Positions 1-64,000 of a stretch of 64,000 nucleotides of DNA are shown here, piece after piece; position 1 is the stretch's first letter; each line of letters opens with the position of its first letter. This DNA comes from Eukaryota sp. GEM-RC1. Lineage: Eukaryota. Under the pieces are notes generated by a model. That model worked only from the letters and a program-made list of their open reading frames with translations, made no database searches and was not told where the DNA came from. The position numbers were made by a program, and so were the translations under genes. Location: positions 1,364,001-1,428,000 of the forward strand of contig JAUFOQ010000010.1 in assembly GCA_040285855.1 (NCBI GenBank), in the 5' to 3' direction.

Positions 1-747
1 GTTTGCTCCATCTCAACCATCCATCGATCACTTGTATCCAGTGGCTTTTCTCGTAAACGATGCCGTTCTATGATTCGCAAAGCTAAAGTACAACTCATCC
101 TTAATTTCGAGAAAAAACTCTCTTTCTCGTTAGGAATCATATTTACTAATCAGCTAGTATTTATTGATGAGATTAGCTTCCGTAAGGAACACTTCAGTAG
201 ACTCTATGGTAGGAGCCCTAGAAATATTCCTGTAGCTACTGAAAACCAACTTGTCAACGTGGACCAGATCTCAGTAGTCGTGGCGATTAGCCAAGATGGT
301 TATCTCTACCACCATATCCAGGAAGGACATTTTTCTCGCTTACAATCTGTCGCTTTTCTTGAAGATTTAATAAATTTAGGATATTTAAGAACGAAGACTG
401 GGAGTCGTAGTGTTCTAGTTGTAGATGGATGCAACATTCATGTATCTCCTTTTATACATGCGGCTCTTAAAAAGTGTGGAATTTCTTATTTTATCTTGCC
501 TCCGTACTGCCCGGAGTCAAATCCGATTGAGGCCTTTTTTGGTGTTTTGAGGCGTAAAGTTCGTGAAATCTCTCACCATAGCATTGGACAAAATTCAATT
601 GATGTACTTCAAGCCATCCTTCCGAGACTAAAGTGTGATTGTACAAGGCTTTTCAATCACAGTGGCTGGAAAGACTTTGAATACTACAAGTCTCCTTATT
701 TATCAGGACCTTTGTCTGAATTTTTAATAGATTTTGTTGACAATTGA
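1..747 (+). CDS. IS630/Tc1-mariner DDE transposase, 5'-partial
   Basis: Frame is open from base 1 (VCSISTIHRSL..GFSRKR, HTH-like). Catalytic motifs VFIDE, VLVVDGCNIH and LPPYCPESNPIE are present. Confidence 0.85.
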   Translation, partial: VCSISTIHRSLVSSGFSRKRCRSMIRKAKVQLILNFEKKLSFSLGIIFTNQLVFIDEISFRKEHFSRLYGRSPRNIPVATENQLVNVDQISVVVAISQDGYLYHHIQEGHFSRLQSVAFLEDLINLGYLRTKTGSRSVLVVDGCNIHVSPFIHAALKKCGISYFILPPYCPESNPIEAFFGVLRRKVREISHHSIGQNSIDVLQAILPRLKCDCTRLFNHSGWKDFEYYKSPYLSGPLSEFLIDFVDN

Positions 748-817
748 AACTGAAGAATTCAGTGAACAACAACAAAGATACCTTTATAGAACATAAACAT
801 TGTGATAAGTGCAAAAC

Positions 818-2026
818 CTAGAGATCAATGTTATAAGTGAACAATTGGCGTTGGACATCATCATTGACTGGTGAATTTTGATCCGCATGTGAACGAAAGT
901 TGTGTAAAGAAGATAGAAAAGGATCGTCTTCACTTCTAGAGCTTTTAAGAACAGGATGATGCTGTTCCGTTGGAGATTGAAATCCGTTTGAAGATAGAAA
1001 AGGATCAACTTCACTCCTAGAGGATCTAAGCGTAGGATGATGCTGTTCCGTTGGAGATTGAAATCCGTTTGAAGATAGAAAAGGATCAACTTCACTCCTA
1101 GAGGATCTAAGCGTAGGATGATGCTGTTCCGTTGGAGATTGAAATCCGTTTGAAGATAGAAAAGGATCAACTTCACTCCTAGAGGATCTAAGCGTAGGAT
1201 GATGTGGTTCTGTTGGAGATTGAAATCCGTTCAAAGCAGCATGCGAATCGTTTACCTCGGCCACCTGGTTAAAGTCATGTGTTGATATTGGTAACAACAC
1301 TGCCCTTCCAGAGGATCTTCTCTTAAGGGAGTGACAAAAAGCGGCAATCTTCTTCCAGAGAAGGTTTCTCTGAACTGAATCAAACTGACTACGTTCGGTG
1401 TCAATTTTTATAAGCTCGCGGGACACCATTTGGGCAACAGCATTTCCGAAGACATTATCTTCGTCTTCACTTGGCGGTTCATCGACGGCAGAGAAGAAGC
1501 GTGTCAATTCTGCTGGGATCAATGTAATGTCCGCCTTACCCGACTCAATAAGCGAGGCCCAATTGCGCCAAATGGCAGGTGCTGCTGAGATCCCAGGATT
1601 TGCTTGTTGTAAGTCAGTAACAGGCATGTGTACAACTTCTCGCTGAAGCGATGAGCTTTGCCATACCTTGTAAGCTTCCTTATCAATATCAATAGGATTG
1701 ACCTTGATCTGGAAAGCCATACCTTCACCACTGTGAGAGGCTATCCATCCGGCAATTGTAGAGGTGACACCTAAGCGGTACATGCTCCCGGTGGCTTTGT
1801 ATTTAACTTCAAGTTCCCAATCGGGGTTAGAAGTTTTACCTTTGTTGTTAAGTTGGATTTGATAAAAGGCTTTACAGAGTTCTTGAAGTTCAGATTCCTC
1901 AAAGTTGTTGTCATCATAGAATAATGAAACTTCTTGTTGGAAAAAGGATCTGGAGCCCTTAAAGAGTTGTAATGACACTAGTACTTTTATAGATGATGCA
2001 TTAGGTAAGGATGTAAAAGAAAGCAT
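818..2026 (-). CDS. Hypothetical 402-aa protein with a C-terminal 27-aa tandem repeat, probably transposon-associated
   Basis: Long ORF convergent on the Tc1-like transposase and lying between transposons; no recognised domain. Confidence 0.55.
   Translation of the reverse strand: MLSFTSLPNASSIKVLVSLQLFKGSRSFFQQEVSLFYDDNNFEESELQELCKAFYQIQLNNKGKTSNPDWELEVKYKATGSMYRLGVTSTIAGWIASHSGEGMAFQIKVNPIDIDKEAYKVWQSSSLQREVVHMPVTDLQQANPGISAAPAIWRNWASLIESGKADITLIPAELTRFFSAVDEPPSEDEDNVFGNAVAQMVSRELIKIDTERSQFDSVQRNLLWKKIAAFCHSLKRRSSGRAVLLPISTHDFNQVAEVNDSHAALNGFQSPTEPHHPTLRSSRSEVDPFLSSNGFQSPTEQHHPTLRSSRSEVDPFLSSNGFQSPTEQHHPTLRSSRSEVDPFLSSNGFQSPTEQHHPVLKSSRSEDDPFLSSLHNFRSHADQNSPVNDDVQRQLFTYNIDL
909..1232. repeat. 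81-bp tandem repeat, about 4 copies
   Basis: AGGATGATG recurs at 953, 1034, 1115 and 1196. The unit encodes SSNGFQSPTEQHHPTLRSSRSEVDPFL on the minus strand. Confidence 0.95.
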
Positions 2027-2113
2027 TTATTGAGTGAGTGAAAAGAATTAGTGAGGTGGTAAATTATCCAAACGAACTGAAAAGCACAGCAGGAGGTATA
2101 CTTTATTTTGTCA

Positions 2114-3377
2114 CTAGTCACTTCCTACAAGAAAAGGGTCCTCTATCACATTGTCCTCTGAGTCTTCAACGTCAGTTACATCGTTAATGTCATCTTCATT
2201 AGAATTTGTGTCATGTACGAGAACATCCTCCAACCACTGTGGGAATTCTACTTCAGTCTCGTTTCTTTGGGACTGTTGCTGTCGTAACTTCATGTTGGTA
2301 TGTACAAAAACAAACATATTCAATAAATCATGTTTCATTCTGTTTCGTCTCTTTGTCTGAATGATGCTGAAGGTACTCCAATTCCGTTCTGCAGCTCCAC
2401 TGGAACATGTTTGTGACAAAAGCTTCATTGCTGCAATCTTCAGCATTCCGTCTTCATTGCCGTACATGCTCCACCACTTTCTCCCAGATTGATTCTTTAC
2501 ATCATCCCACATATCATCACGAGCATCATAACTGGTGTTAATACTCTTCTCCCTATACGATGCAAATTCTTCAAATGCACTTTTTCCATCATCAGCGCCT
2601 AACATTTTTTTCAACGATCTTCTCAGACTTTTCTTCATGGGCTCAGTCATTCTTGGAAGTAGACTGTGATGGCGTGGATCGAGTAAATGAGCCGCGTAAT
2701 GAAAATCAGTAAGACAACGATTCAATCTTGTTTCTACCATTGATAATAGTCTTGTAGTTTCTGCCTCTGAGAGAAATGGAAGTGGATTTTCACTCAAATC
2801 TAGTTTTAACTTTTCAATTTGTAGATACAATTTACTCATACCTGTACTATCGCGATCGGTAAATCGGATAACACCAACAAGAGGTGACCACCAGTTGACC
2901 AGCTGCCGTATTTGAGGCCAAAATTCCTGAAAAGTGTCACTGATGAGAGTATGTACGTCTTGGCCAGTTGCTTTAACACTGGAATTTGCAGTCCGAATAA
3001 ACTTCTTAACTTTTGGGTCACTGTAGGTTGCTACCAATTCCGCCTCAACTTCACAAAGCCTCTGTAACAGAATATAATTTGTGTAGAATCGAGTAGCAGC
3101 TGGCTTGATCAATCTCAGATCACTTTTGACGTCAAACGTATCACGAACAATTCCATGATTATTCGTAAAAGAGACAATCTTTTTGGCCTTAGTCACTAAA
3201 TCTTTAATTGAAGAAAATTTGTTGTACTGTTCTTTCATAATCAAATCGAGAATATAGATGCACATGGGGTCCATTGAAGATGAGGAAACTGATCAACCAA
3301 GAGGCGACAAGCACCAGAACAATTGGCTGCATTGTCCGTGATGATCTGTGTTACTTTCGTGGGTCCAATGGACTTAT
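2114..3377 (-). pseudogene. hAT transposase, 5'-truncated with one frameshift
   Basis: C-terminal SSGAAERNWSTF..KRRNRM dimerisation motif and ATRF. An upstream frame reads QIITDNAANC..QWTPCAS; restoring 1 base near 3255 gives WTPCASHILDL (CxxH). Homology stops near 3377. Confidence 0.85.
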
Positions 3378-5525
3378 GTATGATGGGTCTCACCTACAAA
3401 CCCCCAACCGTTTATCAAAGCCTTCAGTCAAGGAATCAAACCGAATGCTCTTAGAAATACCGTATTTGATGAATTTAACCTGAATTTTTTACCGTCTCGA
3501 AACACTCTTATCCAAAACTCTAGCTTTGCACTCCAATTTAACTTCGTTGTCTATTACACCTTAAAATTTCATCCCTAAAGATGGAAGTATCCCAAGTCTT
3601 CCCCCATTCTGACACTCGCAGATATCATTTCAACACTAGTCATACTTTATCCAACTCGAAATGTAATTTTTGCAAAAAATCTGGTCTTTCAAGAGACTGA
3701 CCCTTCACCAGGACCTCCAAACTGAACAAAAGAAAGTCCTACCCGTATATCAATTCAAAAAACCCGAGAAACACTGCCAAGAACTCCAAACGAAGTACTA
3801 GACTTATAAGCGGAAGCCATTTTACCTCTGGTAAGAACAGTTGCAGTAGCTCACCTAACCAGATCACTGATACGAACCTTGTCAATAACAAAGACACAGT
3901 GGAAGAAGAAACTCTAGAATTTGACATTGAGCGGCCTAATTTCCTCTACGATGTATCTGCCTCCTCCTCGCCAACATCTGAGAAGCCTACTTCTAAGACT
4001 TGCCTAGTTAAATCTGATGCCGAATCACTGCAACTTAAGACGCAGCGCATCGGAGGAAAGCTCTCAGTCCACATATTCATCCTTTGACGCTCGGGGGAGT
4101 TGGTTTCTCTGTCGTCTCGGCTCTGGTGGCTGATGACGCTGATTGCGCCGGGCGATCCGAGGCCCCGCAGTTGTTAGAGGCTGACGCTGACGATGAAGCT
4201 ATGGTTCCAAAAAGAACAGCTTTCTCAAGATGAAGGTGAAGGTCAACTCCGTACCTCTGACTGGAACATGGGACAGTGCCTGTGATCACAGCAGCCTCTC
4301 CACAGACTTAGCTAAGAATGCCAATCTAACTCTTGAAGACTCACCTTTAACTTTCACTCTCACCAATGGAGAAACGTTCGAGTCCCTAGGAACAGCCTAT
4401 ACCAAAGAATCTTTCCAATTCGGTGCAGACGTTTCCAAGATCGTCCATTTAAAATGCCCCCTTCACGTTAATTCTGGAAGCAACCAATTTTTGCTTGGCT
4501 GTGACGTTATGAAAGCTTCAAGTTTGCTCAAGGACAATAACCTATTTATCAATCTGTATGAAAAATGCACTGCACTGCTCAACGCTGAATCATGACGGGA
4601 CTCTCTCTTGACCCAGCCTGCTATCCCATCCGTCGCCACAAACTCTCACTGGACCAATGAAGGTAGATTTGAACTTTCACCACAAGAGACTTTGTTGATC
4701 AAGAAAATTTTAATAAACTTTACAGAAGTGTTTGGGAAACCTCACCCAAACGGGATCAAATGTCCACCTATGCCCTTGAAGTTCTATGATGAATCCAAAG
4801 TTGTGAACCTGCCAGCTAAAAACCTGAATCTATCTAAGCTTGAAACCGCTAATAAGATATTTGATGAGCTCATAACTGATGGCTTCGCTTTTGAGTCACC
4901 TGCTCAAAATCCTTTTTCCTCTCCAATCTGCCTGGTCTCGACGATAGAAATCTGCCACACCATCAGTCCAAGATCTTATCGCTCGCACCACGCTTCTGAA
5001 AGAAAAATGGGAAAAAGCAGAAAATCACCAAAGACAATCAACCTCTCGTGCTGCTACATCTTTAACCCCCCAATTTTCCGTCCACTCTTTTGACTTGAGA
5101 TACAAATAAAATCCCGGCAGCCTACATGGAAAATGGCTTGGTCCATATAAGGTAATCTCTAGCCAACCTAACTCATCTACTCTTACTCTCCTCAACAATT
5201 TCCAAATGAAAAAATAATAATTAATAAAAATGAGATTTTTGAGTCAACAAGTTTTTCCAAGGTGTAAACTTCTTCTTCTGTTTACATTTGTAAACCCTTT
5301 GTTACTTCATCTGTTGACCCCGATTACTTTAAGGCCATCGCAGCCCTAGACAAAGAAGAAGCTGTTATCCGTAGGGTCCTGTCTATCGATCCCATACATG
5401 AACTTGCCGAAGTCGAATGGATCAGCAATGATGTGTCTTTTGAACCTGTAGCTGCCATTAAGAATGATCAAGTTTACAAAGACTTGGTGAAGAAGCTCTC
5501 TAAGAAGACCACCAAGTCTCACTGA
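3377..5525 (+). mobile_element. Degraded Ty3/gypsy (chromovirus-like) LTR retrotransposon relic with internal deletion
   Basis: Degenerate gag knuckle CNFCKKSG at ~3663, protease-like GTWDSAC (4230-4595), RT start PFSSPICLV (~4910), integrase KWLGPYKV (~5130) and a chromodomain-like EVEW..FEP (~5410). No LTR pair seen. Confidence 0.75.
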
Positions 5526-5559
5526 CATAAGTAACGTCACCCTCTTTATAATTGTATTT

Positions 5560-5846
5560 AATTATTGAAGGTGGAGTCGAAGCATGGGTAGAATTTGCAA
5601 TTCCTGGCAAGTGTTGGGGACATATTACAAGCAATCTTGTCGAATCTATGAACTCTGTCATTGTCGAAGCTCGACAATTGCCAATTACTTATTTTTTTGG
5701 AGGTAATGCGTGCTAAAATTGCCGAACGGTTTTTAAATCGTAGAAAAGATGCTAACAACACTCGTGGATTTATTACAGAATTTGCCGGAAAAAAATTAGA
5801 AATCAGCAACGGATACGTTCGAACCCAACAAATGGATGGCACCGAT
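5560..5846 (+). pseudogene. Mutator (MULE) transposase fragment interrupted by the hAT insertion
   Basis: WGHITSNLVESMNSVIVEARQLPI at ~5615-5687 matches the MULE TxNxxESxN motif. Confidence 0.7.
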
Positions 5847-8026
5847 CAGGGCTCTTCAAAAAATAATTGCATTTTGCAATTATTGCAATAACACTGTATT
5901 GCAGTATTGCAATACAGTATTGCAACTGGTTCGAATATTGCAGTACGATATTGCATGTTGTTTCGTTATTGCAGTTATTGTAAGCAATACTCAGCCAATT
6001 GCCGAAACCGTTTTATTGTCATTTTAGTAGTGTGGTGTTCTTAAAGCATATATTAAAAAATTAGCTGGTGTTGTGAATATCAGTTTATAAAACAACAGTA
6101 AGATGATTATCTTGAAGAGACGAATTTTGTCAGCTAAATTTCTCTTTGTATGACCCTGCGAGTAAAAGAAACAAATTCTGAACCAACTCCGGCACAACGA
6201 TCGAGGGCATATTTTACCGAACTCGATACTGAAACAGCTGAGGTTCAAAACTTTCTCAGCAAATCACCAGTAAGAGATCGAGATGATGTTGAAGTATGGA
6301 AATGTAGATGTGGTGTTTTTCGTACTAGAAAGCCGAACAGTGGCTGGTCGAATCTCTCATCCCATGTTGTATCAGAACATGTTGATTGGAGAACGGAAAC
6401 ATGGCAATTGCTTAGAGAAGCGGACTCAAATCAAGATATCTCAAGGATCTTTATTCCATGCAAAACGAAGCGTTACTATTCTTGGTTGGACTGGGTTGTT
6501 AGTGAAGGCCTACCCTTTTCAGTTGTTGAATCTGAAGTTACTCGTTGCTACACCAATCTCCAACCTATCTGTTTCAACACGTTTGTCGACCTCTTTGACT
6601 GCCTTAAAGAACATATGTATCATCAGTTGGAATCTCTACTTGGGTCATGCTTTGCGCTCATTATCGATGCTTGGAAAAGTCCGTCCACAAATCTTCATTA
6701 TCTCGGAATCTTTGCCATGAATCGTTCTCTCTCATCCCCTGTCTTTCTATCACTGTTGCCCTTTGAGGCTGAAGCTGGCTCCACTGTCTTCGATAGAATG
6801 TTTGGCACAGATGCAGTGATAAACTTGATTGAACATTCTCTTGCAATGTTCAACAAATCCTTGGCAATGGTTGCTTGTATCGTAGCAGACAATTGTCCGA
6901 CAATGAAAGCCGTAGCCACCAGAATTTCGTGTGGATTTGTAGGCTGCGCTTCTCATCGGTTTCAGTTAGGAGTACGGCAGTTCACTTCTCATTTAGACAC
7001 TGTCTTCAGAAAAATCAACACTATTATGAAACTGCTTTCTGAACCAAAAAGGGCAACTGTTCTGAACGGTTTCACGAAATTAAAGCCCAAAAAGCGGAAT
7101 GTCACTAGATGGCACTCGACTGAAGCAATGGTTAGACGCTATATAGAACTGAAGGATTCCATTGTCAAGATGATTGTTGAAGCTGCAGATCAAGAATTGT
7201 TGCAATATTTGCCATCCTCTTTTGAGGAACCAGTTCTTCTACAAGCATTGAATGATCTTGAAAATCTTGCATTTGTGAGTTTACAACTCCAACGAGAGGA
7301 TATTGATATGCTAAGTGTACAAAGATTGTTTGCTTCCACTATTGATGTATACTGTCAAGAAAACGAAAATCCAGAGCTCAAGGAACACCTGACATATCCT
7401 GCCTCTTTACGTGCCAGATATCCTGAAAACCAGGTTCACTTTGAAACGGCAGTTCTCAAACTGCTTCGTAGAGGCGAATGTTTAACAGAAGATGAAAAGA
7501 AATGGGTCCAGTGTTTCATTGAACACCCAAATGCTGAGCCAAGAGCAGGCGAGAGACGCCTTGCCTCCATAAAAGACGTTTTCAGTCAGAAAACAATCGA
7601 AGAAGGTTCAACTTATCAAGATCTTTCCTGGATTCCTCCTACATCTAACGTCGTTGAAAGACTTTTTAGTCGTGTCCGATTTATTCAAGGATTGAATCGT
7701 CATTCTTTGAGTCAAGAACGTCTCGAAACTCAAGTGTTTTTGTCCATCAATAGACATCATTGGGATATGCAATTGGTAGCCAAAATGATTGTTGATCGAA
7801 AACTAGATTTGTAATCAATAGATTGATATAATGGTATGCATGTCGAATTTATTGAAACATAAATGTAGCACTTAAGCAGCAAATTTGTTAAAAAATATTG
7901 CAGTACAGTATTGCAAATGTACCAATTATTGCAATACAGTATTGCAACTAAACCAGTTATTGCAATACAGTATTGCAGCAACAAAAATTTTCACAATATA
8001 TTGCAATTATTTATTGAAGAGCCCTG
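5847..8026 (+). mobile_element. Intact autonomous hAT DNA transposon (2180 bp)
   Basis: TIRs CAGGGCTCTTCAA(A/T)AAATAATTGCA at both ends, perfect 8-bp TSD GCACCGAT (5839-5846 and 8027-8034), and subterminal TATTGCA arrays. Confidence 0.97.
6150..7814 (+). CDS. hAT transposase (554 aa)
   Basis: BED-like N-terminus, IIDAW, VADNC, GCASH, TRWHS and PPTSNVVERLFS motifs; ORF uninterrupted. Confidence 0.95.
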   Translation: MTLRVKETNSEPTPAQRSRAYFTELDTETAEVQNFLSKSPVRDRDDVEVWKCRCGVFRTRKPNSGWSNLSSHVVSEHVDWRTETWQLLREADSNQDISRIFIPCKTKRYYSWLDWVVSEGLPFSVVESEVTRCYTNLQPICFNTFVDLFDCLKEHMYHQLESLLGSCFALIIDAWKSPSTNLHYLGIFAMNRSLSSPVFLSLLPFEAEAGSTVFDRMFGTDAVINLIEHSLAMFNKSLAMVACIVADNCPTMKAVATRISCGFVGCASHRFQLGVRQFTSHLDTVFRKINTIMKLLSEPKRATVLNGFTKLKPKKRNVTRWHSTEAMVRRYIELKDSIVKMIVEAADQELLQYLPSSFEEPVLLQALNDLENLAFVSLQLQREDIDMLSVQRLFASTIDVYCQENENPELKEHLTYPASLRARYPENQVHFETAVLKLLRRGECLTEDEKKWVQCFIEHPNAEPRAGERRLASIKDVFSQKTIEEGSTYQDLSWIPPTSNVVERLFSRVRFIQGLNRHSLSQERLETQVFLSINRHHWDMQLVAKMIVDRKLDL

Positions 8027-9522
8027 GCACCGATCATGCCAGTATTGATAGCAATTGACTTTTGGTACCTTGACTTTGTAATGTCAGAGTTCAATAAGTG
8101 ATCAGTGTTGGTTTCAATAGACCAAACACAAAATCTTCAAAGAATATATAATCAAAAATTTGAATCAAAAGATGGAATTTCTGTTTCTCGATGTCTCTTA
8201 ACAAGACTGAATGATGAAATTTTCTCTCACCATTAAAAGTTTACGAACCAGGCCTGGAAATAATCAAGTTCCAAAGAGTAATTGTTAGAAGTATTTTCAA
8301 GTCCAATGTAAATAAAAAAAAGACAACACAAACAATCAGAATAAAGGAATATTCAAAATCTTGGAAATTATATCACCAAAATTTCCTCTTTATTTAAAAA
8401 ATAGCTCCAATTTGAAATTTTTTCCAGTCAAATGTAAAACGCTCATGGGTGATTAGTAAGTGGCTATAGTAAAAGATACAGCTCAATGATGAAAGTTCTG
8501 AAATATATGACAAACAATTGTGTTCCCTCCCATTGATATGTTAGGTTCAGAGAGAGAGTAAGATCACGATCAGATCAAAGTCCGTATGGATTCTTCAGAA
8601 GAGACTTGTGTGTATGTAACTGGTAGACCTTTTAAAAGGGGGAGAATGGGTGTTTTCTCCGTGTCTTTCGAAAAGAGGGAAGATGAGATCAGTCATTCAT
8701 GTATGCCAGATGAGTGTCATGAACAGAACATTCATTTTCGTAGACTTCTTCACTTGAACGCGCCCTTATGAGTTAGGATGACAAAGAAATTTCAAGCATA
8801 TAGATGAGAGGAAGTGAAAATACAAAACTGAAACACTCAGAATGTTCAAAGGAAGTCTTTTCCTAACATTTGGTACGAAAGTCAAGTTGCAAGTCTCCCT
8901 TTGACACATTCTAAAGGTTATGCACGAAGACAATGCTGAAACTAGGCTAAACTAAAAGTTGTAAAACACGTGTTTTTCGTCCACTTAAACAATTAAACAT
9001 GAATTAAATGGATCACTAATGGTCCAACCATCGGCAATCATTGATACGATCTAAACACCAGTTGAAATTCAAACACAAGTACAAAAATGCTCTACTTTAC
9101 CAGACATCATGAACGTCTTTTGAATTTTGACATGATGTAAACGTTCAGAAATATCTTGCTGTAGTGAATATATCTATATACCTATATATATTGAGTGAAA
9201 TCACGTGCTTTTTCCCAAAACTCAAGTACTGAAGTAATCCACCTTTACTATGTTGGTTAATTAATCTGAGGTCATTTGATGTACACCCAGTATTAACCAT
9301 TTAAAGTAAAGGATTCTACCTATCAATCCATTTTAAATCAATGCTGATCCAGTATCAAAACTACAATTGTCGTAAAGTTAAGCAAATGTTGTTCCGTTTT
9401 TACACAGTTAACATTTCAGAGTGATAACTACTTTTTACAACATGAATGTGATTTTGCCATTAACATTGTATTTTTCTATTGGGATATTGTACTCACAAAA
9501 ACAACAAATGAATTACAATTCT

Positions 9523-10355
9523 TTATAGTGATGACGTGTCAACAGGAAAGAATAATTTTCTATAAATAAAAAATGCAACAAGCGCCAATGCATAAACAGC
9601 ACTACAACTAAAACAAACAACAACCAAAAAGGAAGGTCTCGACGGAAAAGAGCTCACAATGATCTTCTTATAACTATCTGGGGTAGCGGGAGCATAAGTG
9701 TTGGAAATCACCACGTGTAACTCTCCTTTGCCACGTCATCATGAATCACACCGAACAACCTTCGAATCTTATTAACCAGAAACGGCTTCATCCAAGAAAT
9801 AAAGAGTGGGTGGCTTAAATCAAGGTCTGATTCAGCTGTGTACTTTCCCTCTTCTCTCTTCCAGATTGCAGCATCATGATCAAGTTCTAGAACCTTTGAG
9901 TCCTGAGAGAAAACAAAGGAGTCGTTGAAGATTGTGTTGGGCAGCAGACCACATGGAAGGAGAACTTCACCGTCGTCTCCTTTAACTAGAGGCTCGCAGT
10001 CTGACTTGAGGGAGGATAGGGAAGGAGAGGAGTCGAAGAGTTGGCTCTTGGAAAAGGATGAGATGTAGCGACGATGGTTCTGGTGGAAGTTGGAGAGCTC
10101 GTAGTAGATATAGACTGGAGCTTTTATGGTTTCAGGGATGTTCAGTGTAATATCACAGAGGGAATCTGTACATGTGGAAGAGTATTGATCTGAGACTTGG
10201 ATGGGGCTAGAGTGGAGGATAAGTAGGAGAAGTGAAGCGATTAAAGATGTGATGGATATAGAGATGATCATTCGTTCCAGAGTGGTCTTGGAGAACTCTG
10301 GACGCCATCCAGACAGTCGTTGTTGAGAAAGACCATGTCGAGTGTAAGTAAGCAT
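9523..10355 (-). CDS. CDC50: CDC50/LEM3 flippase beta subunit (one apparent frameshift at ~9727)
   Basis: QQRLSGWRP, PVYIYYELSNFHQNHRRYISS, PCGLLPNTIFNDSF and FISWM motifs. Adding one G joins the 9523-9714 frame, which carries the C-terminal TM helix. Confidence 0.85.
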
Positions 10356-10719
10356 TTGCCTTGTGAATCTGATGCAAACTGGAAATTTGACTGTCCAAAA
10401 AGTAACATGCACTGAATTATGTTTGGTCTCAATTTTCATAGTCCTGATAATGCCATCTAAAGTATTAGTTAAGGATAGAAGACTACACAAATCTTTACTG
10501 AATTACTTGAAAGTTCACCAAAATAGCGCTACACGAATGGTAAAGCATATCAATTTTCCAGATTACTTTATATTATTTATAACATTTGTAGCAAACACAT
10601 TGTGTTTAACACAATTAAATGCTAAGTTCGGATGTGTGAATTAGTAGTATCATACCTATGATTTGAGTAAGTGACTTTGTCTCAGTTTCAATCTCCATCT
10701 AAAACCTCCTCATCCATGA

Positions 10720-12783
10720 ATGCATCCAGTACTTAATACTCTAAGAGATGTACTCTTACATGATAAACACTTGTCAGCCAACGTAGTCTCCCAGATCTAC
10801 ACACTTTCCCTATCCTTCACCAACCACGGCGTTGACAACATCTGCTATCTTCTCACATGGATCGCAGATGTTGTTGACATGTACATCAAACAAACTCTCC
10901 TACCCCATGTCATTTCTGCTCTCAACAACTTCTCTTCCGTCAGCTCTCCATTCCTTCAATTCTCTTCCTTAGTGAATAAACTGGAAGGTATCTTCTCCTT
11001 CCTTGATGTTTACCTGCCATTGTTGCACCAATCTAGAGAGACTTTCTTCGTTGCTGAGCTGGACGGGTTTGGATTAATGGATGATGGACTGTCTAGTGTA
11101 AGGCAGGTGTGTTTTAAAATATTAAATAATTTAATGGTGGATCGGAGGGAGAATTTATTGGATGAAATGTTTTCAAAGATTAGTATGCTAACTGATGATT
11201 CGAAATTGTGTTTGAATTTTGAAATATTTGTGCTGAACATTTGTGATTTTCTATCAGGGTCTGCAATAGATATTTTATTCATGAAACTGTTCCATTATGT
11301 TATTAATTATTTCAAAAATTTCCATGATTTTAATATTTCTTTACTATCACGTGTATGTTCAGTTTATAATCAATTTTCAAATAGTCAATCACAAGTGCTC
11401 CAAGAATTTGGGAGTTCTTCACAATACTCAATTTTGAAATTATTGGAAAATTTAAATCCTTGTTTTTCTATTGATCAATTCTTTCAACAAATTCTGATAG
11501 AGCATTCTTCAAGTATGAATGAAAACATTAATTTTTCCATAATTTTAAATTTCTTTTATGGCAGTTTAGATGTTCATTTGTTTTCCAATCATTTATCCAA
11601 TCATTGTGTTCAATTAGCTGCTCAAGAGAATACTTCACAAATTTTAAAATATCTACTAATCATCCACGATATTGACACTGAATTCGACTTTATGATATTA
11701 TTTCAAAATTTCTCAGTCGACAACTTTGTTTCTATTACCATGGACTCCTTTAATATCGTTGAACATACCTTACCTATCTTTGCTAGCCTTGTCAAGACTT
11801 GGATTTCTCTACTAACGATTCAAAATTCAATTTTAGATTATTTACATTTTTTAAAACTACAAGTTTGTGAATGTATCTATAATTCATTTCCACATTTAAC
11901 TTCTGGTTTTGTTTTATGGATTAAATGGTTATCTTTTCTATTAGAAGACGATTCTTTTAAAATCATTGTTTCGGATGTGGAAAACTCTCTCGAAAATTTA
12001 AAATATTCACGAGGTAGTTTTCTGATAATCTCTCAAAGTTTTTGGCCTAGTTTCGAGGTAACAAATATTTCAAATATTGCTGAATTTGACTTTTCTTCTG
12101 TTCTTAAACACCCCTGTTTGAATCCGTCACTACTAGACTTTACTGCAATTCAATCGAAATTCTCTAGTTATAAAGTTCTTGAGCTCAAACCTGAGTCGTT
12201 TGTTGTGACTTTGGACTTTTCTATCAACGGGAACTCAATAGAAGTTAGAGCTAATGTTATTCAAGCTTGTATTCTTCATCTTTTTAATGATGTATCGGCA
12301 AAAATACCAATTTCAACTTTTAAAAGAATTGACTTTTTAGAAAATTATCCATATTCCGTTATTGAGAAAGAACTTCAATTGTTGGAAGAGAAAGAGTTGA
12401 TAATTGCAGTATCAACTTCATTTGGTGAGTTTTATCAAATCAATTCAAATTTTAATTTTTGTGCTTCTTCTCCAGTTGTGCTGTCCCGATTTATTTGTCC
12501 AGAAATTTTAAGAAATAATGAAAATATTCAATCACAAAGCACAGTTTATACAGATCAATTCAAAAAATCAAAAATTGAAGCATTTTTAGTCAGACTTTTG
12601 AAGAAAAACAAACGAATGTCGATATTTGCCATAAGGAAGGAACTATCCAAGAATCTCAAAAAACTGCATAACTCTGAACAAATTGAAAATTCAATTCTGG
12701 ACGAATATTTAGAATCTCTAGCAGAAAGAGAACTAATAGTAAAAGAAAAAAGAAGAAAAGGTATGTACAAATATTTTGAATAA
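10720..12783 (+). CDS. Divergent cullin-family protein
   Basis: Cullin-homology features (IISQSFWP, NVIQACILHLFN) and a C-terminal winged helix IEAFLVRLLKKNKRMS..LESLAERELI. Confidence 0.75.
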   Translation: MHPVLNTLRDVLLHDKHLSANVVSQIYTLSLSFTNHGVDNICYLLTWIADVVDMYIKQTLLPHVISALNNFSSVSSPFLQFSSLVNKLEGIFSFLDVYLPLLHQSRETFFVAELDGFGLMDDGLSSVRQVCFKILNNLMVDRRENLLDEMFSKISMLTDDSKLCLNFEIFVLNICDFLSGSAIDILFMKLFHYVINYFKNFHDFNISLLSRVCSVYNQFSNSQSQVLQEFGSSSQYSILKLLENLNPCFSIDQFFQQILIEHSSSMNENINFSIILNFFYGSLDVHLFSNHLSNHCVQLAAQENTSQILKYLLIIHDIDTEFDFMILFQNFSVDNFVSITMDSFNIVEHTLPIFASLVKTWISLLTIQNSILDYLHFLKLQVCECIYNSFPHLTSGFVLWIKWLSFLLEDDSFKIIVSDVENSLENLKYSRGSFLIISQSFWPSFEVTNISNIAEFDFSSVLKHPCLNPSLLDFTAIQSKFSSYKVLELKPESFVVTLDFSINGNSIEVRANVIQACILHLFNDVSAKIPISTFKRIDFLENYPYSVIEKELQLLEEKELIIAVSTSFGEFYQINSNFNFCASSPVVLSRFICPEILRNNENIQSQSTVYTDQFKKSKIEAFLVRLLKKNKRMSIFAIRKELSKNLKKLHNSEQIENSILDEYLESLAERELIVKEKRRKGMYKYFE

Positions 12784-12791
12784 TTCAAAAG

Positions 12792-13805
12792 TCATCCAAA
12801 TTTTTGCTTGATTATTTTTGCATTTGACAATAGAGTTTCTCGCAATTCTTCAATCACTTTGTTTTGATTTTGGACTGTTTTTTCCAGCATCTTCTGTTGA
12901 TTTTTCAAATCATCAAAAGATTCAATCATATCTTGAGCTTTCAAATGACAATCTTTTAGAGAATTTAGTCGTTCAATCAGAAATGGAACCGAATCACGTA
13001 ATTTTTCAAATTTAGTCAAATGACTGTACAAGTATTGAATAAGTTCTGAATTCTTTTGGGAAATATCTAATATTTCATTTTTCGACTCTTCATCCAAAGA
13101 ATAAACTGTTTTCTTTAATTCTGAATTATACCTTTTCACTTTGTCCAATGATATCACGTCAGCAGTCTTTTTCAAATCAGCCACAACTCCAAGTAGACTT
13201 TCCCCTTTAGGAAGTAAATAAGAAGGTCCTATTAGTTGCTCTAGGTTGTGGACTGCCTCTTCTACAGTAAGGAGAGACGATTCTGAGAAACAATTGAATG
13301 AAAACGACTCAGATTGGGAGAAATCTTGTAATTTTTGGATAATATCGTCTAGTTCTAATACAGAAGTTTCCTTTGTGTAATGAGTGATGTTATACTTACG
13401 AGCATAATCATCTAAACTCTTGGAAAGTTCATCGGTAGAGTCAACCAAAGGTGTAAGTTGGTTCTCCTTAAGATACTCTTGGAACTCCTGAACCTCATCT
13501 TGGAGTTCCTGATAGCGATCTATTGGACGGATGGCCGGAAGGGAAGGAGCTCGGGGAAGGTCGTGTGTGTAAGTGTCTTGATCTAAGGGTTTAGAGGTTT
13601 TAGGAGTGAAGGAGTGGGTGGCAAAGGTTTCGTGGATGGTTTTGAGGCTGGGTATAGTCGTGACTATTTGGTCATTTGGTTGGGATTCAGGGAATGTTAT
13701 GAGAGGGTGAGCAGAGGAGTCTCCAGAAACAAGACATTGTGGTTCATTCTCAATGGCTTTTGGAAAGGTAAGTTGGCCTTTTACGTGTCCAAAGTTGGAG
13801 GTCAT
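12792..13805 (-). CDS. DCTN2: Dynactin subunit 2 (dynamitin/p50)
   Basis: PIDRYQELQDEV and VPFLIERLNSLKDCHLKA..FDDLKNQQ resemble conserved dynamitin blocks; coiled-coil character. Confidence 0.7.
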   Translation of the reverse strand: MTSNFGHVKGQLTFPKAIENEPQCLVSGDSSAHPLITFPESQPNDQIVTTIPSLKTIHETFATHSFTPKTSKPLDQDTYTHDLPRAPSLPAIRPIDRYQELQDEVQEFQEYLKENQLTPLVDSTDELSKSLDDYARKYNITHYTKETSVLELDDIIQKLQDFSQSESFSFNCFSESSLLTVEEAVHNLEQLIGPSYLLPKGESLLGVVADLKKTADVISLDKVKRYNSELKKTVYSLDEESKNEILDISQKNSELIQYLYSHLTKFEKLRDSVPFLIERLNSLKDCHLKAQDMIESFDDLKNQQKMLEKTVQNQNKVIEELRETLLSNAKIIKQKFG

Positions 13806-13892
13806 GACAAAGATAAACTTCTATAACTTTTAGACAGTTATTGACTTAGATCCACTCCCCCTGATCTTCAGGTTTACAGAATTTCCTCCACA

Positions 13893-14750
13893 ATGTCTCT
13901 ACAAGGAGCTATGGAAATCTCCAAAAACACAAAGCAAGATTCCATTGTCTGTTTTGAATGTGAAGAAGCTCTCGCCACTGTCTTTTGCAGTGAATGTGAT
14001 GCCAATTACTGTGGAGATTGTTCCTCGGCTGCTCACAAGCTGAAAGCCTTACGATCTCACTCAGTTGTCCCTATTCATCCTACAATATCTATCTCCGTTT
14101 GTGATTCTCCTCCTTCTTTAAGAATTAATGTGGGAGTTTGGGTTTGGAATGAATCCTTTTTAAATGATCTCTCTGAAAAAATTAAAAAAGGTTTTGCTGA
14201 AAATTGGGGTGATGTCGATCTTTCAATTAATTCATTCACTAGTAAAGTTCAAAGCTTTAAAGAACTCACAAGATTTGATGTTTTAGTAGTTGATGGGCTA
14301 AGTTGTTTATGTCCAGGTCAATTTCTTGACCAGTTTTTAAACCAAGACAAGGGTTTGGTTTTGTTTAATTCTCGGCCAAGTTCTATCAAAGGAGGATTTA
14401 GTAATTCTTGTTTCAATGGAGGTGGTGATGGTAGTTATCTTACCGGGCAAACCCAACATGTCATGGTAAAAACTCTACCAAATGATCCTATTTTTCTTAA
14501 TGTAAACAGTTTTTCTATTAACTTTGGTTTTCGAACTCAAAAGTCTGTTAATGGAACTCTGTTAGCTACTGTTAATTCTGGAATTCCTTTAATTGCAAAG
14601 AAAGAAGTTGGTGGAGGTAGACTTGTAGAGTTTGGGTGCCCCTGTTTTTCTAGTGACTCTAATAGCCAAGGTCCTTGTTGGTCAAGTTCAACTGATGGAC
14701 ATAGATTGTTTGCTAATTCTATTATTTGGGTAAATCAAATGGTTAAGTAG
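13893..14750 (+). CDS. TRIM-like family copy A: RING-less, B-box1 fused directly to the variable C-terminal domain
   Basis: CFECEE..C..C..C..C..H B-box followed by the family domain RINVGVWV..FANSIIWVN; intact ORF. Confidence 0.85.
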   Translation: MSLQGAMEISKNTKQDSIVCFECEEALATVFCSECDANYCGDCSSAAHKLKALRSHSVVPIHPTISISVCDSPPSLRINVGVWVWNESFLNDLSEKIKKGFAENWGDVDLSINSFTSKVQSFKELTRFDVLVVDGLSCLCPGQFLDQFLNQDKGLVLFNSRPSSIKGGFSNSCFNGGGDGSYLTGQTQHVMVKTLPNDPIFLNVNSFSINFGFRTQKSVNGTLLATVNSGIPLIAKKEVGGGRLVEFGCPCFSSDSNSQGPCWSSSTDGHRLFANSIIWVNQMVK

Positions 14751-16101
14751 TGTCAATCAGAATTTCTTATACAGTGTAAACCGTATGTTTGGTATATTGA
14801 CTTCAACTACATGTACTGAATGAATCTATAATTTCTCATGGTGTTTTAATCATTGTTTTTTGAAACTATCCTCGTCAATTTAAATCTAGCATATATATGT
14901 TTCAGGGCTACAGTCTACCCTCATTATGTCCGATTCTCATTAAGGTCAAATTTCGACTGCCCGACATTTTCTCGTGCTTAACTCCGATTCTCGTGCTGTG
15001 CAATACTGTACTTGTGTTACACAATTACGGTATTAGTATTATTTTATGAATACTAATATAGAGCAAAAATAGTACGATAAGTACAAAGCATTAATATATT
15101 TAGTTTTGAATTGAATTCAATAAGCAAAGTTGCGAAAAAATGTTCAATAATTTTAGCCAAATCAAAAGAGAAATTCAATAAACATTATCACTATAGTTCT
15201 TTATGTGGACCAAAACTGGTAATTCTGAGGCAAAATACAGAAATAGCTATGGTGGTCTTAACTCTTGCAAAGCTGGGACTTGATGCTGTTAAAACATGGT
15301 TGTTTTATCATGTATTGTTGTCATGCGAACTCAAAAGCATAATGAAAGTTTGGAATATACTAACGCAATTATCCACCCATTTTAATTAGCTTTTTATAGG
15401 TAGTAAACGCCATTATAACAATCCGAGTATCGTTGAGGAGCAATTGTGTTACATTACTAGTACATCTGCAGAGTACATGTCGTCCTGTCAATTACTTTAA
15501 TATTTCCGTTGAGACCAGTACATGTAAACTCTGGAAGATGTTTTAGTCGGTCTCAGGTATGATGATTATCTTGAACCATTAACAGTAATAACCTACAAAA
15601 TTGAAGAATTGAAATTTTTTAGCATTTATATTTGACTTGTTAGTGAAAGGACACATTAACACCCTCTATAAGTTCACTTTTACTCTTTACATGTATGGTA
15701 AGACCAGTCCATTGATACAATTAAATGAGTCAACTTTAATTCGTACATAAGATTTACTAATATATACACAGTAATATAAAGTTTGTCTCGTGTTTGATAG
15801 AAAGGGTGTACTGCAATGCAAATTCCATTTGATACGGACTCCCCTTAGGATGCACTAATAAAGTAGTAATCAATCGTGTAATGCAGTTAGAGTCTTTCAC
15901 CATCAATACGAATCTGAAGTCAGTAATTGTGTTGTTGAGTCACGTTCAGTCTAGTTAAAGTTACAATCAAACCATTCATTGCCTTGGAGGATTTTGCCAG
16001 AATTAGATATTAAGGCTAAATGTTTGAAGTTCTAACTGTAGAAGGTTTCTTAGATTTAGAACTGATTAGTATGTCCAAAGGTACTGTATTTCCGACTAGT
16101 A

Positions 16102-16428
16102 TTTGTATTAGGGTTGTCAATGACTCAAGTCGAGTGACTTGACTTGGAAATTCCCAAGTCGACGTGAGCAAAATGACTTGACTTTTATAATGACTTGGGT
16201 GTGAGTGCTGATAGAAATGCATCATTAACCAATGCTCATCATGATTTTCAGTTGCCCACCGTCTATAAAAATTACTTACAAGTCAAGTCAGATGACTCGA
16301 CTTGGAAAAAATCAAGTCGACTTGACTTTGACTTGAGTCAAATGGAAAAAATGACTCGACTTGAAATGACTTGACTCAAGTCGATCGACTTGCGACTTGA
16401 GTCAAGTCATTGATTACCCTAATACAAA
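16102..16428. mobile_element. hAT-like MITE or foldback with GACTT/AAGTC subterminal arrays
   Basis: Imperfect inverted ends TTTGTATTAGGGTTGTCAATGACT and AGTCATTGATTACCCTAATACAAA, with many TGACTTGAC motifs inside. No direct TSD found. Confidence 0.7.
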
Positions 16429-16481
16429 CATACATCACCTTAATTGACCAGGATTTCAGTTATTCATTTACTCTTCCTCAA

Positions 16482-18533
16482 ATGTATCATCTTGAATGCT
16501 CCGTATGCGAAGAACTGATGGAGAATCCCACCACGCTTCCATGTGGTCACAGTTTTTGCCGTGACAAATGTCTTGTGCAATGGTTAAAACAAAAAGAAGC
16601 GGCTTCTTGTCCCGTATGTCGAGAACCAATACCTTCCACGCCTCTCCGTGTCAACATCGCTTTACGTGACGCTATTGAAATTGCTAAAAACTCAAAGCAA
16701 GATGCGGCCATCTGTTTTGAATGTGAAGAAGCTCCTGCCACTCTTTTTTGTGGTGACTGTGACGCTAGTTACTGTGAAGAATGTTCCTCCGCCCTTCATC
16801 GTCCCAAAGCGTTCCGATCCCACTCAATTGTTCCTATCAACCAAAAACCTACCATCTCTTCATCTAAATGCCCTCGCCACCCCTCTAAACCTCTCGAACA
16901 CTTCTGCACCAAGTGTTTGGTATCTATATGCGACTCATGTGGACTTTTAATGGGTCACGCTAAACACTGTGAGGAATTGATTCCTCTTTTACAAGCCAAA
17001 GAGGACTTTGGACTCCAAGTCAAAGAGCTCCACCTCTCTTTGTCCAACGCTACTTCAAAAGTCTCTGGAAATAAAGAAGAAGTAGAAAAGGTTGTTGCTG
17101 AAGTTCTCGTCAATACTCAAACAATTCTTTATGACTTGATCAACAACTTGGTTAGAGAATCGTCTCAAAAGATTTTTGATGTTACTACTGGAAATACAGT
17201 CAGTTGTTCTCTAACTTTTGACAAAGAGTTGAGAGAAAAAGGTAATGAGTTTATTGAAAATGCTTTAGAGGTGTTAAAAGGCTTTAAACAATCATTTAAT
17301 GAAAGCTTTGAATTCATTGAGGAAAATGCAAAGTCCTTTCATTTGAAATTGTTGTCCAAATTGGTGAAGAAAGATTTAGTTGATGTAGAAGTGTTTGATG
17401 TGTCTTCAAAATCTAAGGAGATTCTAAAAATTGCTCAAATTTCTGATGGTTTTTCTATCAATTTCTCAGAACTACAAGAACTCGTGGTAATTGAAATTCA
17501 TCAAGAATTGAAACTCAAATTATTGAATAATTTCATCAATAACTCTCAAACTATTTCAATTTCTCAATTTAATTGGATTAAAGAAATTAACCCTGAATTA
17601 AACAATTTAATGTTTGAAACACTAGAGTTAAATTCACTAACTGAAGAAGAATTTCTTGCTCTAGTTGGTACTTTTATTGAACATTCCAATGTAGAATTGT
17701 TGTCAAAAGTAATCAATATTTTCTCATTCGAAAGTGTTCCTGTAATTCCAGTTATTCCTGGTAATTTATTATCACGAATCAATGTGGATAATGTTTCAAA
17801 TCAAAACAGGGAAATTTGGTTGGAAAAAGTTATTCTTAAAAATCTTGTTGGAGAAGAAATTCAAGTAATTGGTAGAAAACTCTTGGGTAGGGAGATTCCT
17901 TTAAGAATTAATGTCGGAGTTTGGGTTTATCATCAGTCATTGTTATACGACCTCACTGACAAAATTAAAAAAGGGTTTGCTGAAAATTGGGGAAATGTTA
18001 ATCTTTCAATTAATTCATTCACCAGCAAAGTTCAAAGCTTTGAAGAACTTGATAACTATGATGTTTTAGTTGTTGAAAGTCTTGATTTTCCTTGTCCAGG
18101 TCAATTTCTTGACCAGTTTTTAAACCAAGGTAAGGGTTTGGTTTTGTTCAATTGTTCTCCAAGTAATATTCAAGGAGGATTTAGTAATTCTTGTTTCAAT
18201 GAAGCTGGTAGGGGTAGTTATATTACCAATCAAAAAACCCAACATGACATGGTAAAAACTCTACCAAATGATCCTATTTTTCTTAATGTAAACAGTTTTT
18301 CTATTAACTGTGGTTTTCCAACTCAAAAGTCTGTTAATGGAACTCTATTAGCTACTGTTAATTCTGGAATTCCTTTAATTGCAAAGAAAGAGGTTGGTGG
18401 AGGTAGACTTGTAGAGTTTGGGTTTTTTTGTGTTTCTAAGGATGGTAATCCTGATGGATGGTATTGGCCAAGTTCAACTGATGGACACAAGTTGTTTGCT
18501 AATTCTATTATTTGGGTTAATAAAATGGTTTAA
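16482..18533 (+). CDS. TRIM-like family copy B: RING, B-box1, B-box2, coiled coil, variable GATase-like/ThuA-like domain
   Basis: C3HC4 RING (CSVC..PCGHSFC..CPVC), B-box1 CFEC.., B-box2 CPRH..FCTKC..CDSC..H..H, helical region, then C-terminal YDVLVV/FLNQGKGLVLF/GGGRLVEFG/KLFANSIIW. Intact ORF; ATG at 16482. Confidence 0.92.
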   Translation: MYHLECSVCEELMENPTTLPCGHSFCRDKCLVQWLKQKEAASCPVCREPIPSTPLRVNIALRDAIEIAKNSKQDAAICFECEEAPATLFCGDCDASYCEECSSALHRPKAFRSHSIVPINQKPTISSSKCPRHPSKPLEHFCTKCLVSICDSCGLLMGHAKHCEELIPLLQAKEDFGLQVKELHLSLSNATSKVSGNKEEVEKVVAEVLVNTQTILYDLINNLVRESSQKIFDVTTGNTVSCSLTFDKELREKGNEFIENALEVLKGFKQSFNESFEFIEENAKSFHLKLLSKLVKKDLVDVEVFDVSSKSKEILKIAQISDGFSINFSELQELVVIEIHQELKLKLLNNFINNSQTISISQFNWIKEINPELNNLMFETLELNSLTEEEFLALVGTFIEHSNVELLSKVINIFSFESVPVIPVIPGNLLSRINVDNVSNQNREIWLEKVILKNLVGEEIQVIGRKLLGREIPLRINVGVWVYHQSLLYDLTDKIKKGFAENWGNVNLSINSFTSKVQSFEELDNYDVLVVESLDFPCPGQFLDQFLNQGKGLVLFNCSPSNIQGGFSNSCFNEAGRGSYITNQKTQHDMVKTLPNDPIFLNVNSFSINCGFPTQKSVNGTLLATVNSGIPLIAKKEVGGGRLVEFGFFCVSKDGNPDGWYWPSSTDGHKLFANSIIWVNKMV

Positions 18534-20206
18534 ATAATGTCAAGTCAGAAATTGTTAGACTATGAAGTCTGTTTAACTTTGATTGTTGTTATGTTTCTAG
18601 TGCGATTGACTTCTGGAGTTTCTTTTTCATAGTTGTGAATCACATATATCATGACAATCCAAAATTGTTGACATCCTAATTGATTTCACGTATAAGTGTT
18701 CCCGAACACCAAATTATTATCCTAATATCATGTTTGGAATACAGAATCACTTTGTATTCTTCTATTGATTATGCAGTTTTACCATTTGTCTGAGTACTGA
18801 GTCAATTTATGATAATCAATTTAAGTCTACCACTGGTTTAAAAACACTACAATGTACAGTATTCGGGTTGTCTATTAAAGTTGATTGGGGATACAGTGGT
18901 TACGATGCTAATTTCTTTAACTTCTCACAAATAAGGAATTAGGTAAAGTCTAATAACATGTCGTCCGTATTACAAATTTTTACTAAAAAAAGGGTGCTCA
19001 AAAGAACTATTTTACATGGACCAACTTTGCCCTATTTCATAGAAGTTCTATTTCTTTAGGGTCGCAAAGACACGCTTTGACTGACGCAATTATTGATCAT
19101 TTGGAGCTGTTCTTGACATAAAACTCTAGTTCGTTCAGTCTTGTGGGAATGGAAGTTCTTGATAGAGATCGCTTGCAAAACTCGAAAACAAAAATTTTTC
19201 TACCATCAACGAATGAAGGTTTCCGTCCACCATTTTGAAGAAGTAAGTTCCAAACCTCCGAGATGTGCACTGAAAAACGTGTGGTTATTTAAAATTTTGG
19301 AGTTTACTTGTAGAAGGAAAGGAAAAAAATTTCTGGCAGTTTTGTTAAGAATTAGTTTTGGTACACCACTTTAGTTATCAGTTATAAACTCTATTGAAGC
19401 GTTCTCCATGTCTTTGTGGGTCTGTATTTTTGCAGAAATACTTCTTCAGTGCAATATCGAGGGATGCAATACCAAATTGAATTGGGAATTATAATATGTA
19501 CATTATTAGCTTTCAAATTATGCAAGCTAATTTTATTGCACATAATTGACAATTCATGGACCAATTTACCAGTTATTGTTATTGGAAACTAAAAGTATAT
19601 TATAATGTTGGGCTCCCGTTTCACTCGGTGACATCACCCAACTTTTTGAAATTTCACATGGGGTTACCCGGACTTCTACTCATCCATTGCTTTCAAACAA
19701 TTCTAAATATTGATCACGTAAACTGTTTTGAATGATTGATCTTAAATATATAAACCTACGATAATTGATCACACGATGAAAAAGGGCTAAGAAAAAACCA
19801 CATACATAATGACACTTTTGAAGGAGACCAACAGGCCATAAACATAACCCATCAAAGTGAACATCTTTAGAATGTCAATTTTGATCTTATGCAAAAATAC
19901 CATTGACGATATTGAAATGTTGCCACTGCTGAAACTAGGAATGTTAAATAGTTCAGTTCAATTTATGAACCATTTTTGTTCAACATTCTCTGTGAACTAG
20001 ACAGATTTACTGTTGTTGCTTATTGCGTGTTTGTCGAAGCAAACGAATTCGTTTTTATTGTGTATGAATTTTTTGTCTAATCTTCACTCATCCACCTTTT
20101 ATCTTAAGAACTCGAACTATTAGAACACAATTAACATAACGTTACGTTCACATTGATTTATCGTAGCAAGGCATCAACTGTTTAGTTACTCATAATAAGA
20201 CTCGTG

Positions 20207-21219
20207 TCATCTTGATTTTTTGAGAGGCTTTGATCCTGATTTTTTACATTTTTTTCGGTCATAAAGAGGTTTTGGAGACATCGCAGGAACACCAGCTGAT
20301 ACATTTGGTGAAGCTTGATGGATAGAAAATACCTGAGCAGGATCACAAGCAAATGGTGGTTGACGAAAGAAAGATAAATATGAGTCCGCGTTCACACTGA
20401 TAGAGCAATTAAAATTCTGATTAATTTGAATGAAATTGTTGATAACAGTAGGATACAAGTCTGCTTCTCTTTCTATATGAGAATCGCGTCTCTTCTCACC
20501 TAGAATAGGGTCAGAAAGCAAATTACTTCCACAGAAATATTCTTCGTCAATAAAATTGATTATATTGACGAAAGTTGAGTCCTGCAAATAAACCAAATCA
20601 GAAATACTGATCTTGTTAAAAAATGATCCAAGTTCCTTCTTTAACTCATCACATGCATCGGTAAAAGGAAATTGGCCCATGATGATAAAAACTTTGTGGC
20701 ACCTTGGGATATTCCAAGTTAAGAACTCATTCTCAGCTTTCTGCTCTTCTGTCATCTGTTCAACATAAGAAATGTCCGTCTTTGAAGGCTCATGGAAATA
20801 TCTATAACCATTGGCGAGCGAAAACCATTTCTTCAGCATATACCCTTTCGATTTGACAGTGGCTGAACATTTCCATTCCTCAGAAATACGGGTGTAGATC
20901 ACTTTTTGGAAAAAAAGTATAAATAATAATGGAATGGAAACCATTGAGGAGCCAATTCATGGACTTCCCCTTTGAAATGTGCATCAAGGTGGTTCAAGAA
21001 CTTAGCTCCAGTTGAAACTGGGCACTCTACCCACAGCCCTTTTATGCTGGTAGGTGTTTCTATCCTCATACCAGGCATCAAAGCCTGGTATACATCACAC
21101 AAATTGAACTTTGGTCTGGCGGTGCTGATTGTGTGCACTAATTCCTTGAACTTCAGTTGTTCATGTAAGGGAATAATTGATTCACTTATACGAGAATCTT
21201 GTGAAGGAGGATGAGACAT
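20207..21219 (-). CDS. Hypothetical protein split over two overlapping frames
   Basis: ORFs 20899-21219 and 20207-20944 overlap around an A7 run; no recognised domain. Confidence 0.4.
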
Positions 21220-22464
21220 GTCAAAAGAAGAGGATATGTTTTGTGATCAGCTTTTGGTGAAGTGAATCTGTGTCTAGGTGCATGTGATTTTCCTTCTAAC
21301 ATTTACACCATAAATCATCTTCATTTTCTGTGTCATCTTTATCATCTTTCAGCTTTCACACAGAAAATGAACTTTAATTGTGACATATTCAACACTGAAG
21401 TTCTTCGATCAGAGGAATTTGATTCTGTCTTCTACTATGGGTGGGAGAAGATGTAGTATTTCCTTCTAGTTTTCATTTATCAAATTATTTCACCTCCATT
21501 GAGCAATTGTAGCCGTTGTGTTCACCGCACCGAACAATTTCCTCAATCTAGATGAAATACGTATATATAAAGCTGAACTGATTTTTTTTCTAAAATCTAA
21601 TCGAGACTCTAAGTAATGTTCATAAAATGGAAGAAAATCAGTAATTAGAACTAGTAATTACGTTTCAACCAAGATTTTGGAACACGTGATTAATATAATT
21701 GTATCTGGATCATAAGGATAAGGATGTTGTTCAATTGAACAAGTTTTTCAAAGAGCCATGTTACTTTGAAGGATGTTCGGTCTCTCTAAAAGACTCGAGT
21801 TTGATTATTACTGAATCAAGGTATTTACTACTATGTACGTATGGCCTGTTAAAAATCTAAATGAGCTATTGTCTTGGAATAGTTTTAAATTATGAAAACT
21901 TGTTGGCAGTTGGGAGTGGTAGTAAAAATGCCAGTATACTCGGTGTGCAAAAATCTTTCCAACCGTCTAATATAAGACCAAATGCAGTTTCTCATAATTC
22001 GAACTTATAGGTGAGCAACAATAATATTAACAATTATAATCGTTCAGAATACATGAGAAACGTCTTGGATCTTATTGGTTTCAATCAGGTATTTGATCTA
22101 GGAGATTACCGAGGCTAACTATCCACAGATGTTGACTGTTTTATCAGTTTTATAGTAAGACCTTAGTGGGTTTGAACTTCACTGTTATTAAAGTAGTAGG
22201 TATGAAGTCATTGTAATTCAGAGATAGTTATTGTTGATAACAAACTTGTTAGGTTTTGACATGTGGCATTAAGTTGCCGTGTTCTGCAAATGTTTCACCT
22301 TGACACACACAGTTGTAGTTATCAATTATGCACTGATCAATAGCCACATAGAGACATCTTGGAGATGTTGAGTGGATATCACAATCTCTATTTACTTTGA
22401 AGAAGGCGTTATAAATTTGTTTGGATGAGTTCTTCATAGGAAAATACTTTTCAATAAAGAGAGA

Positions 22465-23088
22465 AAATATTGGAGTTTGGGTTTATCATAGACCCTATTT
22501 AAACGACTTCACTGAAAAAATTAAAAAAGGTTTTGCTGAAAATTGGGGAAATGTTAATCTTTCAATTATTTCATTCACTAGTCAAGTTCAAAGCTTTGAA
22601 GAACTTGAAAACTATGATGTTTTAGTTGTTGAAAGTCTTAGTTGTCCTTGCCCAGGCCAATTTTTTGATCAGTTTTTAAACCAAGGTAAGGGTTTGGTTT
22701 TGTTTAATTGTTTTCCAAGTGGTATTCAAGGAGGATTTAGTAATTCTTGTTTCAATGGAGGTGGTGATGGGGGTGGCTTCCTAATAATCAACAAACTCAA
22801 CATCACATGGTAAAAACTCTACCAAATGATCCTATTTTTTTTAATGTAAACAGTTTCTGTACTAACTGTGGTTTTCAAACTCAAAAGTCTGTTAATGGAA
22901 CTCTATTAGCTACTGTTAATTCTGGAATTCCTTTAATTGCAAAGAAAGAAGTTGGTGGAGGTAGACTTGTAGAGTTTGGGTTTTTTTGTAGTTCTAGTGA
23001 CTCTAATACAGGATGGAATTGGTCAAGTTCAACTGACGGGCACAAGTTGTTTGCTAATTCTATTATTTGGGTAAATAAAATGGATTAA
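22465..23088 (+). pseudogene. TRIM-like family copy C: C-terminal variable domain only, with no N-terminus or credible start
   Basis: Homology starts abruptly at NIGVWVYHRPY and there is a frameshift in a G run near 22770. The 3' flank resembles that of copy B. Confidence 0.85.
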
Positions 23089-23966
23089 ATCAATGCTAAT
23101 CAGAAATTGTTAGACTATAAAGTCTGTTTATTATTGAATGATACAGTGTTCCTTAAGAAGCTGAAACTTGAATTCTGTTGAGATTTTTTGAATAGTGTTC
23201 ATCTAGAAGGTTTAAGTTCTAGTTTTTGTGTCATTGAAGTAACACTTATTCTTTAATTGTTTCCAGGTCTCATGAGGGATTAACTGTTTCATTGTTGTGA
23301 ATCTAGAATCACAGATGTCATGAGAACCCCAAAATTGTTGAAACGCAATTGATTTCAAGTAAAAGTATGCCAAATTATTACCCTAATATCATACATTGCG
23401 TATTTTAAATACACAATCATTTTGTTCTCTTCTTTCGATTATGCGGTTTTTCATATGGGTTTAATCAGAGTACAATAATACTTTATGTTATTCATTTTAA
23501 ACCTACGACATGTAGAAAACATTACAGTCGCCGAATTATCTATTAAATCCGATTTTTGGAGAATAAGTGGTTACAATTTTTGCATATTTGCTGATGAACA
23601 AATGTGTCGTTTTTAAAGAGCACTGGACACAATAAATGAGTAAGTAAACTTTCATAAGAATGATCGAAACAGATACAGTTGCTCAAAAGAACTATTAATT
23701 GTCCTCTTTGTGGAACGTTTGGTTGCTTCGGTCAACAATTTCTCACATATTTTGGCAATTTGTGTAAGCAATATGGAAAGAACTTGACACAACCAAAAGC
23801 TGTGACGTGTCAGTTGAGGCTTTAACTAGGAGAAGATGTTCATAAATGACCAGAAAATATTGTCATGCCACAATATCGTTTTTGAGTTCTTAGATGTCTC
23901 AACTACATGAATGTTTGTGCAATGTTGATGATGTAGACAAAAACGATCCTAGTCCAGACTATTTTC

Positions 23967-24415
23967 TAGTGTTGCACGAAATGTTTCGGCGTTTCCCACG
24001 TTTCCGTTAATGACTCCGAGGAAACGCATCCGAAACGTGAATAAATGTTTCCAAAACTTGATGATTACCGTTAATTTCTTGAAAAGTATGTTCAGTTTAT
24101 TGTACTTTAATGGTCTTTATATGAAAATTGTGAAAATTGTGATCAAAAAGTTGGATATATAGTAGCAAACCACTAAAACAAAAACACTTGTTGGGATAAC
24201 TGTAGTTTGTGATCAAATTTTCTCTGTAAATTTGACCACATTGGGAAGTACAATCCATAACATCAAGTATAACACCTGCACATACAACAAAGAACTGATA
24301 AAAAGAATATATACCAGTTAATCGGAATTTTTTCGAAGAGAGAATGTTGGTGGAGAGAAATTGAGATGTACAAACATAAATTGACAAGAATTTTCACACG
24401 TTTCGTGCAACACTT
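23967..24415. mobile_element. hAT-type MITE (449 bp)
   Basis: TIR TAGTGTTGCACGAAA / TTTCGTGCAACACTT, TSD CTATTTTC / CTGTTTTC (7 of 8), and internal GTTTCC/GAAAC motifs. Confidence 0.8.
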
Positions 24416-25803
24416 CTGTTTTCTTTTCTTAACAATTAGTTTGGTCACCGATTGGTGTAGTGAAATGAACATGGTTGTATTAAGCAAAGAACCCTATCTT
24501 GATTTAAACGTAAATACAAAATTTGTGATTCTGCCAAAAAATGTACACTTTGTCAAATTTGACGCTTTTAAAAATCCACCAAAGTTAGCTGATGAAAAGA
24601 GTAATGCGGCAATTTCGTCCTAAAAACACTTAAAAACTAAGTTCCTGAAAAATTACAATTTTGTACCTAAATTAATGGTAAGTTTGGGTTGGACTGATCA
24701 CAAATTGAGCTTTACTTAAACAAACGTTTACTTGACAGTTAAATCTGATTGTGTAGTGTGAGTTTAGTGAAATTACTACTATTGAACTGGCGAACACTAT
24801 ACTTAAGCAGCTGTTGTATTGTCAATATAAAACTGAATAACTGTTGTTTATAACAAAATGAAACACATCAAACTCAAACTAATTATAAAAAATATACAAT
24901 AACACAGTTTTTGGTTCTTTATGTTCACACTCTTCCTTTTAAAAGTATCGTACAAAGTGTACCATGTGTTTTTGAACACGATTGTTGTCTACAACAGGAA
25001 CACGTCACAAATGTCCCACGTTCATTCGCGAAAAACCATTACATCAGTCATTGTACCATCTCAGGGGTTAGAGTATGCTTCATCTTAAGTCAATTACGTG
25101 GTCATTTTGTTAATTGAATCTTTCCTTCAGAAGAAAGAAAGAATGATAAGTAGTAGGCTGGAAGAAAATGAAGTCCAATTTGGATTCTTCCTCTAAATTC
25201 ATTCCTTTTGTTATCTCAATTCTGGGTAATAATGGAAGTATTGCTGAAAATTTCTTTGTTTCCTTTTTTAAAAAATGTGTTGTGATTAAAGGAAACAGTG
25301 TACTCATACTCTTTACCGCAATCACATTGTTTTTTCTTTATACAGAAGTTTTCCAAAGTATTTGAATTCTATACTGGATAACTTTTTATCGTGGTTCAAG
25401 AGTAGATGTAGATCATTTAATATGTTTTAAGTACAGATATGTATTTCGTTAATTCTTGTTCATTGCTTATAAATCCACAAACAATTTATAATTTTTCTTA
25501 TTACATTGTCAACAACTTGACAGAATACATCATTTTTCTACATTACTTTCTAAAATTTAATGACGTTGTTTTGCCAATCAAATTTGATGATACAACTACA
25601 AATAAGGAGCTGAGAGATTCGACTGATGAGCACTATCGCTAGTGCTCTATAATAGACCTATAATACTAATAAAAAAGTAGATAATTGTTCTTTATAACAT
25701 GAAAACCATCAAGACGGAAAATTTGAACAATTCAATGACACAGTTTTAGATTCTTTATGAAACTAAACACATGTTTGTTCAAATTTTCAAAACAATCAAA
25801 AAT

Positions 25804-28220
25804 TTAAATTAATAATACAATTAAAAACCTTAAAAAGTCTTTTGTTATCGGTGAAAACTCTTCCTCTAATGCTAATTCATCACTTCCACGATAATAAGAA
25901 TTAAAATCTAATTTAAAAGTGAAAAATTTGAGAGATTGATCCCGAATCTTGTTCATACTACTGATGAGTTGTGAAATCAAAATTTTAAATTTTCGCGAAT
26001 GTTCGTTCAGCAAATTCTGTGCAACACCAGATTTTTCACATATTTCAGTAAAAATTTTAATTTTCTTAGATTCTAATCCAGCAACGTCACCACCAAATTC
26101 ACCTTCCATATTCCACAAGTCAATATTAGCCACAACATCTCGATAATTAGCCAAAGAAAAAGACAAATCTTCAGAATATTGGACATGTAGTTTTTCAAAT
26201 TGATAGATTATTTCAAACAATTGCATCAAAATACTTTTAACTTCAAGTGATGCCACATCAGGGTCAAGAAAAGTCCTCGTAATCAAATTGACCGTGAGCT
26301 CTTCATGAGCTGAAATCACATCATCTATTGATTGAGCATTTTTGAGCTTCTCTGAAAATACAGACCAATTCCTTTCCAATACTTCAAAATACACATGATG
26401 CTGTAGAGTAGCAACAAAGTTTTCCATTTCCAATCTCATTAAAAAAGACAAATGAAGCACAGAGAACGCAACATTAGGCAAATCTTGTTTTCTTAAAGGT
26501 ACCGAACCCATCCAGACATTAGCCAAAACACTTTCACAACGTTTAATTTTCCAAATAAAATAAAAAGTGTCCAAATAACGATTAATAATGTGCTGAGGTA
26601 GAACTAAATTTACTGGAGATAAAGGCTCAATGTTATAGTCCAAAGTGAATCGTTGACCCCCAGGAACGTCATCAGTTAAGGGTTTAATATCAAGACAGTT
26701 CAAAATGATCGCGTCATCGTTGATTGCATTCGAGCTTCTGATTGCAGAATCAAGTTCTGTTAGTAAGTTGTGCTTGTAGAAATGTTCAGTGGGTACCATT
26801 AAAGAATTACCAAGATTCTCCATTAAAGCTTGAGCAAAATCTCCTTGACATAGTAATAAATATCTTTTGAGAGCTTCAAAATGACTACAAATATTAAATT
26901 TGTGAGAAATTAACTTCAGCAATCGACTATTGGCTTCTTCAAATGATTTAGATATAACTACACAAAAGATCTATAATCACCTTCTGAAAGGTCATTAACC
27001 ACGTCATCTGATTGCAATGATGACGTGTTGATCACGAATTCAGAGTCAAAACAGTATTCACGTGCAAACGAAACAGCTTTTCCACATAAAAGAATCATAT
27101 TTGCATAGGAACCAGGTAAAAAACAAGGAATTTTTGAATTTTCAAGTTCAAAACCATCAGTCCAAAATTCAAACGCAGATCGAAACGACTCATTTGTCCT
27201 TCTAATCCAAAGCTCACAATCAAAAACTGATTGTCGACCCTCACCACGCGATATGAGCTCTAATTCGCCATCAGCCATCCAGCAACCAATCAATTCTAGC
27301 AGAGGTCGTAAACTCGACTTGAACGACTCTCTACTGATTTTAGAAAAGGTCTCATCACCATGTAGAGACAACTTATACAACTCTGACACCAATCTAGATC
27401 CACTAAACTCTAAGATATAGGATCCAACTAGAGCTGCTCCAGCTAAAGTCTTTTCTGCTTCAGTACACCAAATAGAAATTCGAACTAAAGAAAGAGATTC
27501 TATTTTTAATAAAAGTTCTGAAACCTCAGCTCTATGTGCTGAGACAACGTTTCGTAGTAGAGAGTGAACAGAAGAGACAACTCTGCCGTGGAATGGAAGT
27601 GCCAGAGTCTGCTCAAGTCTTTTAAGGAGAGATCCTACTGAGCAAGGACGGTGCAAGGCAGTATTGATGTTAAGAGGAAGAGAAGGAGAAGGATGAAGAA
27701 TATTGACATTGTTGACGTCATCAAACGTCATATTAATGATCTTAGGAGTAGGGATTCCTTGCAGGGCATGTACAGCAGCAGTGAGGACCGTGGCATCAGG
27801 AAAGGTTATGGAAGGGGGTTTCGCAGAGGAAGTAGAAGGGGCGGGTAATTGAAGATCTTCTGGTTTACGTTGGGGTTTTGAGGGGAGCAGGGACGTGGAA
27901 GAAAAGAATGTGGAAGGCTCAGTTGTTGTGGAGAGAGATGAGAGGACATAGAGGATGTTGAAGTGGTTAGAGAAGTACTTGGAGCTGAAGAAGCGACGGA
28001 GAAGGGCAGAAAGCTTGGGGATTTCAGTAGAGCGACCAGATCGTTGAAGTCTTCGGTATAGGACTTCTTCGAGAGCAAGTTCGTTGTGTGCTGACGATAA
28101 TGGTAGATTAGAACTGAGAAGTTGTGTGTATAGAGGTAATGAGGATTCAACGTCATCTGGTGGCAGAAAGTGACCCATAAGGTCCTTCAGATGCCCTAAG
28201 ATTGTCAATTCATGGGACAT
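25804..28220 (-). CDS. TUBGCP3: Gamma-tubulin complex component 3 (Spc98), one apparent frameshift at ~26965
   Basis: HGD..F, IPCFLP..ANMILLCGKAVSF, HFEALKRYLLLCQGDF and YFEVLERNW motifs. Adding one T in a T run joins the two ORFs. Confidence 0.88.
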
Positions 28221-28497
28221 TATCTTGAAGTTCGAAGTTGAGCTTCTACTGGTAGTAGATTGATGATGAAATTATTCTATTTAATCAACAGTATACTTTG
28301 GCGCTTTCTCATACAAAATAGATTTTTATAGAAGTGTTATAGAGACATACAGGTTGCTTTTTTTGATACGTACACTCTAAAATTGTGGTACATATTTCTT
28401 CAAATTCAATTTGCACGATCACCTTCAAGAAAGAACTGAAAAGTTGGGTCATGTCATTGAAAGGAGAAAAAGGAATGTAGGGAGAGAATCCATAAAA

Positions 28498-30688
28498 ATG
28501 GAGATGGATATGGAGACATGCATTTATTTTGAAACGTACTGGTGGTCGTATCAAAAGAACAAATTCAAATTCATTCCATTTATGATGGCTCCTCTTCACT
28601 GTCACCAAGACTATGAAACTGTGTCCAAATTCAATCGTGGTAAAAATCGAGTAGTTGGAGGTGTTGAAAAGGTTCTCAACAAATACACTGGTAACTTTGC
28701 TGTTCGTAAAACTGTTCCCAATGTTCACGGCGCTCGTGAAAAGATCATCACTGAACTAGATTCCCTACATCCTTCTGTTATCCGATATCACCTCATCGAA
28801 GAAGATCACTTCAACCACTACTTCATCATGGATTACTTCCGTGAAGGCGATCTCCTCTCTTTTCTCCAACCTAAACTTGATCAATCAAACTTAGACACCA
28901 TCTATTCTACTGGAATCATGATTGGGGAAGAACAAGTCTGGCGTTATCTTGCTCAGTTGGTATCTTGCCTAGAATGGCTTCATAATACTGCTGGTATAGC
29001 TCATCGTGATATCAAGTCTGATAATGTCTTGCTGGATGATGATAAAAACGTGGTCATTATGGACTTTGACTCTGCTAAAAGGATTCCACGTGATGATCCT
29101 TGTGTTTTCCACACTGCTGTTGGTACTTCTTTGTACTGCGCCCCGGAAATCGAACTGGGAACTTCATACAGCTATGACGTGGACTTTTACTGTCTTGGGG
29201 CTTTGTTGTATGAGATCTATACTGGTAACTACTTGTTTAGACCAAAACAAGAAGATGGCGACGAAAGTGTACATGAATTCTTGAAGAAACTTAAGTCAAT
29301 GAAGTTAGACGGCTCTGCTGATTTCTCTGAAGTTTCTCCTGAATTCCGAGAGATTATTGCTGGTTTGGTTTCATTAAATCCAAATGAACGTGTTAACACC
29401 TTTCAAGGATTATTGCGAAATGAAAAAGTTATGCGTTACAGAAAGTTGTATCATGTACCTCGACCTAGATTCTGTACAATCACTCCTTGGCCTGATTACA
29501 CTTGCCTAATTATTTCTGATCGGGCAAAACAATTATGGAAAGTGGACGAAATCGACGAATTTGGTGAGCTTGCTCAAGTGCTTTTAGTAAATGTTGATAA
29601 CGTTACAGTAACACCAGACAATTACCGCAATTTTCTTCTACATCTGTGGACCTTCATTCTCAAAGACAAAAACACACCTGTTGAGTTCATGATGACGTGT
29701 ATTCAGTTTAGTAACACCTTGAATTCTGGTTGGAGATCTTTGATGTCATGTGGAAGTTTTGACGAAGAAGAAAATTTTCAATTATCTGAAATTCCAATTT
29801 GTTTAAATCCTTATACGTGTGAACACCTCTATGGTCAAACTAGTGATGAGGCCAAAGTTCACCTTAAAGAAAGAAAAACACGTGTGTCGCTTTAGTAACT
29901 GTAAAAGTACTGACCCTGATCATTTTAAATATTTCATACATTTTTCAAAATTGCCTCGTTGTTGTGCTTCTTCTCGATGTCGTGGTATCAATGATCCTGT
30001 TCATAGATTTAGATTTTCTCATCCCATTGACCGATTTATTCCTTACAGGTGTTATGACGGAGCAAAATGTAGAAAACAAAATAATCGTAATCACATCCTC
30101 AAATACGGTCATTGGGAGTCTGATTGTGATGGAATGTTTGGGTTAAAAACTGACTTTGATGATGAGTTTCAGAATCAATTAACTCAACTCGCACAACGTT
30201 ATCCCAATGCGTTAGTTAAGTTATTTTCCGGTGAAATTAACGAAACTGCAATGGAATTGTTAGAAGTATTATTACATGACTCAGTTGATTCTTTACAAGA
30301 TGCTTTTATTAATGTTGTTGGCAGAGAAGGGATCAACTCAGTTTTAATGTATTTTTCTATTGATGCAGATGCTTTTTGTTCCGTGTTTTCAATGTGTCTG
30401 AAAGAACTTGATTATAACACTTCTTTGGAGAGAGTTTTTATAATCATCACTGAAATTTTATTTTGGCCTTTACTCAAAAAGTTGAACAATTTTGAAAATT
30501 CTAACTATGGGCGAAAAATTACTGCGTTGAAGAGCGAATTATTTGATGGATCTATCCTTCAGAAAAATGTCGTTTTTTTGAAGGACTTCGTTGAACAATG
30601 GTTCCATTACTTGAAATTCAATCCACCAGCAAATCATCGATCATCAGAGGTCGTTAAACTCATTACTGCGTTTTGTAGTAAATTTTAA
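28498..30688 (+). CDS. Ser/Thr protein kinase with four PBZ-like zinc fingers (apparent frameshift at ~29875; start uncertain)
   Basis: HRDIKSDN, DFD, GTSLYCAPE and DFYCLG motifs, then repeated C..C..H-x5-H units such as CYDGAKCRKQNNRNHILKYGH. Removing one A from the A5 run fuses the two ORFs. Confidence 0.8.
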
Positions 30689-31430
30689 ATCTTTTGATTT
30701 TCTTTTTTCCTTACTATTTTAGATGTTTATAAAACTTTGTATTTTAATAAGTTGGTTTTCGTTCACTAGGTAAATGGTACAGCCCTTTTTCTTTTTAGAA
30801 GTAAAGACAAATTAAAGAACTCACCCACAATAATCAATTCATTGCAGTGTACTTTATCATAAACTGAATTTGCAACGAAATGATTACTTTAAATGTCCAT
30901 TTTTATTTTGAACCAAAATGAACGTGTCTATGATACTGTAAACTATTATTAATAGTATTATTATCAACACAGAGTTTTGAGAGATATCAATGAACAATGT
31001 ATTATTAGCTTTGTGAAATATACTTTTCCTACAAGCATCAATAGAAACCACATAATCAATAGTCAGATCGGAGGTAACTGACGGAACAGTCTCATGTTTA
31101 ACGGCTTGGACTCACTTTACCCCTGACAGAACAGTAGTTCTATTCAACTCGAAAAATTTAGAAGTATATCGTACAGGATACTGTAGTTAAACGAACCAAG
31201 TACTGTTGAAAACAAAACGATATAATCATAAAGCGACAGAAACAAAGCAGAACCTTTCGAACATGATATGATTCGCTCCATTTTGATTGTATGTAGAACT
31301 CTTACCCTGTATTAGACTTTAATTCTTTAGATGAATTCTTAATTAACTTAATTTTGACACATTTTTGCAATAAATTTATGACCTATAGATCAATAAGAAC
31401 ATACACAATACGTAACTACGAAATCAACTC

Positions 31431-31958
31431 CTAAAGGGGAAACTCCTTACAAGGATCAGTTTTTCCACACACAGAGCAACCACCTCTACTTAACCCTCCA
31501 CTAGGGAAATAGTGGATCTTGAACTGTTCATTTACAAAGAGATGAGCCTGATCACGTGACCATTTGGAACATTGGCTTAAAGTACCTCTATAACCATCTT
31601 CACATCGTCCAGGACATTTGCATCTATACAAGGGGAAGATCAGATCTGCGTTAGAGTCAACAATGGGAAGGATGGCTTCAGATAAGGATCGTTCGAAAAC
31701 TTCGGTAACACTTGTACTGTCATCAGCATGAGGGGCGATGTAGACGTCGCAGAGGCTGCAGCTTCCAGGAACGAAGTGGGCGGCTGCAATGTAAGTACAA
31801 CGAGCATTGGGAGAAACATCTAGTTCTTTGGCAGTTTCTTGGCAGTAGCAGTAACATCTGGCAGCAGTACCTCTGAAAGGATTACCACACCTACCTGGGC
31901 AACGGCAATCAGCCCAAACAATGGTCAGAACAAGAAGAAAGATCACGATAAGTTGCAT
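31431..31958 (-). CDS. Small secreted Cys-rich protein with two internal repeats
   Basis: Signal-like MQLIVIFLLVLTIVWA, then CRCPGRC..RGT..C and CKCPGRC..RGT..C modules. Confidence 0.75.
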   Translation of the reverse strand: MQLIVIFLLVLTIVWADCRCPGRCGNPFRGTAARCYCYCQETAKELDVSPNARCTYIAAAHFVPGSCSLCDVYIAPHADDSTSVTEVFERSLSEAILPIVDSNADLIFPLYRCKCPGRCEDGYRGTLSQCSKWSRDQAHLFVNEQFKIHYFPSGGLSRGGCSVCGKTDPCKEFPL

Positions 31959-32322
31959 TGATTGAAGAGAAATGAAGAGGAATTTGTCATCGTTTTTAAT
32001 ACCAATCAAAGGGCAATTATCTACATAATACATAAAGCAAACACATCATAAAAAGGGACGTAGCGTTCTCTGTTGTCAGTTCCCCTCATCTCGATGAAAA
32101 AACTGGGAATAGGATTCAAAATTCAGTTCAAAGTGCCATGATTCATCAATTCTGCCGATTGCGTGTACAACATAGATTGTTTACTATACAAAATAGAAGT
32201 GCGTGAAGAGATATTGTTGCTCTGGGTTCTACTTTATTATTTTTAAAGACTTAAAAATTGAATTCTCCGCAGACACTTCGATTCAAAAGACACCCATTCA
32301 CAACATACCGAAGAAAACACAG

Positions 32323-33625
32323 ATGGCCAAGGCAGCAGCTCAAAAAAACATCTCTAATGCTTCAAAACCAAACACACCAAGAAATCAATACCAAGGTGGA
32401 AATCAAAGGACCAAAGGATATGAAACAGGAACCCTGGCTCGATCGAATCAACATAGACCGAATCAAAACAAGAAGCCTTATAATCGAAAGAACAATAACA
32501 GACCAAAGAAAACATCTTGTCTCGAAAGCTTCTTCAAGGGACTTGTCTACGCAATATCTACCATCATAATACTGGCTCTTTTCGGATTCTTCGTTCACGA
32601 TTTTGTTGTCAACTTATCCAATGCAAAACAAAGGATAACGTATGAGGTAAACAGTTGCAGAACTAGTTACGCAGAAAGTAACTGTGCGAATACTGTTGGG
32701 ACTTCTCAACTCAATTCATTCTGTAAAGAATGTGAGTTATGCATGAAGAGAAGTCCTAATGATGTACAAACGTTCGAAATATTGATGGAGACAGTAATAA
32801 CTGTTCTGAACAGGATATTGGAGTCTGCAAATCAGGGCTGTTCAAAAAATAATTGCATTTTGCAATAACTGCAATAATGATGTATTGCAGTATTGCAATA
32901 CAGTATTGCACATGGTTGGATTATTGCAGTATAATATTGCGTGTGATTCGGTATTGCAGTTATTGTAAGCAATAGTCAGCCGATTTCTGGACACATTCTC
33001 TTGATTTTTCCTTGATATACTACTAGTAGTATGGTGTATTCATAGCTAATATTATGATTAATTGGCTGGTGTTGTTAAGGTCAGTGTATAATCTAATGGG
33101 TAACTAAGATGATGGATTTGAAAAGACGAATAAAATCAGCTGAGTCATTAGTTTTAGGGTCATACAAGTAAAGCAACCAAATTCAGCGATCAATGATGTC
33201 TCAGCAAATCCACAGTAAGAGATCCATACGATTTTCCATCTGAAACATGGAGTTTTTTTCTTCCAAAGGAAGAGTATCAGTGGGGTATTCAATTTGCTGA
33301 AATAGTTGCTCATTGGAAACTGGTTTTGTAATCAATATATTGATAAATACACTATATGTAGAATATATTTAAAGATGAAGAGATATGTGAAGAAACAGAA
33401 TGTGTCGTTGAAAAATATTGCAATACAGTATTGCAGCAGGACCAATTATTGCAATGCAATATTGCAACTACATATAGTATTGCAGTACAGTATTGGTGGA
33501 AAGAACAAGGTGCAATACATTGCAATTATTTTTTGAAGAGCCCTGCTGCAAATGCTGAAACTAAGGTCTTCTTGCTGTTTTCAATCGGTATCACTACATG
33601 TATCCTTCTTTTTCGTCGCAAATAG
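32323..33625 (+). CDS. BRL1: Brl1/Brr6-family nuclear-envelope protein, interrupted by a hAT MITE
   Basis: TM helix, then EVNSC..Y..SNC..C..CELCM..P (Brr6-like Cys domain). Removing 32833-33553 restores ..LESANAETKVFLLFSIGITTCILLFRRK* (second TM). Confidence 0.75.
32833..33545 (+). mobile_element. Non-autonomous derivative of the 5847-8026 hAT family (713 bp)
   Basis: TIR CAGGGCTGTTCAAAAAATAATTGCA / TGCAATTATTTTTTGAAGAGCCCTG, perfect TSD CTGCAAAT, the same TATTGCA arrays, and a relic of the transposase 5' end (TCTCAGCAAATC..AGTAAGAGATC). Confidence 0.97.
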
Positions 33626-33736
33626 TAATGTTATAGTAGAGTTGGAGTCCAGTGCAGTAAATCTCTGTATTTGTTGTGACATTGTATAGAAAACGATGAC
33701 GTGGCTTCTGGTTCACAATCCTCACTCCAAATCCAA

Positions 33737-34756
33737 ATGTCTCAAAGTTCGTGTAGCAAATGTTCACAGGGACATAATCCTCCCCAGAATCCTGTGACTA
33801 CCTGGTGTGGTCACACCTTCTGCATGTCTCATCTTCTGGACTGGTTAAACACCAACAAAATATGCCCTCTTTGTACAGAACAAGCAGAACAAGTCTCTGC
33901 TTCTGGACAGCGTCAATTTCTCTGCAAAGAGTGCGATACAGCATCAGCCACAGTCTTTTGTGATAAATGCCCTGCCGATCTCTGTGATGAATGTTCTCAA
34001 CAGATTCATGACCTGACGCTCTTCAAATCCCATTCACCTATCTCCATTGAAGAGAAGTACTCATCATCTCCCCCTAGTTGCTCCAGTACTGATCAACATA
34101 ATCCTCCCCCAACAAGTTGTTTTGCCAGATTGAGTTCCGAGCTACTTGAGTTGATCAGTCGTATTAAGACCAATGACGTGGGACGTCTCGACCTCTACAA
34201 CACCCCCATCTACCGAGACGAAGCTATTACTATTGCTTCCTGTCTGAAGGATAATACTTCGGTGACTTATATCGACTTGTTGGGGTCTACTATTGGAGAG
34301 GAAGGGGCGGTTGCGTTTGCTGATGCTTTGAAGAGTAATTCATCGGTTTCTTCCATTTATCTGAGTGGAAATTCTATTGGGGATAAAGGTACTATCGCAC
34401 TCGCTGAAGCTTTGAAGGTTAACTCTTCACTTACACTTCTTTATCTCTCTTTGAATTCAATTGGAAAAGAGGGGGCCATTGCGTTAGCTGAAGCATTAAA
34501 GGTTAATTCGTCAGTTGAAATGATTGATTTGCAGAGAAATGATATAGGTAATGATGGGGCCATTGCAATTGCTGAGGCTTTGAGAGTTAATTCATCCCTT
34601 CGAATTCTGTATTTACAGGATAATTCGATTGGTAATGAAGGGGCTATTGCGATTGCTGAGGCGTTGAAGGAAAATTCCAAAATCCGCGAGATTTATCTTC
34701 ACAAAAACCCATTTGATAGTGATTTAAGTTGTTTACAAAGTTCTAGACTTGTTTAG
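33737..34756 (+). CDS. RING, B-box and ribonuclease-inhibitor-type LRR protein
   Basis: CSKC..CGHTFC..CPLC RING, CKEC..FCDKC..C..C..H B-box, and about seven 28-aa repeats LxLxxNxIGxEGAxAxAEALKxNSS. Confidence 0.9.
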   Translation: MSQSSCSKCSQGHNPPQNPVTTWCGHTFCMSHLLDWLNTNKICPLCTEQAEQVSASGQRQFLCKECDTASATVFCDKCPADLCDECSQQIHDLTLFKSHSPISIEEKYSSSPPSCSSTDQHNPPPTSCFARLSSELLELISRIKTNDVGRLDLYNTPIYRDEAITIASCLKDNTSVTYIDLLGSTIGEEGAVAFADALKSNSSVSSIYLSGNSIGDKGTIALAEALKVNSSLTLLYLSLNSIGKEGAIALAEALKVNSSVEMIDLQRNDIGNDGAIAIAEALRVNSSLRILYLQDNSIGNEGAIAIAEALKENSKIREIYLHKNPFDSDLSCLQSSRLV

Positions 34757-35399
34757 TGAATATGTAGACTTATTTAGTGTATAGTTATGTGGTGTATCTC
34801 TTGTTTACTTAAATGTATAGCTTAGTATCCATTGTCTTGATTGTACTACACCACTTTTAAATTTACTACTCTTTTTTCTCACAAAAACAGTTTTATTATA
34901 AATGTAATAGATCAAACAACTACAATTTGAGGTCATTAAAACAACACCCGTCGCTATCAAACTTTACAACAGCTTTGTCCTCATCAAAGGAACTCACTGC
35001 TAATAAAGCATAAGCTTTAGTAACAAGAGTTTTATTTCAAAACATATTTATAGACAATGTGCCAAAACATACTACAGTACAGTACTATGGGATATCAGAT
35101 GCTCTAACAAGAATTCATTCAATAAGCTCATAGAATGTCTCGTCTGCTTCTATGTTTTGGGTCAAAACAATACTTTAAACTTTTCTATAGTTCGACCAAT
35201 TTTAACTTACATTTGTTGTGGAATCATATAAAAGACCACAAAAACAAAATCTGGAGAACATAATCTTGGGGTGACTTAAATTCTACCGTCTCACACTCAT
35301 CCATTGAGAAAACTTGTGGAAGTTCAAAATGAACTTCAAATCAACCCTGTTGAGTAACAGTTTAAATGACAATATTTGACAATAAAAATTTAAATTAAA

Positions 35400-35960
35400 A
35401 AATTTTCGTCCAAAATCAATCACTTTTGCACTCAATCAATCCTGAACTTACTATGGATTTAGCCACAAAATGTAATTCTTTGAGAACTCAATTCTCAAGT
35501 GATCTTGTAGAGGTTAATCACGAGAGATTGCCCTATCACGCATTTTCATCGGCTTATTTTGGCGGTGTGGGCTTTACACGAGCTTCATACTTAACTAAAA
35601 GTGCGTTTATTGGGGGAATGAAGAATTTTCTATTTGAATTTAAATCCAGATACGGTTTTTTGTTATACGAAAATCTCATTCATTCTACTCCTTGGCTAAG
35701 TTCGTCTCAGTTAATGACAATTTGGATTTGAATATTTGGAACAGCTGTTTTCCTTCTCATTTACCAAGTATCCCTAAAAAACTCCATTGTATCTCCCTTT
35801 ATGTGTGGTCAAACTTCAAAATAAGCTTTTGAAGGTATTCCTGTAATTTGAAAAGGGTTTGAGTGTTACTAAAATTAATAATCCCGTTTTTGCTGCTTTC
35901 TTAAATGACATTAAGAATTCAACTTGCTTAATCAATCCACAACCACGAATTTTCGGTGTC
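35400..35960 (+). pseudogene. Probable non-LTR retrotransposon fragment (post-RT region)
   Basis: HAFSSAYFGGVGFTRAS..SAFIGG resembles the GGLG block after RT in RLE-type LINEs, and the stretch is absent from the paralogous upstream blocks. Confidence 0.5.
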
Positions 35961-36155
35961 TAGTATTTATCAGCTTTTATTATGATATGTAGTTTTGTAC
36001 CCTCCATCAGTAAACTTTTTTTAACAGTTAAACTTGCAGATTCGGTTATACACTTTTCCAGTTGATAAGCAGTTACGAACTTTCATCTATTGTTAAATAC
36101 AATGTATTATTAATGAGTCTAAGTACGTATCGATGTTACTTACAGTATTAAGAAG

Positions 36156-36930
36156 CATAGTTACAATTTACAAAATACAGTATTTTTTTTGTATTCTGTA
36201 TTTTTTCTGTATTATGCATTGTATTTTTTCTGGAAAAGTGTATTTGTATTTGTATTTTTTGTATTTTTTTATCAGCCCGAAAATCCCTTTAATTGATGAA
36301 AATGACTGAAATAAATGAGAAACCCCCAACAGCTGATCTTGCTGTTCAATTATACTATTGTTTGGTACAATTGGGCCGAATAATGTTTTAACAACTTGCA
36401 GAAATACAAGTACAATTGGCTGCTGAATTTTCTAAACATTCGAGTACAGTACGTCAAAGGTGGATGCTAAATGAGTACTAAGTGAAACACCGATCAAAGT
36501 CAAGTAACAAAAATTTAGAAACGCTTAATAATGATCATCTCTTTTATATTCTCGAATAAATAAAAACGGGATTAAATTTTTTCTTAATAATGTTAATGTT
36601 CATTCCAAAGAACTGAAAAGTACCAAACCATGAAAGAACAATTGGGTTGATAAATGAAAGGAAGTCTAAGAATGGTACTGAAGAGGTGAACCATGAAAAC
36701 CCTGAAGATCAATCACATTTGCAGTCGTTGGACTCAATAAACTTACAGTCTTCCCTCGGTTTAGTGCCGGTCCAAACAGCGGCACTAAACCGAGGGAAGA
36801 CTGTAGTTAAATACTTGCGATAACAAGAAAAAAATACACTTAATACAGTATTCTGTATTGTATTTTTGTATTCTGTATTTTTGTATTCCGTATTGTATTA
36901 TTTTTTTTGTCCGTGTATTTTGCAACTATG
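36156..36930. mobile_element. hAT-type MITE (775 bp)
   Basis: TIR CATAGTTACAA / TTGCAACTATG, perfect TSD TTAAGAAG, TGTATT arrays, and empty sites at ~43156 and ~55266. Confidence 0.92.
36746..36803. mobile_element. 58-bp pogo/Tc1-like mini-element (perfect hairpin)
   Basis: 24-bp perfect TIR CAGTCTTCCCTCGGTTTAGTGCCG, 10-bp spacer, TA on both sides. Confidence 0.88.
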
Positions 36931-37056
36931 TTAAGAAGACATGGATTGAAGAAGTTTGCCAGATTCAATTCCCCAATGGTGGGTAGCATCTAGAAAGAAC
37001 AGAGCAGATGTGGTGTATAATACAACAGAAATCTGGCTAATAATTTCTTCCTTCAA

Positions 37057-39109
37057 ATGACACATCTTGAATGTTCCGTTTGCGAAGAACTTATGGAGAA
37101 TCCCACTACTCTACCTTGTGGTCACAGCTTTTGCCGTGACAAATGTCTTGTTCAATGGTTAAAACAGAAAGAAGCGTCATCTTGTCCCGTATGTCGGGAG
37201 CCAATACCTTCCGCGCCTCTCCGTATTAACATCGCTTTACGAGAAGCTATCGAAATTGCTAAAAACTCAAAGCAAGATGCGGCCATCTGTTTTGAATGTG
37301 AAGAAGCTCCCGCCACTCTCTTCTGTGCTGACTGTAATGCCCATCACTGTGAAGAATGTTCCTCTGTTGTTCACAGGTTGAAAACGCTCCGATCCCACTC
37401 AGTTGTTCCTATCAACCAAAAACCCACCATCTCTTCCTCTAAATGCCCTCGCCACCCCTCTAAACCTCTCGAACACTTCTGTACCAAGTGTTTGGTATCC
37501 TTATGCGACTCATGTGGACTTTTAATGGGTCACGCTAAACACTGTGAGGAATTAATTCCTCTTTCACAAGCCAAAGAGGACTTTGAACTCCAAGTCAAAG
37601 AGCTCCACCTCTCTTTGTCCAACGCAACTTCAAAAGTCTCTGGAAATAAAGAAGAAGTAGAAAAGGTTGTTGCTGAAGTTCTTGTCAATACTCAGACAAT
37701 TCTTTATGATTTGATCAACAACTTGGTTAGAGAATCATCTCAAAAGATTGTTGATCTTGGTACTGGAAATAGCGTGAGTTGTGCTCTAACTTTTGACGAA
37801 GAATTGAGAGACAAAGGTAATGAGTTGATTGAAAATGCTTTAGAGGTGTTAAAAAGCTTTCAACAATCGTTCAATGAAAGCTTTGAATTCATTGAAGAAA
37901 CTGCAAACTCTTTTCATTTGAAATTGTTGTCCAAATTGGTGAAGAAAGATTTAGTTGATGTTGAAAAGTTTGATGTGTCTGCAAAATTTAAGAAGATTTT
38001 AAAAATTGCTCAAATTTCTGATGATTTTTCTATCAATTTCTCAGAATTACAAGGACTTGTGGTAATTGAAATTCCTCAAGACTTAAAACTCAAATTATTG
38101 AATAATTTCATCAATAACTCTGAAACTATTTCAATTTCTCAATTTAATTGTATTAAAGAAATTAACCCTGAATTAACCAATTTAATGGTTGAAAAACTAG
38201 AGTTTAATTCACTTACTGAAGAAGAATTTCTTGCTCTGGTTGGTACTTTTATTGAACTTTCCAATGAAGAATTGTTGTCAAAAGTAATCAATAATTTCTC
38301 TTTCGAAAGGGTTCCCGAAATTCCAGTTATTCATGGCAATCTATTATCAAGAATCAGTTTAGATAATGTTTCCAAATCAAAACAGGGAAATTTGGTTGGA
38401 AAAAGTTATTATCAGAAATCTTGTTGGAGATGAAATTCAAGTAATTGGTAGAAAATTCTTGGGTAGGGAGATTACTTTAAGAACAATCAATGTTGGAGTT
38501 TGGGTTTGGAGTGAACCATTTTTGGGTGATCTCACTGAAAAAATTAAAAAAGGTTTTGCTGAAAATTGGGGAAATGTTGATCTTTCAATTAATTCATTCA
38601 CCAGTAAAGTTCAAAGCTTTGAAGAACTTGAAAACTATGATGTTTTAGTTGTTGAAAGTTATAATTCTTGTCCTTGTCCAGGTCAATTTCTTGACCAGTT
38701 TTTAAACCAAGGTAAGGGTGTGGTTTTGTTTAATTGGTATCCAAATCGGATTCAAGGAGGATTTAGTAATTCTTGTTTCATTGGAGGTGGTGATTGTCAC
38801 TATCTTACCAATCAACGAGACCAACTTGACATGGTAAAAACTCTACCAAATGATCCTATTTTTCTTAATGTAAACAGTTTTTCTACTAACTTTGGTTTTA
38901 CAACTCAAAAGTCTGTTAATGGAACTCTATTAGCTACCGTTAATTCTGGAATTCCTTTAATTGCCAAGAAAGAAGTTGGTGGATTCAGACTTGTAGAGTT
39001 TGGGTTTCTTAGTTACTCTAGTAATGCTGGTAGTGCGGGTTGGTCAAGTTCAACTGATGGACACAAGTTGTTTGCTAATTCTATTATTTGGGTTAATAAA
39101 ATGGTTTAA
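37057..39109 (+). CDS. TRIM-like family copy D (one extra C at ~38372 relative to copy F)
   Basis: Full architecture. Nearly identical to intact copy F from ~37500 onward except GTTTCCAAATC versus GTTTCAAATC. Confidence 0.85.
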
Positions 39110-39877
39110 AATTTAAATATTTTTCAATCAGAAATTATAATTCACAGACTATTTTAATTTTCGCAATTTTTAAAGAAGAATACATCATCATTTTACGTTA
39201 AAGCGGTTTTTGAGCTGAACTTTTAGATATTGAGCAACTTGACCACGTCTACGAGTGTATCACACTCACGGAGTATGTTTAATAGCTGCGATATACTTAA
39301 TAGATTGTTACAGGTGAGGCTGTGTTAGGTGTCCATATCGGAGTACTGTTCTATTTGTTTGATGTTCCCTACAAAGTAGGACATTGTGGGAAAAGTTGAA
39401 AATTTAACCTGTATATAGTCTCTTTTAGAGCCAAGGTTTACAATAATGATTAGACAAGTAGGCTGATTATTTGAACTGACATCATCAAAATTGGGAAAAT
39501 TTGTACTGATGACATTAAATACAAATAAGAGAAGGATCATAGTTTAGAATCTATGAAATATTCACTTTCAGCAATGTTTATAATTTTTGTAACAGGACCT
39601 TTTTAATGTAATAAATTCTGTGTTATACCTTTATTTTTATTTGCATTCAGTTTCTCTGTGGAATCAACTGACAATGTTCAACGTCCCCATTCATTTATCA
39701 CATCATACTGTACGTGATGAGGTCTGATTGTCAACTTCTATTTGAATTTTAATCTACACTAACAATTTGTATCGATATTGGTCAGAATTCCTTTCTCAGG
39801 TCCGTGTAGAAGCAGTAAGAAGAGGCTGAAAAACAAATTGAGTAACACAACTACTAGTAGAAGGATTTTTTTTTAAA

Positions 39878-40515
39878 TTGCATTCTCCATGTCTTTGTGG
39901 TCGCTCAACGGCTTCAAATTTTCATCATTTAGTTAACTGCCATCAATTTATTCATTTTCGATCAATAATCCACAACAGTATCCGGGATACATGTTTGGAT
40001 ATGTTTAAGGCTAATGGTTTTCATGGAAAAATTAAACCTTCACTTTCTAATCTTTCTGATCAGCCAAAAGTTGATAGAAGTCGTGGTGATTTGATTGGTC
40101 CTTGGTTATCTTGTCAGGAAATGATCATGGATTTCACGACTGTTGATCCTTGTAATTCAAGATCAATTTCCAAAAATTTTGATGATGATTTTTCTGCTCT
40201 TGAAGTGGCTGAAAAAGGAAAAAATACAAAGTACTGTCACTTCATTAACCAATTGAATGTTGACAGGTACAATTCTTTGTGTTTCAACCTTTTGCGATGT
40301 CGATATACGGTAATATTGGACCAGCTGCACAAGATTTTTCAACTTCCTTTGGTAAATTGTGTTCTGAGTACGGTAAAGCTTTGAATCAAAATTTCTGGTT
40401 GAGTAGATTAACGTTTGCATTGCAATGCACATATAGTTTAATTCAATTTTTAGGTAAGTTGTTCGGTGATGGACAGAAGGATCATAGTTTAGATACTTTA
40501 GTTAGTGTCTGTTAG
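39878..40515 (+). pseudogene. Non-LTR retrotransposon 3' fragment (Zn knuckle plus restriction-like endonuclease)
   Basis: CLCG..HHLVNC, HNSIRD, RGDL..DFT, AEKGKNTKY and FQPFAMSIYGNIG motifs; frameshifted. Confidence 0.75.
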
Positions 40516-41262
40516 ATATTGTTTTCTGAAAAAGCCTTTATTTCACTGATTGATCATTTTTTTACAATTGATTCTGTTGATGACATTGTTGAAGATGTGA
40601 TGCTGAAAATGACACATGATAAGTATCAATGTGATATTTGTTTATAGATACATTTCATATGTTTTGTTTGTTGTTTTATTTTCGGTAACTGACTGGGTTG
40701 AAATGCTGTAATGCATCAACTACGAATTTTAAACCATGGATAGTGATGGACACAACCAAGAATGTGTGGTCAATTTGATTTGATTTAATTTGTGACAGAA
40801 GTACAACATTGGGATTGGTATACAAATAATTGAAAAGTGAGATAATTGCTTGGTATCTATTTGTGCCTTTAATTAAAGGTATTTAAATGTTTTTACACAT
40901 AACCATGCTATGAAAACACTTTTGTTTGTCCAATATTGCAATCATCAACATTTATAACTTTACTCTGAACCATTTCCTTGTTCTTCCCTTCGGTTTGTTG
41001 GAACACTCATTTTTCTTGTGATCTTCAATTCTACATCCTCCACATGGTTGATTGAACACCAAGATTGGATCTATGTGTAAGTCTCAGAATATACGATTCA
41101 ACGATTCAATTTATAGTCGTTTGATTTATTCTTTTAGAAAGTTAAAAAGTAAAACCAGAAAAGAAATGAATGAATGTTTTTGTCCATGGAGATGGGCTTT
41201 GTCAGAGAGGAAGAAAGTGAAGACGATTAATATTTTGAACTTCAAACCCTAAATACCTAGTA

Positions 41263-41321
41263 CAGTCAGGTTCCTATAATTTCAACCCTATCCGGACCTT
41301 GAAATTACAGGAACCTGACTG
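41263..41321. mobile_element. 59-bp pogo/Tc1-like mini-element
   Basis: 23-bp TIR CAGTCAGGTTCCT(A/G)TAATTTCAA with TA on both flanks; duplicated at ~53368-53426. Confidence 0.85.
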
Positions 41322-41850
41322 TACTTGATACTTCGAATTTTGAAGTATCCTTGTACTAGGTATTTAGGGTATTCAGGTAGGTATTGGTTATTGTTATTCA
41401 CAAAATCAGGTATCCACAACTATGGTTGCTATCAATCAACTTAGCGAAATCAGCATACTAGTATCAATGCACTGACTCAAATGCAATAATTTGAGTTATT
41501 AAGCCAGCCTATAAGCCTTCTGGCCAGAGGTGGATGGCTGGGATGAGAGTGGTAAACAATATGTTAACTACACTTACATTCTATTGAATGTTTTAAGGCT
41601 ATCTTCATTATCGTACTTCAATGCACCCGTTGTGTATCATATTTGAACATAAAACGATTTTGTTAGGTTGTAAAATACTTCTATTTGTGAGAAAGAACAA
41701 TTTCTTTCTACATGTACAATGTACATTCTTGTTCTACTAAACTATGAATAACACTGATGATAACGATGACAACAGTTGTCCTTTACCATCTTCTCCGCCA
41801 TACAACAAAACAACGTCTCGGGCATGGGAGTATTACTTAGAACTTAGAGA

Positions 41851-41997
41851 TCCATCCAGGCTACATCCGTACCTTGCGAAAGACTGTTCTCAGAAGCTGG
41901 AGAAGTTCTGAGAGCAAGAAGAAATCGCCTCACACCTGTGAACACTCAAGTACTTTTGTGCTTAAAGTCCTGGACTAAAGCAGGCTTTGAGTTGTAA
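41851..41997 (+). pseudogene. hAT transposase dimerisation-domain relic
   Basis: Translates SIQATSVPCERLFSEAGEVLRARRNRLTP..LCLKSW; not in the supplied ORF track. Confidence 0.85.
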
Positions 41998-43303
41998 TAT
42001 AGATCAAATAGGTGCTCATCCACCTTAATGTCTGATTTCAGTTTTTGATGAGTTTCTGAAATAAAAAATGATGTATAAGATGTGTATACACTGTAGCTCT
42101 TACCACTTGTACGTGGAATGATGTTGATATGTACTTTCGCTAGAATTTCAAGTATTCAGAGCGAATTTCCCACACAACGGAAGTATCAGACCATGTGATT
42201 CAAAGGAGATTTCATGGCTATAAAGCAAGAAGTGTTGGTCAGTGACAGTTGAATTCTTTGTCAGTGCAGTGCAATGGACAGAACAAGACCAGGACAGGAT
42301 GGAGCTCAAGTGATGAATAGAGCCGATTAGAGGTCAAAAGCAACAGAATGTTGGGAGTGTTAACTATTAGATGCGAAATATGTGTTATGATTGGCCATGA
42401 CAGAAGACCACACTGTTGTCAATGCAAAGAGTTGAAGAGCTATTGTAGATGCACTGTAAAGAAATGTTGTATATAGAGTTGTATACATAGAGTTGTATAA
42501 AGAGACTTCTGTGGAAAGAAAGAAGAAAAAGTTGTCACACGAGGAACTAATCTGACACACTGTGGTGTTTTCTTAAAGGTCTGGTCTGTAGTCTGTTGGA
42601 ACAGACTTGGTCTGTAAGTCTGAAGGTCCGACCTTTGCCCATCACTAATTGTACTACACCACTTTTATATTTAGTACTCTTCAGAAACAAGAGTTATATC
42701 TGAAAACATATTTATATATGGAATGTGCCAAAACATACTACAGTACAGTACTATGGGATATCAGATGCTCTACATCTAACAAGAGTTCATTCAATAGCTC
42801 ATTGATTGTCTCGTCTGCTCCCATGTTTTGGGTCAAAACAATACTTTAAACTTGACTATAATTCCACCAAATTTAAGTTAAAAGTGGTGGAATCATATAA
42901 AAGACCACAAAAACAATCTGGAGAACACAATCTTGGGGTGACTTAAATTCTACCGTCTCTTACTCATCCATTGAAAACTTGTGGAAGTTCAAATTAACTT
43001 GTTGAGTATAAAGTATAAATGACAATATTTTACAGTAAAACCCGCAGATTCAGTTATACACTTTTCCATTTGATAAGCAAATACGGACTTTCAGGTGTTG
43101 TTAAATACAATGTATAATTAATGAGTCTAAGTACATATCGATGTTACTTACAGTATTAAAAGGGTTTGCATTAAAGAAGTTTGCCAGATCTAATTCCCCA
43201 ATGGTGGGTATCATCTAGATTTAACAGAGCAGATGTGGTCTATAAACATGTATACTCATGGTTCATATATAGTAGTGGAAATCTGGCTATAATTTCGTCC
43301 TTC

Positions 43304-45377
43304 CATCTTGAATGCTCCGTATGCGAAGAATTAATGGAGAATCCCACCACGCTTCCGTGTGGTCACAGTTTTGCCGTGACAAATGTCTTGTACAATGGTT
43401 AAAACAGAAAGAAGCGGCATCTTGTCCCGTTTGTCGGGAGCCAATACCTTCCGCGCCTCTCCGTGTAAACATCGCTCTGCGAGAAGCTATTGAAATTGCT
43501 AAAAACTCAAAGCAAGATGTGGTCATCTGTTTTGAATGTGAAGAAGCTCCCGCCACTCTTTTCTGTGCTGACTGTGATGCTCATCACTGTGAAGAATGCT
43601 CATCTCTTATTCATCGACCAAAGACCTTACGATCCCACTCAGTTGTTCCTATCAACCAAAAACCCACAATCTCTTCCTTCAAATGCCCTCGGCACCCCTC
43701 TAAACCTCTCGAACACTTCTGCACTAAGTGTTTGGTATCTATATGTGACTCATGTGGACTTTTAATGGGTCACGCTAAACACTGTGAGGAATTAATTCCT
43801 CTTTCACAAGCCAAAGAGGACTTTGAACTCCAAGTCAAAGAGCTCCACCTCTCTTTATCCAACGCAACTTCTAAAGTCTCTGGAAATAAAGAAGAAGTAG
43901 AAAAGGTTGTTGCTGAAGTTCTCGTCAATACTCAAACAATTCTTTATGACTTGATCAACAACTTGGTTAGAGAATCATCTCAAAAGATTGTTGATCTTAC
44001 TACTGGAAATACCGTTAGTGGTGCTCTAACTTTTGACAAAGAGTTGAGAGAAAAAGGTAATGAATTTATTGAAAATGCTTTAGAGGTGTTAAAGAACTTT
44101 AAACAATCATTCAATGAAAGCTTTGAATTCATTGAAGAAAATGCAAAGTCCTTTCATTTGAAGTTGTTGTCCAAATTGGTGAAGAAAGATTTAGTTGATG
44201 TTGATATGTTTGATGTGTATGCAAAATTTGACCTTGAAATGTTTGATGCGTCTTCAAAATCTAAGGAAATTTTAAAAATTGCTCAAATTTCTGATGATTT
44301 CTCTATAAATTTCTCAGAACTACAAGAACTAGTGGAAATTGAAATTCCTCATGAATTGAAACTCAAATTATTGAATAATTTCATCAATAACTCTCAAACT
44401 ATTTCAATTTCTCAATTCAATTGGATTAAAGAACTTAACCCCGAATTAACCAATTTAATGTTTGAAAAACTAGATCTTAATTCACTAACTGAAGAAGAAT
44501 TTCTTGCTCTAGTTGGTACTTTTATTGAACATTGCAATGTAGAATTGTTGTCAAAAGTAATCAATAATTTCTCATTCGAAAGTGTTCCCGAAATTCCAGT
44601 TATTCCTGGTAATTTATTATCAAAAATTAATTTAGATATGCTTTCAAATCAAAACAGGGAAATTTGGTTGGAAAAAGTTATTCTTAAAAATCTTTGTGGA
44701 GATAAAATTCAAGTAATTGGTGGAAAATTCTTGGGTAGGGAGATTTCTTTAAGAATTAATGTTGGAGTTTGGGTTCATCATAGACCCTATTTAAATGATC
44801 TCACTGACAAAATTAAAAAAGGATTTGCTGAAAATTGGGGAAATGTTAATCTTTCAATTAATTCATTCACTAGCCATGTTCAAAGCTTTGAAGAACTTGA
44901 AAACTATGATGTTTTAGTTGTTGAAAGTAGTGGTTGGCCTTGTCCAGGTCAATTTCTTGACCTGTTTTTAAACCAAGGTAAGGGTTTAGTTTTGTTTTGT
45001 CGTAATCCAAGTAATATTCAAGGAGGATTTAGTAATTCTTGTTTCAATGGAGGTGATGATGGTAGTTATCTTACCAATCAACAAACCCAACATAACATGG
45101 TAACAACTCTACCAAATGATCCTATTTTTCTTAATGTAAACAGATTTTCAACTAACTATGGTTATAAAACTCAAAAGTCTGTTAATGGAACTCTATTAGC
45201 TACTGTTAATTCTGGAATTCCTTTAATTGCAAAGAAAGAAGTTGGTGGAGGTAGACTTGTAGAGTTTGGGTTTTTTGTAGTTCTAGTGACTCTAATCCTG
45301 GTGCTTGTTGGCCAACTTCAACTGATGGACACAAGTTGTTTGCTAATTCTATTATTTGGGTAAATAAAATGGTTTAA
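43304..45377 (+). pseudogene. TRIM-like family copy E (start codon deleted, frameshifts)
   Basis: Lacks AAATGTCT, including the ATG, relative to copy G. It has a 1-bp loss in CACAGTTTTGCC and another in the T run at ~45271. Confidence 0.82.
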
Positions 45378-46122
45378 AATTTAAATATATGTATATCATT
45401 AATTCTCGTTCGCAGTCTATTCAAACTTTCTTGAGGTTTTTCGAGAAGACATCATCCTTCTACATTAAAGCAGTTTTTGAGCTGGACGTTCAGATATTGA
45501 GCAACTTGATCACGTCTACGAGTATCACACTCACGGTGTATGTCTAATAGCTGCGATATACTTAATAGATTGTTACAGGAGAGGCTTTGTTAGGTGTCCA
45601 TATCACAGTACTGTTCTATTTGCTCTTTGTTCCCTACACGATAGGACATTATGGGGAAAGTTGTAAGTTTAACCTGTAAATAGTAATAGTCTCTTTTAAA
45701 ACAAAGGTTTAGAATAATGATTAGTCTAGTTGGCTGATTATTTGAACTGACATCATCAAAATTTTGAAAATTTGTACTGATGACATTAAATACCAATAAG
45801 ATAAAAAAAATTTGTTGTGTGGTTTTCTCCGCACATAAATCCGCTTTTGAATACAATTCATAAAACATCAGAACAGATAATGTATGTTGAACATCACACA
45901 GTTTTTAAACAGCTCAATGATAGTTGACCTAATAAATTTGGGCATCAATCGAAACAATCAATTAACAACTGTAAATCCATCTCACCAATACTACCAAAAT
46001 AGACTGAGTATATTTAAACAAACTGTCAAAAACAACAACATTCAAAACTAAATAAAAAACCTAAAATATCACATTATTTATCAAAAACGATCCAAAAATT
46101 GAGCAACAAACAAACAAAACAT

Positions 46123-48081
46123 CTATATTAACAATCCTTGTTGGCCCATCCGTTCCTTCTCAAGTCTATCCTCCTTCATCTCCTTGAGTTTAAACGCTCC
46201 TATACAAGAACTAAACACAACCAACAAAGTAACAATACCATAGGCAACATACAGTACATTATCACTTGGTACCGAATAAAGCAACATCTGCCAATGGGAA
46301 GGCTCAGAAGCAGGCACAGGGAACACGTAAACAAGAGTGTTGGGCATTAGAGTCATCCAAGAGATTGAATAGTCCTTTCGAGTACTGTAGAGACCATTGG
46401 GAATACCTAAGAACAACTCATCAATATAAGTAGCAATGGTACCTAGACCAAAGTAGCCAAAAGGAAGTTGCAATGAGTTGTGTGATTGTTGATTGAACAA
46501 GGTATCACCGTGAACAATGATGCTGCTATCGAAATCCAAGAGTCTGAACTTGAAGGTAGTACCAACGGCATTAACACCAAAAGGTTTGGGGTTTGGTAGT
46601 CTTGGTAAAGGTGAGGCGCACCACTGATGGCACACCCCGTTACCAGCCAAAGTTGCCAAGAAAAAAGCGGAATTGTCAATAGAATTCTCCAGACCAACCA
46701 ATGAAGGTTTATCCCCGTCTAATTCTACTAACAAGTCCAATGCTCCATTGTTTCCAAAATCAAAGAATCCTGCCCTTTTGGCTGGTTTCTGAGAGGTTAA
46801 CAAAGAGAGATCGTTGGAAGCAAGGCCAAGAGATCGTTGATGGTGAACGTCTTTAGGTGTGCTGCATTCAGCAAGAGATCTGTTGGTGTTACATGCAACG
46901 TTTTCAATTATAGTGAAATATTTTAAATTTTCGTCGTCTTTTAGGGGTAGAAGTAGGTCTGAGAAACCATCACTATTGTAATCACCTGCGGCTAGTAGAT
47001 CTCCACTTGGATTATCAAGAGTCAATAATGAAGAAAATTTAAAATCTGTGGGTAAATCAATATTAATCCAATGAGTATGGTCCAGGTTAGATTCCTTTCT
47101 ATCAAATCCGATTTGATAATCCTTGTCAATCAAACAAAGATTATTGGAAGGTCTACAGTCCTTCTGAGTGCGTATATCCAATCGTAGATCCTGACACAAA
47201 GGCATTTGACTGTTATACAAGATTCTGATTGATGAGTGACCGTCAGGATATCGAATTGGGATCACGAAATCAGGAACCCCGTCTCTATTCCCATCAGAAA
47301 TGATTGGAGCTCCGGAATAACGCGGCAAAACTACAACACGTGATGGCTCAAAATCAAACTCAGTTCGAACAAAGATATTGGCCTGTATACACGTGGCGCT
47401 TTCCTCTTCCAAACACTGGCCCTCAGAGAACAAGACAAGGTCAGCGATACAGTCTCCGTTCATGTCAGTGTAGACGTGGGGAAGGTCTGCCAAGGAGAAG
47501 TCTTCATCGAGCTTTGGGATGATGGTAGAGAGGGGGAGTACGTCAAAGGAGGAACCAGTGTTGTTGATGAAGACAGGTTCACCACTGTCGAGTTGTGCGA
47601 TGAGAGAAGGACGCATAGAGGTGTTGAAGGAGATGACTAGAGGTTGGGTAGCAAGGGGAGGGATAGTGTAGTCGTCAGCGTGGAGGGTTAGGATTGGAGC
47701 ATCTTTGTCTTGTACGTAGAGAGAGGAATGGTAGGAGGAGTTGGGAAGACGAGATGTGAGGAGGAGATCAAGACGGCCGTCTCGATTGAAATCAGTGGGG
47801 ATTCCTGTTGTGTAGTCTGTTTTGGCGATGGTGAAGGAAGATTCTGCTATGCCTTTGAATCCAGATTCAGATTGCAACCATTTTAGTACTTTGATGGTAG
47901 GAGAGTCACCGTATTTGATGACGAAGACATCAGTGGCAAGATCATTGTTGAAGTCACCAAAGGCGAGAAGGGAGTATTTTTCATCACTGAGACCTAGAGA
48001 TTCAGTAGAGTCTTTGAAAGCTGGAAGAGGTCGTGCAAAAAGGAATGGTAGGTACAGTAGAAATACAAGGAACAGTCGCAT
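46123..48081 (-). CDS. ITFG1: T-cell immunomodulatory protein/LINKIN (FG-GAP repeat membrane protein)
   Basis: Signal peptide, AFGDFNND / DFNRDGRLDLL / GDYNSDGFSDL repeats, LQLPFGYFGLGT..YID, and a C-terminal TM followed by KEMKEDRLEK. Confidence 0.9.
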   Translation of the reverse strand: MRLFLVFLLYLPFLFARPLPAFKDSTESLGLSDEKYSLLAFGDFNNDLATDVFVIKYGDSPTIKVLKWLQSESGFKGIAESSFTIAKTDYTTGIPTDFNRDGRLDLLLTSRLPNSSYHSSLYVQDKDAPILTLHADDYTIPPLATQPLVISFNTSMRPSLIAQLDSGEPVFINNTGSSFDVLPLSTIIPKLDEDFSLADLPHVYTDMNGDCIADLVLFSEGQCLEEESATCIQANIFVRTEFDFEPSRVVVLPRYSGAPIISDGNRDGVPDFVIPIRYPDGHSSIRILYNSQMPLCQDLRLDIRTQKDCRPSNNLCLIDKDYQIGFDRKESNLDHTHWINIDLPTDFKFSSLLTLDNPSGDLLAAGDYNSDGFSDLLLPLKDDENLKYFTIIENVACNTNRSLAECSTPKDVHHQRSLGLASNDLSLLTSQKPAKRAGFFDFGNNGALDLLVELDGDKPSLVGLENSIDNSAFFLATLAGNGVCHQWCASPLPRLPNPKPFGVNAVGTTFKFRLLDFDSSIIVHGDTLFNQQSHNSLQLPFGYFGLGTIATYIDELFLGIPNGLYSTRKDYSISWMTLMPNTLVYVFPVPASEPSHWQMLLYSVPSDNVLYVAYGIVTLLVVFSSCIGAFKLKEMKEDRLEKERMGQQGLLI

Positions 48082-49159
48082 CTGAAGAGAGTTTCAGCAA
48101 TCAAAAAGACAATTCTGTTCCCAATTTAAGTGAATCAACTCTGTTCTGCGTGACCAATTCTGCCTCAACACGAAGATATCGATGGGATTCAGCGCCTCTC
48201 AACAATTAATGTATTCGAATAATTGATGCGTGTTCTATTGCTACTACAGCATCCTTTTGTCGATGAGTAGTAGAACTATAAGTCTTTTATGTACGACAAT
48301 CTCTCAGAGAACTACCATTCTACATCAATAAACTGTTATGTTGTCATCTTATGTACAATTTCTATGAACACTTCAACATTTGTGTTTGTATTTCAAACTA
48401 TGCGTATCAACATGAAGGCCTCACCTGTTCTGAAAAATGCGTTAACTCATACAGACTAGATTTACCAAAGTGTCTGACTACGTCAATATATAATAATCCT
48501 ATTTTTAACTCAGTTAAATTAACTGCTAGTGTCAATTTCATAATAGATTTTATACTTCATGTGACCTTTTTGTTACATGGTTCTCCATTCTCTATAGTTT
48601 CTATGTATAAATTCTGTTCCTTGAGTTTTCCCTACCAGTTTCTGATTCGAAAAGATTGTAGAATATAATCACCTACAGTGCTGCTAATAACCAGACGCGT
48701 TGTTGGGAAAATGTAAATTCTTTGGGAAGTTATGTTAAGCTAATGAGTACACCAGGTTTTACTGAATTTGTATCGTTAAATTGCGCTACATCACTGAGAG
48801 TAATCACAGTATAAGTTTATGTGAAATTCACGATTTCTGTTGATACTATAACCTTGTGGTTCTACTAAATTAGATCAAATTCGAACAAAAGATGAACTAT
48901 TCTCACTCCTAACTTCAATTTCTGTTAAATTTCTGTGAATTTCTGAACAGACAAGTTTTGAGACAAACATTTAATTTTGTGATGTTTGGACAGGACGTGA
49001 GATTTGTCTAAAAAGAATGGCACAGTGTGATCTTTAGATAAATGGGAAAATCATGTTCTATATTTACCGCAACAAATAATGACTAATTAGATATATGAAA
49101 AACAGCCTTCCCACAAAATAAAATGTATATCAAAATTTTTTGAAAATTACTTGACATTG

Positions 49160-51211
49160 ATGTCACATCTTAAATGTTCCGTATGCGAAGAACTAATGGA
49201 GACTCCCATCACGCTTCCATGTGGCCACAGCTTTTGCCGTGACAAATGTCTTGCTCAATGGTTAAAACAGAAAGAAGCGGCTTCTTGTCCCGTATGTCGA
49301 GAACCAATACCTTCCTCGCCTCTCCGTGTAAACATCGCTTTGAGAGAAGCTATCGAAATTGCTAAAAACTCAAAGCAAGATGCGGTCATCTGTTTTGAAT
49401 GTGAAGAAGCTCCCGCCACTCTCTTCTGTGCTGACTGTGACGCCCATCACTGTGAAGAATGTTCCTCTGTGGTTCACAGGTTGAAAACGTTCCGATCCCA
49501 CTCAGTTGTCCCTATCAACCAAAAACCCAACATCTCTTCTTGCAAATGCCCCCGCCACCCCTCTAAACCTCTCGAACACTTCTGTACCAAGTGTTTGGTA
49601 TCCATATGCGACTCATGTGGACTTTTAATGGGTCACGCTAAACACTGTGAGGAATTAATTCCTCTTTCACAAGCCAAAGAGGACTTTGAACTCCAAGTCA
49701 AAGAGCTCCACCTCTCTTTGTCCAACGCAACTTCAAAAGTCTCTGGAAATAAAGAAGAAGTAGAAAAGGTTGTTGCTGAAGTTCTTGTCAATACTCAGAC
49801 AATTCTTTATGATTTGATCAACAACTTGGTTAGAGAATCATCTCAAAAGATTGTTGATCTTGGTACTGGAAATAGCGTGAGTTGTGCTCTAACTTTTGAC
49901 GAAGAATTGAGAGACAAAGGTAATGAGTTTATTGAAAATGCTTTAGAGGTGTTAAAAAGCTTTCAACAATCGTTCAATGAAAGCTTTGAATTCATTGAAG
50001 AAACTGCAAACTCTTTTCATTTGAAATTGTTGTCCAAATTGGTGAAGAAAGATTTAGTTGATGTTGAAAAGTTTGATGTGTCTGCAAAATTTAAGAAGAT
50101 TTTAAAAATTGCTCAAATTTCTGATGATTTTTCTATCAATTTCTCAGAATTACAAGGACTTGTGGTAATTGAAATTCCTCAAGACTTAAAACTCAAATTA
50201 TTGAATAATTTCATCAATAACTCTGAAACTATTTCAATTTCTCAATTTAATTGTATTAAAGAAATTAACCCTGAATTAACCAATTTAATGGTTGAAAAAC
50301 TAGAGTTTAATTCACTTACTGAAGAAGAATTTCTTGCTCTGGTTGGTACTTTTATTGAACTTTCCAATGAAGAATTGTTGTCAAAAGTAATCAATAATTT
50401 CTCTTTCGAAAGGGTTCCCGAAATTCCAGTTATTCATGGCAATCTATTATCAAGAATCAGTTTAGATAATGTTTCAAATCAAAACAGGGAAATTTGGTTG
50501 GAAAAAGTTATTATCAGAAATCTTGTTGGAGATGAAATTCAAGTAATTGGTAGAAAATTCTTGGGTAGGGAGATTACTTTAAGAACAATCAATGTTGGAG
50601 TTTGGGTTTGGAGTGAACCATTTTTGGGTGATCTCACTGAAAAAATTAAAAAAGGTTTTGCTGAAAATTGGGGAAATGTTGATCTTTCAATTAATTCATT
50701 CACCAGTAAAGTTCAAAGCTTTGAAGAACTTGAAAACTATGATGTTTTAGTTGTTGAAAGTTATAATTCTTGTCCTTGTCCAGGTCAATTTCTTGACCAG
50801 TTTTTAAACCAAGGTAAGGGTGTGGTTTTGTTTAATTGGTATCCAAATCGGATTCAAGGAGGATTTAGTAATTCTTGTTTCATTGGAGGTGGTGATTGTC
50901 ACTATCTTACCAATCAACGAGACCAACTTGACATGGTAAAAACTCTACCAAATGATCCTATTTTTCTTAATGTAAACAGTTTTTCTACTAACTTTGGTTT
51001 TACAACTCAAAAGTCTGTTAATGGAACTCTATTAGCTACCGTTAATTCTGGAATTCCTTTAATTGCCAAGAAAGAAGTTGGTGGATTTAGACTTGTAGAG
51101 TTTGGGTTTCTTAGTTACTCTAGTAATGCTGGTAGTGCGGGTTGGTCAAGTTCAACTGATGGACACAAGTTGTTTGCTAATTCTATTATTTGGGTTAATA
51201 AAATGGTTTAA
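49160..51211 (+). CDS. TRIM-like family copy F (intact)
   Basis: Full RING, B-box1, B-box2, coiled coil and variable domain in an uninterrupted ORF. Confidence 0.92.
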   Translation: MSHLKCSVCEELMETPITLPCGHSFCRDKCLAQWLKQKEAASCPVCREPIPSSPLRVNIALREAIEIAKNSKQDAVICFECEEAPATLFCADCDAHHCEECSSVVHRLKTFRSHSVVPINQKPNISSCKCPRHPSKPLEHFCTKCLVSICDSCGLLMGHAKHCEELIPLSQAKEDFELQVKELHLSLSNATSKVSGNKEEVEKVVAEVLVNTQTILYDLINNLVRESSQKIVDLGTGNSVSCALTFDEELRDKGNEFIENALEVLKSFQQSFNESFEFIEETANSFHLKLLSKLVKKDLVDVEKFDVSAKFKKILKIAQISDDFSINFSELQGLVVIEIPQDLKLKLLNNFINNSETISISQFNCIKEINPELTNLMVEKLEFNSLTEEEFLALVGTFIELSNEELLSKVINNFSFERVPEIPVIHGNLLSRISLDNVSNQNREIWLEKVIIRNLVGDEIQVIGRKFLGREITLRTINVGVWVWSEPFLGDLTEKIKKGFAENWGNVDLSINSFTSKVQSFEELENYDVLVVESYNSCPCPGQFLDQFLNQGKGVVLFNWYPNRIQGGFSNSCFIGGGDCHYLTNQRDQLDMVKTLPNDPIFLNVNSFSTNFGFTTQKSVNGTLLATVNSGIPLIAKKEVGGFRLVEFGFLSYSSNAGSAGWSSSTDGHKLFANSIIWVNKMV

Positions 51212-54200
51212 AATTTAAATATTTTTCAATCAGAAATTATAATTCACAGACTATTTTAATTTTCGCAATTTTTAAAGAAGAATACATCATCATTTTACGT
51301 TAAAGCGGTTTTTGAGCTGAACTTTTAGATATTGAGCAACTTGACCACGTCTACGAGTGTATCACACTCACGGAGTATGTTTAATAGCTGCGATATACTT
51401 AATAGATTGTTACAGGTGAGGCTGTGTTAGGTGTCCATATCGGAGTACTGTTCTATTTGTTTGATGTTCCCTACAAAGTAGGACATTGTGGGAAAAGTTG
51501 AAAATTTAACCTGTATATAGTCTCTTTTAGAGCCAAGGTTTACAATAATGATTAGACAAGTAGGCTGATTATTTGAACTGACATCATCAAAATTGGGAAA
51601 ATTTGTACTGATGACATTAAATACAAATAAGAGAAGGATCATAGTTTAGAATCTATGAAATATTCACTTTCAGCAATGTTTATAATTTTTGTAACAGGAC
51701 CTTTTTAATGTAATAAATTCTGTGTTATACCTTTATTTTTATTTGCATTCAGTTTCTCTGTGGAATCAACTGACAATGTTCAACGTCCCCATTCATTTAT
51801 CACATCATACTGTACGTGATGAGGTCTGATTGTCAACTTCTATTTGAATTTTAATCTACACTAACAATTTGTATCGATATTGGTCAGAATTCCTTTCTCA
51901 GGTCCGTGTAGAAGCAGTAAGAAGAGGCTGAAAAACAAATTGAGTAACACAACTACTAGTAGAAGGATTTTTTTTTAAATTGCATTCTCCATGTCTTTGT
52001 GGTCGCTCAACGGCTTCAAATTTTCATCATTTAGTTAACTGCCATCAATTTATTCATTTTCGATCAATAATCCACAACAGTATCCGGGATACATGTTTGG
52101 ATATGTTTAAGGCTAATGGTTTTCATGGAAAAATTAAACCTTCACTTTCTAATCTTTCTGATCAGCCAAAAGTTGATAGAAGTCGTGGTGATTTGATTGG
52201 TCCTTGGTTATCTTGTCAGGAAATGATCATGGATTTCACGACTGTTGATCCTTGTAATTCAAGATCAATTTCCAAAAATTTTGATGATGATTTTTCTGCT
52301 CTTGAAGTGGCTGAAAAAGGAAAAAATACAAAGTACTGTCACTTCATTAACCAATTGAATGTTGACAGGTACAATTCTTTGTGTTTCAACCTTTTGCGAT
52401 GTCGATATACGGTAATATTGGACCAGCTGCACAAGATTTTTCAACTTCCTTTGGTAAATTGTGTTCTGAGTACGGTAAAGCTTTGAATCAAAATTTCTGG
52501 TTGAGTAGATTAACGTTTGCATTGCAATGCACATATAGTTTAATTCAATTTTTAGGTAAGTTGTTCGGTGATGGACAGAAGGATCATAGTTTAGATACTT
52601 TAGTTAGTGTCTGTTAGATATTGTTTTCTGAAAAAGCCTTTATTTCACTGATTGATCATTTTTTTACAATTGATTCTGTTGATGACATTGTTGAAGATGT
52701 GATGCTGAAAATGACACATGATAAGTATCAATGTGATATTTGTTTATAGATACATTTCATATGTTTTGTTTGTTGTTTTATTTTCGGTAACTGACTGGGT
52801 TGAAATGCTGTAATGCATCAACTACGAATTTTAAACCATGGATAGTGATGGACACAACCAAGAATGTGTGGTCAATTTGATTTGATTTAATTTGTGACAG
52901 AAGTACAACATTGGGATTGGTATACAAATAATTGAAAAGTGAGATAATTGCTTGGTATCTATTTGTGCCTTTAATTAAAGGTATTTAAATGTTTTTTTAC
53001 ACATAACCATGCTATGAAAACACTTTTGTTTGTCCAATATTGCAATCATCAACATTTATAACTTTACTCTGAACCATTTCCTTGTTCTTCCCTTCGGTTT
53101 GTTGGAACACTCATTTTTCTTGTGATCTTCAATTCTACATCCTCCACATGGTTGATTGAACACCAAGATTGGATCTATGTGTAAGTCTCAGAATATACGA
53201 TTCAACGATTCAATTTATAGTCGTTTGATTTATTCTTTTAGAAAGTTAAAAAGTAAAACCAGAAAAAGAAATGAATGAATGTTTTTGTCCATGGAGATGG
53301 GCTTTGTCAGAGAGGAAGAAAGTGAAGACGATTAATATTTTGAACTTCAAACCCTAAATACCTAGTACAGTCAGGTTCCTATAATTTCAACCCTATCCGG
53401 ACCTTGAAATTACAGGAACCTGACTGTACTAGATACTCGAATTTTGAAGTATCCTTGTACTAGGTATTTAGGGTATTCAGGTAGGTATTGGTTATTGTTA
53501 TTCACAAAATCAGGTATCCACAACTATGGTTGCTATCAATCAACTTAGCGAAATCAGCATACTAGTATCAATGCACTGACTCAAATGCAATAATTTGAGT
53601 TATTAAGCCAGCCTATAAGCCTTCTGGCCAGAGGTGGATGGCTGGGATGAGAGTGGTAAACAATATGTTAACTACACTTACATTCTATTGAATGTTTTAA
53701 GGCTATCTTCATTATCGTACTTCAATGCACCCGTTGTGTATCATATTTGAACATAAAACGATTTTGTTAGGTTGTAAAATACTTCTATTTGTGAGAAAGA
53801 ACAATTTCTTTCTACATGTACAATGTACATTCTTGTTCTACTAAACTATGAATAACACTGATGATAACGATGACAACAGTTGTCCTTTACCATCTTCTCC
53901 GCCATACAACAAAACAACGTCTCGGGCATGGGAGTATTACTTAGAACTTAGAGATCCATCCAGGCTACATCCGTACCTTGCGAAAGACTGTTCTCAGAAG
54001 CTGGAGAAGTTCTGAGAGCAAGAAGAAATCGCCTCACACCTGTGAACACTCAAGTACTTTTGTGCTTAAAGTCCTGGACTAAAGCAGGCTTTGAGTTGTA
54101 ATATAGATCAAATAGGTGCTCATCCACCTTAATGTCTGATTTCAGTTTTTGATGAGTTTCTGAAATAAAAAATGATGTATAAGATGTGTATACACTGTAG

Positions 54201-57095
54201 CTCTTACCACTTGTACGTGGAATGATGTTGATATGTACTTTCGCTAGAATTTCAAGTATTCAGAGCGAATTTCCCACACAACGGAAGTATCAGACCATGT
54301 GATTCAAAGGAGATTTCATGGCTATAAAGCAAGAAGTGTTGGTCAGTGACAGTTGAATTCTTTGTCAGTGCAGTGCAATGGACAGAACAAGACCAGGACA
54401 GGATGGAGCTCAAGTGATGAATAGAGCCGATTAGAGGTCAAAAGCAACAGAATGTTGGGAGTGTTAACTATTAGATGCGAAATATGTGTTATGATTGGCC
54501 ATGACAGAAGACCACACTGTTGTCAATGCAAAGAGTTGAAGAGCTATTGTAGATGCACTGTAAAGAAATGTTGTATATAGAGTTGTATACATAGAGTTGT
54601 ATAAAGAGACTTCTGTGGAAAGAAAGAAGAAAAAGTTGTCACACGAGGAACTAATCTGACACACTGTGGTCTAGGTGTTTTCTTAAAGGTCTGGTCTGTA
54701 GTCTGTTGGAACAGACTTGGTCTGTAAGTCTGAAGGTCCGACCTTTGCCCATCACTAATTGTACTACACCACTTTTATATTTAGTACTCTTCAGAAACAA
54801 GAGTTATATCTGAAAACATATTTATATATGGAATGTGCCAAAACATACTACAGTACAGTACTATGGGATATCAGATGCTCTACATCTAACAAGAGTTCAT
54901 TCAATAGCTCATTGATTGTCTCGTCTGCTCCCATGTTTTGGGTCAAAACAATACTTTAAACTTGACTATAATTCCACCAAATTTAAGTTAAAAGTGGTGG
55001 AATCATATAAAAGACCACAAAAACAATCTGGAGAACACAATCTTGGGGTGACTTAAATTCTACCGTCTCTTACTCATCCATTGAAAACTTGTGGAAGTTC
55101 AAATTAACTTGTTGAGTATAAAGTATAAATGACAATATTTTACAGTAAAACCCGCAGATTCAGTTATACACTTTTCCAGTTGATAAGCAAATACGGACTT
55201 TCAGGTGTTGTTAAATACAATGTATAATTAATGAGTCTAAGTACATATCGATGTTACTTACAGTATTAAAAGGGTTTGCATTAAAGAAGTTTGCCAGATC
55301 TAATTCCCCAATGGTGGGTATCATCTAGATTTAACAGAGCAGATGTGGTCTATAAACATGTATACTCATGGTTCATATATAGTAGTGGAAATCTGGCTAT
55401 AATTTCGTCCTTCAAATGTCTCATCTTGAATGCTCCGTATGCGAAGAATTAATGGAGAATCCCACCACGCTTCCGTGTGGTCACAGTTTTGCCGTGACAA
55501 ATGTCTTGTGCAATGGTTAAAACAGAAAGAAGCGGCATCTTGTCCCGTTTGTCGGGAGCCAATACCTTCCGCGCCTCTCCGTGTAAACATCGCTCTGCGA
55601 GAAGCTATTGAAATTGCTAAAAACTCAAAGCAAGATGTGGTCATCTGTTTTGAATGTGAAGAAGCTCCCGCCACTCTTTTCTGTGCTGACTGTGATGCTC
55701 ATCACTGTGAAGAATGCTCATCTCTTATTCATCGACCAAAGACCTTACGATCCCACTCAGTTGTTCCTATCAACCAAAAACCCACAATCTCTTCCTTCAA
55801 ATGCCCTCGGCACCCCTCTAAACCTCTCGAACACTTCTGCACTAAGTGTTTGGTATTTATATGTGACTCATGTGGACTTTTAATGGGTCACGCTAAACAC
55901 TGTGAGGAATTAATTCCTCTTTCACAAGCCAAAGAAGACTTTGAACTCCAAGTCAAAGAGCCCCACCTCTCTTTGTCCAACGCAACTTCGAAAGTCTCTG
56001 GAAATAAAGAAGAAGTAGAAAAAGTTGTTGCTGAAGTTCTCGTCAATACTCAAACAATTCTTTATGACTTGATCAACAACTTAGTTAGAGAATCATCTCA
56101 AAAGATTGTTCATCTTGGTACTGGAAATACAGTTAGTGGTGCTCTAACTTTTGACAAAGAGTTGAGAGAAAAAGGTAATGAATTTATTGAAAATGCTTTA
56201 GAGGTGTTAAAGAACTTTAAACAATCATTCAATGAAAGCTTAGAATTCATTGAAGAAAATGCAAAGTCCTTTCATTTGAAGTTGTTGTCCAAATTGGTGA
56301 AGAAAGATTTAGTTGATGTTGATATGTTTGATGTGTATGCAAAATTTGACCTTGAAATGTTTGATGCGTCTTCAAAATCTAAGGAAATTTTAAAAATTGC
56401 TCAAATTTCTGATGATTTCTCTATAAATTTCTCAGAACTACAAGAACTAGTGGAAATTGAAATTCCTCATGAATTGAAACTCAAATTATTGAATAATTTC
56501 ATCAATAACTCTCAAACTATTTCAATTTCTCAATTCAATTGGATTAAAGAACTTAACCCCGAATTAACCAATTTAATGTTTGAAAAACTAGATCTTAATT
56601 CACTAACTGAAGAAGAATTTCTTGCTCTAGTTGGTACTTTTATTGAACATTGCAATGTAGAATTGTTGTCAAAAGTAATCAATAATTTCTCATTCGAAAG
56701 TGTTCCCGAAATTCCAGTTATTCCTGGTAATTTATTATCAAAAATTAATTTAGATATGCTTTCAAATCAAAACAGGGAAATTTGGTTGGAAAAAGTTATT
56801 CTTAAAAATCTTTGTGGAGATGAAATTCAAGTAATTGGTAGAAAATTCTTGGGTAGGGAGATTTCTTTAAGAATTAATGTTGGAGTTTGGGTTCATCATA
56901 GACCCTATTTAAATGATCTCACTGACAAAATTAAAAAAGGATTTGCTGAAAATTGGGGAAATGTTAATCTTTCAATTAATTCATTCACTAGCCATGTTCA
57001 AAGCTTTGAAGAACTTGAAAACTATGATGTTTTAGTTGTTGAAAGTAGTGGTTGGCCTTGTCCAGGTCAATTTCTTGACCTGTTTTTAAACCAAG
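49605..57095 (+). repeat. Segmental duplication unit 2
   Basis: Copy of 37502-44976, including the LINE relic (51980-52617), the mini-element and the hAT relic (53955-54101). Confidence 0.93.
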
Positions 57096-57504
57096 ACAAG
57101 GGTTTTGTTTTGTTTAATTGTTTTCCAAGTGGTATTCAAGGAGGATTTAGTAATTCTTGTTTCCAATGGAGGTGGTGATGGGGGTGGCTTCCTTATAATC
57201 AACAAACTCAACATCACATGGTAAAAACTTTACCAAATGATCCTATTTTTTTTTTAATGTAAACAGTTTCTGTACTAACTGTGGTTTTCAAACTCAAAAG
57301 TCTGTTCATGGAACTCTATTAGCTACTGTTAATTCTGGAATTCCTTTAATTGCAAAGAAAGAAGTTGGTGGAGGTAGACTTGTAGAGTTTGGGTTTTTTT
57401 GTAGTTCTAGTGACTCTAATGATGGTAGATATAATTGGTCAAGTTCAACTGATGGACATAGATTATTTGCTAATTCTATTATTTGGGTAAGTAAATCACT
57501 TTAA
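55416..57504 (+). pseudogene. TRIM-like family copy G (mosaic, with frameshifts)
   Basis: ATG at 55416. Shares the CACAGTTTTGCC frameshift with copy E and has further indels at ~57163-57255. E-like up to 57095, then C-like. Confidence 0.8.
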
Positions 57505-58375
57505 AAGTTAAATGCATGTGTCTTAGGTTTGACGATCACTGTGTGTCTATCAAACAGATATCTGAGTTACACGGCCTTTTTTTAAGAGTAGTCTTAGGAG
57601 CTGAAATAATTGAAACAACATGTTCAGGCTTAGATTTTTACAAAATCTTATCAAAAAACCGTCATTACTAAATTTGATTCGATCCTTTCTGGTTCGCATA
57701 AAGGAAACATACAACTTTATATCTTTGTTACATTAAGTACTATACATAACAATCACTGTCATTTGTTTGCCCTGTTGTGACGTATACAGTTTGATTTGGT
57801 AGAAAAAGACTTGCTTTTTTGACTTTAATTGTATGGGAACCAGCCGAGCCAACCGATTGCTACAAATAGAAGTATTTTCAGCTGCAAGCTAACTGGCTCA
57901 AATATTTCATTTTTAAATGTTTAACCCATGATTCGGTTGTTAAACAGAATTGATCAAAATCGAATGATGAATTAATAAAAGCAAGGTATCATGTACTAGT
58001 ACAGCTCTTATTATTCTGTTATTGTCCGAATGATGATAAAGGTTTCCAGCCCAAAGTTGGAAGCTTAGAATTGAATTTAATATTATTATGTATCTAATAC
58101 ATGTAGTTGTCTTTTGGTTGTTCTTGGCTGGCACTGTAAACTATTTTATGGCTATTCCTGAACACGCTACAATCATAACCCGTACAGTACTTTGTTACTT
58201 CAAAACTGGAAACGTTACTTTGTTTTGTTACCCCAAGTAGTACAACAAATGTAGTAACAGAAAATTTAGTACAACGTGGAAACATCAATTAGAGATCATG
58301 ATGTAACAAAACGCTTAAAAAACAGAATCAAAAAACAGGGTACAAGGAAAAAAAGTTCAAATAAATTTAAAATAT

Positions 58376-59845
58376 TTAATATCTAATTCCCCTTCTAGCA
58401 AGAGGAGTTTTCCTAACAACCATTGGAGAAGGAATATAAGCAAGAGCATTATGAACCACTTCAGAAATCCTCTCTCTAGTAAAAGGATCAATCCCAGAAG
58501 TCCCGAGAAGTCTATCTGCACACTCATTACACGTGTACAACTTCGAAGGAAGCAGCATTGCAGCAATCCTTCTATCAAAACAAATTGGACATTGATGGTC
58601 ATTCAACTTCTGCTTGAGCCTTACCACGATACTTTTCAACATTTCCTTGAGCTCTTTATTTTCCTGAATTAGCAACTCTGGACTTGATTGTGATGACGTG
58701 TTTGGCAACGTCATCGTGTCCCTCACTTCTCTCATTGATTCTGCATTAAGACAGTCATTGTCAACCCCTGCTTTAGAGCATATATTCTTCCACAGTGGTT
58801 TAAGAGAACTAATCAAATGAGTATTAGACAGATTGGTTTCTTCTATTCTTTTGACTCGCTCAATGGACTGTTGGTATTGTTGTTGTAGTTGCATGTTCTC
58901 ACGGACAATCTTCTTGTTAAGATCTACCATGTTAGATAGCTTTCTGACTACTGTGGAGTGGAGTTCTTGGGAGGTGACGTGATGGCTGTCTCTATCGTGT
59001 TCAAAGACTTGTTCTAGTAGAGATTGTTTTTCATCGAGGATGTTGTGGATTAAATTAGAGATTTCGAGAACGTCTGGATCATTGGAGTCAGAAAACTGAT
59101 TGACAGCGGAGATCCATTGTTCACGTTCGTTGGTAAGGGCATTGAGGTTGGCGGAGAGGAAGGCTCGGCGATGTGGCCGTCCGGAAACAGGCATAAGAAA
59201 AGGGACGATAAGCGCCGGCAAAATTCATTAATGAGATTCTTCCTTCGTTCCTCTCCTGAACGTATCATACTTCCAGCAACATGCCGAGACCAAGTACATC
59301 TTCTGTGCTCTTTCTGATGAAGAAGATAATTAGCAGGAGGATATCTGAAACAACTATGATTGCAATAACATCTTGACAAGCTATTTGGAGCCGAATGACC
59401 GCTTCCTCAATTCCGAAAGCATCTCATACGCTGTCTTTGTTGGAGATGGTAACTGATGAATCACAAAACTGTTCGAATCTGATTCAGAACTGATGCTACC
59501 ACAAATCGAAGACTGCATGTCATCACAACTATTCATAGATTCAATTCCACTCAAAGACAGATCCGATTCAGAAGGAACTGAAGATTCGTCAGAAGTTGGT
59601 ATTAAGGGGGGTTGCTCATGACGCTTAGTACTAGTATCAGATGTCATTCCCAACCACTCAGTTGAATAAAGGTCGTCAGTAGATTTAGTTATACCATGTT
59701 GGTCCCTGTATGTTGTATCAACGCTATCATCGTCATCCATTGAATGTTGGGAAGAAGATATAGACTGGTCAAGAAGACGTCTCCTCTTAGGAACTCTTGA
59801 CTTTGGTTTGAAATAGGGTGAAGGTACTGTTGTATCAAGTATCAT
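58376..59845 (-). CDS. Coiled-coil protein with a C-terminal degenerate RING/U-box-like domain; 5' structure unresolved
   Basis: CPICFDRRIAAMLLPS..CNECAD..DPFTRERI. Three successive same-strand ORFs could be one gene or two. Confidence 0.55.
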
Positions 59846-60242
59846 AATGCAGTAAGTTGAATGAACAATCTGTAATTGGAAATTTGAATCGATTCACATC
59901 TAAAGATTGTTTCGAGTTTGTATGAGTTACAAACTAACTACTAGAAGAAATATAGAGATAGCTATTTAAGATACATTGCAGTTGGTTCTTACCCAAATAA
60001 CCAAAGACATTGGATTGTGGCACTTATTTTGTCGTACATGCATATATGATGATATCATTGGAGATCTATAAATTTACTTTCACAAATAGAGGTTAAAACT
60101 ATACACCCACTGGATTTGGTGTTCAGAATTAAGGATTACCCTTTATGTTGGTAAACTGTTGTTGGTTATCTCTCCAGAAAATTCTATAATGTTACATTGA
60201 CTGTAGTAAGTCCTATGAATCATAGGCTATGATTATGACAAT

Positions 60243-61299
60243 TTATGATCTTTTGACTTGACTTGAACCAAAAACAGTCGACACAAAATCTACAAAACAA
60301 GCAGTTAATAAGCTGATACCAAATCCAGTGGTATAGTCGTTATAGTGATGGTTCATGTGAGACTTCCGCAGTCTTTTATAAACACCAATCACTCTTGATG
60401 CAGTAACGCTTGTTCTTCTACGTGTCCAAAAGTCTTCTGGAATGAAGTGTAATCCATAATGTGTTAAATCATAGGACACGTAACTTAGCAAGAAACCAGC
60501 CATAAAAGCTTTACTGTTGGCAGCACTAAGAAAAGTTTGTAGAAGAAAGTACAAAGGGAGAGTACCAAACAGAAATGCTGGAACTGGTGGAAACACTAAA
60601 CGAAATCCTACGATAAGAACAAAGTAGTCTTTACATACGGTCTGAAGGACATTTATGGTGATTTCCTAAGGTGAGAAAAATTGATGAAGATACCATGAAT
60701 GATAAATTGAAACAACTGCAGAAGCTTCTGTTTCGATTGGAGATGGAAAAGATATTTGTGAGTAAAATACTGCTGGTCAGAAATAGAAACAGACAAACCT
60801 CAAAAGGAGCCCAAAGAATAAGACCTATTATGAAGAGGATCAGGAATGCAGGAAGTGATATTGTAGATAACGCGGTGAAACTGAGGTATATGATTCCCGG
60901 AATCCAGAGAAGTGGGACTAACCAGAAGGGTGATACTGTTAAGTTCTCAAGGAAGTTGTGCTTGAATATGCGTATTCTGTTTTTGTGGACAGAAAAGATT
61001 GGCCGCCACACCCATGAGTTATATACAGAGGAGAGTTCGTTGATTCGGGAGGTCATAGGAGTGCGGGTGTCGAACTCGTTGTGATATTGTCGAGGATGAA
61101 GATCGTCTGTATCCTGAATCCTAGGAACTACTCTACCTAAAAGCTTGAAAGCACTATCAGAATGACGATGCGGACATTTTCTCATCAGTTCAGAGATGTC
61201 ATGGCCGTCTTGTGCCTCCAAAAGTAGCTTGCCACCGGGATGCCTATTCTTGTAAGAGGAAACATCATATACATGTCCATCAACAGAAACCCAATTCAT
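60243..61299 (-). CDS. FA2H: Cytochrome b5-fused fatty acid 2-hydroxylase (Scs7/FA2H), 4 exons
   Basis: VYDVS..HPGG b5 motif. Splicing three short introns yields EYFTHKYLFH, HGNHH, RLVFPP, YDLTHYGLH and HMNHHY His boxes. Confidence 0.92.
60608..60638 (-). other. Spliceosomal intron, 31 nt
   Basis: GTATGT..CTTATCGTAG; removal gives DRFRLVFPP. Confidence 0.85.
60666..60693 (-). other. Spliceosomal intron, 28 nt
   Basis: GTATCT..CTCACCTTAG; removal gives IIHGNHH. Confidence 0.88.
60770..60798 (-). other. Spliceosomal intron, 29 nt
   Basis: GTTTGT..CTGACCAGCAG; removal gives FEYFTHKYLFH. Confidence 0.88.
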
Positions 61300-61405
61300 G
61301 AAGACAAGTGTAAGCGGATATCACAGAGAACGTGAACATTGTTAGCATAATTAACAATTTATTGTGATGATACAGGCATGATAAAAAAACAGCTACAACA
61401 AGAAG

Positions 61406-61633
61406 TTAGTCCTCGGTATTTTCGGCGTCAGGATCATTTTTCAGTAGATAGGCAGCTAAGTATTGTACAGGTTTGGCAGGTCGTTCCTTTGCCAATGCAG
61501 CGAGACCTTGAAGAAGAATAGGAACCACTGTTTGGTCGAGATAAGCACGGATAGGGAGAGCAGCGCTGTTCATTTCAGCCTGTATATCTCTGGTGCTGTC
61601 GTTGCCCTGTTGTGTGTGTGGTTCTGAAGACAT
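61406..61633 (-). CDS. DPY30: Dpy-30 protein
   Basis: [37 protein letters not shown]. Confidence 0.93.
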
Positions 61634-61739
61634 TACTTTTCCATGATTGTGGTGTTGAAGGAAAATAATGGCTACTTCAAGTTAACACCACTTCGCTGTC
61701 CTCTTTACTTGCTAAATCTCTCTTTAACCTTGTTGGGTA

Positions 61740-62108
61740 ATGCCACCTTCCTCATTGAAACTAAACAAGTTATCAAAAACGTTGTTTGGTGTGGGAACAA
61801 GTGTTGTAGACCAGTCTAAGCTTCGTACTCTTCTTGATTCCATTTCTTCTGTTGACGAGGATGATATCCCTATCTGTGATTTAGAATTATTAAACTCCAT
61901 CAACTCTTATGCTGCCTCAGCATGTCCTCCTCATCTTCTTGAAAGGCTCAGATTTAGCTCTCTTCTCACGCTAGGTGTCGTTATTGATACTTACATTGAT
62001 TCCTTTCTCCAAGGTTTAGACGAAGAAGCTCCTTTCAGTGAGTCTGCTGAGAACAATGAGCTCTTATCCTCCGATTCTGAAGCTTTATTGGACTCTGATG
62101 AAAATTAA
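61740..62108 (+). CDS. Hypothetical protein, weakly reminiscent of Rrn10-like proteins
   Basis: Coding-like ORF divergent from Dpy-30, with ELLNSINSYA..SLLTLGVVID and an acidic tail. The family call is tentative. Confidence 0.5.
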   Translation: MPPSSLKLNKLSKTLFGVGTSVVDQSKLRTLLDSISSVDEDDIPICDLELLNSINSYAASACPPHLLERLRFSSLLTLGVVIDTYIDSFLQGLDEEAPFSESAENNELLSSDSEALLDSDEN

Positions 62109-63504
62109 CCTAGATTCTATTAAGTTAGTTTCTTTGCGTTGTTCATTGTTCCTTAGACTGTTTTTGTCTTGCTGTAGTACGTGAGCTACTAATCACTGTT
62201 TTGATTGAAATTCTTGGGGGTGTGTTATTGAACACTGCTTCCGTTGTATTACATTAACTCTATGAAGTTATCTTGGTCACGTGATCATGAACCTCAATAA
62301 ATGTTGTATTTACTCATGCAAGTCAGGTCAATTATCTCATATGATTGCTGAGAAAAGCCATAAAATCCAAGGTTGTATTATAACAATCATAACTTAATTA
62401 GTCTTACTGAGACTATTTAAAACATATTCAAACTTTCTTTGTATAGTTTAATCGAGAAAACACTATTGATCGTTGGGAAATACAGTCTTATGAAGACAAT
62501 CACCATGTCCTTTTTCAATTTCTCGAAAGTACAATTGGCTATTTTTTCGTTGTAAATGAAAGTCTACAGAGAATTCAAGTCTAACCAGGGCTGTCCAAGA
62601 ATTAATTTTTTCCATAAGATTAGTCTTTAATTTGGGTTACATACAATACCCTAAAATGAGAATTACGGAAATTGATTTATTGGTACTCAAATAATACAGA
62701 AATTACTTGACGAACAAGTGTGTCCCATAAAATCAAAAGACAGTTGTAAATCTCAAATATTCAATAATGTAATTAAATATATACTCCGGTTTCTCTCTCA
62801 CTTTTTTCACAAACAGAACAAAATGTCAACATGTACGATTGACTACTCTTTAAGAACAGGTGATAATAGCAAATTTGTTTATTCTTCCTTCACGACTGGT
62901 GCACACTGCCTTAGCTCACTTCAACACTCAAAATGATAGTTCTGATATACTTGCTTCGGGAAATCATGAACTTTTTACACAGGTAAAATCTGTGTATTTC
63001 CTTAGGTCGAGCCGTTCAATAGCTCCTTCTAAAACTGAAATACCAATATCATAGTATCTGACTAATAAACATGTTAGACTAATAAACACAATATAGATAT
63101 CACAACATTTATTCGCTTTCATGACGTAAATTAATTTCGTAACAAAATTTCGGAAATTAATTAACGGACATGATCTAATACAAATAATATTCTGTGGTTC
63201 AGTCTCGTTGCAAAATAGAACAGTACTACACTTTTTCACTAGAACTAGTGACTTCACTAGTGCCAACCAGTGCTGATTGACGCATTGTTTATCATTCAAC
63301 AACTCCAACACATCAGCAATACATCATGTGATACATCAGTTCTTTTCTAGCTTTACAATCAATTCAACTATTGATAGTAATTGATGTTCAGTGTTCTTAG
63401 TAACATTCAAGATGAAGCAGATTTTATAGTCTAACAATTTCTAATTATCCATTGTACTCAATGCAAAAATATCAGGGTGATTGGAATTTCTGACTAGCAT
63501 TGAT

Positions 63505-64000
63505 TTAAACCATTTTATTAACCCAAATAATAGAATTAGCAAACAACTTGTGTCCTTCAGTTGAACTTGACCAATTCCATCCACCAGAATTAGCATCACT
63601 AGACCCACAAAAGAACCCAAACTCTACAAGTCTACCTCCACCAACTTCTTTCTTTGCAATTAAAGGAATTCCAGAATTAACAGTAGCTAATAGAGTTCCA
63701 TTAACAGACTTTTGAGTTTGAAAACCACAGTTAGTAGAAAAACTGTTTACATTAAGAAAAATAGGATCATTTGATAGAGTTTTTACCATGTCAAGTTGAG
63801 TTTGTCCGTTAAGATAGTTACCATCACCACCACCATTGAAACAAGAATTACTAAATCCTCCTTGGATATTACTTGGCCAACAATTAAACAAAACAAAACC
63901 CTTGCCTTGGTTTAAAAACTGGTCAAGAAATTGACCTGGACAAGGACAACAATGACTTTCAACAACTAAAACATCATAGTTTTCAAGTTCTTCAAAGCTT
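63505..64000 (-). CDS. TRIM-like family copy H, 3' part (runs off the window)
   Basis: SFEELENYDVLVVESHCCPCPGQ..KLFANSIIWVNKMV* on the minus strand. Confidence 0.9.
   Translation of the reverse strand, partial: SFEELENYDVLVVESHCCPCPGQFLDQFLNQGKGFVLFNCWPSNIQGGFSNSCFNGGGDGNYLNGQTQLDMVKTLSNDPIFLNVNSFSTNCGFQTQKSVNGTLLATVNSGIPLIAKKEVGGGRLVEFGFFCGSSDANSGGWNWSSSTEGHKLFANSIIWVNKMV

Follow-up and report, generated by a model that had tools for sequence, protein, structure and literature searches.

Copy G of a tandem TRIM-like gene family in Eukaryota sp. GEM-RC1 is probably a mosaic of three sources

Copy G of a tandem gene family in Eukaryota sp. GEM-RC1 is probably a mosaic drawn from three sources through at least two rounds of non-allelic homologous recombination within the family, and as assembled it appears to be a decaying pseudogene. 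Its 5' part is that of copy E, its middle is nearly that of the fragment C, and its 3' end is close to no copy in the window, by which we mean the whole 64,000-nt stretch of contig JAUFOQ010000010.1 (assembly GCA_040285855.1) that was analysed.

Results

By tblastn within the 64-kb window, eight paralogous copies (A-H) were located:

13893-14750: copy A
16410-18533: copy B
22466-23087, + strand (tblastn match 22460-23082): copy C, a 5'-truncated fragment with the C-terminal domain only; closest relative of the middle tract of G
37054-39109: copy D
43301-45386, + strand (tblastn match 43301-45374): copy E, from which the 5' part of G does not differ near the junction; both have the RING region frame-shifted
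49118-51211: copy F
55398-57513, + strand (tblastn match 55398-57495): copy G, with B-box, presumed coiled coil, predicted ThuA-like domain and frame-shifted RING region
63999-63508, - strand: copy H, cut by the end of the window

What kind of genes are these? Copies B and F match Pfam RING families and zf-B_box (two stretches) above the curated cut-offs, and in E and G the tblastn pieces place the RING region out of frame. The middle region of about 350 residues, a presumed coiled coil, is without a Pfam match. As for the C-terminal domain, the Pfam search of the copies found none of the TRIM-class domains (PRY/SPRY, NHL, COS-FN3 and others), and DUF7408 alone was matched, weakly and below cut-off (E = 0.005). 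The domain of B scores 17.3 bits against DUF7408 (PF24157), for which the cut-off is 27, and relatives score 24-30 bits; at gathering score the domain was assigned neither to this family nor to ThuA (PF06283). Its AF2 model has a pLDDT of 94.1 and a pTM of 0.92, the top Foldseek PDB matches are 2gk3, 1t0b (ThuA-like) and 3rht (GATase1-like), with E = 2e-8 to 1e-7 and TM 0.62-0.69, and a ThuA/class-I glutamine amidotransferase-like fold is confidently predicted. In this predicted fold the six variable patches map to loops or short hairpins. Unsupervised 60-codon windows show that dN equals or exceeds dS in the C-terminal domain, and that dS ranges from 0.03 to 0.58 along the gene when copies B, D and E are compared. 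A comparison of dN/dS between patches and framework was set aside: the patches had been defined by their variability, so a high patch dN is circular, and patch dS is probably inflated by poor codon alignment. The family is fast-evolving and lineage-specific, with a nearly invariant framework and six varying loop patches, and its host is a free-living metamonad. A full-text literature search, judged by titles and the starts of abstracts, returned no on-topic report of ThuA, B-box and RING together.

Where along its length does G change its affinity? The steps in its 3' part are as follows:

57082-57095, + strand: interval of breakpoint 1, the invariant framework block GTTTTTAAACCAAG
57096-57106, + strand: three sites unlike both E and C, with GAC common to A and TTTT common to H
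57107-57420, + strand: C-like tract, made of patches 3, 4 and 5 and the framework between them; C and E are distinguishable only in 57107-57289
57421-57445, + strand: patch 6, with the allele NDGRYNW unique to G
57446-57513, + strand: diverged tail, with the A-like CATAGATT, a private block before the stop and a 7-nt TTTAAAA insertion of the D/E/F type

Up to the first breakpoint G follows E, with 0 substitutions in 227 nt (56869-57095). The last E-specific site of G is 57081 and the first non-E site is 57096, and the E/C junction lies inside the 14-nt block GTTTTTAAACCAAG, which is present in 8/8 copies. Over 57107-57420 there are 29 substitutions between G and E, and G differs from C by only 3 substitutions and 2 indel events in 314 nt (99% identity). 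The latter count of 3/314 compares with 23/222 C-G differences in segment 1 (Fisher p = 5e-7) and with 17/87 in the tail (Fisher p = 9e-10). Note that the C-like run comprises 29 consecutive informative sites, framework sites among them. The last site that tells C from E in this tract is 57289, so the tract may end anywhere in 57290-57420, where C, E and G are identical save for a single base private to G and a run whose length differs by 1 nt in E. Breakpoints 1 and 2, as well as the left end of the larger tract described below, fall in sequence common to donor and recipient, which is a mark of gene conversion. The short stretch 57096-57106 is possibly a remnant of the original recipient gene. 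Past the C-like tract, the last ~90 nt of G (57421-57513) are at most 83% identical to any copy in the window, and homology to the family stops near 57513. Among annotated proteins of at least 147 aa, the best match to the tail has 80% identity and no higher donor was found. Donors closer than C may lie outside the window. Beyond the window, paralogs were covered as annotated proteins; their locus tags point to at least 10 more, most of them on this 2.1 Mb contig, and relatives in a sister strain are 46-50% identical.

Most of the detail in the original prediction, which had been made from the letters alone, is borne out by these comparisons. It had described a match to E through patches 1 and 2 and, from about 57096, a switch to the alleles of C in patches 3-5, and the three patch strings and CAACATCAC do occur only in C and G. 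The patch 6 string that it called unique was found in G only. Of the framework variants that it called A-like, GGACATAGATT occurs only in A and G, and CAAGACAAG is found in those two copies and at one unrelated site, 47431. Two further likenesses that it had listed can be read more simply. The resemblance of HHRPY in E and G to YHRPY in C fits plain relatedness of C and E, since C adjoins E+G in the segment-1 tree with 62% bootstrap. The motif NCGFQ, common to H and C, is also present in protein P0002 and may therefore simply be the ancestral allele.

Is the change of affinity supported statistically? With E and C as parents of G, the maximum chi-square is 34.3 over 70 informative columns, and 0/10,000 permutations reach it. 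The same test with H as the second parent was discarded, because H lacks the first third of the domain and its gaps had been scored as differences. Trees of the separate segments, built in place of the per-patch trees that had been proposed as a check, are discordant rather than congruent: bootstrap support is 100% for (E,G) in segment 1 and 100% for (C,G) in segment 2. In the segment-2 tree the terminal branches are 0.002 for C and 0.028 for G, and G has a long branch (0.23) in the segment-3 tree. With G included, the PHI test yields p = 0.001; without G it gave no significant recombination signal in three copy sets (p = 0.06, 0.38 and 0.74). A perfect-run test in the style of GENECONV, which was among the programs proposed, gave a divided answer. 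The longest E-G run covers 65 of 187 polymorphic sites, and 0/5,000 permutations reach it; the C-G run of 24 sites (p = 0.011) fails the correction for 15 pairs because G-private mutations interrupt it. E-G is the only pair surviving this correction, with A-E (0.0084), B-D (0.0076), C-D (0.0084) and D-G (0.0062) failing it. Older exchange among the other copies is possible, because dS is uneven in B, D and E and these four other pairs have an uncorrected p < 0.01, and the impression that only G is mosaic may reflect low power. For G, adjacent segments have different closest relatives with supported breakpoints, as gene conversion would leave them. Rate heterogeneity without recombination is ruled out by adjacent segments of G that are 100% identical to E and then 99% to C.

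With its E-like 5' 1.7 kb, G forms the right-hand end of a tract of about 7.5 kb, which covers two genes and 4 kb of intergenic DNA and is found twice in the window with 99.7% identity:

37450-44977, + strand: first copy of the tract, with the 3' part of D, intergenic DNA and the 5' part of E
49553-57095, + strand: second copy of the tract, with the 3' part of F, intergenic DNA and the 5' part of G
49160-49552, + strand: 5' end peculiar to F, with the mirror junction; 32 substitutions relative to D in 390 nt, then near-identity

Between 37500 and 44960 the two copies of the tract differ by 20 substitutions and 6 indel events, which include a 6-nt and an 8-nt indel. When differences are counted in sliding bins of 200 nt, there are about 120 outside genes, 21 and 11 in the D/F 5' end and 0-2 in most of the core, followed by a renewed climb from 57096. 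Three core bins stand at 6-9 differences, and one of them holds the 6-nt indel and another the 8-nt indel. Both flanks of the tract decay to paralog-level divergence inside genes, and the left end lies inside the coding sequence of D/F. Since both ends are inside genes of the family, F and G are mirror-image mosaics: F has its own 5' end and a D-like rest, and G has an E-like 5' part and its own 3' end. The flanks outside F and G are unique, and between the two units lie 3.8 kb of unique DNA with an ITFG1-like gene. In the part common to E and G, 23 differing columns were listed overall. A cluster of differences at 55857-56242 was considered as a further conversion tract and rejected; 7 of its 12 differing sites are G-private and the rest are E-private or of mixed affinity, and we read the cluster as point mutation.

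As assembled, copy G is a pseudogene with at least four frame breaks, and its ORF ends at 57178; the 7 G-private differences noted above count as a further sign of decay. The break in the RING region is common to E, G and protein P0002. Those in the C-terminal domain are:

57163, + strand: +1 frame break by an extra C, giving CFQWRW and then a stop; protein P0015, from another locus, ends CFQCRW
57186-57187, + strand: +2 relative to the other copies, inside patch 4 and common to C
57246-57247, + strand: +2 in a T run, G-private, which could be a long-read homopolymer error

At the break in patch 4 the translation of C reads GGGDGGGFLIINKLNITW and then stops, and P0019 ends GGGDGGGFLIINNMTW; patch 4 of C and G would be in frame with one more G. 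What looked like a patch 4 'allele' in C and G does not encode an in-frame variant of the loop, as the assembly stands. Some of the frame breaks sit in homopolymers (G5, T10), and the assembly is described as R9.4 Nanopore reads with Illumina correction (PMC11316075), so part of the pseudogene state may be sequencing error.

Discussion

How could such a gene have arisen? The three-source mosaic would be the product of ectopic gene conversion or unequal exchange between tandem members of the family. The recipient would have been a gene, or a pair of genes, that already stood at 49.1-57.5 kb between unique flanks. In a first step a C-like donor would have overwritten the region of patches 3-5, and later a break would have been repaired from the D-E region, with gene-body homology used on both sides. 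The conserved framework would serve as the homology for recombination, because it is the most similar DNA. Tandem arrays can gain units when sister chromatids exchange unequally, or when synthesis-dependent strand annealing proceeds on a misaligned paralogous template. What is seen here resembles such expansion in that there is a new near-identical unit with both ends inside homologous genes, and in the mirror chimeric genes F and G. It differs in that the units do not abut, being 3.8 kb apart with the ITFG1-like gene between them, so simple unequal crossover is insufficient, and two-ended conversion or gap repair into an existing locus fits better.

The original prediction had also held that invariant framework blocks anchor exchanges by which loops are reassorted combinatorially. 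The mosaic itself stands, G being a true recombinant, and the anchoring role of the framework is consistent with a junction inside a block present in all copies. The combinatorial part is not supported. The exchanged pieces appear as contiguous tracts that carry framework too, one of about 7.5 kb with two genes and one of 180-340 nt with patches 3-5 together, and the comparisons give no sign that loops are the exchange unit.

Could G have been made in the computer rather than in the cell? The F-G unit, or the E-to-C switch, might come from mis-joined long reads of near-identical paralogs, or from short reads of other copies that 'corrected' G. The sequencing chemistry named above would allow this, a 7.5 kb repeat at 99.7% identity together with paralogs at 85-93% offers places where multi-mapping reads mislead polishers, and several differences between the units are 1-2 nt homopolymer indels. 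We consider such an artefact unlikely. The 20 substitutions and the 6-nt and 8-nt indels distinguish the units, the outer flanks differ and are each unique, and a unique 3.8 kb gene stands between the units. E and C are identical at the junction for about 24 nt, far below what an assembler needs for an overlap. Three private substitutions in the C-like tract and an unmatched tail show that G is not a copy-paste of another assembled locus. The reported long-read coverage is 119x (PMC11316075, Table 1). Fewer events would be needed if 57096-57513 of G were the unaltered end of an old sister paralog of C, and a B/H-type copy had later converted C itself. Indeed, C has a tail and 3' flank of the A/B/H type that are 94.9% identical to H, the segment-2 terminal branch is shorter in C than in G, and A-like variants lie on both sides of the C-like tract of G. 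This single-event history is nonetheless quite unlikely: the tail of G is on a long branch relative to every copy, which suits an older remnant more than it does a sister of C. It would still need a C/G breakpoint between 57290 and 57420, and the conclusion at the level of the family would thus be unchanged.

A more ambitious explanation is that diversification is dedicated or selected, with frequent short conversions anchored in the framework reshuffling the six loops, fragments such as C acting as silent donors, and new specificities as the outcome. Several features would agree with it, namely the position of the variable patches in the predicted fold, dN at or above dS in the C-terminal domain, breakpoint 1 in an invariant block, C as a domain-only fragment, uneven dS along the genes, and the patch 4 allele GDGGGFLIIN, which is present in three loci (C, G and P0019) with different alleles of patches 1-3. 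We hold it to be very unlikely, however, because the exchanged tracts are unbroken and take in framework, the larger one even intergenic DNA; G, the recipient, is disrupted, and the patch 4 'allele' that it has in common with C is itself a frame break; PHI finds nothing significant once G is removed; and one pair only survives correction for multiple tests. The comparison with known cassette systems points the same way. In trypanosome VSG, Borrelia vlsE and chicken Ig V pseudogenes, cassette variation comes about by segmental gene conversion from silent pseudogenes. Like these systems, the GEM-RC1 family has truncated or frame-broken copies beside intact ones, a conserved framework flanking variable segments, and at least one short tract (180-314 nt) common to the fragment C and copy G. 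Unlike them, it shows no sign in the window of an expression site or of directionality into an intact gene, its tracts are not confined to the variable segments, and the copy found to be mosaic is itself broken.

By itself the mosaic in G is a classic trace of recombination among tandem genes, of value chiefly as a record of growth and decay in the array. It matters more as a marker of the family, which brings RING, B-box and presumed coiled coil together with a predicted ThuA-like domain. The family is the more interesting object, with its TRIM-like architecture, ThuA-like C-terminal domain as predicted, and hypervariable loops. In vertebrates, tandem TRIM clusters are described as shaped by non-allelic gene conversion and segmental duplication, as for TRIM5/TRIM22/TRIM6/TRIM34, the primate chromosome-11 reservoir and the fish finTRIMs (PMC2151084, PMC3228819, PMC3137616). 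As far as these accounts go, the GEM-RC1 genes share with such clusters the RING, B-box and presumed coiled coil, the tandem arrays with pseudogenes, a recognition-type domain at the C-terminus in which loops vary and dN equals or exceeds dS, and the exchange between paralogs that yields mosaic copies. They differ in that the C-terminal domain is predicted to have a ThuA/class-I glutamine-amidotransferase-like fold instead of PRY/SPRY (B30.2), and they come from a free-living anaerobic protist. Should the domain serve in recognition, the antiviral TRIMs of animals would have an independent, non-SPRY analogue in this family. One may go further and imagine the array as a repertoire for innate recognition in a protist, in which TRIM-like E3 ligases would carry a hypervariable ThuA-fold binding module, and the copies that are truncated or broken in frame, C and G together with short fragments elsewhere on the contig, would be a reservoir of loop segments, passed to intact genes by framework-anchored conversion. 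Then G and C would be snapshots of segment traffic and not mere debris. This is speculation, and we give it the least credence of all the readings weighed here. Exchange between members on the kilobase and sub-kilobase scale must be known before one can rely on any study of selection or phylogeny in the loops.

Mosaic structure of copy G

With the intact copy B as the tblastn query, eight members of the tandem RING/B-box family with a ThuA-like C-terminal domain were located in the window:

Family members in the window
Copy A, 13893-14750: short form, one B-box and the C-terminal domain
Copy B, 16410-18533: intact, 707 aa
Copy C, 22460-23082: C-terminal domain only, no upstream gene part
Copy D, 37054-39109
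Copy E, 43301-45374
Copy F, 49118-51211: intact, 686 aa
Copy G, 55398-57495
Copy H, 63999-63508, minus strand: incomplete, running off the end of the window

Is copy G a mosaic, as the original prediction held? The eight C-terminal regions were aligned with MAFFT and 224 variable columns were tabulated. The predicted description of copy G was reproduced, and every quoted string was located. The domain has six variable patches set between near-invariant framework blocks. The strings of C for patches 3, 4 and 5 occur in C and G only, the A-like variant GGACATAGATT in A and G only, and CAAGACAAG at one unrelated site besides A and G; the patch-6 string is confined to G. Along G, the successive stretches compare as follows:

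Copy G compared with the other copies
56869-57095, E-like part: 0 substitutions in 227 nt against E; 23 against C
57096-57106: 3 sites unlike both E and C (GAC is shared with A, TTTT with H)
57107-57420, C-like tract: 3 substitutions and 2 indel events in 314 nt against C, all private to G; 29 substitutions against E
57421-57513, tail: at most 83% identity to any copy

Over the stretch corresponding to the tail, the other copies are 82-96% identical among themselves. Over 57290-57420 the only difference between C and E is one run whose length in E differs by 1 nt, so the C-like tract is proven for 57107-57289 only and may extend as far as 57420.

The maximum chi-square for the triplet G/E/C was 34.3 over 70 informative columns (23 E-like, then 29 C-like, then mixed; one 7-column indel is among the last ten 'E-like' columns), a value reached in 0 of 10,000 permutations. 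Maximum likelihood trees (200 bootstraps; without F, which nearly duplicates D, and in the first segment without H, which is missing there) disagree between segments, as the mosaic reading had it. G is the sister of E in 56869-57090 (bootstrap 100%), the sister of C in 57091-57428 (100%), and on a long unplaced branch (0.23) in 57429-57513. The perfect run between E and G covers 65 of 187 polymorphic sites and was reached in 0 of 5,000 permutations. On correction for 15 pairs, significance was lost for C-G (run of 24 sites, p = 0.011) and for four other pairs (p 0.006-0.009). The PHI test was significant with G (ABCDEGH, 51 informative sites, p = 0.001; ABCDGH, p = 0.0005; ABCDEG, p = 0.001) and non-significant without it (ABCDEH, p = 0.065; ABCDE, 0.38; BCDEH, 0.74). 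The mosaic pattern of copy G is thus real and well above chance. The proposed exchange throughout the family found no such support, as the window copies other than G show no significant signal.

Two probable exchange tracts

In self-BLAST, 37057-45386 matches 49160-57513 at 98.5% identity, and pairwise alignment splits the match into three zones:

Zones of the match
Core, 37450-44977 = 49553-57095: 20 substitutions and 6 indel events, ~99.7% identity
Left shoulder, inside D/F: 32 substitutions in 390 nt
Right shoulder, inside E/G: begins at 57096

Beyond 37057/49160 and 45386/57513 the sequence is unrelated between the two units, and the 3.8 kb between them, which contain an ITFG1-like gene, are unique. 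Since the core ends at 57095 inside E/G, the switch of G from E to non-E marks where a ~7.5 kb exchange spanning two genes ends on the right, and F carries the mirror-image junction. Such junctions would be left by two-ended homologous repair or conversion, with gene-body homology anchoring both sides. The exchange would have acted on a locus that already existed and had flanks of its own, and the recipient might have been a single gene, its 5' end kept in F and its 3' end in G, or a gene pair.

The C-like tract is contiguous, carrying C's framework variants and patches 3, 4 and 5 together. On both flanks there are sites unlike E and C that share rare states with A, at 57096-97 and, as CATAGATT, at 57459-66. 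The substitution divergence of the C-like tract from C is 1%, against 0.27% for the big tract, which suggests that the C-like tract may go back to an older, separate event. For the last 83 codons of G, nothing more than 80% identical was found among annotated proteins of at least 147 aa.

Coding state and mechanism

The translation of C reads …GGGDGGGFLIINKLNITW-stop. In the allele common to C and G, patch 4 has 2 nt more than elsewhere in the family, which breaks the frame. Besides this +2, G has a +1 at 57163 leading to CFQWRW-stop and a further +2 of its own in a T-run. Among annotated proteins from other loci, P0019 ends GGGDGGGFLIINNMTW and P0015 ends CFQCRW, therefore the same lesions are present elsewhere. 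In the part that they share, E and G differ at 23 listed alignment columns, made up of 15 substitution sites and one 8-nt indel; 7 of the 23 are states private to G, which fits drift in a dead copy. As assembled, C and G are putative pseudogenes: several of the breaks lie in homopolymers, polishing is unreliable in multi-copy DNA, and one added G would restore the frame of the C/G patch 4. An out-of-frame RING region (MLRMRR.NGES…) is common to E (43301-43372), G (55398-55490) and P0002, a 680-aa annotated protein elsewhere on the contig. This suggests a RING-less sub-lineage, duplicated several times, which could be functional or dead.

What kind of process produced copy G? It probably arose by ordinary ectopic recombination within a tandem array. 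The genome was assembled from Nanopore R9.4 reads at 119x and corrected with Illumina reads at 116x (PMC11316075). We consider it unlikely that an assembly or polishing artefact produced the mosaic. A one-event variant, with the tail altered in C and not in G, still requires a breakpoint in 57290-57420, and seems to us quite improbable. The original prediction went further and took the framework as anchors for combinatorial reassortment of the loops. The kind of mechanism that it named, paralog recombination whose junctions fall in conserved framework, holds. A loop-reassortment system is very improbable, as contiguous tracts of 0.2-7.5 kb were moved, the resulting copy is broken, and the remaining window copies lack significant signal. 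Ectopic recombination is a well-known kind of event, so the novelty rests only in the host family.

The host family

In copies B and F, Pfam detects RING and two stretches of B-box, and gives no match at E <= 0.01 for the last ~210 residues. An exhaustive profile-free search with this domain returned 221 proteins at E <= 0.001. Among the 12 scanned with Pfam, RING was found in two; a protein kinase domain, BTB, a P-domain, Ig-like domains with DUF7408, and a sub-threshold ThuA alone in one each; and no match in five. The AlphaFold2 model of B's domain, from a 42-row alignment (pLDDT 94.1, pTM 0.92), has ThuA-like / class-I glutamine-amidotransferase-like Foldseek neighbours (2gk3, 1t0b, 3rht; E = 2e-8 to 1e-7, TM 0.62-0.69). 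In copies A, B and F and the relatives P0002-P0022, the family thus joins a TRIM-like N-terminus to a predicted C-terminal ThuA / GATase1-like fold. A full-text literature search for ThuA with B-box and RING gave no on-topic report of the combination in the portions of text returned.

The six patches (model residues 13-20, 63-67, 88-94, 103-119, 137-143 and 178-193) lie in loops or short hairpins after strands (DSSP of the model); they are hypervariable and the framework is nearly invariant. In unsupervised 60-codon windows, which stop before the final 57 codons, B-D, B-E and D-E all had dN equal to or above dS over B aa 531-650, the last two full windows (for example, B-E dN 0.122 vs dS 0.031), and dN/dS was about 0.06-0.5 in N-terminal windows. 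Along the gene (16560-18530 in B), dS among B, D and E ranges over 0.03-0.58 with its maximum at B aa 111-170; older partial conversions or uneven constraint could underlie this.

Genomic setting

Database relatives are named 'hypothetical protein GEMRC1_…' [Eukaryota sp. GEM-RC1], on a 2,095,613 bp contig, and those at 46-50% identity carry the organism name Eukaryota sp. TZLM1-RC. A 'Skoliomonas sp. GEMRC' genome is described as that of a free-living metamonad (PMC11316075). With a GC content of 30-42%, long, mostly unbroken ORFs and transposase remnants (DDE_3, hAT), the window looks like part of a eukaryotic chromosome.

Homology to the family begins at the same point, just before INVGVWV, in A (14114) and C (22466), and in A the B-box is joined straight to the C-terminal domain. 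This domain behaves as a module apparently moved more than once. A different tripartite-like gene at 33701-34756, between the paralog clusters, has leucine-rich repeats of the ribonuclease-inhibitor type (LRR_6, E = 6e-24 in Pfam) after its RING and B-box. A ~320-nt repeat, 87.6% identical in self-BLAST, occurs at 35015-35336, 42679-43000 and 54789-55110, upstream of D by ~1.7 kb and of E and G by ~0.3 kb. The duplicated intergenic DNA between D/E and F/G holds the same 168-aa ORF in both units, at 39878-40384 and 51980-52486; Pfam gives no match for it. The left end of the window is repeat-rich. Transposase-like ORFs lie at 1-747, 2114-3274 and 6150-7814 (DDE_3, hAT dimerisation domain), and a minus-strand ORF at 818-2026 has a 27-aa unit (…NGFQSPTEQHHPTLRSSRSEVDPFLSS…) four times in tandem, which self-BLAST shows as an 81-nt direct repeat.
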